NCBI GenBank assembly: GCA_025146925.1
Contig: CP102260.1
Span: 1,847,389-1,911,388, forward strand
From: [Bacteroides] pectinophilus
GTDB taxonomy: Bacteria > Bacillota > Clostridia > Lachnospirales > Lachnospiraceae
DNA length: 64,000 nucleotides
Direction: 5' to 3'
Shown piece after piece: positions 1 through 64,000 of this stretch. Position 1 is the stretch's first letter. Each line of letters opens with the position of its first letter. The translations under genes and the position numbers were made by a program. A model generated the notes under the pieces. The model saw nothing but the letters and a program-made list of their open reading frames with translations, was not told where the DNA came from and did not search any database.

Positions 1-369
1 TATTATTGCATCAACTCTTGCAGTAAGAATCTTCGGGCTGAACGGCTTGGAAATATATTCATCAACTCCGAGTTCAAAGCCCTGAAGTTCGTCACGTTCC
101 TCACCTTTGGCTGTAAGCATTATTATAGGCACTTTTGAATTACGCCTTATCTCCGCGCAGACTTCCCATCCATCCATCTTAGGCATCATCACATCAAGTA
201 TTATAAGCGCAATATCTTTGTCTTCGTAAAATATATCAAGCGCTTCCTCTCCGTTGGCTGCCTCTATAACATCATAATTGTTCCTTGCAAGGAAATCATG
301 AACAAGCTTCCTCATTCTGCTCTCGTCATCCACAACAAGTATCTTCATCTTATCCATATCTAACTCCAT
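1..369 (-). CDS. Response regulator, receiver domain (OmpR/PhoB-type N-terminus); 3' part of the gene lies beyond the window start
   Basis: Minus-strand translation from ATG at 369 reads MELDMDKMKILVVDDESRMRKLVHDFLARNNYDVIEAANGEEALDIF...ILDVMMPKMDGWEVCAEIR...IIMLTAKGEE, the canonical receiver fold (DD, phospho-Asp, T, K). Alternative start at 357 (MDKMKILVVDD). Confidence 0.7.
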   Translation of the reverse strand, partial: MELDMDKMKILVVDDESRMRKLVHDFLARNNYDVIEAANGEEALDIFYEDKDIALIILDVMMPKMDGWEVCAEIRRNSKVPIIMLTAKGEERDELQGFELGVDEYISKPFSPKILTARVDAII

Positions 370-402
370 TCCAATTTTTTAATTGTTCTGTATTTTTGAA
401 TT

Positions 403-1005
403 TTACTTCATATTATTGTCGGAAATGTGAAGTTCCTTCTCTTTTTGTTCAATTACTTTCTGTCTCCGGTCAAGTTCTTCCTGCCATGACGAATATTTGT
501 CCTGAAGCTTTGTCTCATAATTGAGTATATTGGGATTGGAGCTTGTCGCAGTTATAGCAATCATAACAATTATAATAATAACAAGTGCGACATTAATTAT
601 TACTGACTTGTTAAAACGGCTCTTATACATGAACACTTCACGCTGAAGTTCCTTAACTTTTCCTCTGCTGCTAAGCGCTTCCCTTCTGTCATCCATTGCC
701 TGCTGTGTCTCAACATTAATCGGTATCGGTCTTATCTGTCCATTAGGCACTGCCTTGCTCTTGTAAAGCTGCTGCTGGAGCTTCTTAATGTAATCCATCC
801 CGACAGGAGACCTGAATAACTGCTTATCCAGTATATTGTTATAAAGCCTGTACACCTGTCCTATATCATTATAGTCAGCCTTTGATGAAAGATACTTTAT
901 TGCCTCAAGTTCTTCCTTTGCAGCATCAGCCTCTTCTTTTGTCTCGAATGTATATCCGCCAACCACAAAGCCCTTTGAATTCTGTTTAACGTCCGTGTTT
1001 CCCAT
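403..1005 (-). CDS. Hypothetical bitopic membrane protein (N-terminal soluble domain, one TM helix, C-terminal coiled-coil-like tail); likely co-transcribed with the downstream response regulator
   Basis: ORF 403..1038; start refined to MGNTDVK at 1005 because GGAGGG sits 7 nt upstream. Hydrophobic stretch VIINVALVIIIIVMIAITATS. Confidence 0.5.
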   Translation of the reverse strand: MGNTDVKQNSKGFVVGGYTFETKEEADAAKEELEAIKYLSSKADYNDIGQVYRLYNNILDKQLFRSPVGMDYIKKLQQQLYKSKAVPNGQIRPIPINVETQQAMDDRREALSSRGKVKELQREVFMYKSRFNKSVIINVALVIIIIVMIAITATSSNPNILNYETKLQDKYSSWQEELDRRQKVIEQKEKELHISDNNMK

Positions 1006-1023
1006 AGCTGTACCCTCCATCCG

Positions 1024-1063
1024 GCATTGCATCATCACATATCAGCATTGCATCATCACATAT
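1024..1063. repeat. Two tandem direct repeats of gcattgcatcatcacatat (21-nt period) just upstream of the 403..1005 gene; candidate regulator binding site
   Basis: Read directly in sequence at 1024-1042 and 1045-1063. Confidence 0.4.
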
Positions 1064-1296
1064 TATAAACCCACACATAGTCACATATAAAAAATACCGG
1101 GCAAATAAGCGTCTGCAGACCATCCTTTTGGTCATGCATCCGTTGTCTTCGCCCGGTCTCCCACAAATGAACAACAGCCTGCTAAGACTGCCTAACCCCT
1201 TTGGTTATTCTATTGTTCTTTTGTAAATACAATTTTAACATTTTTCAGGAGTAAAATCAATGCTCATTTGTGCAGTTTTTATAAATTAAGTATTAA

Positions 1297-2520
1297 TTAA
1301 ACAGTAATTTTGTGGAAAGTCTTCTTACCCTTCTTAAGTACAAGTCCTTCACCTGCGAATCTGTCCTTTGCAATTACCGCGTTAATGTCTGCAATCTTCT
1401 CTCCATCGAGAGTAATACCGCCCTGTTCAACCGCTCTTCTTGCTTCTGAACGTGATGCAACAATTCCTGTCTTGTGAACAAGTGTAACAATATTAATTGC
1501 GCCGTCCTCAAAGTCAGCATCCTCAAGCTTTGTAGAAGGCATATTAGATGTGTCACCACCGCCTGCGAACAGTGCCTTGGCAGCAGCGTCAGCCTTCTGT
1601 GCCTCTTCCTCGCCATGTACAAGCTTTGTAAGCTCATATGCAAGAATCTCCTTAGCCTTGTTAAGCTGTGAGCCTTCCCAGCTCTCCATCTTCTCAATCT
1701 CCTCAAGAGGAAGGAATGTAAGCATCTTGAGACACTTGATTACATCAGCATCGGCTACATTTCTCCAGTACTGGTAGAACTCATAAGGTGTTGTCTTATT
1801 GGCATCAAGCCATACTGCGCCTGACTGCGTCTTACCCATCTTCTTGCCCTCTGAATTAAGGAGCAGATTAATTGTCATTGCATATGTGTCTTTACCAAGC
1901 TTTCTTCTGATAAGCTCTGTTCCGCCAAGCATATTGCTCCACTGGTCATCTCCGCCGAATTCCATATTACATCCGTACTTCTGGTACAGCATATAGAAAT
2001 CATAACTCTGCATTATCATGTAGTTGAACTCAAGGAAGCTTAAACCTCTCTCCATTCTCTGCTTATAACATTCTGCCGTAAGCATTCTGTTTACGCTGAA
2101 ATGCGGTCCAACCTCACGAAGCACATCAACATAGTTCAGGTTCATAAGCCAGTCTGCGTTATTTACAAGAAGCGCCTTGCCGTCTGAGAAATCAATAAAT
2201 CTTGCCATCTGCTTCTTAAAGCATTCAACATTGTGGTTAATCGTCTCAACCGTCATCATCTGGCGCATATCAGTACGTCCCGAAGGGTCACCTATCATGG
2301 CTGTACCTCCGCCAATCAGTGCTATCGGCTTATTGCCTGCCATCTGAAGTCTCTTCATAAGGCAGAGTGCCATAAAGTGTCCTACATGGAGGCTGTCCGC
2401 CGTAGGGTCAAAGCCAATGTAGAATGTTGCCTTACCGTTATTGATAAGTTCCTTAATCTCATCCTCATCTGTTACCTGCGCGATAAGTCCGCGCGCTACA
2501 AGTTCATCATAGATTGTCAT
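1297..2520 (-). CDS. tyrS: Tyrosyl-tRNA synthetase
   Basis: 407-aa ORF; HIGH-type motif region ([12 protein letters not shown]), KMSKS-like KMGKT, C-terminal S4-like domain. Confidence 0.95.
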
Positions 2521-2885
2521 GTCTTAGTCCTCTTCCTTTTTTAATTCTAAAAAGAGCCCTATCCAAAAGGACGAGGGCTCTTCCCGTGTTACCACCTTTA
2601 TTCACATACAGCTCACGCTGCATATCTTATCAAGTATTGATTGATGTACATTCATACTCAAAGCAGGTTAACGTCTGCCATTCCGTCTTTACCTAGTTAG
2701 TATATACTGATATCGCCACCGTTATTGTCGGTTATTATCAGCTATCATCCAATACTGTTCAGTAAAGCTGCTCAGGGAGGTATTCATTCCGTACTTTCAC
2801 TGCGCCTCTCATCAACCGGCTGCTTTCTGTTGCTTCCGATGCGAAATTACTTATTCCCTTCATTGCATTTGTTTATTCAGATATT
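2521..2885 (-). promoter_or_regulatory. T-box riboswitch leader of tyrS (Tyr specifier); includes the intrinsic terminator at 2551..2585 and the antiterminator T-box sequence
   Basis: Minus-strand RNA contains AAAGGUGGUAACACGGGAAGAGCCCUCGUCC, matching the T-box consensus (GGUGGNACCGCG-like). It is followed by hairpin GAGCCCUCGUCCUUUUGGAUAGGGCUC plus a U-tract. GA-motif-like AGAGGCGC and a UAC-containing loop lie further 5'. Confidence 0.6.
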
Positions 2886-2889
2886 TTGC

Positions 2890-2918
2890 ATTATACATAA
2901 TAGGGCTGATTTCGTCAA
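2890..2918 (-). promoter_or_regulatory. Sigma-A-type promoter for the tyrS T-box leader (TTGACG-17-TATAAT)
   Basis: Minus strand reads TTGACGaaatcagccctattatgTATAAT. Confidence 0.4.
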
Positions 2919-2925
2919 TAGATTT

Positions 2926-3810
2926 TTACATATCACTTTCAAGCAATAATCTCTTCCAATTATCAGGAAATCCCATTGTTACAATATTAACACATTCATA
3001 TTTATCAAATAACAGCTCAATATCATCAACAAATGCCTTCCAATGCGCATCTGTTATCAATAAATGCTTGAGACACAAAAGCACTCCATATATTCTGTTA
3101 TTACTTATCCCTGACTGTGTATATTCTTTGTATAAGATTGGTGTCTTAGTTAACTTTGCATTATACAGCCGTCCATAATGCGCACAAATATTTCTTACAT
3201 ATGCAATGCTTTCAAGCCAGCTTTCAAAATATGTATATCCAACACCAAATGTCTTTGCAACAGCCTTCTTATCCTTGTTAATCATATTTTTATAAAACTT
3301 TGATAATGTTCCAAAGCTAAATAACTCTACAATTGCATAAATTGGTAATTTGCCACCCTCATAATGTTCTCGAAAGTTTCTGACAAATGGTGACTTTGAA
3401 TTTCTTCCAATTTCCAATCTCATATCATTCAAAAATTCAGAATGATATATATCATCTGCGAAATTTTCACATTGTAAATATCCCAACGCTCCATACTGCT
3501 CTGCAAAATAATTTGATACACGGCATCTGACGTTTATTTCAACTTTTTCAATTTGAGGAAATACAAGCTGCCTAAAATTCGCATTAAACAAATATAAGCT
3601 GACTATTTCTTCAAATGTTGTATCTTGATTATAGCATCCGTTTTTTTGTTTCAAATTAAGACTATACGCTTTTATTAATCTGAAATATGAAATATCGTTA
3701 AGTATTTTCCTTGCATATGCCTCATCACTGACAATCAATCCAATGTTTTTTAAATTTGCAATCTGTTCATCAATTGTCATAGGCGGCTGATGTTTCTTCA
3801 AATCCCCCAT
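2926..3810 (-). CDS. Abortive-infection protein, Abi_2 family (AbiD/AbiF-like)
   Basis: 294 aa. N-terminus KHQPPMTIDEQIANLKNIGLIV resembles the conserved Abi_2 N-terminus (lactococcal AbiD/AbiF). RBS GAGGGG sits 7 nt upstream. The gene is markedly more AT-rich than its neighbours. Confidence 0.65.
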   Translation of the reverse strand: MGDLKKHQPPMTIDEQIANLKNIGLIVSDEAYARKILNDISYFRLIKAYSLNLKQKNGCYNQDTTFEEIVSLYLFNANFRQLVFPQIEKVEINVRCRVSNYFAEQYGALGYLQCENFADDIYHSEFLNDMRLEIGRNSKSPFVRNFREHYEGGKLPIYAIVELFSFGTLSKFYKNMINKDKKAVAKTFGVGYTYFESWLESIAYVRNICAHYGRLYNAKLTKTPILYKEYTQSGISNNRIYGVLLCLKHLLITDAHWKAFVDDIELLFDKYECVNIVTMGFPDNWKRLLLESDM

Positions 3811-3833
3811 GCATTATCCCCTCATAATTAAAA

Positions 3834-3880
3834 GACCCAACATGGTCCGCATCGTTGAGAGGCGTGTTGGGTTCTGTTAA
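3834..3880 (-). terminator. Hairpin + U-tract (ACCCAACA..22 nt..UGUUGGGU CUUUUAAUU) between psiE-like gene and the Abi gene RBS; either psiE terminator or leader attenuator of the Abi gene
   Basis: 8-bp perfect stem read on the minus strand, followed by a U-rich run immediately before the Abi RBS. Confidence 0.4.
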
Positions 3881-3885
3881 TAATT

Positions 3886-3914
3886 ATTATATGCAATTTT
3901 ACAGATAAAATCAA
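3886..3914 (-). promoter_or_regulatory. Candidate sigma-A promoter for the Abi_2 gene (TTGATT-17-TATAAT)
   Basis: Minus strand reads TTGATTttatctgtaaaattgcaTATAAT. Confidence 0.35.
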
Positions 3915-3925
3915 CATAATTTTAT

Positions 3926-3968
3926 ATCTAAATATTTCATCTAAATATTTCATCCTAAATATTTTATT
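3926..3968. repeat. Three tandem ~15-nt AT-rich direct repeats (tctaaatatttcatc) upstream of the candidate Abi promoter
   Basis: Read directly in sequence. Confidence 0.3.
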
Positions 3969-3976
3969 TACATGCT

Positions 3977-4378
3977 TTACAAATGGTCAGTCTCATTTTC
4001 CTTCTCATCTGATCTGCGCAGCAGATATTTCCTCGTTGCAAACAGACATGCAATTGCAACCACACTTATAAGTGTCTCAACAGGTGAATAATGCTCAACT
4101 ATCATCTGACGTGCCGTTGCAAACAGAAGTACCTCGATAACAGAGCTTGCTGTATGTCTGCAAAGCATCTTAATAAACTCCGTCGCAACCGCAAGCATAA
4201 GAAGCCTGTTAAGGAAATATCCGAGTGCATCAGCATTATTCCACGAAATGTCCGGATTAATGAGATCCATTGCAACACGTGCAATTCCAAGTGCAATAAT
4301 AATAAATATTATAAGTGATATTACTATCTCTGCAATATACGAAAAATTATATATTCTGTCCTGTATTTTTTTACGCAT
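3977..4378 (-). CDS. PsiE-like small membrane protein (phosphate-starvation-inducible E family)
   Basis: 133 aa, four predicted TM helices, length and hydrophobic pattern fit PsiE; RBS GGAGGA upstream. Confidence 0.45.
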   Translation of the reverse strand: MRKKIQDRIYNFSYIAEIVISLIIFIIIALGIARVAMDLINPDISWNNADALGYFLNRLLMLAVATEFIKMLCRHTASSVIEVLLFATARQMIVEHYSPVETLISVVAIACLFATRKYLLRRSDEKENETDHL

Positions 4379-4398
4379 GGCAATCCTCCGTTCATATA

Positions 4399-4887
4399 TT
4401 AAGTATTCATATCATTATGCTTTCTTATTCGTGCCGCAGCAGCCATTACAACAAGGATTGCCGCAAGCCCTCCTGAAGTATCTATCAGAACATCTGTAAA
4501 CTGTCCGCTCCTTCCCGGAATAAACAGCTGATGTATCTCATCTGAGGACGCATATAAAAATGTTACCGCAAGCCCCATAACATACAGCATTGCGCCCCGC
4601 TGCCCCCATGCATAAAAGCCAATCAGCACAAAACAGGTAAATACCGCATACTCTGTCATATGTGCGCATTTTCTTATCGGGAACTGTAAATCCTCTATCA
4701 TCCTCTGCCGTTCATAATCATCCTCCGGCGAAACTATATTAACTTTTTCAGCAGTCAGGACAATGCATTCAGCCACACGGTTACTCAGCCCCTGTGATTC
4801 ATTGCCGTCCTGTCCCGAAAAGCTGCCAATCATGACCGCCATTACTATTGCAGGAATCCATGCTGCAATTCTGATTAACCACTTCAT
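4399..4887 (-). CDS. VanZ-family membrane protein
   Basis: MKWLIRIAAWIPAIVMAV...HMTEYAVFTCFVLIGFYAW..LYVMGLAVTFLYASSDEIHQLFIPGRSGQFTDVLIDTSGG matches VanZ-like topology and motifs. The 5' extension in the ORF track lacks an RBS. Confidence 0.55.
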   Translation of the reverse strand: MKWLIRIAAWIPAIVMAVMIGSFSGQDGNESQGLSNRVAECIVLTAEKVNIVSPEDDYERQRMIEDLQFPIRKCAHMTEYAVFTCFVLIGFYAWGQRGAMLYVMGLAVTFLYASSDEIHQLFIPGRSGQFTDVLIDTSGGLAAILVVMAAAARIRKHNDMNT

Positions 4888-5023
4888 ATATATCCCCATC
4901 CCACAGGCATAATCCGGCTGCAGGCATATCTGCAATCCGGTCCTCTGCCTGCGTAAAAAAATGTGCATAAAACATGTATCTGCATGCTTTATGCACATTC
5001 TGTATCGTTATACCGGTCAGATA

Positions 5024-6451
5024 TTATACTGACTGTACTCTTATCATGTTAGTAAGACCGCGTCTTGAAGATGTAGGTGATGTAGCAACACCGCCTGTCA
5101 TAACTACTGTATCGCCCTCTTCAATGTAACCAGCATTCTCAGCAACATCAATTGCATGCTGGAAAATCATGTCTGATGAACGTTCCTGAGCAGTCTTAAG
5201 CGGACGTACACCCCAGTAAAGCTGCATCTTACGAAGTACATCCTCATTAGGTGATGCACCGATGATTGTCTGTGCAGGCTTAAGCTTTGAGATAAGTCTT
5301 GCTGTGAAGCCTGACATTGTAGGACAGATAATTGCCTTAGCATTAAGGCTTGCCGCCGTACTTACTGCTGCATTGCTGACAGCGCTTGAGATTCCTCTTC
5401 TGCTGTGAAGCTTTGCATTCTCAAGAAGATGGAGGTCAAGATGCTGCTCTGTTGTCTCAGCAACCTGTGCCATCATCTTAACAGCCTCAAGAGGATACTT
5501 ACCCTGAGCAGTCTCACCTGAAAGCATTACTGCATCTGTTCCGTCATAGATAGCATTGGCAACATCAGTCACCTCAGCTCTTGTAGGACGTGGATTACGC
5601 ATCATTGAGTCAAGCATCTGTGTAGCTGTGATAACAGGCTTATAAGCTGCGTTACACTTCTTAATAATCATCTTCTGGATATGAGGAACATCCTGTGCAG
5701 GAATCTCAACACCCATATCACCACGGGCAACCATGATGCCATCGCTGACCTTGATAATCTCATCGATATTGGCAATACCCTCTGCATTCTCAATCTTGGC
5801 AATTACAGGAATGTCACAGTCATGTGACCAGAGAATCTCCTTAATCTCCTGAATACATGCAGCATTACGAACAAATGATGCTGCGATGAAATCATAACCC
5901 TGCTCGATTGCAAATAAGATATCATCCTTATCCTTATCTGTGATAGCAGGAAGGCGTATGCTTACGTTAGGTACGTTAACACCCTTCTTCTGTCCGAGAA
6001 GTCCGCCATTTATAACCTTACATACAATATCTGTTCCGTTAACTACTTCCTCAACATGAAGTTCGATAAGACCATCATCAATAAGTATTACGTTGCCCTT
6101 GCTTACATCAGCAGGAAGACCCGAATAAGTAATAGATACTTCATTCTCATTACCGACAATATTTCTTGTTGTAAGTGTGAACTTCTGACCATCCTTGATA
6201 TCAAGCTTAATATCGTCCTTAAGGACACCTGTACGGATCTCAGGTCCCTTTGTATCAAGAAGCATAGCGATTGGAATTCCAAGCTCGTCTCTTACGCTCT
6301 TGATTATGTCCACTCTGCCCTTCTGCTCCTCATGATCACCGTGTGAAAAATTGAATCTTGCGATATCCATTCCGGCAAGAGCCATCTGCTTAACAAGCTC
6401 TCTGTCATTGGTGTTCGGACCCATTGTACAAATGATCTTTGTCTTTTTCAT
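5024..6451 (-). CDS. pyk: Pyruvate kinase
   Basis: MKKTKIICTMGP...; full-length PK barrel and C-terminal domain. Confidence 0.95.
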   Translation of the reverse strand: MKKTKIICTMGPNTNDRELVKQMALAGMDIARFNFSHGDHEEQKGRVDIIKSVRDELGIPIAMLLDTKGPEIRTGVLKDDIKLDIKDGQKFTLTTRNIVGNENEVSITYSGLPADVSKGNVILIDDGLIELHVEEVVNGTDIVCKVINGGLLGQKKGVNVPNVSIRLPAITDKDKDDILFAIEQGYDFIAASFVRNAACIQEIKEILWSHDCDIPVIAKIENAEGIANIDEIIKVSDGIMVARGDMGVEIPAQDVPHIQKMIIKKCNAAYKPVITATQMLDSMMRNPRPTRAEVTDVANAIYDGTDAVMLSGETAQGKYPLEAVKMMAQVAETTEQHLDLHLLENAKLHSRRGISSAVSNAAVSTAASLNAKAIICPTMSGFTARLISKLKPAQTIIGASPNEDVLRKMQLYWGVRPLKTAQERSSDMIFQHAIDVAENAGYIEEGDTVVMTGGVATSPTSSRRGLTNMIRVQSV

Positions 6452-6594
6452 GTTATATAATTCCTCCAAACAGATATAATTTCTTGTAATTTGTAACATA
6501 TTTAGAACATACCAAATACTTATATATGTTATACGTTGAATACGTTCCCTGTCAACTCATTTTTGAAAAAATTTGCTGATTATAAACCGATTTT

Positions 6595-7599
6595 CTAATT
6601 ATTGCCATTCCTGACATGCACATGTGTGTAAAGATGGTCACTGCAATACTCGTAATTGCCATCGCACTTTGAGCAGAATCTGAACTCGAGATTCGGCGCA
6701 TCCAGTTCGGTTCTGTGACATACCGCACAGTAGTGCCTTGCCTTCACCGGATTTATCTTCTCAAATCTTCCGTTCTGACTGTCACCTGCCGTACCATGTC
6801 CCTGCTGTACCTTCATTGCCTTGCGGAAGGCCTTCTGTCCTCTTGTTCTTGATGACTTTCTTGTCATAAGCCAGAATACAAGGAAATTAAGCATAGAAAC
6901 AAGTGCTGCCGTTGCATTCACATAAGCGCTGCTGCATATTGATGCAAATGTTGACGAATACGGCAGAAGTCCGAGTGAAACAAACCCGCGCAGCAGCGAC
7001 TGTGCCAATGCCGGACTCGTCTGTGCAAGCACTCCGAGAAGCGGTGACAGATATCCTATGATAATCGTAAGCCCGATATATATTCCATCAAAATACGCCA
7101 GCCACTTTATCTTTATCGGAATTATAAAGAACAAAAGTACCTGTGTATCCGGAGCTATCATTGCAAATGCCATAAAAAGCGCAAGATTGATATAATATGT
7201 GCTCAATGTAAGATTAACACCGAATATAAGGTATATAATGATTGCCGCAGCCACATTAAGAAGTACACCCATAAAGAAATATACATTAAATCTGAATGAA
7301 CCCCATACATTCTCAAGGACGGTTCCTATCATGTAGTACATATACAGTGAGAAGAATATCCAGAAAAAGCTTGTCGACGGCGGCTGAATGATAAATGTTA
7401 CTATACGCCATATCTGCCCGTGAAGTATCGCCTGTGCATTAAGTGAAAGATATGCATCATATACATTAGGGAAGAATGCTTCAAGGATAAATCCGAATGC
7501 ATAAAGTGCAATGATATAATACATCAGGTTCTTTATTGCGTACCTGCCGTATTTGCGTTCCAGTTTGTCAAACCAATTCATACTGTTATTGTCTCCCAT
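6595..7599 (-). CDS. Polytopic membrane protein with rhomboid-like N-terminal region (no GxSG catalytic motif seen) and C-terminal CxxC...CxxC zinc ribbon
   Basis: HGQIWRIVTFII motif resembles the rhomboid/derlin WRL loop. C-terminus has CAVCHRTELDAPNLEFRFCSKCDG. Start uncertain (7599 or 7581). Confidence 0.4.
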   Translation of the reverse strand: MGDNNSMNWFDKLERKYGRYAIKNLMYYIIALYAFGFILEAFFPNVYDAYLSLNAQAILHGQIWRIVTFIIQPPSTSFFWIFFSLYMYYMIGTVLENVWGSFRFNVYFFMGVLLNVAAAIIIYLIFGVNLTLSTYYINLALFMAFAMIAPDTQVLLFFIIPIKIKWLAYFDGIYIGLTIIIGYLSPLLGVLAQTSPALAQSLLRGFVSLGLLPYSSTFASICSSAYVNATAALVSMLNFLVFWLMTRKSSRTRGQKAFRKAMKVQQGHGTAGDSQNGRFEKINPVKARHYCAVCHRTELDAPNLEFRFCSKCDGNYEYCSDHLYTHVHVRNGNN

Positions 7600-7724
7600 T
7601 TATAAAATAATAGTCATTTTAATATTATACGACCTGCATGCTGCTACGTCAATAAAGGGCAGGCAGGCAATAATTTCAAAATTTCAATAAACTAATAAAC
7701 ATTTGATAAACATTTGACTTTAAC

Positions 7725-7753
7725 TTGCTAATTTCGACACCGAGTAATATAAT
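7725..7753 (+). promoter_or_regulatory. Candidate sigma-A promoter (TTGCTA-17-TATAAT) for the 1428-aa gene
   Basis: Read directly; TTGACT also present 10 nt further upstream. Confidence 0.3.
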
Positions 7754-7810
7754 GAGAAATATTGCATAAATCAGGATTTCGTTTCCTATTTATTATGGGA
7801 GGTTATTTAA

Positions 7811-10800
7811 TGAATTCAATCAGCAAAACATACAGACTCGGTATCGACATCGGTTCAACTACCGTCAAGATTGCCGTAATCGATGAAGCTAACAACATTA
7901 TGTTCTCTGATTATGAGCGGCATTTTGCCAATATCCAGGAGACACTGCAGGGACTTCTTACCAAAGCAGTCAGTGAGCTTGGTGAATTTGATGTATACCC
8001 TGTAATTACAGGTTCAGGCGGACTTACTCTTGCCAAGCATCTTGAAGTGCCTTTCACACAGGAGGTCGTTGCTGTATCTACTGCACTGCAGGACTATGCT
8101 CCGCAGACAGATGTAGCCATAGAGCTTGGCGGCGAGGATGCCAAGATAATATATTTCACTAACGGAATTGACCAGCGTATGAATGGTATCTGCGCAGGTG
8201 GTACAGGCTCATTCATTGACCAGATGGCTTCTCTTCTTCAGACTGATGCAAGCGGTCTGAATGAATACGCCAAAAATTATAAGTCAATATACCCTATTGC
8301 CGCAAGATGCGGTGTATTCGCCAAGTCAGACATACAGCCTCTTATCAACGATGGTGCTACTAAGGAAGACCTTGCAGCATCTATATTCCAGGCTGTAGTC
8401 AACCAGACAATAAGCGGTCTTGCATGTGGTAAGCCAATCAGAGGCAATGTTGCATTTCTTGGCGGTCCTCTGCATTTCCTTTCAGAGCTTAAAGCTGCAT
8501 TTGTAAGAACACTTTCTCTTACTCCCGAGCAGACGATAGCTCCTGACCATTCACATCTTTTTGCAGCTGTCGGTTCTGCCATGAATTATAAGGAAGACGT
8601 ATGTGTTCCCGTAGAATCAATAATAAAGAAGCTTGCAGGCAAGATTAAGATGGATTTTGAAGTTGCCCGCATGGAGCCTCTCTTTGAAAATGAGATTGAC
8701 TACGCAGACTTTACCGCAAGACATAACGTACATAAGGTTAAGACCGGTGACCTTGCTGCATATGAAGGCAACTGTTATCTCGGTATTGATGCAGGTTCAA
8801 CAACAACCAAGGTTGCACTTGTCGCTGAGAACGGAGACCTTCTCTACTCCTTCTACAGCAGTAATAACGGTAATCCTCTTGCCACAACAATAAAGGCTAT
8901 CAAGGATATTTACAGTAAGCTTCCTCCACGCGCCAAGATTGTGCAGTCTTGTTCAACAGGTTATGGTGAAGCGCTTATTAAGGCTGCCCTTCTTCTTGAT
9001 GAAGGCGAGGTTGAGACTGTTTCCCATTACTATGCAGCCGCATTCTTTGATCCTGACGTTGACTGTATCATAGATATCGGCGGTCAGGACATGAAATGCA
9101 TCAAGATAAAGAACCAGACTGTAGACAGTGTCCAGCTTAATGAGGCATGTTCTTCAGGCTGCGGTTCATTTATAGAGACATTTGCGAAGTCACTTAATTA
9201 TTCAATTACGGATTTTGCACAGGAAGCTCTCTTTGCCGAGCATCCTATTGACCTTGGTACACGCTGCACCGTATTCATGAATTCAAAAGTTAAGCAGGCT
9301 CAGAAGGAAGGTGCATCAGTTGCCGATATATCTGCCGGTCTTGCTTACTCAGTAATAAAGAACGCTCTTTATAAGGTTATCAAGATTGCCGACCCTAAGG
9401 ATCTCGGTTCACATATCGTTGTACAGGGCGGTACTTTCTACAATGATGCCATTTTAAGAAGCTTTGAGAAGATTACCGGCGTCTCCGTAATCCGTCCGGA
9501 TATTGCCGGTATTATGGGTGCTTTCGGTGCTGCCCTTATCGCCCGCGAGCGTTATGACGGAATCTCTGATTCCTCAATGCTTAGCATCGATAAGATTAAT
9601 GCACTCACAGTTGAGACAAGAATGACAAGATGTAAGGGCTGTACCAACAACTGCCACCTTACAATCAACAGATTCTCCGGTGGCCGCCAGTTCATCACAG
9701 GCAACCGCTGTGAACGCGGACTCGGTCATGAGAAGAATAAGGAGAATATACCTAATCTCTTTGATTATAAGCTTCACAGGCTGTTTGATTATGAGCCGCT
9801 TACTGCCGATAAAGCTCCACGTGGTGTTGTAGGTATTCCGCGTGTTCTTAATATGTATGAGAATTATCCTTTCTGGTATACATTCTTCACACAGCTCGGA
9901 TACCGTGTAGTACTCTCACCTGAATCAAGCCACAAGCTCTATGAGCTCGGTATTGAATCAATTCCAAGTGAATCAGAGTGTTATCCTGCTAAGCTTGCGC
10001 ACGGACATGTAACATGGCTTATAAGACAGGGCGTCAGGTTCATCTTCTATCCTTGTATTCCATATGAGCACAAGGAGATTGAGAATACCAACAACCACTA
10101 CAACTGCCCAATCGTTACTTCTTATGCCGAGAATATAAAGAATAACGTAGAGGAGCTTGTAACTGAGCACATAGATTTCCGTAACCCATTCCTTACATTC
10201 GAGAGCCTTCAGGTTATGTCAAAGCGCCTTGTAGAAGAATTCAGGGCTGAGATACCTGAGAAGGAGATTAAGGCTGCCGCCAAGGCTGCATGGCTTGAGC
10301 TTCTTCAGGCAAAAGACGATGTCCGCAGGAAGGGTGAGGAGACTCTTGAGTACCTTGAGAAGACAGGCAGGCGCGGAATAGTTCTCGCCGGCCGTCCTTA
10401 CCACATTGACCCTGAGATTAACCACGGTATCCCTGAGCTTATCAATTCATTTGGTATCGCAGTGCTTACAGAAGATTCAATCTCACACCTCGGCAAGGTT
10501 GAACGTCCTCTTATCGTAATGGATCAGTGGATGTATCATTCAAGACTTTATGCTGCTGCAAGTTATGTTGCAACTAAGGATAACCTTGACCTGATACAGC
10601 TTAACTCATTCGGCTGCGGTCTTGATGCCGTAACCACAGATGCAGTCAATGACATCCTTACTAAGGCAGGCAAGATTTACACCGTCCTTAAGATTGATGA
10701 GGTTAACAACCTTGGTGCTGCCAGAATCCGTGTACGTTCACTTATCGCAGCACTCCGTGTACGTGATTCCAGGCACTACAAGAGACACATTGAATCCCCT

Positions 10801-12048
10801 GCTTTCAAGCGCGTGGAATTCACACCTGAGATGCGCAAGAACTATACTATTCTCTGCCCTCAGATGTCACCTATACATTTTGACCTGTTAGGCCCGGCAC
10901 TTTCATCATGCGGATATAATTTTGAAGTGCTTGACAATGATAACAAGTCATCTATTGACGTTGGACTCAAATATGTTAATAATGATGCCTGCTACCCTTC
11001 ACTTATGGTTGTAGGCCAGATAATGAGCGCAGTCCTTTCCGGCAGATACGACCTCACAAGGACTGCCATAATCATAACACAGACTGGCGGAGGATGCCGT
11101 GCATCCAACTATATCGGATTCATCAGACGCGCCCTCATAAAGGCCGGACATCCTGAGATTCCTGTAATATCACTCAGTGCGCAGGGGCTTGAGACTAACT
11201 CAGGTTTCTCATACGACTATATGATGCTTAAGAAGGCCATGATGGCAGTTGTGTACGGCGACGTATTTATGAACGTCCTGTACCGCACACGTCCATATGA
11301 GGCTGTTCCCGGCTCAGCCAACGCTCTCCATGAGAAATGGAAGAACATCTGTGTCGAACAGCTTGTAAAAGACAAAGTAAGCATGCGCGAATATAAGAAG
11401 AATATATATGCGATTGTGAAGGATTTTGACGAACTTCCTCTTCTTGATATCAAGAAGCCCCGCGTAGGCATCGTAGGTGAGATTCTTGTTAAGTTCCTTC
11501 CTTCAGCCAACAATTATCTTGTTGATCTGCTTGAATCAGAGGGTGCAGAAGCTGTAATGCCTGACCTTATGGGCTTCCTTCTCTACTGCTGTGAGAATGC
11601 CAACTTCAAGCATAAGTATCTGGGAACGCCTGCCAAGTCAGCAATAATTAACAACTTTGTTATTACATTCCTTGAATGGTTCCGTAAGGATGCCAAGGCT
11701 GCGCTCCAAGCAAGCAGGCGCTTCACAGCTCCGTCAACTATTAAGGAGACATCAGCTGCTGCCAAAGATATCGTATCATTAGGCAACCAGACCGGTGAAG
11801 GATGGCTTCTTACAGGTGAGATGATAGAGCTTATCCATAACAATGTGCCTAATATTGTCTGCTGTCAGCCATTTGCATGTCTTCCTAACCATATTGTAGG
11901 TAAGGGTGTTATCAAAGAACTCCGTGCAGCATATCCTGATGCCAACATAATCGCAGTGGATTATGATCCGGGTGCAAGTGAAGTTAACCAGCTTAACAGA
12001 ATTAAGCTTATGCTCTCGACAGCACAGAAGCAGCTTAATCAGCAATAA
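7811..12048 (+). CDS. Large fusion protein: two BadF/BadG/BcrA/BcrD-type (ASKHA) activase ATPase domains + 2-hydroxyglutaryl-CoA dehydratase D-component-like (HgdB/BcrBC-like) domain
   Basis: Two repeats of [11 protein letters not shown] / [11 protein letters not shown] ATPase signatures (about aa 20-300 and 335-600). C-terminal ~800 aa carry the CoA-dehydratase-like fold with a Cys-rich segment (CKGCTNNC). Start placed at 7811 after GGGAGG RBS. Confidence 0.85.
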
Positions 12049-12062
12049 TCTGTCACATATAA

Positions 12063-12110
12063 AAAATGTGGATATTCAATCCGTTATCATTGATTGAATA
12101 TCCACATTTT
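12063..12110. terminator. Bidirectional intrinsic terminator between convergent genes
   Basis: Perfect 18-bp inverted repeat AAATGTGGATATTCAATC...GATTGAATATCCACATTT flanked by A/T runs on both sides. Confidence 0.65.
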
Positions 12111-12114
12111 TATT

Positions 12115-12606
12115 TTATCTCTTTTTCTTCATCTTATCAAGATAACGCATCTCTTCCCCGCCTCTATGCGTAGGTTTCTCTCCGACATCCTCCATCCACA
12201 TGACGCCGTTAACCGACTTGGCTATCTTAAGCATACAGTCAGGGCAATATCTTCCATACCTGATATCTGTCCCGCACTTCTGGCACTTTATATATGTATC
12301 CGAACCATCAGGTATCTCTATCCTTCCCTGTCTTAAGAGCATATTAACATATTCAAGCGATACCCCCGTCTCGTCGCTTATAATAATCGCCGGCTGTGGT
12401 CCTGCTTTTTCAAGGAATTCCTTCACCCTGCCAAAATCCGACAGTTCAGTTCTTCCACACTTAGGACACTTAAACTGTTCTCCGAACATATACTTCATAT
12501 TAGTTCCACAGTCAGGACATATCTTAGTACGTTCATATCTCTGTGCCTTAATCTTTCGTTCATCTGTCTCACCACTCCCGGCAGACTTTGATTTTGGCAA
12601 AGCCAT
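12115..12606 (-). CDS. Zinc-ribbon protein of the YvyF/TIGR03826 flagellar-operon family
   Basis: Two CPxCG...CPxC ribbons flank a conserved ETGVSLEYVNMLLRQGRIEI segment, the same architecture as Bacillus YvyF (next to flgM). Confidence 0.5.
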   Translation of the reverse strand: MALPKSKSAGSGETDERKIKAQRYERTKICPDCGTNMKYMFGEQFKCPKCGRTELSDFGRVKEFLEKAGPQPAIIISDETGVSLEYVNMLLRQGRIEIPDGSDTYIKCQKCGTDIRYGRYCPDCMLKIAKSVNGVMWMEDVGEKPTHRGGEEMRYLDKMKKKR

Positions 12607-12624
12607 AACAATCAACCCCTTCCA

Positions 12625-13473
12625 TCATCCATTAAGATTAAGATTCTTATATCTGTCATAATTAATATTCTTATGGTCACCTTCATTAAGATTGACATTG
12701 CGGTATCTGTCACTTTTTATCCTGTCTGCGCTGCCATCAGAAAGTCCTCTTATTGCATCACCCTTCCTGTCATCAGCCGCATTCTGTGCCTTACCTCTTA
12801 AGTCTCCGTAACCTACAATCTTTCCCTGCTCAAGAGTCACTTCTTTCTGCTTAAGAATCTGCTTACGCTGTCTCTCATTAATATATCTTGAGAGTGCCAC
12901 AACCTTATTATTAAGCTTGCACCCATACAGCACCTTCTCCTCGCCATATACGACCTTACGTACAACAAGGCCTGTAAGTGACATGCTGGCACCGTCATCG
13001 CTGAATACCAGTCTTACTATAAGACCATCTGAATTCTCTATGTCATCCTTTGCAACAATTGAAAATCCCGACTCACTTATATCCTGTACCATTACATCGC
13101 TTGCTTTCCTGTTGGCACCTATCTGTGCAACACCCTGAAGTCCGAGCGGAAGCCTGAATGCACTTCTTCTGTTCTCTTCAAGTCCGGTTGTAACCGATGT
13201 AATTCTATATAAAGTATTCTTCTTATATACAGTTGTCTCAACTCTGATTCTCCGCCATACTACCGGTGGATGATTCTGCCTGTTAAGGACCAGATTCACA
13301 ACGATTCTGTCTGATGCAAAGCTTAAAACCTTATCCTGTACTCTTACCGGTGATGCGTATATGCCTCCCCCATCAGCTGCATCTACCATATCTGACTTGA
13401 ATTCATATCGCGCCCCGTTAATGATAACTTCAAGAGTTATCTCCTCCCCCTGACGTATCTCAGTCAGTTTCAT
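12625..13473 (-). CDS. PilZ-domain c-di-GMP receptor (YcgR/MotI-like flagellar brake candidate) with low-complexity C-terminal tail
   Basis: RRSAFRLPL (RxxxR) and DISESGFS (D/NxSxxG) PilZ signatures; upstream of the YvyF-like gene in one operon. Confidence 0.7.
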   Translation of the reverse strand: MKLTEIRQGEEITLEVIINGARYEFKSDMVDAADGGGIYASPVRVQDKVLSFASDRIVVNLVLNRQNHPPVVWRRIRVETTVYKKNTLYRITSVTTGLEENRRSAFRLPLGLQGVAQIGANRKASDVMVQDISESGFSIVAKDDIENSDGLIVRLVFSDDGASMSLTGLVVRKVVYGEEKVLYGCKLNNKVVALSRYINERQRKQILKQKEVTLEQGKIVGYGDLRGKAQNAADDRKGDAIRGLSDGSADRIKSDRYRNVNLNEGDHKNINYDRYKNLNLNG

Positions 13474-13641
13474 CTGGCGTCCACCTTTCTCATCCTTTTA
13501 CGACTATAGTATCATTTATCTATAAATATATCACAATTGTTTCAATTGTTCAACAAAATAAAATACCGCACAAAAGACTGCACAATAGTCTTTCATGCGG
13601 TATGCAGATACTAAAAATCATATGTCTGCTTCAACGGCATA

Positions 13642-14388
13642 TTACTCTTCATCATCCTCAGCCGGTGCATCCCAGTTATGGTATACATTCTGAACATCAT
13701 CATCCTCATCAAGAAGCATAAGTATTCTGTTCATCTTCTTGATATCCTCTTCTGATGTAAGCTCAACATAATTCTGCGGAATCTTTGTTACCTCGGCTGA
13801 TGCCATAGGTATCTTCTGCTCCTCAAGAGCCTGACGTACTGTCTCAAAATCGTCAGGAGCAGTTGTTATCTCAAAGCTGTCATCTTCCTCTGAAAAATCA
13901 TCAGCGCCTGCATCAAGTGCTATCATCATAAGGTCATCTGCATCCATATCGCATTCTTCCTTAGATACGATTATAAGTCCCTTATCATCAAACATGAAAG
14001 ATACACAGCCCGGAGTACCGATGCTTCCGCCGCCCTTTGTAAATGCGCTTCTGATATTAGAAGCAGCACGGTTACGGTTATCTGTAAGCGCCTCGACAAT
14101 AATTGCCGAACCGCTTGGACCATAGCCTTCATATACAACTGACTCATAATTAGACGCATCTGAACCTGCAGCCTTCTTAATAGCACGCTCAATTGTATCG
14201 TTAGGCATATTGTTAGCCTTAGCTTTGGCAACAACAGTTCTTAACTTACTGTTATTGTTCACATCAGGGCCGCCCTCTTTAACTGCAACCATGATTTCCT
14301 TACCGATTCTTGTAAATATCTTTCCCTTTGCTGCATCATTAGCAGCCTTCTTATGTGCTATATTAGCAAATTTTGAATGTCCTGACAT
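13642..14388 (-). CDS. YebC/PmpR-family transcriptional regulator
   Basis: MSGHSKFANIAHKKAANDAAKGKIFTRIGKEI... full-length YebC. Confidence 0.9.
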   Translation of the reverse strand: MSGHSKFANIAHKKAANDAAKGKIFTRIGKEIMVAVKEGGPDVNNNSKLRTVVAKAKANNMPNDTIERAIKKAAGSDASNYESVVYEGYGPSGSAIIVEALTDNRNRAASNIRSAFTKGGGSIGTPGCVSFMFDDKGLIIVSKEECDMDADDLMMIALDAGADDFSEEDDSFEITTAPDDFETVRQALEEQKIPMASAEVTKIPQNYVELTSEEDIKKMNRILMLLDEDDDVQNVYHNWDAPAEDDEE

Positions 14389-14412
14389 AAAACAAACTCC
14401 TCAAACTACTTA

Positions 14413-14838
14413 TTAAAGATTAGCCTTAATCTTCTCAATCATATCTGCATATTCAGCATCTGTAAGATACTTTCTGTCCGGGTTCATAAGGAACACACCG
14501 CCCCATTCAAACTCGTCCTTATACTTAGGAGTGAGGTGGAAATGCAGATGGTGGCCTGTGTCACCATAAGCGCCATAATTCACCTTATCCGGATGGAAGG
14601 CTGCCATAATTGCTCTGGCAACTCTTGCAACATCCTCAAAATATGCAGCTCTCTCTTCAGCTGTAAGCTCATTCATATCACCTACATGCTTCTTATGTGC
14701 AACAATACATCTTCCCGGATGACTCTGCTCTTTGAAAAGATATACCTTAGATGTCTCAAGCTCACAAATCTTAATTCCGAACTTTGCTACAAGTTCTCCC
14801 TCAACGCAATATGCGCAATTGTTATCTATCATAACCAT
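14413..14838 (-). CDS. HIT-family (histidine triad) nucleotide hydrolase
   Basis: HHLHFHL triad motif. Confidence 0.8.
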   Translation of the reverse strand: MVMIDNNCAYCVEGELVAKFGIKICELETSKVYLFKEQSHPGRCIVAHKKHVGDMNELTAEERAAYFEDVARVARAIMAAFHPDKVNYGAYGDTGHHLHFHLTPKYKDEFEWGGVFLMNPDRKYLTDAEYADMIEKIKANL

Positions 14839-14858
14839 TCTCCTTTTAACTCTTTATA

Positions 14859-16946
14859 TTATTCAGCAGGGCAGTCCTTGATGCTGAAGCTTATTCTTCC
14901 CATCTTGTCCTTGCCGAGGCATATGCAGCGGACTGTATCACCAAGTGTAAGCACATCCTCAACATGATTGATTCTTTCCTTGGCAATCTTAGAGATATGT
15001 ACCATACCTTCCTTACCAGGTGCGAATTCGATAAATGCACCGAACTCCTTGATGCTTACAACCTTACCTTCAAATATCTGTCCTTCTTCAAAGTCTGTAA
15101 CGATAGTATTGATATACTTCAGTGCCTTCTGCATTCCTTCGCTCTCAACACCACAGATAGATACGAAGCCGTCATCGTTAATATCAATCTTAACGCCTGT
15201 CTCTTCAATAATCGCATTGATTGTCTTACCGCGCTGGCCTACAACGTCACCAATCTTTGCAGGATCAATCTTTGTCTGGATAATCTTAGGAGCGTACTTG
15301 CCAACCTCTTTACGTGGCTCCGCAATTGCAGGCTTCATACATGTATCCATGATGAAAAGTCTTGCTTCTCTTGTTCTTGCAATAGCCTCTTCAACAATCG
15401 GTCTTGTAAGTCCGTGAATCTTGATATCCATCTGAATAGCTGTGATACCTTCTGTAGTACCTGTTACCTTGAAGTCCATATCGCCAAAGAAATCTTCAAG
15501 TCCCTGAATATCAGTAAGTACGATATAATCGTCGTCTGTGTCTCCCGTAACAAGACCACATGATATACCTGCTACCATTCTCTTAATAGGTACACCGGCT
15601 GCCATAAGTGACATACAGGAAGCACATGTTGATGCCATTGATGTTGAACCGTTAGACTCAAATGTCTCGGATACGGCACGGATTGCATATGGGAACTCTT
15701 CCTCTGACGGAAGTACAGGTATAAGTGCTCTCTCTGCGAGTGCTCCATGTCCAATCTCACGACGTCCCGGTCCTCTTGAAGGCTTTGTCTCACCTACTGA
15801 GTATGAAGGGAAGTTATAGTGATGAATATATCTCTTAGCTGTAACATTCTCATCAAGTCCGTCTACCTTCTGTGCCTCTGATAAAGGCGCAAGTGTTACA
15901 ACATCGCAGATCTGTGTCTGTCCTCTTGTGAACATAGCCGAGCCGTGAACTCTCGGAATAAGGTCAATCTCTGCTGCAAGCGGACGAATCTGTGTGATAG
16001 CACGTCCATCAGGTCTCTTGTGGTCCTTAAGAATCATCTTCCTTACAGTCTTCTTCTGATACTGGTATACAGCTTCGCCAAGGATTGCAAGCCATTCCTC
16101 ATTATCAGCAAAGGCTTCCTTGAACTTCTCTGTTATTGCATCGATGTTAGCTTCTCTTGTCTGCTTGTCATCTGTGAATACTGCAACTTCCATCTCCTCA
16201 GGTGTTACGATTGCCTTCATTGCATCGAACATCTCCTGTGGGATAGCGCAGCTCTCATATGAATGCTTTGGCTTGCCAACCTCGGCTACAATCTTATTGA
16301 TAAACTCAATAATTGTCTGGTTTACTTCGTGGCACTTGTAGATAGCCTCAATCATCCTGGCTTCCGGAACTTCATTAGCTCCACACTCAATCATGATTAC
16401 CTTCTGGCTTGTAGAAGCAACCGTAAGTCTCAAATCACCATTCTTCCACTGCTCCTGTGAAGGATTGACAACAAATTCACCATCAATCATACCAAGCTGT
16501 GTCATAGCACATGGCCCGTCAAATGGGATATCAGATATACATGTGGCAATTGAAGCACCAAGCATGGCAACAAGCTCAGGGCGGCACTCAGGATCTACTG
16601 ACATTACCATATTGTTAAGAGTAACATCGTTACGGTAATCCTTAGGGAACAGAGGTCTCATAGGACGGTCAATCACTCTTGATGTAAGGATTGCATTCTC
16701 TGATGCCTTGCCTTCTCTCTTGTTGAAGCCACCCGGAATCTTACCTACCGCATAAAGCTTCTCCTCATATTCTACGCTGAGTGGGAAGAAATCAATTCCC
16801 TCTCTTGGCTCCTTTGATGCTGTTGCTGTTGAAAGAACAACAGTATCACCGTAATGCATAAGTGCTGCACCGTTAGCCTGTGCACACACTCTGCCAACAT
16901 CAACAGTAAGTGTTCTGCCGGCAATTTCCATTGAATAACTCTTGTA
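14859..16946 (-). CDS. pnp: Polyribonucleotide nucleotidyltransferase (PNPase)
   Basis: Two RNase PH domains, KH and S1 domains. Start set at MYKSY (AGGAGA RBS); the longer ORF-track extension lacks support. Confidence 0.95.
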   Translation of the reverse strand, partial: YKSYSMEIAGRTLTVDVGRVCAQANGAALMHYGDTVVLSTATASKEPREGIDFFPLSVEYEEKLYAVGKIPGGFNKREGKASENAILTSRVIDRPMRPLFPKDYRNDVTLNNMVMSVDPECRPELVAMLGASIATCISDIPFDGPCAMTQLGMIDGEFVVNPSQEQWKNGDLRLTVASTSQKVIMIECGANEVPEARMIEAIYKCHEVNQTIIEFINKIVAEVGKPKHSYESCAIPQEMFDAMKAIVTPEEMEVAVFTDDKQTREANIDAITEKFKEAFADNEEWLAILGEAVYQYQKKTVRKMILKDHKRPDGRAITQIRPLAAEIDLIPRVHGSAMFTRGQTQICDVVTLAPLSEAQKVDGLDENVTAKRYIHHYNFPSYSVGETKPSRGPGRREIGHGALAERALIPVLPSEEEFPYAIRAVSETFESNGSTSMASTCASCMSLMAAGVPIKRMVAGISCGLVTGDTDDDYIVLTDIQGLEDFFGDMDFKVTGTTEGITAIQMDIKIHGLTRPIVEEAIARTREARLFIMDTCMKPAIAEPRKEVGKYAPKIIQTKIDPAKIGDVVGQRGKTINAIIEETGVKIDINDDGFVSICGVESEGMQKALKYINTIVTDFEEGQIFEGKVVSIKEFGAFIEFAPGKEGMVHISKIAKERINHVEDVLTLGDTVRCICLGKDKMGRISFSIKDCPAE

Positions 16947-16983
16947 CATTTCCATTCTCCTTTTCTGATTATTTATTAATAGA

Positions 16984-17080
16984 CAGAAGCTCCGAAACAA
17001 CTGAAATACACACTTGGACCACATAGTGTGCCAAAATCCGGCAAAAGTATGTATTTCAGTGGTCTCGGGATAAACTTCTG
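16984..17080 (-). promoter_or_regulatory. Long imperfect stem-loop in the pnp 5' leader (candidate RNase III autoregulatory hairpin)
   Basis: Inverted repeats CAGAAG/CTTCTG and CTGAAATAC/GTATTTCAG enclosing ~60 nt. Confidence 0.35.
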
Positions 17081-17094
17081 TTACCATACTTACG

Positions 17095-17123
17095 AAAAAA
17101 GAGGCGGAATGTCTCCCGCCTCT
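17095..17123 (-). terminator. Intrinsic terminator after rpsO
   Basis: AGAGGCGGGAGACAUUCCGCCUCUUUUUU on the minus strand. Confidence 0.65.
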
Positions 17124-17132
17124 AATCTGCAA

Positions 17133-17399
17133 TTACTTTCTGAGTCCTAAACGCTCAATCAAAGCACGGTAAGCATCGATATCATCCTTCTTGAGGTACT
17201 CAAGCAAAGCTCTTCTCTTACCAACCATCTTAAGAAGTCCTCTTCTTGAATGGTGATCCTTAGCATTAACCTTAAGATGCTCTGTAAGCTCGTTAATTCT
17301 CTCTGTAAGGATAGCTACCTGAACCTCAGGTGAACCTGTATCCTGTGGAGTTCTACCGTATGCAGCAATAATCTCTGCCTTCTTTTCCTTTGAAATCAT
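17133..17399 (-). CDS. rpsO: 30S ribosomal protein S15
   Basis: [16 protein letters not shown]...[18 protein letters not shown]. Confidence 0.95.
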
Positions 17400-17528
17400 C
17401 GTGATTTCCTCCTTAAAAATAATATTAATCACCTGATATTAAGACAAGGCTGGAGTATCCTTTGCCTGAATATCGGCTCACATACTCATTTAATATATCA
17501 CACAGTGTATGCATTTTCAAGCATTTTT

Positions 17529-18452
17529 TTAAATCATAAACAGCTGTCTTGCGAACTGTGCATCGGCATCTATCTGCTTATGCAGCGCCTCAATATTATC
17601 AAACTTCATCTCAGGTCTCTGAAAATGCCTGAGCTGTACTTCCACATTCACTCCGTATACATCTTCATCAAAATCAAACAGGAATGTCTCAACACTAATC
17701 TCGGCATTGTCCTTTACGGTAGGCTTGATGCCTACATTGGTAACTCCATAAAAGCTTTTTCCGCCGAGTATTGTAACAGATGCATATACACCATTAGGCG
17801 GAAGCAGTTTTCCTGCCGGTGGGTATATATTAATCGTAGGAAGGTTCATTGTCCTGCCAATCTGGCTTCCCTTCGCAATAACGCCGTTAACCGAGTATGG
17901 TCTTGCGAGGAGCATATTGACAGTTTCCATATGTCCTACCTGAAGTTCTTCCCTGACAAACGTGCTGCTTATCTCACGTTCTTCATAACATTCTTTTGGG
18001 ACAACAACAAGTTCAAATCCGGCTTCATCCGCCATATCCGCAAGCATCTGTACATTACCGCGGCCGCCTTTGCCGAATGTATAATCCGGGCCTACCACAA
18101 CACACACTGCTTTGAGACTTTTTCTTATTATATCTTCAACAAATACTTCAGGCTCCGTATTCATAAACTCACTTGTAAATGGATACTCAACCAGAATATC
18201 TATGCCAAGACTCTCTATAAAGCTTCTTCTCTCAGCATTGGTCATGATATAGCTCTGTCCCGGAGTCTTGCTAAGACTTACCGGTATATGGTCAAATGTA
18301 AATGCTGCTGACATTGCACCATATCCGGAAGCCTTATCCCTTACCGTTGCAAGCAGCTTCTGATGACCTTTGTGTACGCCGTCAAACTTGCCAAGCGTCA
18401 CAACAGTAGCACCTTCAATTGTAAACTTATCAGTATCATGAATGTATCTCAT
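17529..18452 (-). CDS. ribF: Bifunctional riboflavin kinase / FMN adenylyltransferase
   Basis: N-terminal FAD synthetase and C-terminal flavokinase domains. Confidence 0.9.
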   Translation of the reverse strand: MRYIHDTDKFTIEGATVVTLGKFDGVHKGHQKLLATVRDKASGYGAMSAAFTFDHIPVSLSKTPGQSYIMTNAERRSFIESLGIDILVEYPFTSEFMNTEPEVFVEDIIRKSLKAVCVVVGPDYTFGKGGRGNVQMLADMADEAGFELVVVPKECYEEREISSTFVREELQVGHMETVNMLLARPYSVNGVIAKGSQIGRTMNLPTINIYPPAGKLLPPNGVYASVTILGGKSFYGVTNVGIKPTVKDNAEISVETFLFDFDEDVYGVNVEVQLRHFQRPEMKFDNIEALHKQIDADAQFARQLFMI

Positions 18453-18463
18453 TCATCTGCTCC

Positions 18464-19399
18464 TCAATTATCCCCTGCTGCCTCACCGGCATCATAAAAC
18501 ATCTTAACAGGCACAAGACGGCCTTCTGCGTGTCTGTATATCCCGACGAATATTCCGCAGGAATCGTACATCCTGAAGCTCTCGTCATCGTGTGCAGCTG
18601 CTTCCCCTTCTACTGCAATATATTCCTCAGTCACAGGTATCATATTGCCATTATGAAGCGCAGCATCAGCACGCTCACACCCATGTATGGCACGATATTT
18701 ATTGAATATTGCATCTATCGGTATAATATTGTCTGCTATATCGCCAAGCAGGACTTTTGCCTGAACACTTCCAAGTGTAAGCGCATTATCTGTATTAAAG
18801 CAGCCTACCGACGTACGTGTAAGCTCCTTCATACATGCACCGCATCCAAGTCTGTCTCCTATATCATTGCAAAGTGCTCTTATGTATGTTCCTTTTGAAC
18901 ATTCTACTGTCATTCTGACAGTATGCTCCTGAACATTAAGCTCGTTCACCCTGATTGATTCTATTCTTACATGCCTTGGTTTGCGTTCAACCTCTATTCC
19001 CTGCCTTGCAAGCTCATAAAGCTTTCTGCCATTATGCTTAAGTGCAGAATACATCGGAGGTATCTGCTCATAGTCTCCTACAAAGCTGTCTATTGCATCC
19101 ATTATCTTTCGTGCATCTGTCTCAGGTTCACACATTCTGATAACATTGCCTGACGTATCCTGTGTATCCGTGGTCTGCCCAAGCAGCATAACAGCCTCAT
19201 ATGTCTTATTCCAGTCAGTAAGCATATCACACATCCTCGTCGCCTTGCCTAAGCATACCGGGAGAACCCCTTGGGCATCAGGGTCAAGTGTCCCCGTATG
19301 GCCTATCTTTTTCTGATGCAGGATGCCCCTTAACTTTGCAACGACATCATGTGATGTATATCCTTTTTCCTTGTAGATATTTATGACGCCATTAATCAT
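18464..19399 (-). CDS. truB: tRNA pseudouridine(55) synthase
   Basis: GHTGTLDP catalytic motif; C-terminal PUA-like domain. Confidence 0.9.
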   Translation of the reverse strand: MINGVINIYKEKGYTSHDVVAKLRGILHQKKIGHTGTLDPDAQGVLPVCLGKATRMCDMLTDWNKTYEAVMLLGQTTDTQDTSGNVIRMCEPETDARKIMDAIDSFVGDYEQIPPMYSALKHNGRKLYELARQGIEVERKPRHVRIESIRVNELNVQEHTVRMTVECSKGTYIRALCNDIGDRLGCGACMKELTRTSVGCFNTDNALTLGSVQAKVLLGDIADNIIPIDAIFNKYRAIHGCERADAALHNGNMIPVTEEYIAVEGEAAAHDDESFRMYDSCGIFVGIYRHAEGRLVPVKMFYDAGEAAGDN

Positions 19400-20351
19400 A
19401 TATTTTCTTTCCCATCTGCAGTTCAAGCTGTGCTCCGATGTTATTTATAATGTCGTGAACCGTTCCATGCATTGTGCATCCGGCAGCACGTACATGTCCG
19501 CCGCCGCCAAAATGCATTGCTATCCTGCTGACATCAATATAGCTCTTCGAGCGCAGGCTGACCTTGTATTCATGAATGCCGGTCTCATATAGAAATATTG
19601 CGACTTCAACACCATCAGTAAGTCTTAACTGTTCAATAATGCCACCGAGCGCCTTGCCATCCACGCCATAAAAATCCATGGTTTTTCTGTTAACAGCTGA
19701 AAAAATGCATTTACCATCGTAGAAAAGCACGCTTTCAAGAAGAGCTCTTCCAAGAATCTGGTTCTGGTTATACGTCTTCTTATAAAAGCTGTTGTCTATT
19801 ATATCCGAATATGCAATGCCCTTTTCCATCATGCGTCCTGCGATAGTCATTGTATCAGCAGATGTACAGCTGTATTTGAACACGCCGGTATCATGAATAA
19901 TTCCCGTATATATGCATTCAGCCGTATTCTTACTTATAAGACTGTCATCAAGTGTTCCGTACAGTACTTCACATGTAGAGCTTGCATCCGGCATAATAAC
20001 TGATGCATCTGCAAAACCGCCATTGCTCACATGATGGTCAAGGCATATCTTCTTAACCGAATTATTGTAGCACTTTACAAACGGCTTGAATCTTTCCACG
20101 TCCGAACAGTCAAGCACAAAAAATACATCGTGCGCCTTGTCATCCGCTTCATGCTTTATCTCATCAATTCCATTGATATAGCCGAATTCATCACCAGGCT
20201 TTTCAAGATATACATCCACCTGAATACCAGGCATATTATCAATAATATAATTGTATAATCCCATGCATGAGCCTACGCAGTCACCATCAGGACGTACATG
20301 TCCCGTAATTCCCACAGTCTTTGCACCCGCCAGTTCTTCTGCAATATTCAT
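19392..20351 (-). CDS. nrnA: DHH/DHHA1 phosphoesterase (NrnA-like oligoribonuclease / pAp phosphatase)
   Basis: DHH motif (DHH), GGGH DHHA1 motif (HFGGGGH); start at MNIAEE after AGGAGGA. Confidence 0.8.
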   Translation of the reverse strand: MNIAEELAGAKTVGITGHVRPDGDCVGSCMGLYNYIIDNMPGIQVDVYLEKPGDEFGYINGIDEIKHEADDKAHDVFFVLDCSDVERFKPFVKCYNNSVKKICLDHHVSNGGFADASVIMPDASSTCEVLYGTLDDSLISKNTAECIYTGIIHDTGVFKYSCTSADTMTIAGRMMEKGIAYSDIIDNSFYKKTYNQNQILGRALLESVLFYDGKCIFSAVNRKTMDFYGVDGKALGGIIEQLRLTDGVEVAIFLYETGIHEYKVSLRSKSYIDVSRIAMHFGGGGHVRAAGCTMHGTVHDIINNIGAQLELQMGKKIYD

Positions 20352-20402
20352 ATGGCTGTCCTCCTGTCTGTTCTTCATTCCTGCTATTATTGTTCATTTC
20401 CG

Positions 20403-20801
20403 TTACTGTTCTGATAAGTTCTCTTCATCCTCATCACCGCCGTCTTCAAGACCTGCGTTAACCTCATCAATAAGACGTGACATTCTTACTCCGTACTCAA
20501 TTGACTGATCAAGTATAAATCTTATCTCAGGCGTATTTCTCAGATTAACCGTATGTGCAAGTTCCCTTCTGATATATCCTTCTGCGCTCTTAAGACCGGC
20601 AATCGTATCCTGCTGTGCTTTTTCGTCTCCGAGGACACTTATATATGCCTTACATGTCTTAAGGTCAGGTGCGACCTCCACCGTCACGACAGATGTCATC
20701 GGGTGGATTCGCGGATCCTTAATCTCATTATGGATAATATTGCTCAACTCTCTCTGAACTTCGCCATTGATACGTGTATTCTTAATACTGTTTTTACGCA
20801 T
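20403..20801 (-). CDS. rbfA: Ribosome-binding factor A
   Basis: KH-like RbfA fold with acidic C-terminal tail. Confidence 0.9.
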   Translation of the reverse strand: MRKNSIKNTRINGEVQRELSNIIHNEIKDPRIHPMTSVVTVEVAPDLKTCKAYISVLGDEKAQQDTIAGLKSAEGYIRRELAHTVNLRNTPEIRFILDQSIEYGVRMSRLIDEVNAGLEDGGDEDEENLSEQ

Positions 20802-20830
20802 ATCATTCTCCATTTCTGATTATCACAATA

Positions 20831-23719
20831 TTACTGTCTTGGAATCTCAACCATCTCGTAAGCTTCCATAGTATCATCCTCTTTGATGTCGTTGAACTTC
20901 TCAAGAACAATACCACACTCATAGCCTTCCTTAACTTCCTTAACATCATCCTTGAATCTCTTAAGTGATGCAAGAGGACCGTCATATATAGTCTCATCAT
21001 CTCTCTTAAGACGTACGGATGCATTACGTGTGATATAACCGTCAAGTACATATGAACCTGCAATTACACCTACACCTGAAGCCTTGTATGTCTGACGTAC
21101 AACAAGCTTACCTGTAACCTTCTCCTCGTACTTAGGCTCAAGCATACCCTTAAGTGCTGCCTCAACATCCTCGATGGCATTGTAGATTACCTTATACAGG
21201 CGGATATCAACCTTCTCACGGTCAGCAACAGCATGTGCCTGATTATCAGGCTTTACATTGAAGCCGATAATGATGGCATTAGATGCTGAAGCAAGTGTAA
21301 CATCAGATTCATTAATGTTACCAACACCGCCATGGATAATCTTAACAACAACTTCTTCATTAGAAAGCTTGAGAAGACTGCTCTTAACCGCCTCAACAGA
21401 ACCCTGTACATCAGCCTTAACAATAAGATTAAGCTCCTTAACATTACCTGCCTGAATCTGGCTGAACAGATCATCAAGTGAAAGCTTAGCCTTAGTATCA
21501 TCAAGAAGCTTCTCTCTTCCTTCTCTGATGAATGTCTCAGCAAAGTTTCTTGCTTCCTTATCATTCTCTGTTGCAACAATAATCTCACCGGCATTAGGAA
21601 CATCATTAAGTCCGAGTACCTCTACAGGTGTAGAAGGGCCTGCTGACTTAACCTTGTTACCCTTATCGTCAGTCATTGCACGAATCTTGCCATAGCATGA
21701 ACCGGCAGCAACATTGTCTCCTACATGGAGAGTACCCTTCTGTACAAGGATATTGGCAACCGGGCCCTTGCCCTTGTCAAGACGTGCCTCAATCACAAGA
21801 CCTCTTGCCTTACGGTTAGGATTAGCCTTAAGTTCAAGCACTTCCGCATCGAGAAGAATCATCTCAAGGAGATTATCAATACCCTCCTTAGTATGTGCAG
21901 ATACCGGACAGAATATTGTGCTTCCGCCCCAGTCTTCAGGAATAAGTTCATATTCTGTAAGTTCCTGCTTAACTCTTTCAATATTGGCATTAGGCTTATC
22001 AATCTTATTAATTGCAACAATTATATCAATTCCTGCTGCCTTGGCATGGTTGATAGCTTCTACTGTCTGTGGCATTACACCGTCATCTGCCGCAACAACA
22101 AGGATTGCAATATCAGTTGACTGTGCACCGCGCATACGCATTGCTGTAAATGCTTCGTGTCCCGGAGTATCAAGGAATGTAATCTTCTGTCCGTTAATCT
22201 CTACTGTATAAGCACCAATCTTCTGTGTGATGCCGCCGGACTCCTTGGCTGTAACATTAGTTGAACGGATTGCATCAAGAAGAGAAGTCTTACCATGGTC
22301 AACATGACCCATTACGCAGACTACAGGTGGTCTTGTAACAAGTGTTGCAGGATCTTCTTCATCTTCCTTAAGAAGCTCTGCTATAACATCAACCTTCACT
22401 TCATGGTCACAGATGCAGTTGAACTCAAGTGCAATCTCCTCTGCTGTATCGTAATCAATCTCCTGATTGATAGTAACTACCTTTCCCTGAAGAAACAGCT
22501 TCTTAACAACAGCTGCCGGCTGAACTTTCATCTTATCTGCAAGTTCCTTGATTGTCAGTGTATCAGGAAGAATGAGGTTTTTAATTGTCTCTTCCTTCTC
22601 TACAGGCTTTGCAGGAGTATTCTTCTTCTGGTTAGCGAACTTAAGATTCTCTTTTGAATCTCTGTCTCTTTGATTCTTACGGTCATTATTGCGATCATTC
22701 TTACGGCTGTCCGGTCTTCTGCTATCCGGCTTCTGCTCAAATGTAAAATCTTCCTGGATAGTATCACGTCTGCGGTCATCTCTTCTTGCGCCCTGTCCGC
22801 CTCTGTTATCACGGTTGAAGCTTCCCTGACCGCCGCCTCTGTTATCTCTGTTATAGCCGCCCTGTCCGTTACGGTTGTCACGGTTATCCCTGTTGTAGCC
22901 GCCCTGTCCGTTACGGTTGTCACGGTTATCCCTGTTGTAGCCGCCCTGTCCGTTACGGTTGTCACGGTTATCCCTGTTGTAGCCGCCCTGTCCGTTACGA
23001 TCTCTGTTATCTCTGTTATAGCCGCCCTGTCCGTTACGGTTGTCACGGTTATCCCTGTTGTAGCCGCCCTGTCCGTTACGGTTGTCACGGTTATCCCTGT
23101 TGTAGCCGCCCTGTCCGTTACGGTTGTCACGGTTATCCCTGTTGTAGCCGCCCTGTCCGTTACGGTCTCTGTTATCTCTGTTGTAACCGCCCTGTCCGTT
23201 ACGATCTCTGTTATCTCTGTTGTAACCGCCCTGTCCGTTGCGGTCACGGTTATCTCTGTTGTAACCGCCCTGTCCGTTACGGTCTCTGTTATCTCTGTTG
23301 TAGCCGCCCTGTCCGTCACGATTTCTTGTGCTGTTCTGCGGATTATATACCTGTGTTATACGTGACTTCTTCTCTCCGTCCTGATTCTGTCCCTGACCGT
23401 TCTGATTCTGTGGTCTTGCTGACTGTTGCTGATTCTGTGTCTTAGGCTGTGCAGGCTGCTCAGTTCTTGCCTGTGCAGGCTGGGCGCTCTTAGTCTGCTG
23501 TGATGCATTAGCAGGTGCATGCGGTGCATTACCATTCTTTGTTGCTCCTGCCTGAACATACTTGCCTGACTTTGCAAGGCTCGCCTTTACCTTAGGAATA
23601 TCATCATCCTTAATCCCGCTTGCCGGCTTATAATCCTTATCCTTGTCAATGCCCTTAAGTGCATCTATAATATCACTGCTCTGGACATTAATTTCTTTAG
23701 CTAATTCATGAATTCTCAT
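20831..23719 (-). CDS. infB: Translation initiation factor IF-2 with an expanded repetitive N-terminal region
   Basis: GTP-binding domain ([14 protein letters not shown]), C-terminal IF2 domains. The N-terminal region carries ~14 copies of [12 protein letters not shown](N)R. Confidence 0.95.
22680..23330. repeat. Tandem ~39-42-nt direct repeats inside infB encoding the ([13 protein letters not shown])n low-complexity region
   Basis: Repeating unit ccctgttgtagccgccctgtccgttacggttgtcacggttat seen >12 times. This is why the six-frame track shows long spurious ORFs on both strands here. Confidence 0.85.
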
Positions 23720-23737
23720 AAATAAAAATCACCTTCC

Positions 23738-24091
23738 TCACATTCTATCAAATTCATCCGTGTCATCATCTTCAAATTCTTCGTACTCCGCAACAGACTG
23801 TTCAACGCCTGCCTGCAAAAGTCTCTTCTCTATTGCATCTGCAAATCCATCATCAAGAACCGCAACCGAAGCCTGAATATCTCTTCCAAGCGCATGCCCG
23901 AGTTCTTCCTTACTGCTGTATAAATAGCACGGTACCTGATAGAATGTACACATGTTTATGAATAATTTGTGTGTATTTTGTGATGCATCTGCCGCAACAA
24001 TAACGACTGCCGCTCTGCCACTCTTAACTGCCTTTTCAACCGAGAATTCGCCACCGGCCAGTTTCCCGGCCTTCTTGGCAAGTCCAAGCAT
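23738..24091 (-). CDS. ylxQ: L7Ae-family RNA-binding protein YlxQ
   Basis: MLGLAKKAGKLAGGEFSVEKAVKSGRAAVVIVAADASQNT; located between ylxR and infB as in Bacillus. Confidence 0.75.
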   Translation of the reverse strand: MLGLAKKAGKLAGGEFSVEKAVKSGRAAVVIVAADASQNTHKLFINMCTFYQVPCYLYSSKEELGHALGRDIQASVAVLDDGFADAIEKRLLQAGVEQSVAEYEEFEDDDTDEFDRM

Positions 24092-24101
24092 TGATAAAAT
24101 C

Positions 24102-24380
24102 TTATCTGTTCTCAATCTCAGCCAACTCCTTCTGAAGATTCTCATATACTTCCTTTGGAATAGCCTGCTTGAATGAACGCTCCAGCCCCTTATTCTTAAT
24201 CGCCTTATTAAGACATTCGGCATCAGGACATATATATGCGCCTCTTCCGCTCTTCTTGCCTGTCGGATCAAGAATAAATTCATTCTCAGCTGTATGAAGT
24301 ACTCGAATCATTTCTTTTTTGCTCTTCATCTGCTGACAGCCTACGCACTGTCTTTGCGGTATCTTCTTTACTGTGCTCAA
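24102..24380 (-). CDS. ylxR: YlxR/DUF448 RNA-binding protein (TTG start)
   Basis: KKIPQRQCVGCQQMKSKKEMIRV...GRGAYICPDAEC, the canonical YlxR motif. Start assigned to TTG with AGGAG 8 nt upstream; the ATG extension in the ORF track overlaps nusA by 73 nt and is unlikely. Confidence 0.75.
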   Translation of the reverse strand: MSTVKKIPQRQCVGCQQMKSKKEMIRVLHTAENEFILDPTGKKSGRGAYICPDAECLNKAIKNKGLERSFKQAIPKEVYENLQKELAEIENR

Positions 24381-24396
24381 ACTCTCACTCCTATTT

Positions 24397-25578
24397 TTAT
24401 TCCAGTTCTTCGTTACCTGCTTCTTCCTCAACATCTCCATCCTGGATGTCTTCGTCCGGAAGTGCATCATTCATATTCTCTGAATATTCAGCGTCATCAT
24501 CATATGACTCTTCGTTGTAGCCTTCATATTCTCCGGCTTCTCTTGCCTGTGATTCACTCTTGATATCAATCTTGAAACCTGTAAGTCTTGCTGCAAGCCT
24601 TGCATTCTGCCCTTCCTTACCGATTGCAAGTGAAAGCTGGTAATCAGGAACTACGACCTGTGCCGTCTTCTCTTCGTCATCGGCTATAACGGATACTACC
24701 TTTGCAGGGCTGAGTGCATTCTCAATGAGAATTGCAGGATTCTCACTCCAGTTGATAATATCAATCTTCTCACCACGGAGTTCATTGACAATCGCATTAA
24801 CACGTGCACCGTTAAGGCCTACACATGCTCCTACAGGATCAACGTCAGGATTGTTAGACCACACAGCCATCTTAGTTCTTGATCCTGCCTCTCTTGCAAT
24901 TCCCTTAATCTCAACAGTTCCGTCCTTAACTTCTGTAACCTCTGACTCAAACAGTCTCTTAACAAGATCCGGATGACTTCTCGACACCTTAACGATTACT
25001 CCCTTGGCAGTGTCAGTAACACTTACAACATAAAGCTTGATTCTCTCTGTCGGTACGAATACCTCACCCTTGACCTGCTCCTTAGGAAGAAGTACTGCAT
25101 CCATCTTACCAAGATTAATACTTATCTTATCTCCGTTGATACGCTGTACGATACCTGTTACGATATCCTTTTCTTTCATTGCGTACTCAGAATATACTGA
25201 CTTTCTCTCCTCTTCCCTGATTCTCTGAAGAATAATTCCCTTAGCCTTCTGGGCTGCGATTCTGCTGAAGTCCTCCGACTTAATCTCTACATTAATTCCG
25301 TTACCGATCTGTGCCTTTGAATTAATCTTAACTGCATCTTCAAGTGAAATCTGCTCAACAGGATCCTCAACATGCTCAACTACTCTCTTAGTAATAAATA
25401 CACGGAAATCTCCTGTGTTACGGTCAATTCTTACAACAATGCCATCATCCTTTGTTATGCCAAAATGCTGCTTGCATCCTGTTATAAGAGAATTCTCGAT
25501 AGCCTCTATAAGTATATCCTTGCTGATTCCTTTCTCCTTCTCCAAAGCATCAAGTGCTCCAATTAATTCTTTGTTCAT
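24397..25578 (-). CDS. nusA: Transcription termination/antitermination factor NusA
   Basis: N-terminal domain, S1, KH1, KH2; acidic C-terminal tail. Confidence 0.95.
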
Positions 25579-25615
25579 TTTACTGTTTCCTCCTCAATCT
25601 GATTAATCTGTACTA

Positions 25616-26083
25616 TTAAAATTCTATTGCAGGTCTTATAAGTGATATCTCAGACCTCTTTACAGTTACCTCTGTGTCGTCATCCATGACAAGCGTAGCA
25701 CTTTCCTTATCATAGCTCTTAAGTTCCGCCTCAAATTCCTTAACTCCGTTAAGCGGGGCAAACAATTTTACTTCGAGGAGCTTACCAAGATTTCTCTGAT
25801 AATCCTTATCCTTCTTAAGCGGTCTGAGAAGTCCCGGCGAACTTACCTCGAAGATATAAGCATCGTCAATATAGTCTTCCCTGTCAAGTATCTCATTAAA
25901 CGCACGGCTTATCTTCTCACAGTCATTAACCGTAATGCCGCCATCCTTATCAATATACACTCTGAGATACCAGTCAGCACCTTCTTTGACATACTCAACA
26001 TCAACAAGCTCAAAGCCTTCCGCATCTATAAGCGGGGTTATGAGTTCTTCCGTCTTCTTCTCATATGTTTCTCTTTTTGACAT
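25616..26083 (-). CDS. rimP: Ribosome maturation factor RimP
   Basis: 155 aa; typical RimP length and position upstream of nusA. Confidence 0.9.
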   Translation of the reverse strand: MSKRETYEKKTEELITPLIDAEGFELVDVEYVKEGADWYLRVYIDKDGGITVNDCEKISRAFNEILDREDYIDDAYIFEVSSPGLLRPLKKDKDYQRNLGKLLEVKLFAPLNGVKEFEAELKSYDKESATLVMDDDTEVTVKRSEISLIRPAIEF

Positions 26084-26117
26084 ACACAGTTCCTTTCATC
26101 ATCTCAAAAATGAAGGA

Positions 26118-26151
26118 GTGGACTTGCGCCCACTCCTTAACCTACTCTACT
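26118..26151 (-). terminator. Hairpin GGAGUGGGCGCAAGUCCACUCC + U-rich tail; terminator of the DUF368 gene or leader structure of rimP
   Basis: Perfect 8-bp stem with GCAAGU loop read on the minus strand. Confidence 0.4.
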
Positions 26152-26180
26152 ATACTAACTCATATTACCATAAAATGCAA

Positions 26181-27083
26181 CTACTTTTTTGCAGCATCGC
26201 GTTTATCCACCATTGCCTTAAGAAACTGCAGACCGAATATTACAACTCCTCCGATAAGAAAGAACCATACATTGAATGTTTCCAATGTCATTGGCGGCTG
26301 CGGATTTTCCTTAAGTGAAGCAGGTCCGATAGCTATCGCATAGAACGAGCCAATCATCATTCCAAGGATAAAGTACATCATTGCACTTCTCTTCTTTTTA
26401 AGTCCATAACTTAACACCTTAACCACAGTAAGGACACCTGCTATAACTCCGCATCCGAATATTATAAGTGCCGGAAGATATGTGAAGTCAAGTTTAAAAA
26501 ACGAAGAAACCGCGCCTATAACCGCCTGATACAGACCAAACACCAGAAGCAGTGTTGAGCCCGATATTCCCGGCAGTACCATTGCTGATATTGCAAACAT
26601 TGCCGTAACAAACAGATATATGCCTACTCCCAATCCAAAATGTCCCCAGGCAAGATCTATTCCGTTACCCAGCACGCCATGCACCGAGAAATATGCAACA
26701 GCAACTACTACTGCCGCTCCGATTAAACTGAATACTATATTATAGTATCTGCCCACAATGGATTCTTTTTCTTCCATAATGATTATAGGCATTGCAAAAA
26801 GCACAAATCCTATAAACAGCGAACTGATATTATATATATGCTTCTCAAAAATCTGGTTGATAATAATAGATGCCATTGCCATACCTATTATCCATCCTGA
26901 ACCCAGCTTAACAAGAAACAGCACAGCTGCCTTTCTCTTTTCCTTGTCCTTTGAAACAATGTTGTTGAGTGAGCCAATAAACTCATCATAGATTCCCATA
27001 AGGAATGCGATTGTACCGCCTGATACTCCCGGAACACTGTCCGCAAGAGCCATAAGGAATCCTCCAAGCACTCTGATTAACAT
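26181..27083 (-). CDS. DUF368-family polytopic membrane protein
   Basis: GVSGGT motif near the N-terminus and again mid-protein (GISGST), characteristic of the internally duplicated DUF368 family. Confidence 0.7.
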   Translation of the reverse strand: MLIRVLGGFLMALADSVPGVSGGTIAFLMGIYDEFIGSLNNIVSKDKEKRKAAVLFLVKLGSGWIIGMAMASIIINQIFEKHIYNISSLFIGFVLFAMPIIIMEEKESIVGRYYNIVFSLIGAAVVVAVAYFSVHGVLGNGIDLAWGHFGLGVGIYLFVTAMFAISAMVLPGISGSTLLLVFGLYQAVIGAVSSFFKLDFTYLPALIIFGCGVIAGVLTVVKVLSYGLKKKRSAMMYFILGMMIGSFYAIAIGPASLKENPQPPMTLETFNVWFFLIGGVVIFGLQFLKAMVDKRDAAKK

Positions 27084-27243
27084 AGCTTTTCCCTTCTTAA
27101 TTAAATTTTATGCACTGCATGTAGTTCAGCACCTTAGTAATGTTATCATTATGATACAAATACTGTCAATGCATATTTAATTAAGATATAATTAAGCTTG
27201 CTTTAAACGCAGGTACAAAAAAAGCCTGCATGATATTCATGCA

Positions 27244-27315
27244 GGCTTCTTAGTAGCCAATAGGGGAATCGAACCCCTGATTCCGCCGTGAGAGGGCGGC
27301 GTCTTAACCTCTTGA
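27244..27315 (-). tRNA. tRNA-Glu (anticodon CUC), CCA not encoded
   Basis: Minus strand GGCCAATTGGTCAAGAGGTTAAGACGCCGCCCTCTCACGGCGGAATCAGGGGTTCGATTCCCCTATTGGCTA. Cloverleaf checked by hand; anticodon loop CUCUCAC. Confidence 0.85.
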
Positions 27316-27373
27316 CCAATTGGCCTTAACGCTTTATTTCTTTTATTTTATTGCCGTTTCTTGCGACTTGTTT

Positions 27374-27402
27374 ATAATACTACATCCTTTTACAAAATGC
27401 AA
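27374..27402 (-). promoter_or_regulatory. Candidate promoter for tRNA-Glu (TTGCAT-17-TATTAT)
   Basis: Read on the minus strand ~50 nt upstream of the tRNA 5' end. Confidence 0.3.
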
Positions 27403-27609
27403 GCACTTTTTTTAATTTTTTTAAAATTTTTTCAAAAAAGTGTTCCGATGTCATGCAAAGCCGATAAAACCTGCAATTTTAAGTATTGTAATATACATTA
27501 AAATTGCACTTCCAATGATATACAGTGATTAAAATCAAAGGTCATCAGGATATTAATCACACCATCAGAAGTGCATATTCATCTCAGGTGTCAGGATATT
27601 ATATAAAAG

Positions 27610-27921
27610 CTACTCTTCATCCTCTGAAGTATCATCAAATACTGCACTCGCGCCTGCATTGATAATTGCTTCTTCTTTTTCATCTTCCTCGTCATCTGAA
27701 ATAATCTTAATCTTGCCTTCGTATAACTCTTCAACTGCAATTGAAAGTGGTTTCATTCCCTTAGTACCTTCAATAAGAGGTTCATCACCGGCAATAATCT
27801 CTCTTGCTCTCTTGGAAGTTGCAAGCACGATTGAATAACGGCTCTGTACTACCGGCTCCTCGCCCTCCTCAACATTCTGGTTAACTACCTTCATTAAATC
27901 TGCATAAGATGGATGTATCAT
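27610..27921 (-). CDS. rpoZ: DNA-directed RNA polymerase subunit omega
   Basis: MIHPSYADLMKVV...YSIVLATSKRAREI; acidic C-terminal extension. Confidence 0.8.
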   Translation of the reverse strand: MIHPSYADLMKVVNQNVEEGEEPVVQSRYSIVLATSKRAREIIAGDEPLIEGTKGMKPLSIAVEELYEGKIKIISDDEEDEKEEAIINAGASAVFDDTSEDEE

Positions 27922-28556
27922 CGTATATCTCCTTTCCACATATTAGTAAGCTCATCTCTAAACTGATTAATCTTCTCCAGATTATTGGATGCCTTGCAAT
28001 GTTCATTGCCTATAATCTCATGTATCTGTTCAACACAGTCATCGAGCACATCATTGATAACTATATAATCATACTCTTCGACGCCCTGCGACTCTTCGAC
28101 CGCCCTGAGCAGTCTCTTTTTAATCGTCGCCTCATCTTCAGTGCCTCTGCCCTCAAGTCTTTTTTTAAGTTCATCAGCAGTAGGCGGCATCAAAAACATC
28201 AGAACTGTATCAGGAAATTTTTCTCTGATCTTCAATGCCCCCTGAATCTCAATCTCCAGTATGACATCAAAGCCGTCCTCAAGCTTATGTTCCACATAAT
28301 CTCTTGGAGTTCCATAATAATTATCAACATATTGCGCATGCTCAAGCAGCTTATCTTCAACTATCATCTGCTCAAACTCTTCCCTGGTCTTGAAAAAATA
28401 TTCTCTTCCGTCAACCTCTCCCGGTCTTGGCTGTCTTGTTGTCGCCGATATCGACAGAGCATAATTGTCATACTTCTGAAGAAGACTCTTCACAACCGTT
28501 CCCTTACCGGAACCCGAAAAACCCGACAGTACAATTAACAATCCTCTACGCTTCAT
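27918..28556 (-). CDS. gmk: Guanylate kinase
   Basis: P-loop GFSGSGKGT; overlaps rpoZ start by 4 nt. Confidence 0.95.
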   Translation of the reverse strand: MKRRGLLIVLSGFSGSGKGTVVKSLLQKYDNYALSISATTRQPRPGEVDGREYFFKTREEFEQMIVEDKLLEHAQYVDNYYGTPRDYVEHKLEDGFDVILEIEIQGALKIREKFPDTVLMFLMPPTADELKKRLEGRGTEDEATIKKRLLRAVEESQGVEEYDYIVINDVLDDCVEQIHEIIGNEHCKASNNLEKINQFRDELTNMWKGDIR

Positions 28557-28812
28557 GCCTTGCCTCCGTTTCTGTCATTGAATTAAGACGTCCGGCAATC
28601 GTATCCGGTAAAAGTGAAGAAAGAACCACATTGCCACTGTCCATCACTATGACAGCCCTTGTCCTTCTTCCCTGTGTTGCATCAATAATGCGGCCTTCCT
28701 CTTTGGCTGTCTGAACAAGCCTCTTAGAAGGTGCTGAATCCGGAGTAACCATCGTAACAATCTTATCCGCATTAATTATATTGCCAAATCCAATATTAAC
28801 TAACTTTGTCAT
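28546..28812 (-). CDS. remA: DUF370 protein (RemA/YlzA-like extracellular matrix regulator)
   Basis: MTKLVNIGFGNIINADKIV...PDSAPSKRL signature of DUF370. Confidence 0.8.
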   Translation of the reverse strand: MTKLVNIGFGNIINADKIVTMVTPDSAPSKRLVQTAKEEGRIIDATQGRRTRAVIVMDSGNVVLSSLLPDTIAGRLNSMTETEARHEA

Positions 28813-28881
28813 TCACAACCTCACTGATACGACCCCTAATTATGGTATTATACACAATATCAGGCCAACAATCAAGATATT

Positions 28882-30108
28882 TTACAGTATTCTTATGATT
28901 CCGTGCCTGAAATCATTTTCAATCCTGATACCGCATTTTTCAAAAACTGTCTGATTATAAACATCCGCTGCATATATATCATCCTTAAGTAGCCATGATT
29001 CATCTGCAACCTTAGTTATAAGAGGTATTGCGCAGGTCTTGCGTATCGCTTTGAGATAATCGCTTCCTGCCTTATCAAATCCAAGTATTCTTGCATACTG
29101 CGGCGGATTATTCCAAGCATCAAGCTTAATATCCAGCAGTATATGTGTAAGTGCCCTGCTTATCCTTGTATAAGTAAGTTCGCGGCTCTTAAGCTTCATT
29201 ATAAGTTCTTTCCAGCTTCCGTCAAAGTGCTCTTTGCCGTAGAGCCTGGAAATCTTATTAGCAAGCTGCATTCCTACATCAGAGTAATTAAGAAGCAGCG
29301 CAGAGTCATCCCTCATAATCGAATATATCTTATAATTAAGAAGATACGAAAAGTCATCCGGTGTCATAATCATTCCGTTATCAACAGCTTCCCTGAAAAT
29401 ATCCCTTGCACACGCAGGGATTCTGTCAACCGCTTCATCTCCTCTTTTATCTCCTGTAAGCATATTTCTTATTGCTGCCGCAGATGCATTTTCTCCGCCC
29501 GGCACAGATATATCATTATAGCCCTGCCCTTTGCGCTGTATTGTGCATATCTCCATAGAAGATGAAAATCTTTTTACTGCTTTTATATATTCAATTCCAA
29601 GCAGATTATTAGGGAAATCAAGCACCGCTGCATCAACTCCCTGTATTCCTTCAGCTTCAATATATTCTGCAAGAGCATTGCACCTTGCCTTCGGAAATGA
29701 ATCCCCATTAGATATATATCTTTTGATTGCCTCAGAATACCCTGCCGGTTCCTCATACAGTATCCCCGCTATAGTCTCAAGCATCCCGGCATCACCCAGC
29801 TCACTTCCAAAGCATATGGAATCTATCCCCATAAAGTGCAGAATACTCACCGCTCCAAATGCAAAGCGTTCCGCACTTGCCGTCGCATAAAGCGCCGGCA
29901 GCTCTATAACAAGGTCTGCGCCTCCCTTCAGCGCCATAGCTGCCCTTGTATACTTGTCTGCAATTGCCGGTTCTCCGCGCTGGACAAAATCTCCGCTCAT
30001 GACAACTACAGCTACATCACTTCCGGTAATCTTTTTAGCCTGCTCAATATGATACATATGCCCTTCATGGAAAGGGTTATACTCAGCAACAAGACCAACT
30101 GCCTTCAT
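28882..30108 (-). CDS. tmcAL: Nucleotidyltransferase of the YlbM/TmcAL family (tRNA(Met) cytidine acetate ligase)
   Basis: N-terminal AEYNPFHEGH HIGH-like motif typical of TmcAL/UPF0348. Confidence 0.75.
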   Translation of the reverse strand: MKAVGLVAEYNPFHEGHMYHIEQAKKITGSDVAVVVMSGDFVQRGEPAIADKYTRAAMALKGGADLVIELPALYATASAERFAFGAVSILHFMGIDSICFGSELGDAGMLETIAGILYEEPAGYSEAIKRYISNGDSFPKARCNALAEYIEAEGIQGVDAAVLDFPNNLLGIEYIKAVKRFSSSMEICTIQRKGQGYNDISVPGGENASAAAIRNMLTGDKRGDEAVDRIPACARDIFREAVDNGMIMTPDDFSYLLNYKIYSIMRDDSALLLNYSDVGMQLANKISRLYGKEHFDGSWKELIMKLKSRELTYTRISRALTHILLDIKLDAWNNPPQYARILGFDKAGSDYLKAIRKTCAIPLITKVADESWLLKDDIYAADVYNQTVFEKCGIRIENDFRHGIIRIL

Positions 30109-30650
30109 TAATATCTCTTCTCCTTCAATATCTTCTCTTTCAACTCATTCACAGCACTTCCCCATTCGCCAACAAGCCGTTCATAGCTGCACGCTGCATT
30201 GGCAGGTGACGTGGACGGAAGTGCTTTTTTAATTATACCCTCAAGCCCATCATCCTTACCGTAATACTTTTCAAAATATCTGTACGCAGCATTTCCATTA
30301 AACATTATAGCCTCTATGCCGTATTGCTTAACAAGTCCCGGAATATCATTAGGCACTTCATGTCTGATGCTTGAATCCGCCGAGGCATGTATCTCACACA
30401 TTGCAAGCGTATCCCACAAAGCAAATCCGTTACTGAGTATAAGATTCTTCTTGTCCTCTATCGTCTGTGGGACATCTGCCTTTACTATATCTGCAAGCAT
30501 TCTCCAGAACCTGTTTTGTGGATGCCCGTAATAAAACATATTCTCGCGCGATTTTACAGACGGAAAGCTTCCGAGTATCAGTATTCTGCTGTCCTTATCC
30601 ACAACCGGTTCAAACGGATGCTTTACTGATGTCAGTTTTTCTGTATACAA
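30108..30650 (-). CDS. Uracil-DNA glycosylase superfamily protein (DNA-deoxyinosine/G:U-mismatch glycosylase-like)
   Basis: ILILGSFPS and HPQNRFWR motifs of UDG-superfamily enzymes. Confidence 0.7.
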   Translation of the reverse strand: MYTEKLTSVKHPFEPVVDKDSRILILGSFPSVKSRENMFYYGHPQNRFWRMLADIVKADVPQTIEDKKNLILSNGFALWDTLAMCEIHASADSSIRHEVPNDIPGLVKQYGIEAIMFNGNAAYRYFEKYYGKDDGLEGIIKKALPSTSPANAACSYERLVGEWGSAVNELKEKILKEKRY

Positions 30651-30779
30651 TTTTCACACCTCACCAAAAAATATTCCCAATATTGAAATTACAGCCTCAA
30701 GCATGAATACATTAAATAACGGCATTGCATATAGCTTAATGTATATACAATACCGTTATCCCAACCTGTTAAGTTATAA

Positions 30780-31113
30780 TGGAGTAGACGGGAGTCGAAC
30801 CCGTGTCCAAAAGCTCATTCACTGTTCTTCTACTATCATAGTTGATTATTTGACATTCCCTCCGGTACACGAAAACCAACACTCTTGCACCTTCAGTAGC
30901 TTCATAAATCTATTACCTGCTCAAAGCTTTGCAGATAATGTTCCCTACAAAGTCGATGCCAAAGCTAAGCTGTAGGACACTTAACAGTGACAGCTGCGAT
31001 TAGGCAGCGTAAGCTAAATCGTTATTAGCGTTTATATTTAGGTTGTGATTTGACGCATCACCTGCGAATAGCTTCACCAGTTTCAAAACCCCTGTCGAAA
31101 CCTTTACTACCCC
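30780..31113 (-). ncRNA. ssrA: tmRNA (transfer-messenger RNA)
   Basis: 5' end GGGGUAGUAAAGGUUUCGACAGGGG and 3' end GGACACGGGUUCGACUCCCGUCUACUCC-A form the tRNA-like domain (acceptor GGGGUAG/CUACUCC). Internal tag ORF ...GCU AAU AAC GAU UUA GCU UAC GCU GCC UAA (tag ending DLAYAA). smpB lies 4 kb away. Confidence 0.85.
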
Positions 31114-31280
31114 TTATCATTAATGATAAGTCATAAAGATTATAACTAATTTATATCATTATATTCAAAACGTCAAGTGTTTTTGACAAAAATGCCGATA
31201 TTTTCCGCTTATATCGATTATCATACGATTATAATGCAGCAGGAAAACACCGGCATTACAAGTTGATTATATAATCCGGC

Positions 31281-32721
31281 TTACTTATCTTCTGCCTCAT
31301 CAGCTGCAGTTTTCTTCATTTCACCGGCTTTCTCAGCCATAGTTTCTTTAACAACTGAATCAACCTCGTTCAGCTCTTTGCCCAGATAGCTTGGGAGTTC
31401 CATTCCTGCCTGCTTGAACATCTCGTTCATAGGTGGAATTGACTTCATCATTCCTGACAGAAAGTTAGCTGTTGTAGGAGTTCCGTCCTTGCCATTCATG
31501 GAATCCCATACAGTAACCTTGTCAATCTTGATATTCTTGATTGCATCAACCTGAATCTGCATAAGTTCCTGAATCTTATCAGCAACAATAAGCTTGACTG
31601 CTGAATCCGGATCTCCGCCTGCCGCAGCCACAAGATCACGCATACCCTGAGCCTGCTTTGAAAGAATCTCCTGAGCACCGCGGGCCTGTGCTTCCATCTT
31701 GGCATATATGGCATCAGCATCACCCTTTGCCTTACGGCGTACAACTTCCGCAGCAGCCTCAGCCTCAATCTCAGCCTGTTCCTTCTGAATCTGTGCCTTG
31801 ACAATTATATCAGCCTGCTGCGTAGCTCTTTCAAGATCTGCTCTTGTCTGCTCTGCTTCCTTCTGTGCTATATAAGCTTCTTCCTTGGCCTTGGCTGCCT
31901 GAACTGCCTCAGCTGCAGTTGCAACCTTAAGTGCCTCGGCTTCCTTCTCACGGCGGTTGGCATCAGACTGTGCTATCTCGATTCTTGCGGCATTCTCGCC
32001 CTGAATAGCCGCTGCGTCTGCTGCTGCCACCTGAATACGCTGTTCGCGATGTGCATTGGCCTGACCAATCTCACCATCCTTATCCTTCTCAGCAACACTC
32101 TTCTTAGCATCATTGATAGCCTTAGCTGCTGCTTCCTTACCAAGTGCATCGATATATCCCGACTCATCATTGATGTCAGTCACGTTAACATTGATAAGAC
32201 GAAGACCTATCTTCTTAAGCTCTATCTCTACATTATTAGACACTGATAACAGGAACTTATCACGGTCTGCATTAATCTCTTCAATCTCCATTGTTGCAAT
32301 AACAAGTCTTAACTGACCGAGAATAATATCCTTGGCAAGCTCCTGAATCTCGCTCATCTTAAGACCAAGAAGACGCTCTGCCGCATTCTGCATAACCGCA
32401 GGCTCTGTAGATATACCTACTGTAAATCTTGAAGGAACATCTACACGGATATTCTGCTTAGAAAGTGCATTACGCAGATCAACATTGATTGATATAGGTG
32501 TCAGGTCCATATACTGATATGCCTGAATAACAGGAACGATAAATGCCGCACCACCATGCACGCACTTTGCCGAACGCTGCTGTCCGTTCTTATCAGTTCC
32601 TACCTTACCATAGATAACGAGCACCTTGTCAGAAGGACACTTACGATATCTTGAAAAGATTGCAGCCAGTGCTGCAAAAAGCAGCAAGACTATGATACAG
32701 ATTCCTACTAAAATTGCCATA
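31281..32721 (-). CDS. floT: Flotillin-family (SPFH/band-7) protein, FloT/YuaG-like
   Basis: N-terminal TM, SPFH domain, long EA-rich coiled-coil region. Start at MAILVGI after AGGAGAAG RBS. Confidence 0.85.
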
Positions 32722-32816
32722 CTTCTCCTCATTTCTGCGCTGTCATATATTATTTTGTCTGTGCCGCAGCGCTGGCACATAATATATCAGGTCAGATGTC
32801 ATCCGCATTAATGCGG

Positions 32817-33341
32817 TTAATCATCAAACCGTGATTTGCCTGTGTGTTCAACTGCATGATGGCTTCCGTGGAACTTCTTCCATGCTGCAAATATCAGAAA
32901 TATAAGTATTGCAATCCATGCCATATACATAACAACATAGAACCACACAACCGTTACCGGTTTTGCCGACGCAATGTTATCCCCGGTATAATAAAGAACT
33001 ACATTGTCTCCCTTAAGCTGTGACAGTGCATCAATTCCCACTGCATAGATTTTATTATCGCTGTCATATACATATGCAACGCCATTAATCCTGTCATAAG
33101 GCACTTCTACCGAATTGCCTCTTCTTAACTTTATGTCTCCGGCAAGCACACATGATGTTATAAAAATAAGGAACAGACATATTGCAATAAAAAGTATATA
33201 TGCTTTTATTGAAGAAAATCTCTGTCTGCGTTCCACCCTCTCATCATAGAACCCTGCATTGCTTCCCGAGCCGTTATAATCACTGTTGTCTCTGGCGGCC
33301 CTGTCCTGCCAGAATACATCATTGCCGTTAGGTCCTGCCAT
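32817..33341 (-). CDS. Small membrane protein (TM - beta-rich domain - TM; DUF3592-like topology) between nfeD and floT
   Basis: Hydropathy pattern; start uncertain (GTG at 33359 or ATG at 33341). Confidence 0.4.
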   Translation of the reverse strand: MAGPNGNDVFWQDRAARDNSDYNGSGSNAGFYDERVERRQRFSSIKAYILFIAICLFLIFITSCVLAGDIKLRRGNSVEVPYDRINGVAYVYDSDNKIYAVGIDALSQLKGDNVVLYYTGDNIASAKPVTVVWFYVVMYMAWIAILIFLIFAAWKKFHGSHHAVEHTGKSRFDD

Positions 33342-33418
33342 AAGCCAGATGCCTCCCACATATCCTTAATATTACAGCTTTTTATCAGTGTAGCATAAAT
33401 GCAATATACTGTCTACAG

Positions 33419-34165
33419 TCAGACACGCTCAACAACAAGCACATCACCGACAATATCCGTAACTCTTATCTTGGTCCCTGTAGAAAGCTGTTCATGCTCT
33501 TCCGTCATTGCATCACATTCCATAAGGCTTCCCTGTACAACAATATTAACCTTGCCGTTACCTGATGAATTGGCAGGAATCGGTATATACACGCTTCCCT
33601 CTGCACCAATTGCATTCTTAGGATTAAATGTTCCGTTCGCAGTAAGCTTTGCTGTCTGCTGTGCAAGCTTTGCTATAAGATACATTGCTGCCGCTCCGAA
33701 TATAAACCCGACCGCTGATGCCTTAAGTGAGCTTCCGTCCGAAGCGTACATAACCGATGCAGTCCATCCGAATACACACAGGAACGCCATTACCGTCTGT
33801 ATTGTAAATATTCTCAGGCTGCCCGCATCTGCCGGATTAGTTCCCTCATGACTGACGCTGTCAGCATTCATGTCATGATTCATGGCTTCGTGTCCGATAG
33901 CATCATGATTAAGCACTTCATGTCCGTTAAAATCAGGAACATCCATGCTTCCTGCATCGAATCCTCCTGCGTCATGAAATCCTCCGGACAATGCATCACT
34001 GTCAAAATCTATTCCTGATGTATCACTGTAATTGACACCCTCTCCTCCATGACCTATCCCAAAGAGTACAAGTATAGTCTGAATAACCAGAATCAGTGTA
34101 GAAGGTATTGCCACACAATACAGAACTTTCTGAAACATATCCAATGCATTCCACCACTCTGTCAT
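33419..34165 (-). CDS. nfeD: NfeD-family membrane protein (YuaF-like) with C-terminal OB-fold
   Basis: C-terminal GKVNIVVQGSLMECDAMTEEHEQLSTGTKIRVTDIVGDVLVVERV is the NfeD beta-barrel. Flotillin partner gene lies downstream. Confidence 0.7.
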   Translation of the reverse strand: MTEWWNALDMFQKVLYCVAIPSTLILVIQTILVLFGIGHGGEGVNYSDTSGIDFDSDALSGGFHDAGGFDAGSMDVPDFNGHEVLNHDAIGHEAMNHDMNADSVSHEGTNPADAGSLRIFTIQTVMAFLCVFGWTASVMYASDGSSLKASAVGFIFGAAAMYLIAKLAQQTAKLTANGTFNPKNAIGAEGSVYIPIPANSSGNGKVNIVVQGSLMECDAMTEEHEQLSTGTKIRVTDIVGDVLVVERV

Positions 34166-34387
34166 ATCTTCCTCTTTCCGCAGGCATTCCGCCCACATTA
34201 CATATTTTACTTTTGTTGCTGTATGTAAATTTAATTTACCTTTATTATAACATTGCCGTTATATTTGTCAATGTGTTTTTAAAATATAAAATTCCTATAA
34301 TCTGCTTGATTTTTTCAATTTGTAATGATAATATCATCATATAAAATGTAAATGTAATTTACCCAATAATAACCGGAGGTGAAAGTA

Positions 34388-34996
34388 ATGACTAATGCCG
34401 AACTTGGACGTATAATTAAGGAAGCACGAATTGCACGCAGGATGACTCAGAGTGAAGTTGTAGGTGATTTCATTACACGTAACATGTTAAGCCAGATTGA
34501 GAACGGCAATGCAGCGCCATCCATGCGCACACTTCAGTATCTTATGGATGTTCTGGACATACATATTAACATAGAGGAGATTTCTGAGTATTCATCAGAT
34601 TCGGACACATGCATCACTAAGCCGGCAGTGGCAGAATCAGCCGGTATTTTTTTATCAAAGAAGGATAATTCATCAGCTTCCGGTTCATCCGCACTTATCA
34701 GCCGCCTAATGCAATACAAGCAGTTTTTTGCCGAAGGCCGCTATGATACAATATGCCGTGACATCGATAATATTCCCACAGATGGCGATAATATTTTTCA
34801 TGATGAATATTGTGCCATCGGTGCCAGAAGCTGCTACGAATACGCAAGACAGCTTGCGGACTGCGGCAACGCCTGTGATGCGGTAGCATATGCCGACAAG
34901 GCTGCCGAATATGCCCGTCAGGGAATATATTCCAACAATGACATTCTTGCCAAGTCGATTCTCCTCTCGCACGAACAGGCTCTGCATCTTTCATGA
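34388..34996 (+). CDS. XRE-family (Cro/C1 HTH) transcriptional regulator with helical C-terminal domain
   Basis: MTNAELGRIIKEARIARRMTQSEV...LSQIENG HTH_3 signature; RBS GGAGGTG 7 nt upstream. Confidence 0.7.
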   Translation: MTNAELGRIIKEARIARRMTQSEVVGDFITRNMLSQIENGNAAPSMRTLQYLMDVLDIHINIEEISEYSSDSDTCITKPAVAESAGIFLSKKDNSSASGSSALISRLMQYKQFFAEGRYDTICRDIDNIPTDGDNIFHDEYCAIGARSCYEYARQLADCGNACDAVAYADKAAEYARQGIYSNNDILAKSILLSHEQALHLS

Positions 34997-35095
34997 TATC
35001 CACATGAAGACACAGAGCCTGTCTTTAATTATATTTTCATATTAGTATATAATACTGACACAGAATACCGGCAACATCTTATCAGCCGGATTGGA

Positions 35096-35566
35096 TTAGT
35101 AGAGATTGCGCACCTTGAATTCCTTTTCCGCCTCTCTTCGCTGATCCTTTTTAGCTATATCCTGTCTCTTATCATAGAGCTTTTTGCCTCTTGCAAGTCC
35201 TATCTCCATCTTAATAAGACTTCCGTTCAGATACACCTGAAGCGGTACAACCGTATATCCCTGCTGTGCTGTCTGTGCAGCAAGCTTGTTAATCTCCGAC
35301 TTATGAAGCAGTAGTCTCTTCGGGCGGAGCGGATCCTTATTAAAAATATTGCCTTTCTCATAAGGTGTAATATTCATATTGCAGACATACACCTGACCGT
35401 TTTCTATTCTGACGTATGCCTCTTTTATACTGCACTTGCCCATTCGGAGTGACTTAACCTCAGTCCCGTGAAGTTCAATACCGGCTTCATACTTATCCTC
35501 TATAAAATAGTCAAAATATGCTTTTTTGTTATTTGCTATGAGCTTTCTTCCTTCTGTTGGCCTTGC
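35096..35566 (-). CDS. smpB: SsrA-binding protein
   Basis: [40 protein letters not shown]... Confidence 0.95.
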
Positions 35567-37748
35567 CATTGCTTTGCTCACTCCTCTCCATATGTGATGA
35601 CTGCACATTCTCAGCAGCGCTCACCATCTCAAAATCTATGGTTCTAAGCATTCTGTCAGTTCCGGCAACCTTAATGGTAACACGCTGTCCAAGCTTATAT
35701 GTCTTATTATTAAGATCATTAACCATCTCATAGTGATTCTCATCATAAGTATAATATCCATCCTTCAGAGATGTAACAGGAACCATTCCCTCTATTGTAT
35801 TCGGAAGTTCCACATATATTCCCCATGATGTCATTCCCGATATAACGCCTTCATACTCCTCACCTATATGATTCTCCATATACTGGACCATCTTAAGCTT
35901 ATCTGTATCACGTTCTGCATCGTCAGCCCTGCGCTCAGTCTGGCTGGTATGCTTAGCAACCTCCGGAAGTATTGAATCATAATGCTTCAGCCTCTTCTGA
36001 TTCATTCCTCCGTGCAGATTTTCCTTTATTATTCTGTGAATCTGCAGATCGGGATATCTTCTTATAGGTGATGTAAAATGACAGTAATACTTGGCAGCAA
36101 GGCCAAAATGACCTACACACTCTGTAGTATACTGTGCTCTCTTCATGGAGCGTAGCGTAAGCCTGCTGATAAGCATCTCCTCATCAGAGCCTTCGATTCT
36201 TGCAAGCAGCTTCTGAAGTTCCTTAGGATGAATCTCATCGCTGTTCTTGTGAATAGAATATCCAAAATTATTGATAAATGTTGCAAGCCTCTGTATCTTC
36301 TCAGGGTCAGGGTTCTCATGGCTTCTGTAAAGGAATGGCATCTCCTGCCAGAAATAATCCTCTGCCACCGTCTCATTGGCAGCAAGCATGAAATCCTCTA
36401 TAATTCTCGTTGCCTTATTACGTTCATACGGCTTAACCTCAACCGGATTGCCATTATCATCAAGTATAATCTTAGTCTCGGGAAAATCAAAATCTATCGA
36501 ACCGCGCTTTCTTCTCTTCTCCCTGAGAATTGAAGCAAGTTCATCCATATCCTCAAACATACTGACAAAATCCGCATAAGCTGCGCGCTCATCCTCATCC
36601 CTGTCAGTAACTATCTTATTAACGCTTGTATATGTCATTCTCCTGTCAACATTAATCACAGTCTCAGCAATCCTGTGTCCTGTGATGCTGCCATTGGAAT
36701 CTATATCCATAATACAGCTCAACGCAAGCCTGTCCTCTCCCTGATTAAGAGAACATATTCCGTTAGACAGCTTGTGGGGCAGCATAGGTATTACCCGGTC
36801 TACCAGATATACACTTGTCCCTCTCTTATATGCTTCTTTATCAAGCGCACTCTTCTCCGTAACATAATGGCTTACGTCAGCAATGTGGACTCCCAGTCTG
36901 TATGTCACCTTACCATTATCATCATTCTTGACAAGCGTTATTGCATCATCAAGATCCTTGGCATCCTCACCGTCTATTGTGACAGTCTTGAGATTCCTTA
37001 AGTCGACCCTTCCGTTCTTATCTTTCTCATCAACTTCAGACGGAATATTCTTAAGGCTTGTCATAACATCTTCAGGAAATTCAACAGGAAGATCATACGC
37101 CCTCACTATTGACATAATATCTGTTCCCGGATCATTGATATGACCTATTATCTCTGTAACTTCTCCTTCCGGATTCCTTGTAGCCGTTCCGTAATTAGTA
37201 ATCTTTACAACCACCTTATGTCCTGTCATGGCTCCCATTGACTTATCAGACGGTACAAATACATCACAGCTTATCTTTGCATTATCAGGCACAACAAAGC
37301 CAAATGTCCTGTTATCCTGATATGTTCCTACAAGTTCTTTTATTCCACGTTCAACAATCTGTATAACCTTGCCTTCCATGCGCTTTTTCCCGGCATGCTG
37401 CTTAGTTACCGCCACTCTTACCGTGTCGCCGTGAAATGCTCCGCCTGTTGCGCTCTCAGGTATGAAAATATCATCATCCATTCCCTCAACCGTAACAAAT
37501 CCAAAGCCACGCTTTGTAGATTCATAAACTCCGGTATATGATGTATTCTCAACCTTTGTATACTTGCCTCTCCTGGTCAGCCCTATTCTCCCTTCTTCCA
37601 CAAGGCTGTCAAGGACTTTCGCAAGCTCTTGTCTCTGTTCCTTAGGTACCTGAAGAAATATTGCAAGCTCCTTAATCTTCATAGGGACATACAGTTCATC
37701 TTTAACAAGCTCCTCTATTAACTTTTTCCTTCTCTCAAATTCGTCCAT
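35529..37748 (-). CDS. rnr: Ribonuclease R
   Basis: CSD/OB, RNB catalytic domain, S1 domain, basic C-terminal tail. Confidence 0.95.
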
Positions 37749-37829
37749 ATATTATTCCTCTTATTCCGCAGGCACATACTTCTCTTATTTCTAAAAAGAA
37801 CACTCTTGATTACAAGAGTGTTCCCATCA

Positions 37830-38087
37830 TTAAAAGTTGATATTCAGAATTAATGCAATCACCAGAAATGCTGCAACAAGACATCTTGTAAGAATAACAA
37901 GCTTACCTTCCGCAGAACGTCCCTTGTTCCTGCCCCAGTATGTATCAGCCGCACCGGCAATAGTTCCTGAGAGACCTGATGACTTACTCTCCTGCATCAA
38001 TACAATAACAGTTAACACTACACATACAATTACAAAGACAATCATAAGAAAAATTCTTATGGTATCTGCCCAAGACATTCCAAACAT
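37830..38087 (-). CDS. secG: Preprotein translocase subunit SecG
   Basis: Two TM helices with LMQESKSSGLSG loop; start MFGMSW after GGAGGT. Confidence 0.8.
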   Translation of the reverse strand: MFGMSWADTIRIFLMIVFVIVCVVLTVIVLMQESKSSGLSGTIAGAADTYWGRNKGRSAEGKLVILTRCLVAAFLVIALILNINF

Positions 38088-38162
38088 CACAATACCTCCA
38101 AATATAATCACATAGATTGAATTATATCATATCATTTATCAAAAAACAATAATAATATTACA

Positions 38163-39161
38163 TTACAGTGTTTTATCTATTCCAAGGCAGTCATATGCAT
38201 GTACAGATGCCATTCTTCCTCTCGGAGTCCTGTTTATGAAGCCATTCTGCACAAGGTATGGCTCATATACATCTTCCAGTGTACCTGCATCCTCCCCTAC
38301 GGCTGCTGCAATCGTCTCAATTCCAACCGGTCCGCCGCCAAACTTATTAATTATAGTAGACAGGATCAGTCTGTCATTACGGTCAAGACCGTCCTTATCC
38401 ACATCCATGAGATTAAGTGCATAATCGGCAACTTCTCTTGTAATCCTGCCATCATATCTTACCTGGGCAAAATCCCTGACGCGCTTCAGCATTCTGTTAG
38501 CAAGACGAGGCGTACCTCTTGACCTTCTTGCAAGCTCATGTGCACCTTCTTCATCAATCTCCACGCCAAGCACCTGTGCTGAACGTCTGATAATCCGCTC
38601 AAGCTCTTCTGTTGTATAGAATTCAAGATGGCTGACAACACCGAATCTGTCTCTTAACGGTGCCGTAAGAAGTCCGGCTCTTGTTGTTGCCCCTACAAGC
38701 GTAAAATGCGGAAGATCCAGCCTTATCGACCTTGCAGAAGCCCCCTTGCCGATAACTATATCAATTGCAAAATCCTCCATTGCCGGATACAGGACTTCCT
38801 CAACCTGCCTGTTAAGTCTGTGTATCTCATCAACAAACAGGACATCACCCTCATTGAGATTGTTAAGAATTGCTGCCATCTCACCGGGTTTTTCAATTGC
38901 CGGTCCTGACGTAACCTTAAGATTCGTTCCCATCTCGTTGGAAATAATACTTGCAAGTGTCGTTTTGCCAAGTCCCGGAGGTCCGTACAGAAGTACATGA
39001 TCAAGGACATCCTTACGATTCCTGGCAGCCTCTATATACACCTTAAGGTTGCTCTTGACGCGTTCCTGTCCTATATATTCTTCAAGCTTCATCGGACGCA
39101 GGCTGTTCTCAAGCTTCTCATCCTCAACAAAGCTCTCCGTTGAAATTACTCTTCTTTCCAT
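38163..39161 (-). CDS. ruvB: Holliday junction branch-migration ATPase RuvB
   Basis: Walker [10 protein letters not shown], sensor motifs, C-terminal winged helix. Confidence 0.95.
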
Positions 39162-39176
39162 ATAACATTCTTCCCT

Positions 39177-39788
39177 TTAAATCATGGCAAGCTTCTTAAG
39201 TGCCGCCTTAATAAGCTGTTCACTGTCCATTGAATCAGCACCATCGACCATATTAACAGCCCTTGCCGCCTCACTTCTTCCGTATCCGAGAGCAACCAGC
39301 GCCTGTACTGTGTCATTCCTTGCATCTCCTGCCGGAAGGTCGTCAACCTCTTCATGTGACAGCCTTATTTCAAATGCTTCTTCGAGCTTCAGCTTATCTT
39401 TCAGTTCTATTATCATTCTCTGTGCTGTCTTAGCACCTATTCCCGGTGCCCTGGAGATTGCCTTAACATCATCTGACAATACCGCGAATCTGAGGTCATC
39501 CGGTGTTATCGTCGAGAGTATTGCAAGAGCTCCCTTAGGGCCTATTCCATTAACTGTGATGAGGAGTCTGAATATATCAACATCTTCCCTGTTAATGAAA
39601 CCATACAGTGTCATAGAGTCCTCTTTGACATTGAGATATGTATGAATCTTAACCATGCTCCCACACGAAGGCATCTTATCTATAACCGTCTGCGGCACAA
39701 TAATATTCATTCCGATTCCGGACGAAGTCTCAACAACTATTGATGTCTCCGATACTTCCGTCAGTTCTCCTTTTATATAGGAAATCAT
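39177..39788 (-). CDS. ruvA: Holliday junction DNA-binding protein RuvA
   Basis: 203 aa; HhH motifs (GIGPKGA, GIGAKTA). Confidence 0.9.
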
Positions 39789-41098
39789 TCAGCAACCTCC
39801 CTGCTTCCCAGAAGATAATTAATAAACTGCTGCGCGGTTCTTCCCGATATTCCGCCGTGGCTTAACTCCCACTTGTTAGCTTCCGCACAAAGTTCTTCAT
39901 CAGACATCTTAATTCCTGCTTTCCTTGCAAGCCCCGTAACAATGCCAAAGTACTCCTTCTGTGAAGGCTTGGAGTAATTAATAGTCACACCGAATCTGTT
40001 GACGAGGGAGAGCTTCTCCTCCATAGTATCTGACTTATGCATTCCGTTATCCATCTCAACATCATCTCTGTCATTCCATGTCTCCTTAATAAGGTGACGT
40101 CTGTTAGATGTTGCATATATAAGGATATTATCAGGTTTTGTCTCCACACCACCCTCTATAACTGCCTTAAGGAACTTATATTCAATCTCAAATTCCTCAA
40201 AAGAAAGGTCATCCATATATATTATAAATCTGTAATTACGATTCTTGATTGCCGCTATCACATTAGACAGATCTTTAAACTGATGCTTATATATCTCAAT
40301 CATCCGAAGGCCCCTGTCATAATATTCATTGACAATCGCCTTAATACTTGTTGACTTACCTGTACCACTGTCACCAAACAGCAGGACGTTATTGGCCTTA
40401 CGCCCCTCAACAAATGCTTCCGTATTATCCACAAGCTTCTTCTTCTGGATCTCATATCCTATAAGATCTGAAAGCATAACCTTGTCCATATTATTAATAG
40501 GATTAAATACAATATCATCGCCACGGCTGCTTATTCTGAACGCCTTATTAAGTCCGAACATTCCAACACCGTAATCCTTATAGAACTGTGTTACATGTGC
40601 AAAGAATTCTTCTTCATCAGCTGCGTTCTCAAGCTTCTCACTAAGGGCCTGTACCTTCTCGCTTACATTCTTATTATACATAAGCTCTTTCTTACCTATT
40701 GCCTTATAGTTACAGAGTCTTGTAAAGCAGTCAATTCCAAGTGCTTTCTCAATGGGTTTAAAATCAAAATTAAACAATTCCATAAATACACTGAAGTCAT
40801 TCTTGGCAAACGCATTAACACTGCCATCATTAGCCCCGACCTTCTCACATGTAATACTGAATGGATTCTCATTGGTTATAAGAAGAAATGTAAGATAGTT
40901 GTGCCATAGATTCTTATCAAATCCGTAATCAGTTGCCACAACAAGGAGCTTGCGCACCTGTGCATATATGTCATTAATAAGCTCTCCGTTAGTTGCCTCA
41001 CCACTTGTAAATCTTCTGTAAATATCCCCAAGATTATACAGGATGCTGTCCTTATCAAGATTTCCGTAAATAATCAGCTTTGCTATAATATTATGCAT
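39785..41098 (-). CDS. DUF815-family AAA+ ATPase, 4-nt overlap with ruvA start
   Basis: Walker [13 protein letters not shown] and Walker [12 protein letters not shown]. Start at MHNIIAK after GGAGG. Stop overlaps ruvA ATG (ATGA). Confidence 0.7.
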
Positions 41099-41452
41099 CA
41101 CAGCCTCCAATCGTATGTTTGTTCTATTTTTACTATTAATAATACCGCACATTATATAAAACTTCAATATAATAATTGCAATTCAATTATATAAATGTTG
41201 TGCATTTAATTATGTATTTAAAATAGGACTTTCCTTATAACAATATTAATGGTATTATATCTATCGGTGAATCAACGGTTATCTCTGAATTAGTTATATT
41301 TATGTGATAATCGCAATTTTTTTACATAAAATTTAGTAAAAATGATGATTGACTTTACTTTTATCAATGTTATAATCATTCCGATGTGGTTGTAGCATGT
41401 AGGGGAACATCAAAGCAAAAGCTTTTATCACGAAAGGAGTTTTAAAAAGACA

Positions 41453-42736
41453 ATGGCATTCATTAATGGTTTCAATTTATTTGTCTTCGCAATTCTTACA
41501 CTTTTGTATTTTTACCAGATTATCTATGTTATCGTAGCTCTGGTAGGTGAGAAGAAGAAAGATCATTTTGATGAAGAGGCTAAGACATTACACCGTTTTG
41601 CATTTGTTATAGCAGCGCGTAACGAAAGCTCTGTAATAGCGAATCTGATTAAGAGTATCCGCCGTCAGAATTATCCGGCCGAGCTCATTGATGTAATTGT
41701 TATTGCTGATAACTGCACGGATAATACTGCAGAGATTGCAAGAAGCAACGGAGCAATCGTGCTTGAGCGTTTCAATCATATGCTTGTTGGTAAGGGATAC
41801 GCTCTTGATTATGCATTTAACCGTATTGACAGTGAGATGGGCGGCGTTGAGAAGTATGACGGTTATTTCATTTTCGATGCTGATAACATTATTGACCGTA
41901 ACTATGTTCGCGAGATGAACAAAGTATTTGATAAGGGTTACCGTGTAATCACAAGTTACCGTAACTCTAAGAACTATGACACTAACTGGCTTACAGCAGG
42001 ATATGGTCTCTGGTTCCTGCGTGAGGCTAAGTTCCTCAACAACCCACGAATGATGATGAATACAAACTGCGCCGTATCAGGAACCGGTTTCCTTATGAGC
42101 AGTGCTATTGTTAAGGCTAATGGCGGATGGAAGTACCACCTCCTTACAGAGGATATTGAATTCTCTATCGTAAGTGCCATTAAGGGTGAGCGTATCGGAT
42201 ATTGTGAGAAGGCAATTCTCTACGATGAGCAGCCTACTTCATTCAAGCAGTCATGGAATCAGCGCATGCGCTGGTCAAAGGGCTTCTACCAGGTAATGTT
42301 CAAGTATGCAGGGCAGCTTATTTCTACAATGTTCAACAAGAAAGAGCGTTTCACATCATGCTATGACATGCTTATGACTATCGCACCTGCTACACTGCTT
42401 ACAATTACATGTATCCTTGTTAACCTTGCAGGTCTTGTAACATGTGTTATTGAACCTTCAATTGTTCCGGTACTTTTCCCGGTAGCAGCAAAGTCACTTC
42501 TCTTCACATTTGTTAATATGTATGCAATGCTCTTCTTCGTAGGACTGCTTACAATTATTACAGAATGGAAGCAGATAAGATGCAGCGGATTTAAGAAGTT
42601 TTTGTATCTCTTCTCATTCCCTGTTTACATCTTTACATATATTCCGATTGCTATTGTAGCACTCTTCAAGAAGGTTGAGTGGAAGCCAATCGCCCATACA
42701 TGTGTAAAGACTGTTGAGGAGATGCAGGCTAAGTAA
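41453..42736 (+). CDS. Family 2 glycosyltransferase, processive type (DxD, QxxRW) with N- and C-terminal TM helices
   Basis: DNCTDNT / FDADN (DxD) and QRMRW motifs; multiple C-terminal TM segments as in PgaC/IcaA/cellulose-synthase-like enzymes. Confidence 0.8.
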   Translation: MAFINGFNLFVFAILTLLYFYQIIYVIVALVGEKKKDHFDEEAKTLHRFAFVIAARNESSVIANLIKSIRRQNYPAELIDVIVIADNCTDNTAEIARSNGAIVLERFNHMLVGKGYALDYAFNRIDSEMGGVEKYDGYFIFDADNIIDRNYVREMNKVFDKGYRVITSYRNSKNYDTNWLTAGYGLWFLREAKFLNNPRMMMNTNCAVSGTGFLMSSAIVKANGGWKYHLLTEDIEFSIVSAIKGERIGYCEKAILYDEQPTSFKQSWNQRMRWSKGFYQVMFKYAGQLISTMFNKKERFTSCYDMLMTIAPATLLTITCILVNLAGLVTCVIEPSIVPVLFPVAAKSLLFTFVNMYAMLFFVGLLTIITEWKQIRCSGFKKFLYLFSFPVYIFTYIPIAIVALFKKVEWKPIAHTCVKTVEEMQAK

Positions 42737-42848
42737 TTTGCAATAATATGACCATCACATAACTTAAAAATGCCATCAGTTTGTTCATTAAACAAGTACT
42801 GATGGCATTTTTAATATTTATATAATTTATATTGAAAGGTACTAACAT

Positions 42849-44432
42849 ATGAATAATCCTACAATCGCTGATTTTCTATCGACATTTAATAAAATTATAA
42901 GCTCATTTGTAAATAATGACAATGAAAATATTACACTATACTCCTCCGTTCTGAAAGATACATACAATGTTCTCAACAGCAACGAACGCAGCACTTGTTT
43001 TCAATATATTTCTGATTTCTTCAATGAGCAAAATGATACATATATAACTATATTTTTCATGTCATATCTGTTAAAGACACTCAACTCTGCTGAAGCCATC
43101 ATCCATATACAACATACAATATCCCAATCCGGTATTTCTCCTATTGATGCCCTGAACATAATATTTCAGATGAGCTCTTTTTCATTTTCAACAGATTTAA
43201 AAATTGATACGGCTGACTTTTACAAAGAACAACTTTCAATATATCAGAATAATATAAGCAAGCTCAATTCACTCACGGAATCATATACATTCGTACCATA
43301 TGATGTGCGCAACAAAGACAGAATAGCAATCATGTGCCGCATGTTATACTCTGACAGACATGCACCTACAGTTATTATCATAAATCTGTTTAACTGGTTA
43401 AAAAAGCTTGGGTATGAAGTATGCCTCTTTATAGAATATATGGGTCAAATTCAGGATGAGAATGTAATTAACTGGTATAGACCTTCTATAGAGAATAAAA
43501 TTTTTTCTCAGGCTGGTGATTTTAATATAAATTATCTTGGCGTAGATATCAAAGGACATAATATTGTTTTCTCTAACAGCAACTATGAGCAGATGGCACG
43601 TCGCACTTTTGATTTGATTTATGATTATAATCCGTTATTTGTAATCAATGTAGGTGGATGCAATCCTATCGCTGACCTGTGCAACAACATCACAACTGTA
43701 TGCTGCATGCCGTGTATCAACAAACCTGCCCTCAGTACATCTTCTATCTATATCAGATATTTTCCGTACACAGAAGATGATGACAGGATATACAATGATT
43801 TATTGCTCAATTACCAGCATGTATATGATATGCCATTCGTCGAAGAATTGTCAGGCTCCAACGGATGTATTCAGGTCAAAAGTGATTATGGCATAGATGA
43901 AGATAAATTTGCTATTATAATAGCAGGCAACCGTCTCGACAAAGAGATTCGCCAAAGATTCATACAACTTCTGAATGATATCTCTTCAACTGAAGATAAT
44001 GTAGTATTTGTCTTTATCGGTGACTGCCCTTTATTAAAAAACACACTTAAAGATTGTGACTTCTATAACAAATGTGTATTTACAGGGGCTGTAAGTAATT
44101 TTAAGGGTGCTGTAAGTATTGGTGATTTATTTCTTAATTCTCCAAGACAGGGCGGTTCGACCGGCGCATATTATGCGATTGAATGCGGAATACCTGTATT
44201 AACACTTCCCAGCTGTGACGTTGCAAGTGTAGGTAACGCATTCACATGTCACACAATAGATGAGATGAGCGATATCATTCACAGATACATGCACGATTCT
44301 GAATATATGAATCAGCAGATTCAAAACTGCAGGAGTAGTTTTGAAAAGATATGTTCATGCAAAGATAATCTGCCTTCAATTACATCATTTATCAGCAAAC
44401 TTAAGGAATATATGAATAATGGGGGGAGGTAA
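42849..44432 (+). CDS. Hypothetical 527-aa protein with C-terminal GT-B (GT1/GT4-like) glycosyltransferase domain and novel N-terminal half
   Basis: C-terminal FVFIGDCP...NSPRQGGSTGAYYAIECGIPVLTL resembles the Glycos_transf_1 E-x7-E region. Very AT-rich codon usage compared with flanks. Confidence 0.5.
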   Translation: MNNPTIADFLSTFNKIISSFVNNDNENITLYSSVLKDTYNVLNSNERSTCFQYISDFFNEQNDTYITIFFMSYLLKTLNSAEAIIHIQHTISQSGISPIDALNIIFQMSSFSFSTDLKIDTADFYKEQLSIYQNNISKLNSLTESYTFVPYDVRNKDRIAIMCRMLYSDRHAPTVIIINLFNWLKKLGYEVCLFIEYMGQIQDENVINWYRPSIENKIFSQAGDFNINYLGVDIKGHNIVFSNSNYEQMARRTFDLIYDYNPLFVINVGGCNPIADLCNNITTVCCMPCINKPALSTSSIYIRYFPYTEDDDRIYNDLLLNYQHVYDMPFVEELSGSNGCIQVKSDYGIDEDKFAIIIAGNRLDKEIRQRFIQLLNDISSTEDNVVFVFIGDCPLLKNTLKDCDFYNKCVFTGAVSNFKGAVSIGDLFLNSPRQGGSTGAYYAIECGIPVLTLPSCDVASVGNAFTCHTIDEMSDIIHRYMHDSEYMNQQIQNCRSSFEKICSCKDNLPSITSFISKLKEYMNNGGR

Positions 44433-44478
44433 TTATGCCTATCTCCCCACACAGTATGTTTGTTATAACTATTCCGGA

Positions 44479-45027
44479 TTATTCCTCATATCTCGGCAGA
44501 TCCACAATTATTGCTTCATGATGGACTGCCGGAAGGAACTTTTCCATAACCTCTTTAGTATTAAGTCTGAGGCTTGAAGTATTAATACACGGATGACATC
44601 CAAGAGATTCTCCTTCAAGGACTTCTCTGTCTATCAGCAGCTGCACGTTATTGTCCTTATCATTCATAAGTCCCATTATCGATACAGAGCCGGGTGTTAT
44701 ATCAAGAAATTCCTGCATATATTCCTCATCCGCAAATGATAATCTTGCAGAGCCTATCTGCTTAGACAGATCCTTTGTCTTAAACACCTTATCTCCCGGC
44801 ATCATAAGCATATAAAACTGCGTCTTCTGTCTGTTGCATAAAAACAGATTCTTGCATATAAGTGTACCAAGAATGCTGTCTATACAATTGCACACTTCCA
44901 TTGTTGTAGCCGGTTCATGGTCTGTTCTGTAATATTCCATACCCAGGCTGTCAAGGAGGTCATACACACGTATCTCCTTATCAAGTCTGCCTTCTTTATT
45001 CTCAGGTCTTCCTTTGATCAATTTCAT
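44479..45027 (-). CDS. YbaK/ProX-family aminoacyl-tRNA deacylase
   Basis: Length and GHPCINTSSL / DITPGSVS motifs fit the YbaK/EbsC fold. Start at MKLIKG. Confidence 0.65.
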   Translation of the reverse strand: MKLIKGRPENKEGRLDKEIRVYDLLDSLGMEYYRTDHEPATTMEVCNCIDSILGTLICKNLFLCNRQKTQFYMLMMPGDKVFKTKDLSKQIGSARLSFADEEYMQEFLDITPGSVSIMGLMNDKDNNVQLLIDREVLEGESLGCHPCINTSSLRLNTKEVMEKFLPAVHHEAIIVDLPRYEE

Positions 45028-45067
45028 AACAATCCCCATTCCTGCGCTGTCTCTTGCACATATCAAG

Positions 45068-45523
45068 TTATACAAAAAATCCTGCCATGTATAAACCCGC
45101 GCACACAATTCCCGCACCAAACGTCAGTGAACGTGTAAGCCTGTCATGATTATGCAGCTTAAGTGAAGCTTTGTAACATATAATCACCTGAAGCTTCTGC
45201 CCGGTATTATATTTTTTCATTACATACGCTTCTCCGGTCATCAACTTACCGTCCATTGTGTAATAAAAGCCTATGGTCCTTATCTTGCCGCCTTTGGCTC
45301 CAACGTGTTCCTCATACCTTTCACAGGTCACTTCCTGACTGTGATAAAAGTAAAAAAAGAAAAATGAGCACATCAGCAAGCCATATGCCAATGCTGATGT
45401 AAAAGTGGCAAAAGCCGTTCTGCACACTGAATTAACAGTAATGATGAATACCATGCCTCCAACTATAAGCAGAGCTATTATAAGCTTAACGGCAAAACAA
45501 ATTATGTGAGTTATCTTTTCCAT
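45068..45523 (-). CDS. Small membrane protein (TM - beta-rich domain - TM; DUF3592-like topology)
   Basis: Hydropathy only. Confidence 0.4.
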   Translation of the reverse strand: MEKITHIICFAVKLIIALLIVGGMVFIITVNSVCRTAFATFTSALAYGLLMCSFFFFYFYHSQEVTCERYEEHVGAKGGKIRTIGFYYTMDGKLMTGEAYVMKKYNTGQKLQVIICYKASLKLHNHDRLTRSLTFGAGIVCAGLYMAGFFV

Positions 45524-45531
45524 AATAGCAG

Positions 45532-46728
45532 TTAAAATGTCCCTGCAATCGTTTTTGCAAGTGCATCGATATCTTCATTCTGAGCCTGCTTTACGGATGA
45601 CTTTATTGTCACCTTCTGTTCAAGGATATTCAGGTTCTTACATTTGCCAAGAAGCTCCGCCGTCTGTTTTGCTGTCATTGCCGCCCATGTACCGTTCTCA
45701 ATCAGTGCAACCGTGCGATTCTGGAAATTATGTGCAGCAAGGTCATGCAGCAGATCTTCCATCTTCACGAATATTCCTCCATTGTAGGTTGCTGATGCAA
45801 ATACAACATGGCTGTATTCAAATGTTGCCGCAACTATCTCAGATGCCGGTACAACAGAAACATCAAACATCTTAGTTCTTATACCAAGCTCATTGAGCCT
45901 GCAGGCAAGAATCTCCGCCGCATTCTCTGTATTGCCGTATATTGAGCCATATGCAATGACAACACCCTGTTTCTCAGGCTCATACCTGCTCCATTTGTCA
46001 TATGCTGCAATATAATCAGCAAAATCCCTGCGCCATACAAATCCGTGAAGCGGACATATCATTGATATCTCAACTGCAGATGCTTTTTTAAGAAGTGCCT
46101 GCACCTGTGCTCCGTACTTGCCTACAATATTGGTGTAATATCTTCTTGCTTCATCAAAATAATCCCTGTAAAAATCTACCTCGTCAGCAAACAGTGCTCC
46201 GTTAATTGCTCCAAAGCAGCCGAATGCATCTGCCGAGAAAAGAATCCTGTCTGTCTTATCATATGTTACCATTACCTCAGGCCAGTGAACCATAGGTGCC
46301 ATTATAAATGTAAGATTATGCTTTCCTGTAGAAAGCTCGTCTCCTTCACTGACAAGCTTTAACTTTGAATCAATGTCAAAATTGAAGAACTGCTTAATCA
46401 TTCCTGCAACCTTGGCATTAGTCACTATAACAGTCTCCGGATGTCTTCTCGTAAGATCTTCAATCATTGCACAGTGATCCGGCTCCATGTGATTAACTAT
46501 CAGATAATCAAGTGGTCTGCCATTAAGCGTGTGTTCAATATTCTCAAAGAATATACCGCCAACTGCCTTATCAACGGTATCTAACAGAACCGTCTTTTCA
46601 TCAAGCAGCAGATATGAATTATAAGATACCCCGTAAGGAACCTTGTAAACGCCCTCAAATAGTGAAAGACGGCGGTCATTGCCACCTACCCACACAAGGT
46701 CTTCTGTAACATTTCTTGTACAATACAT
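45532..46728 (-). CDS. fprA: Flavodiiron protein (FprA/rubredoxin-oxygen oxidoreductase family: metallo-beta-lactamase + flavodoxin domains), copy 1
   Basis: HxExDH-like di-iron motif (NHMEPDHC), C-terminal flavodoxin domain. Start MYCTRN. Confidence 0.85.
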   Translation of the reverse strand: MYCTRNVTEDLVWVGGNDRRLSLFEGVYKVPYGVSYNSYLLLDEKTVLLDTVDKAVGGIFFENIEHTLNGRPLDYLIVNHMEPDHCAMIEDLTRRHPETVIVTNAKVAGMIKQFFNFDIDSKLKLVSEGDELSTGKHNLTFIMAPMVHWPEVMVTYDKTDRILFSADAFGCFGAINGALFADEVDFYRDYFDEARRYYTNIVGKYGAQVQALLKKASAVEISMICPLHGFVWRRDFADYIAAYDKWSRYEPEKQGVVIAYGSIYGNTENAAEILACRLNELGIRTKMFDVSVVPASEIVAATFEYSHVVFASATYNGGIFVKMEDLLHDLAAHNFQNRTVALIENGTWAAMTAKQTAELLGKCKNLNILEQKVTIKSSVKQAQNEDIDALAKTIAGTF

Positions 46729-46747
46729 AATCATTACCTCCTGAATG
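45600..46747. repeat. Direct repeat copy A (~1.15 kb, ~99% identical to 50925..52074)
   Basis: Aligned by eye; only scattered SNPs (e.g. aagaagctcc vs aagaatctcc). Identity ends at ...cctcctgaat / gagt vs aaat. Confidence 0.85.
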
Positions 46748-46866
46748 AGTTCCATGCTCACGCCGCTCCTCATTTCCGAATTTGTTTGCACTCATTATAT
46801 CATATAAAACATATTTTTTTATAAAAATAGTTAAATTAATATTTTTTTCTCTAAAAGTATACTATT

Positions 46867-47252
<386 letters not shown>

Positions 47253-47269
47253 CTACAGTACAAAATTTC

Positions 47270-47305
47270 CAAAAAAGGGAGCACCATTTCTGATGCTCCC
47301 TTTAT
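47270..47305. terminator. Intrinsic terminator downstream of the surface-protein gene (GGGAGCAUCAGAAAUGGUGCUCCC UUUUUU on minus strand)
   Basis: Perfect 8-bp stem with T-runs on both sides. Confidence 0.65.
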
Positions 47306-47362
47306 TATTGCTCTATGCTTATACCAATTTATGCAATTATATTAAGATAACTTTCTCTTTTC

Positions 47363-48778
47363 TTATGCTCTCTTTCCTGTAAGAACCATTATCATTCCTA
47401 ACGCAGATGCCATAACAAGCACAATCATCATAATTGGAGCAGTATCGGCTGTCTGCGGTGATTTTGCAGTTTCCTGTGCTGCTTCATTCTGATTTTCAGG
47501 CGCTTTAAGTCCAGCATCCTGTCCAGCATCTGTTATGTCAGCATCCGGCTGGACAATTTCTGCATTAGTTACAAATCCTGCATACAATACTATATTGCCA
47601 GACTGTTCTTCTGATACTAAAGATAGCTTTCTGGTAAGCCCGGCATCACTATACCAGCCTGTAAATGTATATCCAGCCTTAACTGCCGGTTTCAGACTGC
47701 TTACGCCCGTCCCATATTCATAATGAGCCGGATTAGAGATATCATTAACGCCTCCATTGAGGACATATGTTATACTGAAAGTCTCTGGTTCGTCATCTTC
47801 ATCTGATTCATCTGGTGTCTGATTTGATATTGGCACCGGATTCGGGTTTAGATTCGGTATTGCAGTAAACTTCGCATACAAATCAACGTCACCTGTCTGT
47901 GTATCTGATATTGATGTCACTCTTGCTGTTAAAGCTGCATCACTGTACCAGCCATCGAATGTATATCCTGTCCTGGAAGCGTCCGTCAGTGACGCTACTC
48001 CTGTACCTTCTGTATATGTTGATGGATTGCCAGCTCCATTGCTGCCGCCGTCAAGGTGATAATTTATTCTGCTTATTACAGGTGCAGCCGTAAACTTAGC
48101 TACAAGATTAATATCCTGCGATTCTGTTTTAGATATCATGCTGACTCTTGTTGCAAAAGTATCGTCTGTATACCATCCTTCAAATACATAACCAGGTGCA
48201 TCTGCATCAATGAGTGTAATATCCTCCTTGCCAACATAATATCCGGCAGGATTTGAATTGCTCATTGTAACACCTGATGGCAGACCTGAAGCAGCGTATG
48301 TTATATTCTTCTTCTCGTAAGGCACTGCCTGTAATGAAAGCTCAGCACTCCATCCAGCTGACGCATATACATATGTTACCTTCCACTCTTTAAACTGCTC
48401 ATATGGAATAGCCCTTGTTCCTGACAGCTCTGAATAATCCGGAACTGTCAATGCATAATAATCACCCTCTGTATCTGATGCATTACCTGCAGTGCTTGTA
48501 AATGTCTCAATTAGTGTAGTTCCATCAGTATCGATGTAATTAACAATATATCCTATGTAAGGACTTGAGCCGCAATACAGCTTAATATTATCTCCTGCAA
48601 GCACCCTGTCAGATTTGTCCGGATCCATCTGAATATTATTCGTAAGATCACATCCAGCATCGGAAACCTTGTAAGTTGCAGCATTCGCAATATATGGCAT
48701 TGTGCAATATACCAGCATGACACACATAATACAGAATGCAGCAAATCTTTTCTTTCTCTCCCTTATTAATTCCTTCAT
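47363..48778 (-). CDS. Cell-surface protein: signal peptide, N-terminal domain, three Listeria-Bacteroides (Flg_new) repeats, acidic/Pro-rich linker, C-terminal TM anchor
   Basis: Repeats GYVFEGWYTDDTFATRV..., GYTFDGWYSDAALTARV..., GYTFTGWYSDAGLTRKL.... Signal peptide FAAFCIMCVMLVYC...ANA. C-terminal hydrophobic segment + KRA. Confidence 0.75.
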   Translation of the reverse strand: MKELIRERKKRFAAFCIMCVMLVYCTMPYIANAATYKVSDAGCDLTNNIQMDPDKSDRVLAGDNIKLYCGSSPYIGYIVNYIDTDGTTLIETFTSTAGNASDTEGDYYALTVPDYSELSGTRAIPYEQFKEWKVTYVYASAGWSAELSLQAVPYEKKNITYAASGLPSGVTMSNSNPAGYYVGKEDITLIDADAPGYVFEGWYTDDTFATRVSMISKTESQDINLVAKFTAAPVISRINYHLDGGSNGAGNPSTYTEGTGVASLTDASRTGYTFDGWYSDAALTARVTSISDTQTGDVDLYAKFTAIPNLNPNPVPISNQTPDESDEDDEPETFSITYVLNGGVNDISNPAHYEYGTGVSSLKPAVKAGYTFTGWYSDAGLTRKLSLVSEEQSGNIVLYAGFVTNAEIVQPDADITDAGQDAGLKAPENQNEAAQETAKSPQTADTAPIMMIVLVMASALGMIMVLTGKRA

Positions 48779-48797
48779 TCTTCCTCCTGCTATTAAA

Positions 48798-49499
48798 TTA
48801 TTTTGCTCTCACAATATATCTCAAATGGCGCATGCCATCCTTGACCATTCTTAATTTTGACTTCCTTTTATACCTGCATCTTCTGAGCTTCACAGGCACC
48901 TCGCCAATATCGAGACATGCTTTTTTTGCGGCAGCAATCATCTCTGTTGCAAATTCCATCCCGTCTGTCTGGAAGTCAAGTATCTGCGCTGAAGTACGCG
49001 TAATTCCTCTTAATCCGCAATGAAAATCATATATATCGCACTGGAATCTTTTGCCTGCGCACCATGATAAAATACGACCTCCAATCACATGCGATAACTG
49101 TATGCTCCCCTTTTCAAACCCGCCCTCGTAGCGGTTTCCTATAACAACATCGCACTTGCCGGATGCCAGTACAGCATACATCAGTCCTATTCTGTCAAAA
49201 TTATATGACGTATCGCAGTCTCCTATAATAATCACATCGCCTCTGCTCTGCCTTATGCCTGCCTTGATTGCACTTCCGTACCCTTTTGACTGTTCATATA
49301 CGACAACTGCGCCATGCTTCAGTGCAGCCTCGGCAGAGTTGTCTGTCGAGGCATTATCAACAACAATTATCTCTCCATCAAGAGCACATCTGTCTAAAAA
49401 TGTTTTTGCTTCATCTACACAATATCCTACACTTTGTTCTTCATTAAGACATGGCATTATGATTGACAGACTAAGACTTTGTTCTTTTTGCAGCTCCAT
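48798..49499 (-). CDS. Family 2 glycosyltransferase, GtrB/DPM1-like (polyprenol-phosphate sugar synthase type)
   Basis: LSIIMPCLNEE, VVDNASTDNS, GDCDTSY (DxD-type) motifs; ~230 aa, no TM C-terminus. Start at MELQKE after GGAGGTGG. Confidence 0.8.
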   Translation of the reverse strand: MELQKEQSLSLSIIMPCLNEEQSVGYCVDEAKTFLDRCALDGEIIVVDNASTDNSAEAALKHGAVVVYEQSKGYGSAIKAGIRQSRGDVIIIGDCDTSYNFDRIGLMYAVLASGKCDVVIGNRYEGGFEKGSIQLSHVIGGRILSWCAGKRFQCDIYDFHCGLRGITRTSAQILDFQTDGMEFATEMIAAAKKACLDIGEVPVKLRRCRYKRKSKLRMVKDGMRHLRYIVRAK

Positions 49500-50811
49500 C
49501 TGCAAACCACCTCCAGTCGACTAACGAACCAGTTATCAGAAACATTGCCAGAATTGTTGCAATCTGTGCCCTGTATGTAAAGAAACAATGTAGATATGAA
49601 TGATTATGCAGTACCAGATATCTCGCATATGGTATAAGTCCAACAATCCCATATATAATAATACTATGCCAGCAAATATCATTACTATGGTAAACATATC
49701 CTATATAAATAATAAACAAAATAACTGCTGCAAACAGCCACACTCCTGCTTTGCCATATCCTGCCGGAAACAGACATTTTATATTATTAACAACTGCTCC
49801 TGTAATATACTGTACAGTACCAACGCCTATATCTCCGCCAATACGCTCGTCCACATGCTCCGTTACATACGGCAGCATACTGGTATGCATCACTGCAGAT
49901 GCTGTAATCCACTTGGCACACCATGTTCCGGCATATCCGGCTGTCCATGTCACAGCCGCTTTTACAGGTATTTTCACCGGACTGAAGCTTTCTTTATATC
50001 TTCCATTCATTCCAATGCAGATTACAATAAGCAGCGGCACTGACAATGTCACGGTCTCGGTAGTAAGAAAGTCAAAATAATTTGTTATCATCCCGCTGAG
50101 TAAGAATATGATTCCTATATTATACCATCTGCCTTTATCGCAGCTTCTGACTGCACACATAGCGGCCACCGGCATGATTATAAAAACCCATGTATATTCC
50201 AACGAATATGGTACAAACCATACCGCCGCTGCAATATATCCCACAGCCAGACCTACTGCTGCATAATATGCTTTTCTTCTTATGATCATTACAATAAGTG
50301 CCGCATTTAGAATTGCTACCATAACCGCATTAAAAAAATATATATTTTTAAGCTGCATAAACATCAGCATAGGTCTTACGATAACTGTTGAGCCATGCCA
50401 GTATCTCATGTATTGCTGGTTAGCCGCAGGATGCTTTGTAACTGCCTGATACAGGTTGTCATTCTCATTAAGATACGATGTATGGTAATACGAAGACATC
50501 ATAACAGATTCAAGCGGATTTTCCTCATCATACTGGTAAGCTATGCCTAAAAGTATCGAATCTGCATATCTGTCTATTCTGCTTCCTTCTGCCCCATCAA
50601 TAACAGTACCAAACAGTTCGCAATTTTTCAGATACTGCGCCGACTCCTGCATATTATCCTGTATTGCAGACACAGGAATCAGAGCTGTCAGCACAAGAAG
50701 CAGTATCATAACTCCTATGCCTGCAGCAAATACTCCTGTGTACATTATTACATTTTTAAAAATGCTTTTCCCCTTATGTCTGCAATCCGTATAGCCCTTA
50801 TTAAGTTTCAT
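49471..50811 (-). CDS. Polytopic membrane protein (>=9 TM, one large extracytoplasmic loop); candidate GT-C-type glycosyltransferase partner of the GtrB-like GT2
   Basis: Hydropathy; overlaps the GT2 gene start by ~29 nt (translational coupling). Confidence 0.4.
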   Translation of the reverse strand: MKLNKGYTDCRHKGKSIFKNVIMYTGVFAAGIGVMILLLVLTALIPVSAIQDNMQESAQYLKNCELFGTVIDGAEGSRIDRYADSILLGIAYQYDEENPLESVMMSSYYHTSYLNENDNLYQAVTKHPAANQQYMRYWHGSTVIVRPMLMFMQLKNIYFFNAVMVAILNAALIVMIIRRKAYYAAVGLAVGYIAAAVWFVPYSLEYTWVFIIMPVAAMCAVRSCDKGRWYNIGIIFLLSGMITNYFDFLTTETVTLSVPLLIVICIGMNGRYKESFSPVKIPVKAAVTWTAGYAGTWCAKWITASAVMHTSMLPYVTEHVDERIGGDIGVGTVQYITGAVVNNIKCLFPAGYGKAGVWLFAAVILFIIYIGYVYHSNDICWHSIIIYGIVGLIPYARYLVLHNHSYLHCFFTYRAQIATILAMFLITGSLVDWRWFADGAAKRTKS

Positions 50812-50853
50812 CTGTCCCCTTATCCACATATTAAATATTATCTATATCCCTGC

Positions 50854-52056
50854 TTACTCTGCCAATGTCTCTGCAATAGCCTTTGCAAGTTCCACTACAG
50901 CCTCATTCTGCTCCTGCTTGACAGCAGACTTTATTGTCACCTTCTGTTCAAGGATATTCAGGTTCTTACATTTGCCAAGAATCTCCGCCGTCTGTTTTGC
51001 TGTCATTGCCGCCCATGTACCGTTCTCAATCAGTGCAACCGTGCGGTTCTGGAAATTATGCGCAGCAAGGTCATGCAGCAGATCTTCCATCTTCACGAAT
51101 ATTCCTCCATTGTAGGTTGCTGATGCAAATACAACATGGCTGTATTCAAATGTTGCCGCAACTATCTCAGATGCCGGTACAACAGAAACATCAAACATCT
51201 TAGTTCTTATACCAAGCTCATTGAGCCTGCAGGCAAGAATCTCAGCCGCATTCTCTGTATTGCCGTATATTGATCCATATGCAATGACAACGCCCTGCTT
51301 CTCAGGCTCATACCTGCTCCATTTGTCATATGCTGCAATATAATCAGCAAAATCCCTGCGCCATACAAATCCGTGAAGCGGACATATCATTGATATCTCA
51401 ACTGCAGATGCTTTTTTAAGAAGTGCCTGCACCTGTGCTCCGTATTTGCCTACAATATTGGTGTAATATCTTCTTGCTTCATCAAAATAATCCCTGTAAA
51501 AATCTACCTCGTCAGCAAACAGTGCTCCGTTAATTGCTCCAAAGCAGCCGAATGCATCTGCCGAGAAAAGAATCCTGTCTGTCTTATCATATGTTACCAT
51601 TACCTCAGGCCAGTGAACCATAGGTGCCATTATAAATGTAAGATTATGCTTTCCTGTAGAAAGCTCGTCTCCTTCACTGACAAGCTTTAACTTTGAATCA
51701 ATGTCAAAATTGAAGAACTGCTTAATCATTCCTGCAACCTTGGCATTAGTCACTATAACAGTCTCCGGATGTCTTCTCGTAAGATCTTCAATCATTGCAC
51801 AGTGATCCGGCTCCATGTGATTAACTATCAGATAATCAAGTGGTCTGCCATTAAGCGTGTGTTCAATATTCTCAAAGAATATACCGCCAACTGCCTTATC
51901 AACGGTATCTAACAGGACCGTCTTTTCATCAAGCAGCAGATATGAATTATAAGATACCCCGTAAGGAACCTTGTAAACGCCCTCAAATAGTGAAAGACGG
52001 CGGTCATTGCCACCTACCCACACAAGGTCTTCTGTAACATTTCTTGTACAATACAT
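50854..52056 (-). CDS. fprA: Flavodiiron protein (FprA family), copy 2; only 38 nt downstream of cbiO/nikO
   Basis: Protein ~identical to copy 1 except C-terminal ~25 aa (…AVVELAKAIAETLAE vs …IDALAKTIAGTF). Confidence 0.85.
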   Translation of the reverse strand: MYCTRNVTEDLVWVGGNDRRLSLFEGVYKVPYGVSYNSYLLLDEKTVLLDTVDKAVGGIFFENIEHTLNGRPLDYLIVNHMEPDHCAMIEDLTRRHPETVIVTNAKVAGMIKQFFNFDIDSKLKLVSEGDELSTGKHNLTFIMAPMVHWPEVMVTYDKTDRILFSADAFGCFGAINGALFADEVDFYRDYFDEARRYYTNIVGKYGAQVQALLKKASAVEISMICPLHGFVWRRDFADYIAAYDKWSRYEPEKQGVVIAYGSIYGNTENAAEILACRLNELGIRTKMFDVSVVPASEIVAATFEYSHVVFASATYNGGIFVKMEDLLHDLAAHNFQNRTVALIENGTWAAMTAKQTAEILGKCKNLNILEQKVTIKSAVKQEQNEAVVELAKAIAETLAE

Positions 52057-52074
52057 AATCATTACCTCCTGAAT
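50925..52074. repeat. Direct repeat copy B (~1.15 kb)
   Basis: See copy A. Confidence 0.85.
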
Positions 52075-52100
52075 AAATAGAATAATAATACATCCCCTGT

Positions 52101-52808
52101 TTACAGCCCATTTTGTACCAGATATTCTTCATTGTCAAGAATATCCTGAGGATTTCCGTCATATATTATCCTTCCGTCTGACACGAATATAACCCTGCTG
52201 CATACCTGCCTTACAAAATCAAGGTCATGTGAAGCTATTATCTTAAGGTGCTCAAAGCTGTTAAGTACCGATATCAGATTGCGTCTGTTGCGCGGATCAA
52301 GTGCTATTGTCGGTTCATCCATCAGGATAATGTCAGGTGTCATGGAAAGTATAGTTGCAATCGATACGAGCTTTTTCTCGCCGCCTGACAGCTTATATAC
52401 AGGTCTGTCCGCAAGATGTGTGGCATTAACCATCGCAAGTGCATTATCAACTCTTCTTGCAACTTCATCTTCAGGGAGACCATAATTAACCGGTGCAAAT
52501 GCAACATCTTCTCTCACAGTTGACATAAAAAGCTGACTGTCTGAATCCTGAAAGACATAACCAATCTTTTCTCTTATAATAGAAAGCGTATCTTTGCGTA
52601 CCGGAACCTCTTCAATACGTATCTCTCCCGTTGCCGGCATGCACAGGCCTACAAGCAGTTTCAGCAATGTAGACTTACCGGCCCCGTTGGCTCCTATCAC
52701 GCCAACAGACTCATGTTCTCCAACATGCAGTGAAATATTCTCAAGCACACGCCTGCTGTTATCATAAGCAAATGACACGTCATTTACATCTATATGAATA
52801 TGACTCAT
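52101..52808 (-). CDS. cbiO: ECF/ABC transporter ATP-binding protein (CbiO/NikO)
   Basis: Walker A GANGAGKST, signature LSGGEKK, Walker B ILMDEP. Confidence 0.85.
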   Translation of the reverse strand: MSHIHIDVNDVSFAYDNSRRVLENISLHVGEHESVGVIGANGAGKSTLLKLLVGLCMPATGEIRIEEVPVRKDTLSIIREKIGYVFQDSDSQLFMSTVREDVAFAPVNYGLPEDEVARRVDNALAMVNATHLADRPVYKLSGGEKKLVSIATILSMTPDIILMDEPTIALDPRNRRNLISVLNSFEHLKIIASHDLDFVRQVCSRVIFVSDGRIIYDGNPQDILDNEEYLVQNGL

Positions 52809-53551
52809 ATAATAAAATCTCCTACTATTTCAAATACATGTACATACCTGAGCAGTACCATTATGCCGCAGAATGCCGCAAGCAATGCAATGTCTTTTAG
52901 TCTCATATGTACTGTATTCTTATAAATAAATGTACCTCTGCAGCCTCTCAGGCACATGCTCTCATACACTGCTGATGCCCTGTCCATTGAACGCAGCAGA
53001 ATCTGTCCGGTAAGCGGTCCCCATGCCCTGAATGCAATTCCTTTCTGTCCGGGTGCACGCAGTAAATATGCCTGTACAGTCTGGTTAACTTCCTCAAGAA
53101 GCACTGTAATATACCTGTATATAAGCAGCACAAGTGTTACAATTATCTTAGGCATGTGAAGTCTTGCCAGTGCCGCACATATATCTTCTATCCCGGTTGT
53201 GATAATGAGTATATACGCCGCCGTAATCGTAAAAATGCCTTTAAGAATTAATGTCACCATTGATCCGGGAGGATTGAATATCCCGACGAGGCACACAAAA
53301 GGTATTATATATCCTATTCTTTTTATACATAACCCTACGCTCAGCTCTCCAATAATGAACATGCAGAGAGGGTACAGTATCATGGCAAGCTCTCCGACAG
53401 CATCAGTGTTATCAAATGACACTACCGTTATTATGTATATAATTGTCACAAGGAACTTAAGGAGCGGGTCAGCCTCCTTTAACCGTCCTGCTCCTTCCTG
53501 CATTGAATTAATTCTATGCAGTTCATGTATTGCATTTTCTATCTTACTCAT
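52805..53551 (-). CDS. cbiQ: ECF transporter transmembrane (T) component CbiQ/NikQ
   Basis: 248 aa polytopic membrane protein, position and length typical of CbiQ. Confidence 0.8.
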   Translation of the reverse strand: MSKIENAIHELHRINSMQEGAGRLKEADPLLKFLVTIIYIITVVSFDNTDAVGELAMILYPLCMFIIGELSVGLCIKRIGYIIPFVCLVGIFNPPGSMVTLILKGIFTITAAYILIITTGIEDICAALARLHMPKIIVTLVLLIYRYITVLLEEVNQTVQAYLLRAPGQKGIAFRAWGPLTGQILLRSMDRASAVYESMCLRGCRGTFIYKNTVHMRLKDIALLAAFCGIMVLLRYVHVFEIVGDFII

Positions 53552-54539
53552 GCTTTCTTCTAAAGAGCCTGAACATCACACAGAACAAAGAACACAGTGC
53601 TATTACGGCAGCTCCGCCTACGATACCCGATAATGATGTACCTGCCTGTGAATCTGTTGTCTTTACCGAATAATCAGGAAGCAGCGCTGTCTTCTCCTGA
53701 ACACTTGCTGCCGCTTCATATATCCCGTCAGATGCCTCTATCTCATCTTCTCCCGTTATCTTCTGGATTGACCACTCAAGTCCGTCAGGATATTCCGATG
53801 CTGCCAAAGAGAGACCTCCGCCTATTACAACTGCGGCAGTTACAAGAATTATAACTGTTTTCTTGTAGCTTAATCCCGGCTTTTTATCCACTCCATCATT
53901 AATCCCCCATAACAGTTCGGGTCTTGCCTCATATATAAAACACAGGACTGCTGCCGTTATCAGCCCCTCAACCGCTCCTATAGCCAGATGTATAGGCTGC
54001 ATTACAGATACAAATACCGTGAGCGGAAGCTGTGTTACACCTGAAGCTGTTGTCTCAAGGCATACTGAAAATGCTCCAAGCTGAAGTGTCACAATACATC
54101 CGATTACCGATGCTGCTATAATCTTCCACCTGCATGCACCTTTTCTCATCATCGGTCTCCATATCAGCATGGCACCGATAAAGCACCCATAGAAAGCCAT
54201 ATTCCATATATTACAGCCAAGTGCCAGAATACCGCCGTCAGCAAATAACAGGCATTGTATCTGAAGTACGCCTATCATTGTCAAAAAGCCCGCATAAGGC
54301 CCCAATATTGCCGATAAAAGCATTCCTCCGCAAAGATGTCCCGAAGAACCCGTTCCCGGTATTGTAAAATTAATCATCTGTGTTGCAAATACAAATGCTC
54401 CCATTACTCCCATCACAGGGATCCTCTTGGGATCATCCACCAGTTTTACTTTTTTTACCGAATATCCTGCTGCCACTGCCGAGCAGGTATACATTGTTGC
54501 CGCAACTGCCGGTGCGACGAGTGCGTCTGCCATATGCAT
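53544..54539 (-). CDS. cbiM: CbiM/NikM substrate-capture component fused to a C-terminal PDGLE (CbiN/NikN-like) domain
   Basis: N-terminal MH... (Met1-His2 metal-binding N-terminus), CbiM TM core. C-terminal EYPDGLEW motif plus final TM helix. Confidence 0.8.
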   Translation of the reverse strand: MHMADALVAPAVAATMYTCSAVAAGYSVKKVKLVDDPKRIPVMGVMGAFVFATQMINFTIPGTGSSGHLCGGMLLSAILGPYAGFLTMIGVLQIQCLLFADGGILALGCNIWNMAFYGCFIGAMLIWRPMMRKGACRWKIIAASVIGCIVTLQLGAFSVCLETTASGVTQLPLTVFVSVMQPIHLAIGAVEGLITAAVLCFIYEARPELLWGINDGVDKKPGLSYKKTVIILVTAAVVIGGGLSLAASEYPDGLEWSIQKITGEDEIEASDGIYEAAASVQEKTALLPDYSVKTTDSQAGTSLSGIVGGAAVIALCSLFCVMFRLFRRKHE

Positions 54540-54542
54540 ATC

Positions 54543-55736
54543 TTAGTCCTCCATGTTCTCTATAATGTCGCGTATTTCCCTTATTGAGCGTCCTGATGAC
54601 TTTGCCAGTCTTCTGACATCATCATATTCAAGTTTGCTTCTTACCACCCCATATCCGCTTGCTTCCTTACATCTTACATCCCCGAATTCAGTATGAAGTG
54701 TCTTCTCACTGCGCTCAAGAATCATTCTCTCACAGTGGTATACCCTCATTCCAAGTGTTGTTGTATTCCTGAAAATGAGACCGGCAATCCTTTCCCTGTC
54801 CTCCTCCCTGCACATAACAGTAAGCAGCGTTCCCGGCCTTGACTTCTTCATTCCTATTGCAGTTGTATACACATCTAAAGCCCCCTCGTCCATGAGAAGC
54901 TCCGCTGCATATCCCAATTCTTCTGCCGTCATGTCATCAATATTGCAGCAAAGCTGGACTATCGTTTTAGCTGTCCGTGTAGCCTGTATACCAACAAATA
55001 CCCTGACACAGTTTGCTGCGGCAAAATCCTTTGTACCCATTCCGTAGCCGATTCTGCTCACAGTCATCTGCGGCATATTACCGAACTCATCAGCATAATG
55101 CTTAACAAGAGCAGCTCCCGTAGGCGTACACAGTTCTCCTTCTATGCTTCCTGCCCTCAATGGTACATCATTCAATATAAGTGCCGTTGCAGGTGCCGGA
55201 ACCGGAAGTATTCCATGAGCACATCTGACATTACCAAAGCCGGTTGTCACAGGTGATACAACTATCCTGTCCGCACCTATAATATCAATAAGCATACAGC
55301 AGCCTATTACATCTGCCATTGCATCCTTACTTCCGACCTCATGAAAATGTATCTCGTCAGCACTTTTGCCATGGACCCTGCTCTCCGCCTGCGCAATACA
55401 CTCATATACCTCAACTGCATTCTTCTTAACATTCTCGCTTATTCCCGCTGCATCTATAACATGTCTTATGTCATGCATCGATGCTCCATGATGGTGATGA
55501 TGCTCCGCATGGTGGGATTCAAGCTCCTCATGCCCGTCAATCGTCACATTCATGTGTGTTCCATTTATACCGCATTTTACTGAAGGAACAGCCTCAACAT
55601 GCAGACCTTCAATTCCAAGTGAATTCATCTTATCCGTAAACTTTTTTCTGTCTTCATCATTAAGGAGTTCATACAGTGCGCCCATCAGCATATCTCCTGC
55701 CACGCCCATAGAACACTCTATATATAATATCTTCAT
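54543..55736 (-). CDS. larC: LarC-family (DUF111) nickel-insertion protein of nickel-pincer nucleotide cofactor biosynthesis
   Basis: MKILYIECSMGVAGDMLMGAL N-terminus and His-rich stretch HHAEHHHHHGA typical of LarC. Confidence 0.8.
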   Translation of the reverse strand: MKILYIECSMGVAGDMLMGALYELLNDEDRKKFTDKMNSLGIEGLHVEAVPSVKCGINGTHMNVTIDGHEELESHHAEHHHHHGASMHDIRHVIDAAGISENVKKNAVEVYECIAQAESRVHGKSADEIHFHEVGSKDAMADVIGCCMLIDIIGADRIVVSPVTTGFGNVRCAHGILPVPAPATALILNDVPLRAGSIEGELCTPTGAALVKHYADEFGNMPQMTVSRIGYGMGTKDFAAANCVRVFVGIQATRTAKTIVQLCCNIDDMTAEELGYAAELLMDEGALDVYTTAIGMKKSRPGTLLTVMCREEDRERIAGLIFRNTTTLGMRVYHCERMILERSEKTLHTEFGDVRCKEASGYGVVRSKLEYDDVRRLAKSSGRSIREIRDIIENMED

Positions 55737-56506
55737 ATATTAGCCTCACTGTTTTTTGGCTGCATATGGTTAATCATGCTCGCCATATACCCTGCTCCAA
55801 ATCCATTATCTATATTAACAACACTGACGCCGCTTGCACATGAATTAAGCATGGACAACAGTGCCGACAATCCGTGAAATGATGCGCCGTATCCGACACT
55901 TGTAGGAACTGCTATCACCGGACAGTCTGCCAGACCTCCTATTACACTTGCAAGAGCACCTTCCATTCCCGCTATTGCAATAATAACCTGCGCATTCATT
56001 ATATCTTCCATATGTGCCATAAGCCTGTGAAGACCTGCGACTCCGACATCGTAGAGCCTTACGACCTCATTGCCGAGAGCTTCTGCCGTAAGTGCAGCCT
56101 CCTCAGCAACCGGAATATCACTTGTTCCGCCGGTTGCAACAACAATCTTTCCCATTCCGTATGGCGCCGGCACATCTCCTATTATTCCGATACGCGCCAG
56201 CTCATCATATCTGAGTTCCATATTATCCGACACATACTCAGCAGCTTCCCCTGACATCCTTGTTATAAGTATTACATCCTGTCCATTCTGCTGCATCTGC
56301 TTAGCAATTCCAAGTATCTGTTCCTTAGTCTTGCCTGCACCGTATATAACCTCCGGTACACCCTGACGTATTCCGCGGTGATTATCAAGCTTCGCGTAGC
56401 CTATATCAGTAAACGGTTCTTCCTTTATCTTAAATGCTGCGTCCTTCACGGACATTCTGCCGTCCGACACCGCCTTAAGCATATCAATAAGTTCTCTTTC
56501 TTCCAA
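55733..56506 (-). CDS. larB: LarB (PurE-like pyridinium-3,5-biscarboxylic acid mononucleotide synthase), TTG start
   Basis: DIGYAKLDNHRGIRQGVPEVIYGAGKT matches the LarB N-terminal extension; PurE-like core follows. Start moved to TTG at 56506 (GGAGA 6 nt upstream); the long Cys-rich ORF-track extension is unsupported. Confidence 0.75.
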   Translation of the reverse strand: MEERELIDMLKAVSDGRMSVKDAAFKIKEEPFTDIGYAKLDNHRGIRQGVPEVIYGAGKTKEQILGIAKQMQQNGQDVILITRMSGEAAEYVSDNMELRYDELARIGIIGDVPAPYGMGKIVVATGGTSDIPVAEEAALTAEALGNEVVRLYDVGVAGLHRLMAHMEDIMNAQVIIAIAGMEGALASVIGGLADCPVIAVPTSVGYGASFHGLSALLSMLNSCASGVSVVNIDNGFGAGYMASMINHMQPKNSEANI

Positions 56507-56699
56507 CTCTGATCTCCTGATTCTCTTCAATCTGTACAACCATATAAATGCACAAAAAAAATTGCAACAAAAACAACCTGCCTGCATGATACATTCATGT
56601 TCATACCGGCAGCAACGCACTTCATGTGCTTAATTGTCTTCGTGGCAATTACATTAAATATTATTCTAACATAACAGATACATCAAATCAAGCCGTTAC

Positions 56700-56801
56700 T
56701 CAGGCTTGCGCATATTCCCTGTAATCTTCTTCACATGCAAAAAGAATGTACTGTCCGTCAACATATCCCATATATCCGCTCTCTACATTATATCCCTTCA
56801 T
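56700..56801 (-). CDS. Candidate small protein (33 aa, MKGYNVESGYMGYVDGQYILFACEEDYREYAQA) with strong RBS
   Basis: AGGAGG 7 nt upstream of ATG; below the ORF-track size cutoff; no recognisable family. Confidence 0.3.
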   Translation of the reverse strand: MKGYNVESGYMGYVDGQYILFACEEDYREYAQA

Positions 56802-56900
56802 GAACAAATCCTCCTGTAAATATGGCGGCTTCATGCCGTCCGTTTCACCTTACAGAAGGATTATCCCATATCTTATGTCCAATAAACACCACAATGCTGA

Positions 56901-57776
56901 TTATCTTTTTACATATTCACCTATCTTCATATCTGCTTTAAGGATATGGTTGGTAAGCCATCCGACAAGAAAATCCATAAGCTCTGTCAGATATTCCTGC
57001 TGATTGTTGTCCATAGCCTCTATATCGTTAAAATCAATCTCAACCAGACGCTCGACAAAGGCCGCATGCGCTCTCTTCTGCGCTTCAAGTTCAGGATACC
57101 CGATTTGCTCCATATACTCTTCTTCATCTGCAAAATGATGGCGTGTATATTCCTCAAGCTCTTCAAGTATATGCATTATCCTGTCATATTTGTCGTGGAG
57201 AAAATCTGCTCTTATAAGTTCATTAGCCTCCGCCATTATCTCAAACAGCTTTCTGTGCTCATCATCAACGAACTCTATTCCTGTCCTGAATCTGTCAGCA
57301 AATACAAACATTTCACTGCCTTTGCCGTCTGCTTTGCTGCTTTCACATGCATCAGTCCCGTCTTTTTCAGGTTCTCCGTCATTTCCGAGCTTTCCAATCA
57401 TCATATCACTGCTGAGTATATGCGTGTAAAGCCACTTTATAAGATATGACAGCATATCCTTAACCGCTTCCTGCGCATTAGACGCATCTATGTCTGCACC
57501 GCGCATCTCATCAACCTTCTTAACAAAAGAAGCATGCTCAATTCTCTGTCTTGCAAGCTCAGGATCAGAAGTCTTCTCCATATATTCTTCCTCATGTGCA
57601 AAATGTACCTCTGCATAATCTCTGAGCTTTGCAAGCATGCTCTTCATTATAATCACATTATCAGCATCTTTTTCTGATGAAAGCGCAACAGCCTCATTTA
57701 TTATCTGAAAAAGCATTCTGTGTTCATCATCAATCTGTTTGTTGCCTGTAAGGCAGTCATCAGTAAATTCGTACAT
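56901..57776 (-). CDS. Tandem hemerythrin-like (HHE cation-binding) domain protein
   Basis: Two repeats of the bacteriohemerythrin pattern (DxEHR...HFxxEExxM...H...W...HI...D). Confidence 0.75.
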   Translation of the reverse strand: MYEFTDDCLTGNKQIDDEHRMLFQIINEAVALSSEKDADNVIIMKSMLAKLRDYAEVHFAHEEEYMEKTSDPELARQRIEHASFVKKVDEMRGADIDASNAQEAVKDMLSYLIKWLYTHILSSDMMIGKLGNDGEPEKDGTDACESSKADGKGSEMFVFADRFRTGIEFVDDEHRKLFEIMAEANELIRADFLHDKYDRIMHILEELEEYTRHHFADEEEYMEQIGYPELEAQKRAHAAFVERLVEIDFNDIEAMDNNQQEYLTELMDFLVGWLTNHILKADMKIGEYVKR

Positions 57777-57889
57777 ACTAATCTCCATTCTTGCCCGTTT
57801 TTCAGGGCATCCTTAGTTTGTGCGCAAGCACAAATCTTGTGTGTGAAAAATCTTATTTTTCACACTAATCTCCATTCCGCAGCATACTG

Positions 57890-58426
57890 CTAAAATTCTA
57901 TCCCCTTACGTGCCATGATTCCGTTATCATAAGGATGCTTTACTTTTTGCATCATTGTCACATAATCAGCTTTTCTTATCAGCTCTCCTTGAGGATTTCT
58001 TCCTGTAAGTACCAGTTCAAGCCCCTCTTTTCTATTATCCACAAAATCAGCTACATTTGCAAGCGGAACCATGTTGTGATTAACCGCTGAGATTATCTCA
58101 TCAAGGATAATCACGTCAAAATCTTCCGATTTCTCAACTATTCCCGCAAAATATGTCCTATAATAGCTCTTTGCTTTTGCAAGCTGTTCACTGCTCATAT
58201 TGGATACTCTTCCGTAATGTTCCTTCTCAGAAAATATTTCTATATTGCTGTTCAAAGCAAGTGTCTTTAATTCAGATGAATTGCCGGGTTTAAAAAACTG
58301 TGTTATAAGAACCTTCTTACCGCTTCCGGCAGCTCTTGCGGCAAGCCCCATAGCTGCAGTTGTCTTACCTTTGCCATCCCCGCAGTATATGTGGACAAGT
58401 CCCGTATTCCTATTGTCTGCTGTCAT
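57890..58426 (-). CDS. cobO: Cob(I)yrinic acid a,c-diamide adenosyltransferase (CobO/BtuR family)
   Basis: P-loop YCGDGKGKTTAA. Confidence 0.85.
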   Translation of the reverse strand: MTADNRNTGLVHIYCGDGKGKTTAAMGLAARAAGSGKKVLITQFFKPGNSSELKTLALNSNIEIFSEKEHYGRVSNMSSEQLAKAKSYYRTYFAGIVEKSEDFDVIILDEIISAVNHNMVPLANVADFVDNRKEGLELVLTGRNPQGELIRKADYVTMMQKVKHPYDNGIMARKGIEF

Positions 58427-58442
58427 TAATATTAATCTCCGT

Positions 58443-59894
58443 TCACGCATTCATTATTCTGTATATATAGTCCATATCAAGTGCCTGCCTCACATCTTGT
58501 GCAAGTCTGTCATACTGTGCCTGTCTGTATGCTTCTCTGTCAAATGTGCCCGTATCAATATCTATTCCTTTTTTCTGTGCCGCAATATTAATTATTGCCT
58601 CATCAAGTCCATTATCAAATATCCCGTGCACATAACTTGCAAGTACACTTCCATTCTGTATTATTGCACTGTCAAGCCCGCTTCTTCCCATATGTATCTC
58701 ATATCCGCTATAAGGGATTGAATTAAGCTTTTCGTACATTCCGACAAGCCCTGATATTACACCGCCAGTCTGCGTCTGTGTCTTATCATTTGCAAATACC
58801 GTGTCGACAGGGATAAGTTCCATTCCTGATATTGTCTCACATCTGCTGTCCTCTGCACCGCACTCATCAGATATTGTATTGCCAAGTATCTGAAGGCCTC
58901 CGCATATTCCGAATGTAATACCTCCTGCTGATGCGTGTTTTTTTACGGCAGCTTCAAGACCGTTCTGCCGCATCCACAGCATATCATGAATAGTGCTCTT
59001 TGTTCCCGGTATTATTATTATGTCGGGATTGCGAAGCTGCGATGTCTTATCAACATATCTTACTGATACACCAGCAAACCTCTCAAATGTCATAAAATCA
59101 GTAAAATTCGATATTCTCGGAAGTCTGATAACTGCAATATCAATATCCTTCTTTTCCCGGGAGTCAAATCTTTCACTTAAGCTGTCCTCGTCATCGATAT
59201 CCGCATGTGAATATGGCACAACTCCGACACATTTTATCCCCGTCAGTTCTTCTATCCGGCTGATTCCGCTTCCGAGTATCGCAAGGTCACCCCTGAACTT
59301 GTTAATTATAAGCCCTTTAATTCTGTCACGCTCATCAGGCTCAAGAAGTGCTGCTGTCCCGTAAAGCTGTGCAAATACACCTCCTCTGTCAATATCCCCA
59401 ACAAGAAGTACCGGCGCATTAGTCATGGCTGCAAGTCCCATATTTACAATATCATTTTTTTTAAGATTAATCTCTGCCGGACTACCCGCACCCTCAATTA
59501 CTATATAGTCATTCTCTGCCGCAAGCCGCTCATATGCCCCCATAATATCAGGTATAAACTGCTTTTTGCATGCAAAATATTCCGAAGCTCTCATATTGCC
59601 GTAGACACGCCCATTCACTATCACCTGTGAACCTACGTCTGTTGTCGGCTTAAGCAGTATCGGATTCATATCCGCAGAAGGCTTTTTATATGCAGCCTCA
59701 GCCTGTACTGCCTGCGCTCTTCCAATCTCAAGCCCGTCTTCTGTTATGTATGAATTAAGCGCCATATTCTGTGATTTGAATGGTGCCACACTGTAACCGT
59801 CCTGTGCAAGTATTCTGCATAACGCCGTGCACAGAATGCTTTTGCCGGCGTTGGACATAGTGCCCTGAATCATTATGGGTCTGGCTTTTTTCAT
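58443..59894 (-). CDS. cobQ: Cobyric acid synthase
   Basis: N-terminal CobQ/CobB/MinD-like ATPase domain and C-terminal glutamine amidotransferase domain. Confidence 0.9.
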   Translation of the reverse strand: MKKARPIMIQGTMSNAGKSILCTALCRILAQDGYSVAPFKSQNMALNSYITEDGLEIGRAQAVQAEAAYKKPSADMNPILLKPTTDVGSQVIVNGRVYGNMRASEYFACKKQFIPDIMGAYERLAAENDYIVIEGAGSPAEINLKKNDIVNMGLAAMTNAPVLLVGDIDRGGVFAQLYGTAALLEPDERDRIKGLIINKFRGDLAILGSGISRIEELTGIKCVGVVPYSHADIDDEDSLSERFDSREKKDIDIAVIRLPRISNFTDFMTFERFAGVSVRYVDKTSQLRNPDIIIIPGTKSTIHDMLWMRQNGLEAAVKKHASAGGITFGICGGLQILGNTISDECGAEDSRCETISGMELIPVDTVFANDKTQTQTGGVISGLVGMYEKLNSIPYSGYEIHMGRSGLDSAIIQNGSVLASYVHGIFDNGLDEAIINIAAQKKGIDIDTGTFDREAYRQAQYDRLAQDVRQALDMDYIYRIMNA

Positions 59895-59951
59895 AGAAGG
59901 CTCCTTTCCTGATGATGCATAATATATTTACAGCAAGTGCCTGTAGAATCT

Positions 59952-60932
59952 TCAGAACAGAAATGACTTGAGGAAGCCTGCGGCTGTCCCGAATATTACT
60001 ATTGCCGCTGCGGATGCAGCATACATGAGACGGCATGTTTTACGGATGTCCTCCGGCTCTATTGGCCGGATGTCATCTCCGATATACGGCTTCTCATGCA
60101 GCACTCCGCCATACCATGCATTGCCTGCGAGCCTCACGTCAAGAGCTCCTGCACATGCACTCTCCGTCTGTGCTGAATTAGGGCTCGCATGCTTCATTCT
60201 GTCACGCCTGAATATTTTCCATGCTCCTGCAGCATTAAGCCCCGTGAACTTAGCTGCCGCAATTATAAATAATGCTGACAGCCTTGACGGAATATAATTC
60301 AGCACATCATCAAGCCTTGCTGCCGCCTTGCCAAACGCTTCATATCTGTCATTTATATAGCCCAGCATTGAATCCATGGTATTAACCGACTTATAGAAGA
60401 ATCCTCCTGCCGCTCCGCACAATGCCGTATAGAATACCGGGGCAATTACTCCGTCAGAAGAATTCTCGGCAACAGTCTCGACTGCCGCTTTAATTATTCC
60501 TTCCTTATCAAGTACCTTCGTATCTCTTCCTACAATCATTGATACAGCACGTCTTGCGCCCTCTGTATCACCGGCTTCCATGGCTGCACATACGAGCATG
60601 CTTTCTTTTTTCAGTGACTTAGCCGCTATAACAAAATAATCCATAACAGTCTCTGCAACAAAAAAAAGCCATATATTTATATTAAAACTTATAATCTCTA
60701 TAATAAGCGGAAATGCCGTAGATATCACAATAACAGCAGCAGCCGTCAATGCACCTCTCGCAATTTTTCTCTTTCTGCTTACATTCTCTTTATTGAGTGC
60801 TGAATCAAGCATTGCTATAAGATTGCCTATAAGGCATATCGGATGCATTCCGGTATGCGGATCACCGAGTATCATATCAAGTATAAATGCTGCCGGCAGC
60901 GCCAGCATCTGCATAATTATCCATTCTCTCAT
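59952..60932 (-). CDS. cbiB: Adenosylcobinamide-phosphate synthase
   Basis: LALPAAFILDMILGDP N-terminal motif of CbiB/CobD. Confidence 0.9.
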   Translation of the reverse strand: MREWIIMQMLALPAAFILDMILGDPHTGMHPICLIGNLIAMLDSALNKENVSRKRKIARGALTAAAVIVISTAFPLIIEIISFNINIWLFFVAETVMDYFVIAAKSLKKESMLVCAAMEAGDTEGARRAVSMIVGRDTKVLDKEGIIKAAVETVAENSSDGVIAPVFYTALCGAAGGFFYKSVNTMDSMLGYINDRYEAFGKAAARLDDVLNYIPSRLSALFIIAAAKFTGLNAAGAWKIFRRDRMKHASPNSAQTESACAGALDVRLAGNAWYGGVLHEKPYIGDDIRPIEPEDIRKTCRLMYAASAAAIVIFGTAAGFLKSFLF

Positions 60933-60934
60933 AA

Positions 60935-61549
60935 CTAAAACCCTATTCTGTCCGTTACATCAAGCACCCCGTCCTTATATACAGCAGCATATCCGCTGCC
61001 ATTGCCGCACTGCCATCTGTAATATTCATGATGCTTTTCGTATTTTTCCAAAATACTCATAATAGTTCCGCCATGTACAACCGCAGCCACCGCGTTTATT
61101 CTATTATGCCCGCCGGTCATTTGGAGCATCTGCATAAAGCCGTTAATGCATCTTCGCCTGAACTCCTGCGGTGACTCACCGTTTGGAAATGCAATCTGCC
61201 CATCAGAATCAATCCAGCGCTGGTAATCTGCATTACCATTCAGCTCCTGATAATTATATCCCTCAAAATCACCAAAATCACATTCCCTGAAATCATCAAT
61301 TATTATCTTTTTCTTATCAGGAAATAATATATCCGCTGTTGCAATGCATCTTTTCATTGGTGACGTAAAAACAGCTTCTGCACCTTGACAGACATCCGGA
61401 ATGGAATTCCCCTTAATATCCGGCACCAATTCCCGCAGCTCTTTCAGTCTCTCTATTCCTTCCGTGCATAGTTCTTCATCAGTTCTTCCGATATATCTCT
61501 TTTCGAGATTACCTGCTGTTGCACCGTGTCTTATAAAACATATTATCAT
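60935..61549 (-). CDS. cobC: Histidine-phosphatase family protein (alpha-ribazole phosphatase CobC-like)
   Basis: RHG motif (FIRHGATAGN) and position in the cob operon. Confidence 0.8.
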   Translation of the reverse strand: MIICFIRHGATAGNLEKRYIGRTDEELCTEGIERLKELRELVPDIKGNSIPDVCQGAEAVFTSPMKRCIATADILFPDKKKIIIDDFRECDFGDFEGYNYQELNGNADYQRWIDSDGQIAFPNGESPQEFRRRCINGFMQMLQMTGGHNRINAVAAVVHGGTIMSILEKYEKHHEYYRWQCGNGSGYAAVYKDGVLDVTDRIGF

Positions 61550-61887
61550 TTTAACTGCATTCCTATTCCACAGAACACTCTGTATACGGCATCTGCCTTA
61601 TTTGCAAGTTCACAGCACACACGTCCCGTCTTCTCGCGCCACTCTCTGTCTTCTCTTCTTAACGGTACAATTCCCGAACCAATCTCATCACATATTATAA
61701 CGCAGTGAGGATGCAACATAATGTATTCGTCCAGTCTGCTGTCAAAATCTTCATTCATAACTGCTTTCTGTAAGTTGTATATGCAGTCCGTGTCACCTAC
61801 AACACCGTCATCATAATCCGTAACTCCAAGCCTGCTCATGGCATAATCAAGCTTGCCCTGTGCCATTCCTCCGGTAACAAGTATCAT
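61546..61887 (-). CDS. Truncated/degenerate CobU-like protein (N-terminal P-loop remnant + C-terminal CobU segment; central ~80 aa absent)
   Basis: MILVTGGMAQGKLDYA (degenerate P-loop, GKL not GKS/T) and CDEIGSGIVPL...ELANKADAVYRVFCGIGMQLK align with the ends of the full CobU at 62664..63254. The segment that carries the guanylyl-His is missing. Confidence 0.5.
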   Translation of the reverse strand: MILVTGGMAQGKLDYAMSRLGVTDYDDGVVGDTDCIYNLQKAVMNEDFDSRLDEYIMLHPHCVIICDEIGSGIVPLRREDREWREKTGRVCCELANKADAVYRVFCGIGMQLK

Positions 61888-62661
61888 CTAAATGCATCCT
61901 TTCTTCATAAGCAGTTCAGCGACTGCAATAACAAGCGCCATAACAAGCTCCGACACCTGAACATACCAGCCTGCGAGATCCCCTGTGAAGCCTCCGAACT
62001 GCTCACATATACAGAAACTGTATACAAAGAACACTATTACTGCCGCAGCAATTACCGCAACAGCGCACGGCAGGCTGATATTTGCCATTACGCCAACGCT
62101 TAACAGCAGCCATATTATCATAACGGCTGAGGTTACATTCTTTGACGAGCTTTTTTGTTCGCCGGCTCCCATTCCATCCTGCCTTGCAGCCCTGAAATTA
62201 ACTACAGACATTGCAGCCATTGCCCTTGAAATAACATATGTGCATGCAAATATCCCAACAAGCGTATGAATCTCTGACAACGCACCTGCATACAGCACAA
62301 ACCAGAGTACGCCATATATAACCGCAAATGCTCCCGCGTTGGAATCTTTTAATATCTCAAGCTTACGCTCCTTTGTCTGGTATGAAGAAACCGCATCCGT
62401 GGTATCACAGAAGCCGTCCATATGGATTCCGCCCGTTACAAGTACCGGAACTGCCGTCATCAGTGCCACCCTCATCAGTTCACCTGCTCCAAGCCAGGTG
62501 AACGCCGCATCCGCCAACCACTGGATAAGTCCAATGATTATCCCTATAACAGGCAGAAAGCACATTGAATATTTCATATCCTCTTTATCTATACGGACAC
62601 CCACAACGGGTATTCTCGAAAATGTCATAAATGCTGCAAGCATTCCTTTTATAATTCTCAT
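61888..62661 (-). CDS. cobS: Adenosylcobinamide-GDP ribazoletransferase (cobalamin synthase)
   Basis: Polytopic membrane protein with HMDGFCDTTD motif. Confidence 0.9.
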   Translation of the reverse strand: MRIIKGMLAAFMTFSRIPVVGVRIDKEDMKYSMCFLPVIGIIIGLIQWLADAAFTWLGAGELMRVALMTAVPVLVTGGIHMDGFCDTTDAVSSYQTKERKLEILKDSNAGAFAVIYGVLWFVLYAGALSEIHTLVGIFACTYVISRAMAAMSVVNFRAARQDGMGAGEQKSSSKNVTSAVMIIWLLLSVGVMANISLPCAVAVIAAAVIVFFVYSFCICEQFGGFTGDLAGWYVQVSELVMALVIAVAELLMKKGCI

Positions 62662-62663
62662 CC

Positions 62664-63254
62664 TCACTGCCCTTTCCATACCACAGGCCTGCCGCACGCC
62701 ACTTCCACAACCATATCTGACATTGTTGCAAGCTCACAGTTAATCCGGCCAAGCTGACGTATGTATTCCATTGTTGATGCATCATATTCCATTCCGTCTG
62801 CAAATACTTCATTGGTTACAACAACAATATCCGCAAGCTGTGTGTCCGCAATTGCAGTAATCCCGTCAATTATCCTTTGTGACGGCTGCAATTGTAATTG
62901 AGACATGCCGCTGTCATGTATCACGGCTTTTACACCTGTCTCAGCCCTTCCATACATCTCATTGGCAAGCAGATTTGAGATACATTCGATAAGTATTGTA
63001 CTTTTCTTATTGCTGTCATACGGTGTTATAAAAGGAATAATCTCCTCTATGCCATATGGCTTCTCAATTGTCTCAAAATCTGTATTAATACGCCTTTTTT
63101 TATGTATTTCTATTTTCTTTCTGCTCTCATCATCATATGCACTCATCGTTGCCACATATATAAGCCTGTCCTCATGCATATCAACTGCAAGTTTTTCCGC
63201 ATATTCACTCTTGCCGCTTGCTCCGGCTCCTGATACAAGAATAAGTCTGCTCAT
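62664..63254 (-). CDS. cobU: Bifunctional adenosylcobinamide kinase / adenosylcobinamide-phosphate guanylyltransferase
   Basis: P-loop GAGASGKS; full 196-aa CobU. Confidence 0.9.
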   Translation of the reverse strand: MSRLILVSGAGASGKSEYAEKLAVDMHEDRLIYVATMSAYDDESRKKIEIHKKRRINTDFETIEKPYGIEEIIPFITPYDSNKKSTILIECISNLLANEMYGRAETGVKAVIHDSGMSQLQLQPSQRIIDGITAIADTQLADIVVVTNEVFADGMEYDASTMEYIRQLGRINCELATMSDMVVEVACGRPVVWKGQ

Positions 63255-64000
63255 AATTTCTTATATTCCTGCATGCCGAATTCTGCAAATGTAGGCATAT
63301 CATAATACATTGCAAGTGCCATATCAATAATAGGCATAATACTCACGGCACCTGTCCCCTCACCAAGTGCCATTCCTATATTAAGAAGCGGTTTCAGTTC
63401 AAGCTTTTCCATAACTGCCTGGGCAGCAGGCTCGGCAGATACATGTGACGCTATCATGTAGTCTCTGCACAGCGGTGCAAGCTGCACTGCCGCCAGTGCG
63501 GCCGCTGATGAAATTATACCGTCTATTATCACAGGAACCTTATAATATGCGCCGCCAATGAACAATCCCGCCATTCCTGCAATATCAAAGCCGCCAACCT
63601 TGGCGAGCACATCAAGTACATCATTTCTGTCAGGTTTATTCAGCGATATTGCGTCTTTTATCACATTTATCTTATTGGCAAGCCCTGTATCCGAAAGCCC
63701 GGCTCCTCTTCCGGTTACCGATTCAGGCTTAATATCAAGCATGACAGACAGTACTGCGGATGTTGTCGTTGTATTGCCAATTCCCATCTCTGCCGCAGCA
63801 ATCATATCATAGCCTTTGTCCTTCAGTTCCCTTACAGTATCTATTCCTGCAAGCACAGCGCTTACAGCCTGCTCATTTGTCATTGCCGGACCTTTTCTTA
63901 TATTACCGGTGCCGCGCTGTGTCTTTCTCACCCGGACACCGGCAATCTCGGTAAGCATTCCTACGTCTATTGGGAATACATCAACGCCGTTACATTTTGC
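63251..64000 (-). CDS. cobT: Nicotinate-nucleotide--dimethylbenzimidazole phosphoribosyltransferase (C-terminal ~250 aa; 5' part beyond window end)
   Basis: GIGNTTTTSAV...GGFDIAGMAGLFIGGA motifs; the reading frame stays open through position 64000. Confidence 0.85.
   Translation of the reverse strand, partial: AKCNGVDVFPIDVGMLTEIAGVRVRKTQRGTGNIRKGPAMTNEQAVSAVLAGIDTVRELKDKGYDMIAAAEMGIGNTTTTSAVLSVMLDIKPESVTGRGAGLSDTGLANKINVIKDAISLNKPDRNDVLDVLAKVGGFDIAGMAGLFIGGAYYKVPVIIDGIISSAAALAAVQLAPLCRDYMIASHVSAEPAAQAVMEKLELKPLLNIGMALGEGTGAVSIMPIIDMALAMYYDMPTFAEFGMQEYKKL

Follow-up and report, generated by a model that had tools for sequence, protein, structure and literature searches.

A core membrane glycosyltransferase gene and an adjacent, lineage-variable TPR-like/GT-B gene in [Bacteroides] pectinophilus: probably two independent genes

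Locus layout and base composition

The window (the whole 64,000-nucleotide stretch of [Bacteroides] pectinophilus DNA analysed here) contains, between the DUF815–ruvAB genes and a ybaK-type tRNA_edit gene, two open reading frames on the same strand, gene 1 (41453–42736) and gene 2 (42849–44432, 527 amino acids), the second of which starts 112 bp after the first. The flanking genes are those named in a preliminary description of the sequence, which had also remarked on the absence of pga-, ica- or bcs-type accessory genes and of a c-di-GMP receptor; indeed, the neighbours are DUF815, ruvAB and ybaK, no such accessory gene or PilZ domain was found near the two genes, and an Rfam search of the sequences upstream of both gave no riboswitch, whether for c-di-GMP or another ligand. 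The features discussed below are the following.

41349–41376, + strand: candidate σ70-like promoter of gene 1, TTGACT, 16 nt spacer and TG-extended TATAAT (consensus scan, 11 of 12 matches)
41453–42736, + strand: gene 1, membrane-integrated family-2 glycosyltransferase of the processive-synthase type, 427 amino acids (Pfam, motifs, hydropathy, AF2 model, synteny)
42739–45588, no strand assigned: lineage-variable segment with gene 2, the ybaK-type gene and a 151-aa ORF (blastn, alignment, gene tables)
42764–42814, + strand: terminator-like hairpin with a perfect 17-bp inverted repeat, −24.8 kcal/mol, z −5.7 (folding)
42849–43283, + strand: gene 2 residues 1–145, all-helical TPR-like repeat domain of seven helices (predicted model)
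43311–43868, + strand: gene 2 residues 155–340, N-terminal Rossmann-like GT-B domain (model and family conservation)
43884–44432, + strand: gene 2 residues 346–527, C-terminal nucleotide-sugar-binding GT-B domain with terminal helices (sub-threshold Pfam match, profile, conservation)

The stretch from 41.2 to 44.4 kb had been described as AT-rich as a whole, and a GC and codon-adaptation profile had been proposed as a check. With the 53 genes of the window as reference, gene 1 is ordinary in composition: its GC content is 0.409 (z −0.63), its GC3 is 0.432 (z +0.95), and its codon-adaptation index lies at z −0.15. Gene 2, in contrast, has a GC content of 0.347 (z −2.9), a GC3 at z −1.7 and a codon index at z −1.9, third in rank among the 53 genes, and is thus poorly codon-adapted. 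The two spacers are also AT-rich (24–25% GC); the description therefore applies to gene 2 and the spacers but not to gene 1.

The candidate promoter of gene 1 is located in a divergent spacer of 285 bp with 25% GC, which is common to the DUF815–ruvAB operon. Between the genes, a simple terminator scan of 41.1–44.6 kb called no terminator, and folding revealed the bulged hairpin listed above, with an A-run before it and UUUUUAAUAUUU (a T-run) after it; in the sister species, another hairpin occupies this position. Neither a convincing −35 element nor a clear promoter of its own was found upstream of gene 2 by the consensus scan, so that gene 2 may be co-transcribed with gene 1 by read-through.

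The membrane-integrated glycosyltransferase

Gene 1 matches the Pfam family Glyco_tranf_2_3 (5e-25) and contains DNCTD (D86), DAD (142–144), TED (232–234) and QRMRW (270–274); the D, DxD, TED and QRMRW residues are invariant among 22 orthologues. Hydropathy indicates one N-terminal and three to four C-terminal transmembrane helices (about 4–5 in total). The AF2 model is of medium confidence (pLDDT 71), and its top Foldseek matches are hyaluronan synthase (HAS) and BcsA (probability 1.0, TMq up to 0.64), which span the whole chain including the transmembrane region. The motifs, the topology and the predicted fold thus bear out the earlier assignment of gene 1 to the QxxRW family-2 glycosyltransferases of the PgaC/HAS/BcsA type. 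The strongest NCBIfam profiles are EpsU-like (126 bits) and PgaC_IcaA (TIGR03937; 70 bits, the cut-off being 422), both far below their equivalog cut-offs, and the CelA profile gives 24.9 bits where 699 are required.

In Lachnospira and further genera, too, gene 1 adjoins DUF815–ruvAB, and does so as a solitary gene. It is a core Lachnospiraceae gene, vertically inherited and syntenic across genera.

Predicted overall structure of the gene 2 product

The Pfam signal in gene 2 is confined to the C-terminal third, where Glycos_transf_1 matches residues 346–495 with 23.0 bits, short of the gathering cut-off of 26.4; the C-terminal half-signature of GT1/GT4 type noted previously is therefore present yet sub-threshold, and the PF00534 gathering threshold is passed by some relatives but not by the window protein. 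No Pfam GT41 or TPR match was obtained at E ≤ 1, hydropathy gave no membrane segment, and a direct sequence search of the PDB gave no match, whereas the profile of the gene 2 family matched BshA among the PDB sequences (5e-6).

The predicted model (pLDDT 85) consists of a TPR-like helical domain followed by a complete GT-B fold, that is, two Rossmann-like domains with a cleft between them, and its best full-length structural matches are GT41 protein glycosyltransferases. The view of the product as GT-B-like with a novel N-terminal half is accordingly correct as to GT-B but not as to a novel fold: in the model, the N-terminal ~330 residues comprise the TPR-like domain and a Rossmann domain of the usual GT-B kind, the conservation of which is poor. 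The helical domain (residues 1–145), presumed to be the acceptor-recognition domain, is found throughout the family, although its conservation is poor. In the N-terminal Rossmann-like domain, H171-A-P173 directly after the first strand is family-invariant, as is P262; His171 may serve as the catalytic base, although any role given to a single residue is putative here. The C-terminal domain carries the motifs G360-N-R-L, G391, D426-L-F-L-N430-S-P-R433-Q-G435-G-S and T452-L-x-x-C-D457-V-A. All family-invariant residues are kept in the window copy, and its nucleotide-binding loop reads NSPRQGGS against a family consensus of NPPRxGGG, with P431S and G437S at positions that are ~94% conserved. The public annotation of gene 2 begins at M108.

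The gene 2 family and its genomic settings

An exhaustive profile search placed gene 2 in a family that has no curated model and comprises 760 or more clusters at 50% identity; a word-indexed search had given just 12 family proteins. In the Firmicutes, 34 of 35 loci lie amid flagellin, Maf, nonulosonic-acid or S-layer genes (flagellin in 16, Maf in 17 and NeuB in 16). The standard arrangement of such an island is flagellin, a GlfM-like gene, Maf, nonulosonic-acid genes, the gene 2 homologue and DegT, and these islands also hold a PseG-like Glyco_tran_28_C gene. A DegT aminotransferase gene directly abuts the gene 2 homologue in 25 of 31 loci. Many homologues are located immediately 3′ of Maf, and at least three proteins of the family are fused to Maf. 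A gene-1-like family-2 glycosyltransferase occurs in none of the 44 loci of the family that were analysed.

The window copy has no flagellin, Maf, nonulosonic-acid, S-layer or DegT partner within the 64 kb and is an orphan, separated from the partners of its relatives. The Maf neighbour of its closest relative is of the Roseburia type, and the best 120 matches to this Maf include none from [B.] pectinophilus. An Azospirillum homologue is likewise an orphan with unrelated, non-glycan neighbours, so that the family is not limited to flagellin islands; no FlmG-like TPRs were detected by Pfam in the proteobacterial relatives. A literature search gave nothing specific on flagellin glycosylation in Lachnospiraceae and was uninformative on motility or flagellin of [B.] pectinophilus. 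The preliminary description had taken two results as speaking against it, namely a composition that does not deviate and the placement of gene 2 in a well-characterized family with a known substrate; the composition does deviate for gene 2, and gene 2 falls in a family that is uncharacterized yet has a well-defined genomic context.

Evolution of the segment

In a blastn comparison with the locus of the sister species, homology stops at 42738, at the stop codon of gene 1, and restarts at 45589. Gene 1 is 92% identical there and gene 2 is absent, the segment being occupied by a 100-aa ORF and a barnase-type ribonuclease gene. The 100-aa ORF was considered as a remnant of gene 2 and rejected, as the two share no similarity. 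In both sampled, diverged [B.] pectinophilus lineages, gene 2 is adjacent to gene 1 on the same strand. Around gene 2, neither an integrase nor a transposase was found, and a search for repeats and mobile-element signatures gave just the terminator hairpin and short matches of chance size.

Between the lineages, gene 2 is 86% identical, whereas the neighbouring proteins are 95–99% identical. Its dN/dS is 0.17, compared with 0.02–0.09 for the neighbours and 0.018 for gene 1, a difference from gene 1 of about ten-fold; being well below 1, the value indicates purifying selection, although weaker than that on the neighbours. The 527-aa ORF is intact in many cluster members from metagenomes. Since gene 1 is vertical and syntenic and the composition is off in gene 2 alone, the proposal of a horizontally acquired two-gene island is not supported. 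Gene 2 was probably inserted later, 3′ of the terminator of gene 1, in the [B.] pectinophilus lineage.

Discussion

Taken as a whole, the locus is probably best explained by two independent genes, and not by an island or operon: a core membrane family-2 glycosyltransferase and a later-inserted modular protein glycosyltransferase. Gene 2 most likely encodes the latter, a protein-glycosylating activity being suggested by its predicted architecture and the setting of its family. Its product would be a soluble TPR-like plus GT-B enzyme, built from the same modules as the GT41 O-GlcNAc transferases. The helical domain may recognize the cytoplasmic acceptor, either a protein or a glycan linked to one, and transfer of a nucleotide-activated amino sugar or a nonulosonic-type sugar may fall to the GT-B domain. 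GT4 enzymes mostly act on sugars or lipids and seldom on proteins; on the side opposed to a protein glycosyltransferase, the C-terminal domain of gene 2 is GT4-like by sequence, as seen with BshA, and the TM-scores to GT41 structures are moderate, at ~0.5.

The tight linkage to DegT could equally be compatible with sugar-nucleotide processing or glycan extension by the gene 2 family. As a partner of DegT, the family would then be a GT-B enzyme other than a protein glycosyltransferase, for instance one adding a second amino sugar onto a Maf-attached nonulosonic acid, or an NDP-sugar hydrolase. We regard this as somewhat unlikely: the conserved N-terminal helical repeats and the full-length GT41 matches fit protein recognition, the Maf fusions place the family on the flagellin-modifying enzyme itself, and the islands already contain the PseG-like gene.

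For gene 1, we infer processivity from its likeness to known synthases. This predicted synthase would most likely use a UDP-sugar to polymerize a β-linked glycan at the membrane's inner face, and the glycan may leave through the transmembrane helices of the enzyme itself. Gram-positive single-protein synthases polymerize and translocate without partner proteins, so that the absence of export or partner genes at gene 1 is not unusual. The D,D,D,QxxRW signature also occurs in GT21 enzymes, and this, together with the weak matches of gene 1 to Glyco_transf_21 (1.4e-3) and NodC, its small number of transmembrane helices and its occurrence as a single housekeeping-like core gene without partners under extreme purifying selection, would suit a QxxRW-type glycolipid or oligosaccharide synthase resembling the GT21 ceramide/diacylglycerol glucosyltransferases or NodC, which would act in the biosynthesis of the membrane or of a lipoteichoic-acid anchor and not as a polymer exporter; such a role is unlikely, however, as the best structural matches over the whole chain are hyaluronan and cellulose synthases and the strongest profiles are of the EpsU and PgaC/IcaA types.

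The window copy of gene 2 might be functionless and slowly decaying, left over from a flagellin or S-layer glycosylation island that has been lost, as could be read from the missing partner genes, the raised dN/dS and lower identity, the two loop substitutions and the public annotation that starts only at M108. The intact ORF in metagenome members, the purifying selection and the retention of every family-invariant residue argue against decay and make a relic distinctly improbable.

That gene 2 primes, decorates or extends a polymer that the gene 1 synthase makes and exports, a reading for which the adjacency in two diverged lineages, the common strand, the 112-bp spacer, the lack of a clear promoter and the need for another donor or acceptor (if gene 2 is active without its DegT, Maf and nonulosonic-acid neighbours) could be adduced, is very doubtful in view of the gene 1 orthologues that do without gene 2 in the sister species as well as in all other genera, the 0 of 44 family loci with a gene-1-like enzyme, the strong hairpin with its U-run, the differing composition and selection, and a gene 2 product that has no membrane segment and a helical domain of the protein-binding type. 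The minimal exopolysaccharide synthase pair of the preliminary description is not supported, given the same 44 loci, the hairpin and the solitary gene 1 elsewhere, and also the relatives of gene 2 in flagellin, S-layer or nonulosonic-acid glycosylation islands.

Returning to two independent genes, it is possible, although we hold it only tentatively, that gene 2 represents an unrecognized modular class of TPR-like plus GT-B enzymes that works with Maf and a dedicated DegT aminotransferase in building the flagellin, and at times S-layer, glycans of gut Lachnospiraceae, and that the [B.] pectinophilus copy was uncoupled from this machinery and recruited to a new acceptor. Roseburia, Agathobacter and Butyrivibrio are the genera named for such a class, and the new acceptor may be a different surface protein or what the neighbouring synthase makes.

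With the novel minimal exopolysaccharide machine not holding, a false lead is removed and two others take its place. One is a nearly invariant, single-gene HAS-like synthase beside ruvAB throughout the Lachnospira/[B.] pectinophilus clade, a clade of abundant gut fibre degraders. The other is a sizeable, uncharacterized glycosyltransferase family that is embedded in the Maf machinery for flagellin glycosylation in Lachnospiraceae and at times fused to it. Antibodies in Crohn's disease prominently target the flagellins of Lachnospiraceae, so that the enzymes decorating them are relevant to host recognition, and the gene 2 family offers a concrete candidate for existing systems for the reconstitution of flagellin glycosylation.

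Comparison with known systems

Gene 1 resembles the membrane-integrated synthases of COG1215, among them class I HAS, BcsA and PgaC/IcaA, in its GT-A domain with D, DxD, TED and QxxRW, its flanking transmembrane helices and its amphipathic QxxRW helix, with TMq values of 0.55–0.64 to HAS (Chlorella virus/Xenopus) and ~0.51 to BcsA; however, its identity to HAS and BcsA is 13–16% and it has fewer transmembrane helices. Unlike the PgaC/IcaA system, it does not reach the equivalog score and has no PgaD/IcaD, deacetylase or porin neighbours, and unlike the Bcs system it has neither PilZ nor a BcsB partner and does not reach the CelA cut-off.

The EX7E motif is characteristic of the C-terminal domain of GT4 enzymes. 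It does not hold in the gene 2 family, in which Glu is not conserved at the first of the two positions and the second position varies; compared with retaining GT4 enzymes such as BshA, gene 2 also has the extra N-terminal helical domain and the family-specific invariant HxP after the first strand. The Maf (MptE-like) flagellin nonulosonic-acid transferases, with GlfM, occur in the same islands as the gene 2 relatives, with Maf as a neighbour or fusion partner, but Maf is unrelated to gene 2 in fold and family, and gene 2 has no PF01973 match.

The GT41 enzymes (XcOGT of Xanthomonas, 2jlb and 2vsn; Thermobaculum OGT; SPINDLY; HMW1C-like NGT) share with gene 2 the helical repeats N-terminal to a GT-B fold and can be superposed on it as a whole, although at TM-scores of ~0.5 the identity is ~10% and the C-terminal domain is nearer to GT4 in sequence. 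FlmG of Caulobacter and Brevundimonas is a TPR plus GT-B flagellin pseudaminyl/legionaminyl transferase (PMC7591256; bioRxiv 10.1101/2022.03.25.485807) and, by its published description, is soluble with N-terminal helical repeats and a C-terminal GT-B domain, as is gene 2. The two differ in that FlmG has 596 residues with ~313 residues of Pfam-recognizable TPRs, whereas gene 2 has ~145 residues of helices and no TPR match. An FlmG-like linkage to flagellin and Pse/Leg biosynthesis genes is absent from the window copy within 64 kb but is present in the gene 2 family, which, compared with FlmG, co-occurs with Maf rather than replacing it.

The locus and its base composition

The two open reading frames, with the motifs noted in the preliminary description, lie on the same strand, flanked by the divergent DUF815–ruvAB operon on one side and by a convergent ybaK-type gene on the other:

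41453–42736 (+), gene 1, 427-aa ORF, membrane GT2
42849–44432 (+), gene 2, 527-aa ORF, GT-B-like

The part of the chromosome covered by the window is of housekeeping character, with genes for TyrRS (with a T-box), PNPase, IF-2, NusA, tmRNA, SmpB, RNase R, SecG, RuvAB and the DUF815 ATPase. RuvB, RNase R and the gene 1 product have identical counterparts in [Bacteroides] pectinophilus; this species, which degrades pectin in the gut, belongs to the Lachnospiraceae and is sister to Lachnospira (PMC6767994). The mechanical call of the DUF815 ATPase ORF (39785–41167, −) begins at TTG and gives 460 aa, and the gene calls of related contigs give 437–455 aa; its real start is probably downstream of the TTG, and the divergent promoter spacer that it shares with gene 1 would then be wider.

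The pair had been proposed to form an AT-rich, horizontally acquired island. The GC and codon profile across the window bore out the AT-richness for gene 2 and the spacers, whereas the composition of gene 1 is ordinary, so that the supposed island is a single AT-rich gene with AT-rich intergenic DNA.

Base composition of the locus (z-scores relative to the 53 window genes)
Gene 1: GC 0.409; GC z −0.63; GC3 z +0.95; codon index z −0.15
Gene 2: GC 0.347; GC z −2.9; GC3 z −1.7; codon index z −1.93 (rank 3/53)
Two flanking spacers: GC 0.24–0.25

No gene of the window is more AT-rich than that for an Abi_2 (abortive-infection-like) protein (2926–3810, −; GC 0.314, z −4.1); inserted beside the tyrosyl-tRNA synthetase gene with its T-box, it is likely to be another accessory acquisition.

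The gene 2 protein

The sole Pfam signal in gene 2 is a sub-threshold Glycos_transf_1 match (aa 346–495); there is no direct sequence match in the PDB, the family has no curated model in NCBIfam and no TM segment was found in the protein. The nearest solved relative of the family profile is the GT4 enzyme BshA (5e-6). The AF2 model, with an 11-sequence family alignment as input, is confident (pLDDT 85.4, pTM 0.76) and places seven helices, arranged as helical hairpins, in aa 1–145, followed by α/β domains at aa ~155–340 and ~350–500 and by C-terminal helices. The N-terminal half, earlier called unrecognisable, does lack a sequence signal, but as modelled it is a TPR-like domain joined to the usual divergent GT-B N-domain. 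Over 139 diverse family members, H171 and P173 (right after the first strand), P262, G360, G391, N430, G435, P449 and D457 are invariant and R362, L363 and R433 are conserved at 98–99%. Conservation does not extend to the EX7E glutamates of GT4. Every 100%-conserved residue is retained in the window protein, whose NPPRxGGG loop departs from the family by P431S and G437S. In the public annotation (UWN94695.1, type strain) gene 2 starts at M108, giving 420 aa and omitting aa 1–107 (42849–43169); this start would remove most of the helical domain, and the family alignment favours the 527-aa form.

Genomic context of the gene 2 family

A word-indexed search returned only 12 relatives of gene 2, whereas an exhaustive profile search returned 2707 cluster representatives with E ≤ 1e-3, and 760 with E ≤ 1e-30; most are full-length proteins of 505–530 aa. 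A genome scan located 39 loci, chiefly in flagellated Lachnospiraceae (Roseburia, Butyrivibrio, Agathobacter, Lachnoclostridium and Acetatifactor), plus some in Proteobacteria. The individual loci agree with one another: the usual gene order runs FliS, FlgN, flagellin, a small DUF8042/GlfM-like gene, Maf, the gene 2 homologue, DegT and lastly Pse/Leg-type genes, with an S-layer-like SbsC_C protein replacing flagellin in some cases; the nearest non-self relative (40% identity) lies directly 3′ of a GlfM-like gene and a Roseburia-type Maf. Within 10 kb, 34 of the 35 Firmicutes-type loci carry a flagellar, nonulosonic-acid or S-layer marker, with Maf in 17, flagellin in 16 and NeuB in 16. Fusion proteins link the family directly to Maf (a gene2–Maf–gene2 protein of 1555 aa and two Maf–gene2 proteins); a tandem gene2–gene2 protein and fusions to DUF2920, pyruvyl-transferase or GT2 domains also occur.

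A DegT aminotransferase gene is present in 31 of these 35 loci, on the same strand and directly abutting in 25 of the 31, and is often a second DegT besides that of the nonulosonic-acid pathway. It is conceivable that the family works together with DegT in extending glycans or processing sugars, though this is rather doubtful beside the direct link to Maf. In an Agathobacter MAG (L055, ~10001–11239), four successive gene-2-like ORF segments stand in a row with three DegT-like ORFs. The segment at the match has only ~240–270 aa, so the array represents either one copy broken up by frameshifts or a gene2–DegT module that was amplified locally.

The small gene directly 5′ of Maf (~105–115 aa; weak DUF8042 match or none) was always in this position (L004 4203–4538, L006 2848–3165 and L058 184–531, contigs with related islands) and probably corresponds to GlfM, the four-helix-bundle specificity factor of Maf-2 systems (bioRxiv 10.1101/2023.12.03.569772). 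A distant homologue in the alphaproteobacterium Azospirillum soli (L049, 9245–10795) has genes for MoeA, an L,D-transpeptidase and a D-Ala-D-Ala carboxypeptidase around it, and its surroundings show no link to glycans or flagella. The association with glycosylation islands is therefore strong, not absolute, and orphans occur outside the Firmicutes too.

Gene 1

Gene 1 is a GT2 by Pfam (Glyco_tranf_2_3, 5e-25), with D86, D142xD144, T232-E-D and Q270RMRW invariant in 22 orthologues and with one N-terminal and three to four C-terminal TM helices (hydropathy and AF2 model). Sequence and fold support the earlier assignment to the QxxRW synthases of the processive type, and the enzyme would be processive. 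Its NCBIfam matches are all sub-threshold (EpsU-type, 126 bits versus a cut-off of 700; PgaC/IcaA, 70 versus 422), and its model (pLDDT 71, pTM 0.71) is closest to the Chlorella virus and Xenopus hyaluronan synthases (TMq 0.55–0.64) and BcsA; a core HAS-like synthase is the best-supported reading, a glycolipid role being unlikely. As already noted in the preliminary description, there is no pga/ica/bcs partner at gene 1, and neither a PilZ domain nor a riboswitch was found. In a monoderm, a single-protein synthase of the HasA type needs none of these, by what is established for class I hyaluronan synthases.

Gene 1 was not horizontally acquired: it has >8000 homologues, with 63–72% identity across Lachnospira and relatives (one orthologue by itself is recorded in >9600 contig-index blocks), and the divergent DUF815–ruvA–ruvB/GT2 order is kept in Lachnospira, a further genus and a sister species (protein 92% identical). 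Two B. pectinophilus lineages share 99.3% identity in this protein (dN/dS 0.018).

Gene 2 in B. pectinophilus

Nucleotide homology with the sister species stops at 42738, two bases beyond the gene 1 stop (42736), and restarts only at 45589. Where the window has gene 2, the ybaK-type gene and an ORF of 151 aa, the sister species has a 100-aa ORF and a barnase-type RNase instead; the 100-aa ORF was considered as a relative of gene 2 and proved unrelated. No mobile-element signature was found flanking gene 2. The hydrophobic 151-aa ORF (45068–45523, −; no Pfam match) is fast-evolving like gene 2 (84% aa identity, dN/dS 0.28), with poor codon adaptation (z −1.56, rank 4/53).

The whole 64-kb window is devoid of genes for flagellin, Maf, DegT, NeuB, CMP-synthetase and WbqC. 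Gene 2 diverges faster than its neighbours (86% versus 95–99% aa identity), and decay to a relic might be suspected; however, many copies of the species from metagenomes have it intact, and it is under purifying selection (dN/dS 0.17), so that it is a maintained orphan and a decaying relic is rather improbable.

A perfect 17-bp inverted repeat lies 27 nt past the gene 1 stop codon and folds into a hairpin (−24.8 kcal/mol, z −5.7), with an A-run at its flank and then UUUUUAAUAUUU; the sister species has a different hairpin in the same position. A consensus TATAAT lies 22 nt 5′ of the gene 2 ATG with no good −35 element, and gene 2 may therefore be transcribed by read-through from gene 1. Cooperation of the two proteins is nevertheless very doubtful, and the proposed minimal pair is not upheld: downstream of the syntenic GT2 in Lachnospira, the other genus and the sister species are unrelated genes, never gene 2, and a gene-1-like GT2 occurs within 10 kb in 0 of the 35 Firmicutes-type gene 2-family loci.

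Farther downstream, a strain-specific 4.1-kb insertion (46747–50863), absent from same-species contigs L001 and L002, is bracketed by a 1.2-kb direct repeat (45536–46746 and 50864–52074, 97.9% identical) formed by a duplicated flavodiiron-type gene (ODP/Lactamase_B and flavodoxin). Its genes encode a surface protein of 471 aa, which has Listeria–Bacteroides (Flg_new) repeats and ends in a TM segment, a GT2 of 235 aa and two products without a Pfam match, one of 84 aa and the other a polytopic membrane protein of 452 aa; the insertion may be a small surface-glycosylation cassette.

Comparison with known systems

The best-supported interpretation is that genes 1 and 2 are two independent genes, gene 2 having been acquired later and belonging to a GT family of glycosylation islands whose modular plan is that of protein glycosyltransferases. 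The main value of these findings is the family-level tie of gene 2 to Maf-dependent flagellin glycosylation in gut Lachnospiraceae. As a variant of the modular GT-B glycosyltransferases, the family is uncharacterised; in function its nearest precedent is FlmG, which transfers pseudaminic/legionaminic acid to flagellin and combines TPR and GT-B domains. In FlmG, flagellin is bound by the TPR domain, and donor specificity, as chimeras indicate, is set by the GT-B domain (PMC7591256; bioRxiv 2022.03.25.485807). Gene 2 is likened to GT41 and FlmG by modular plan and not by sequence criteria, and membership of either family is not claimed. The GlfM–Maf-2 system (bioRxiv 2023.12.03.569772) would explain the small gene 5′ of Maf in the loci of its relatives.
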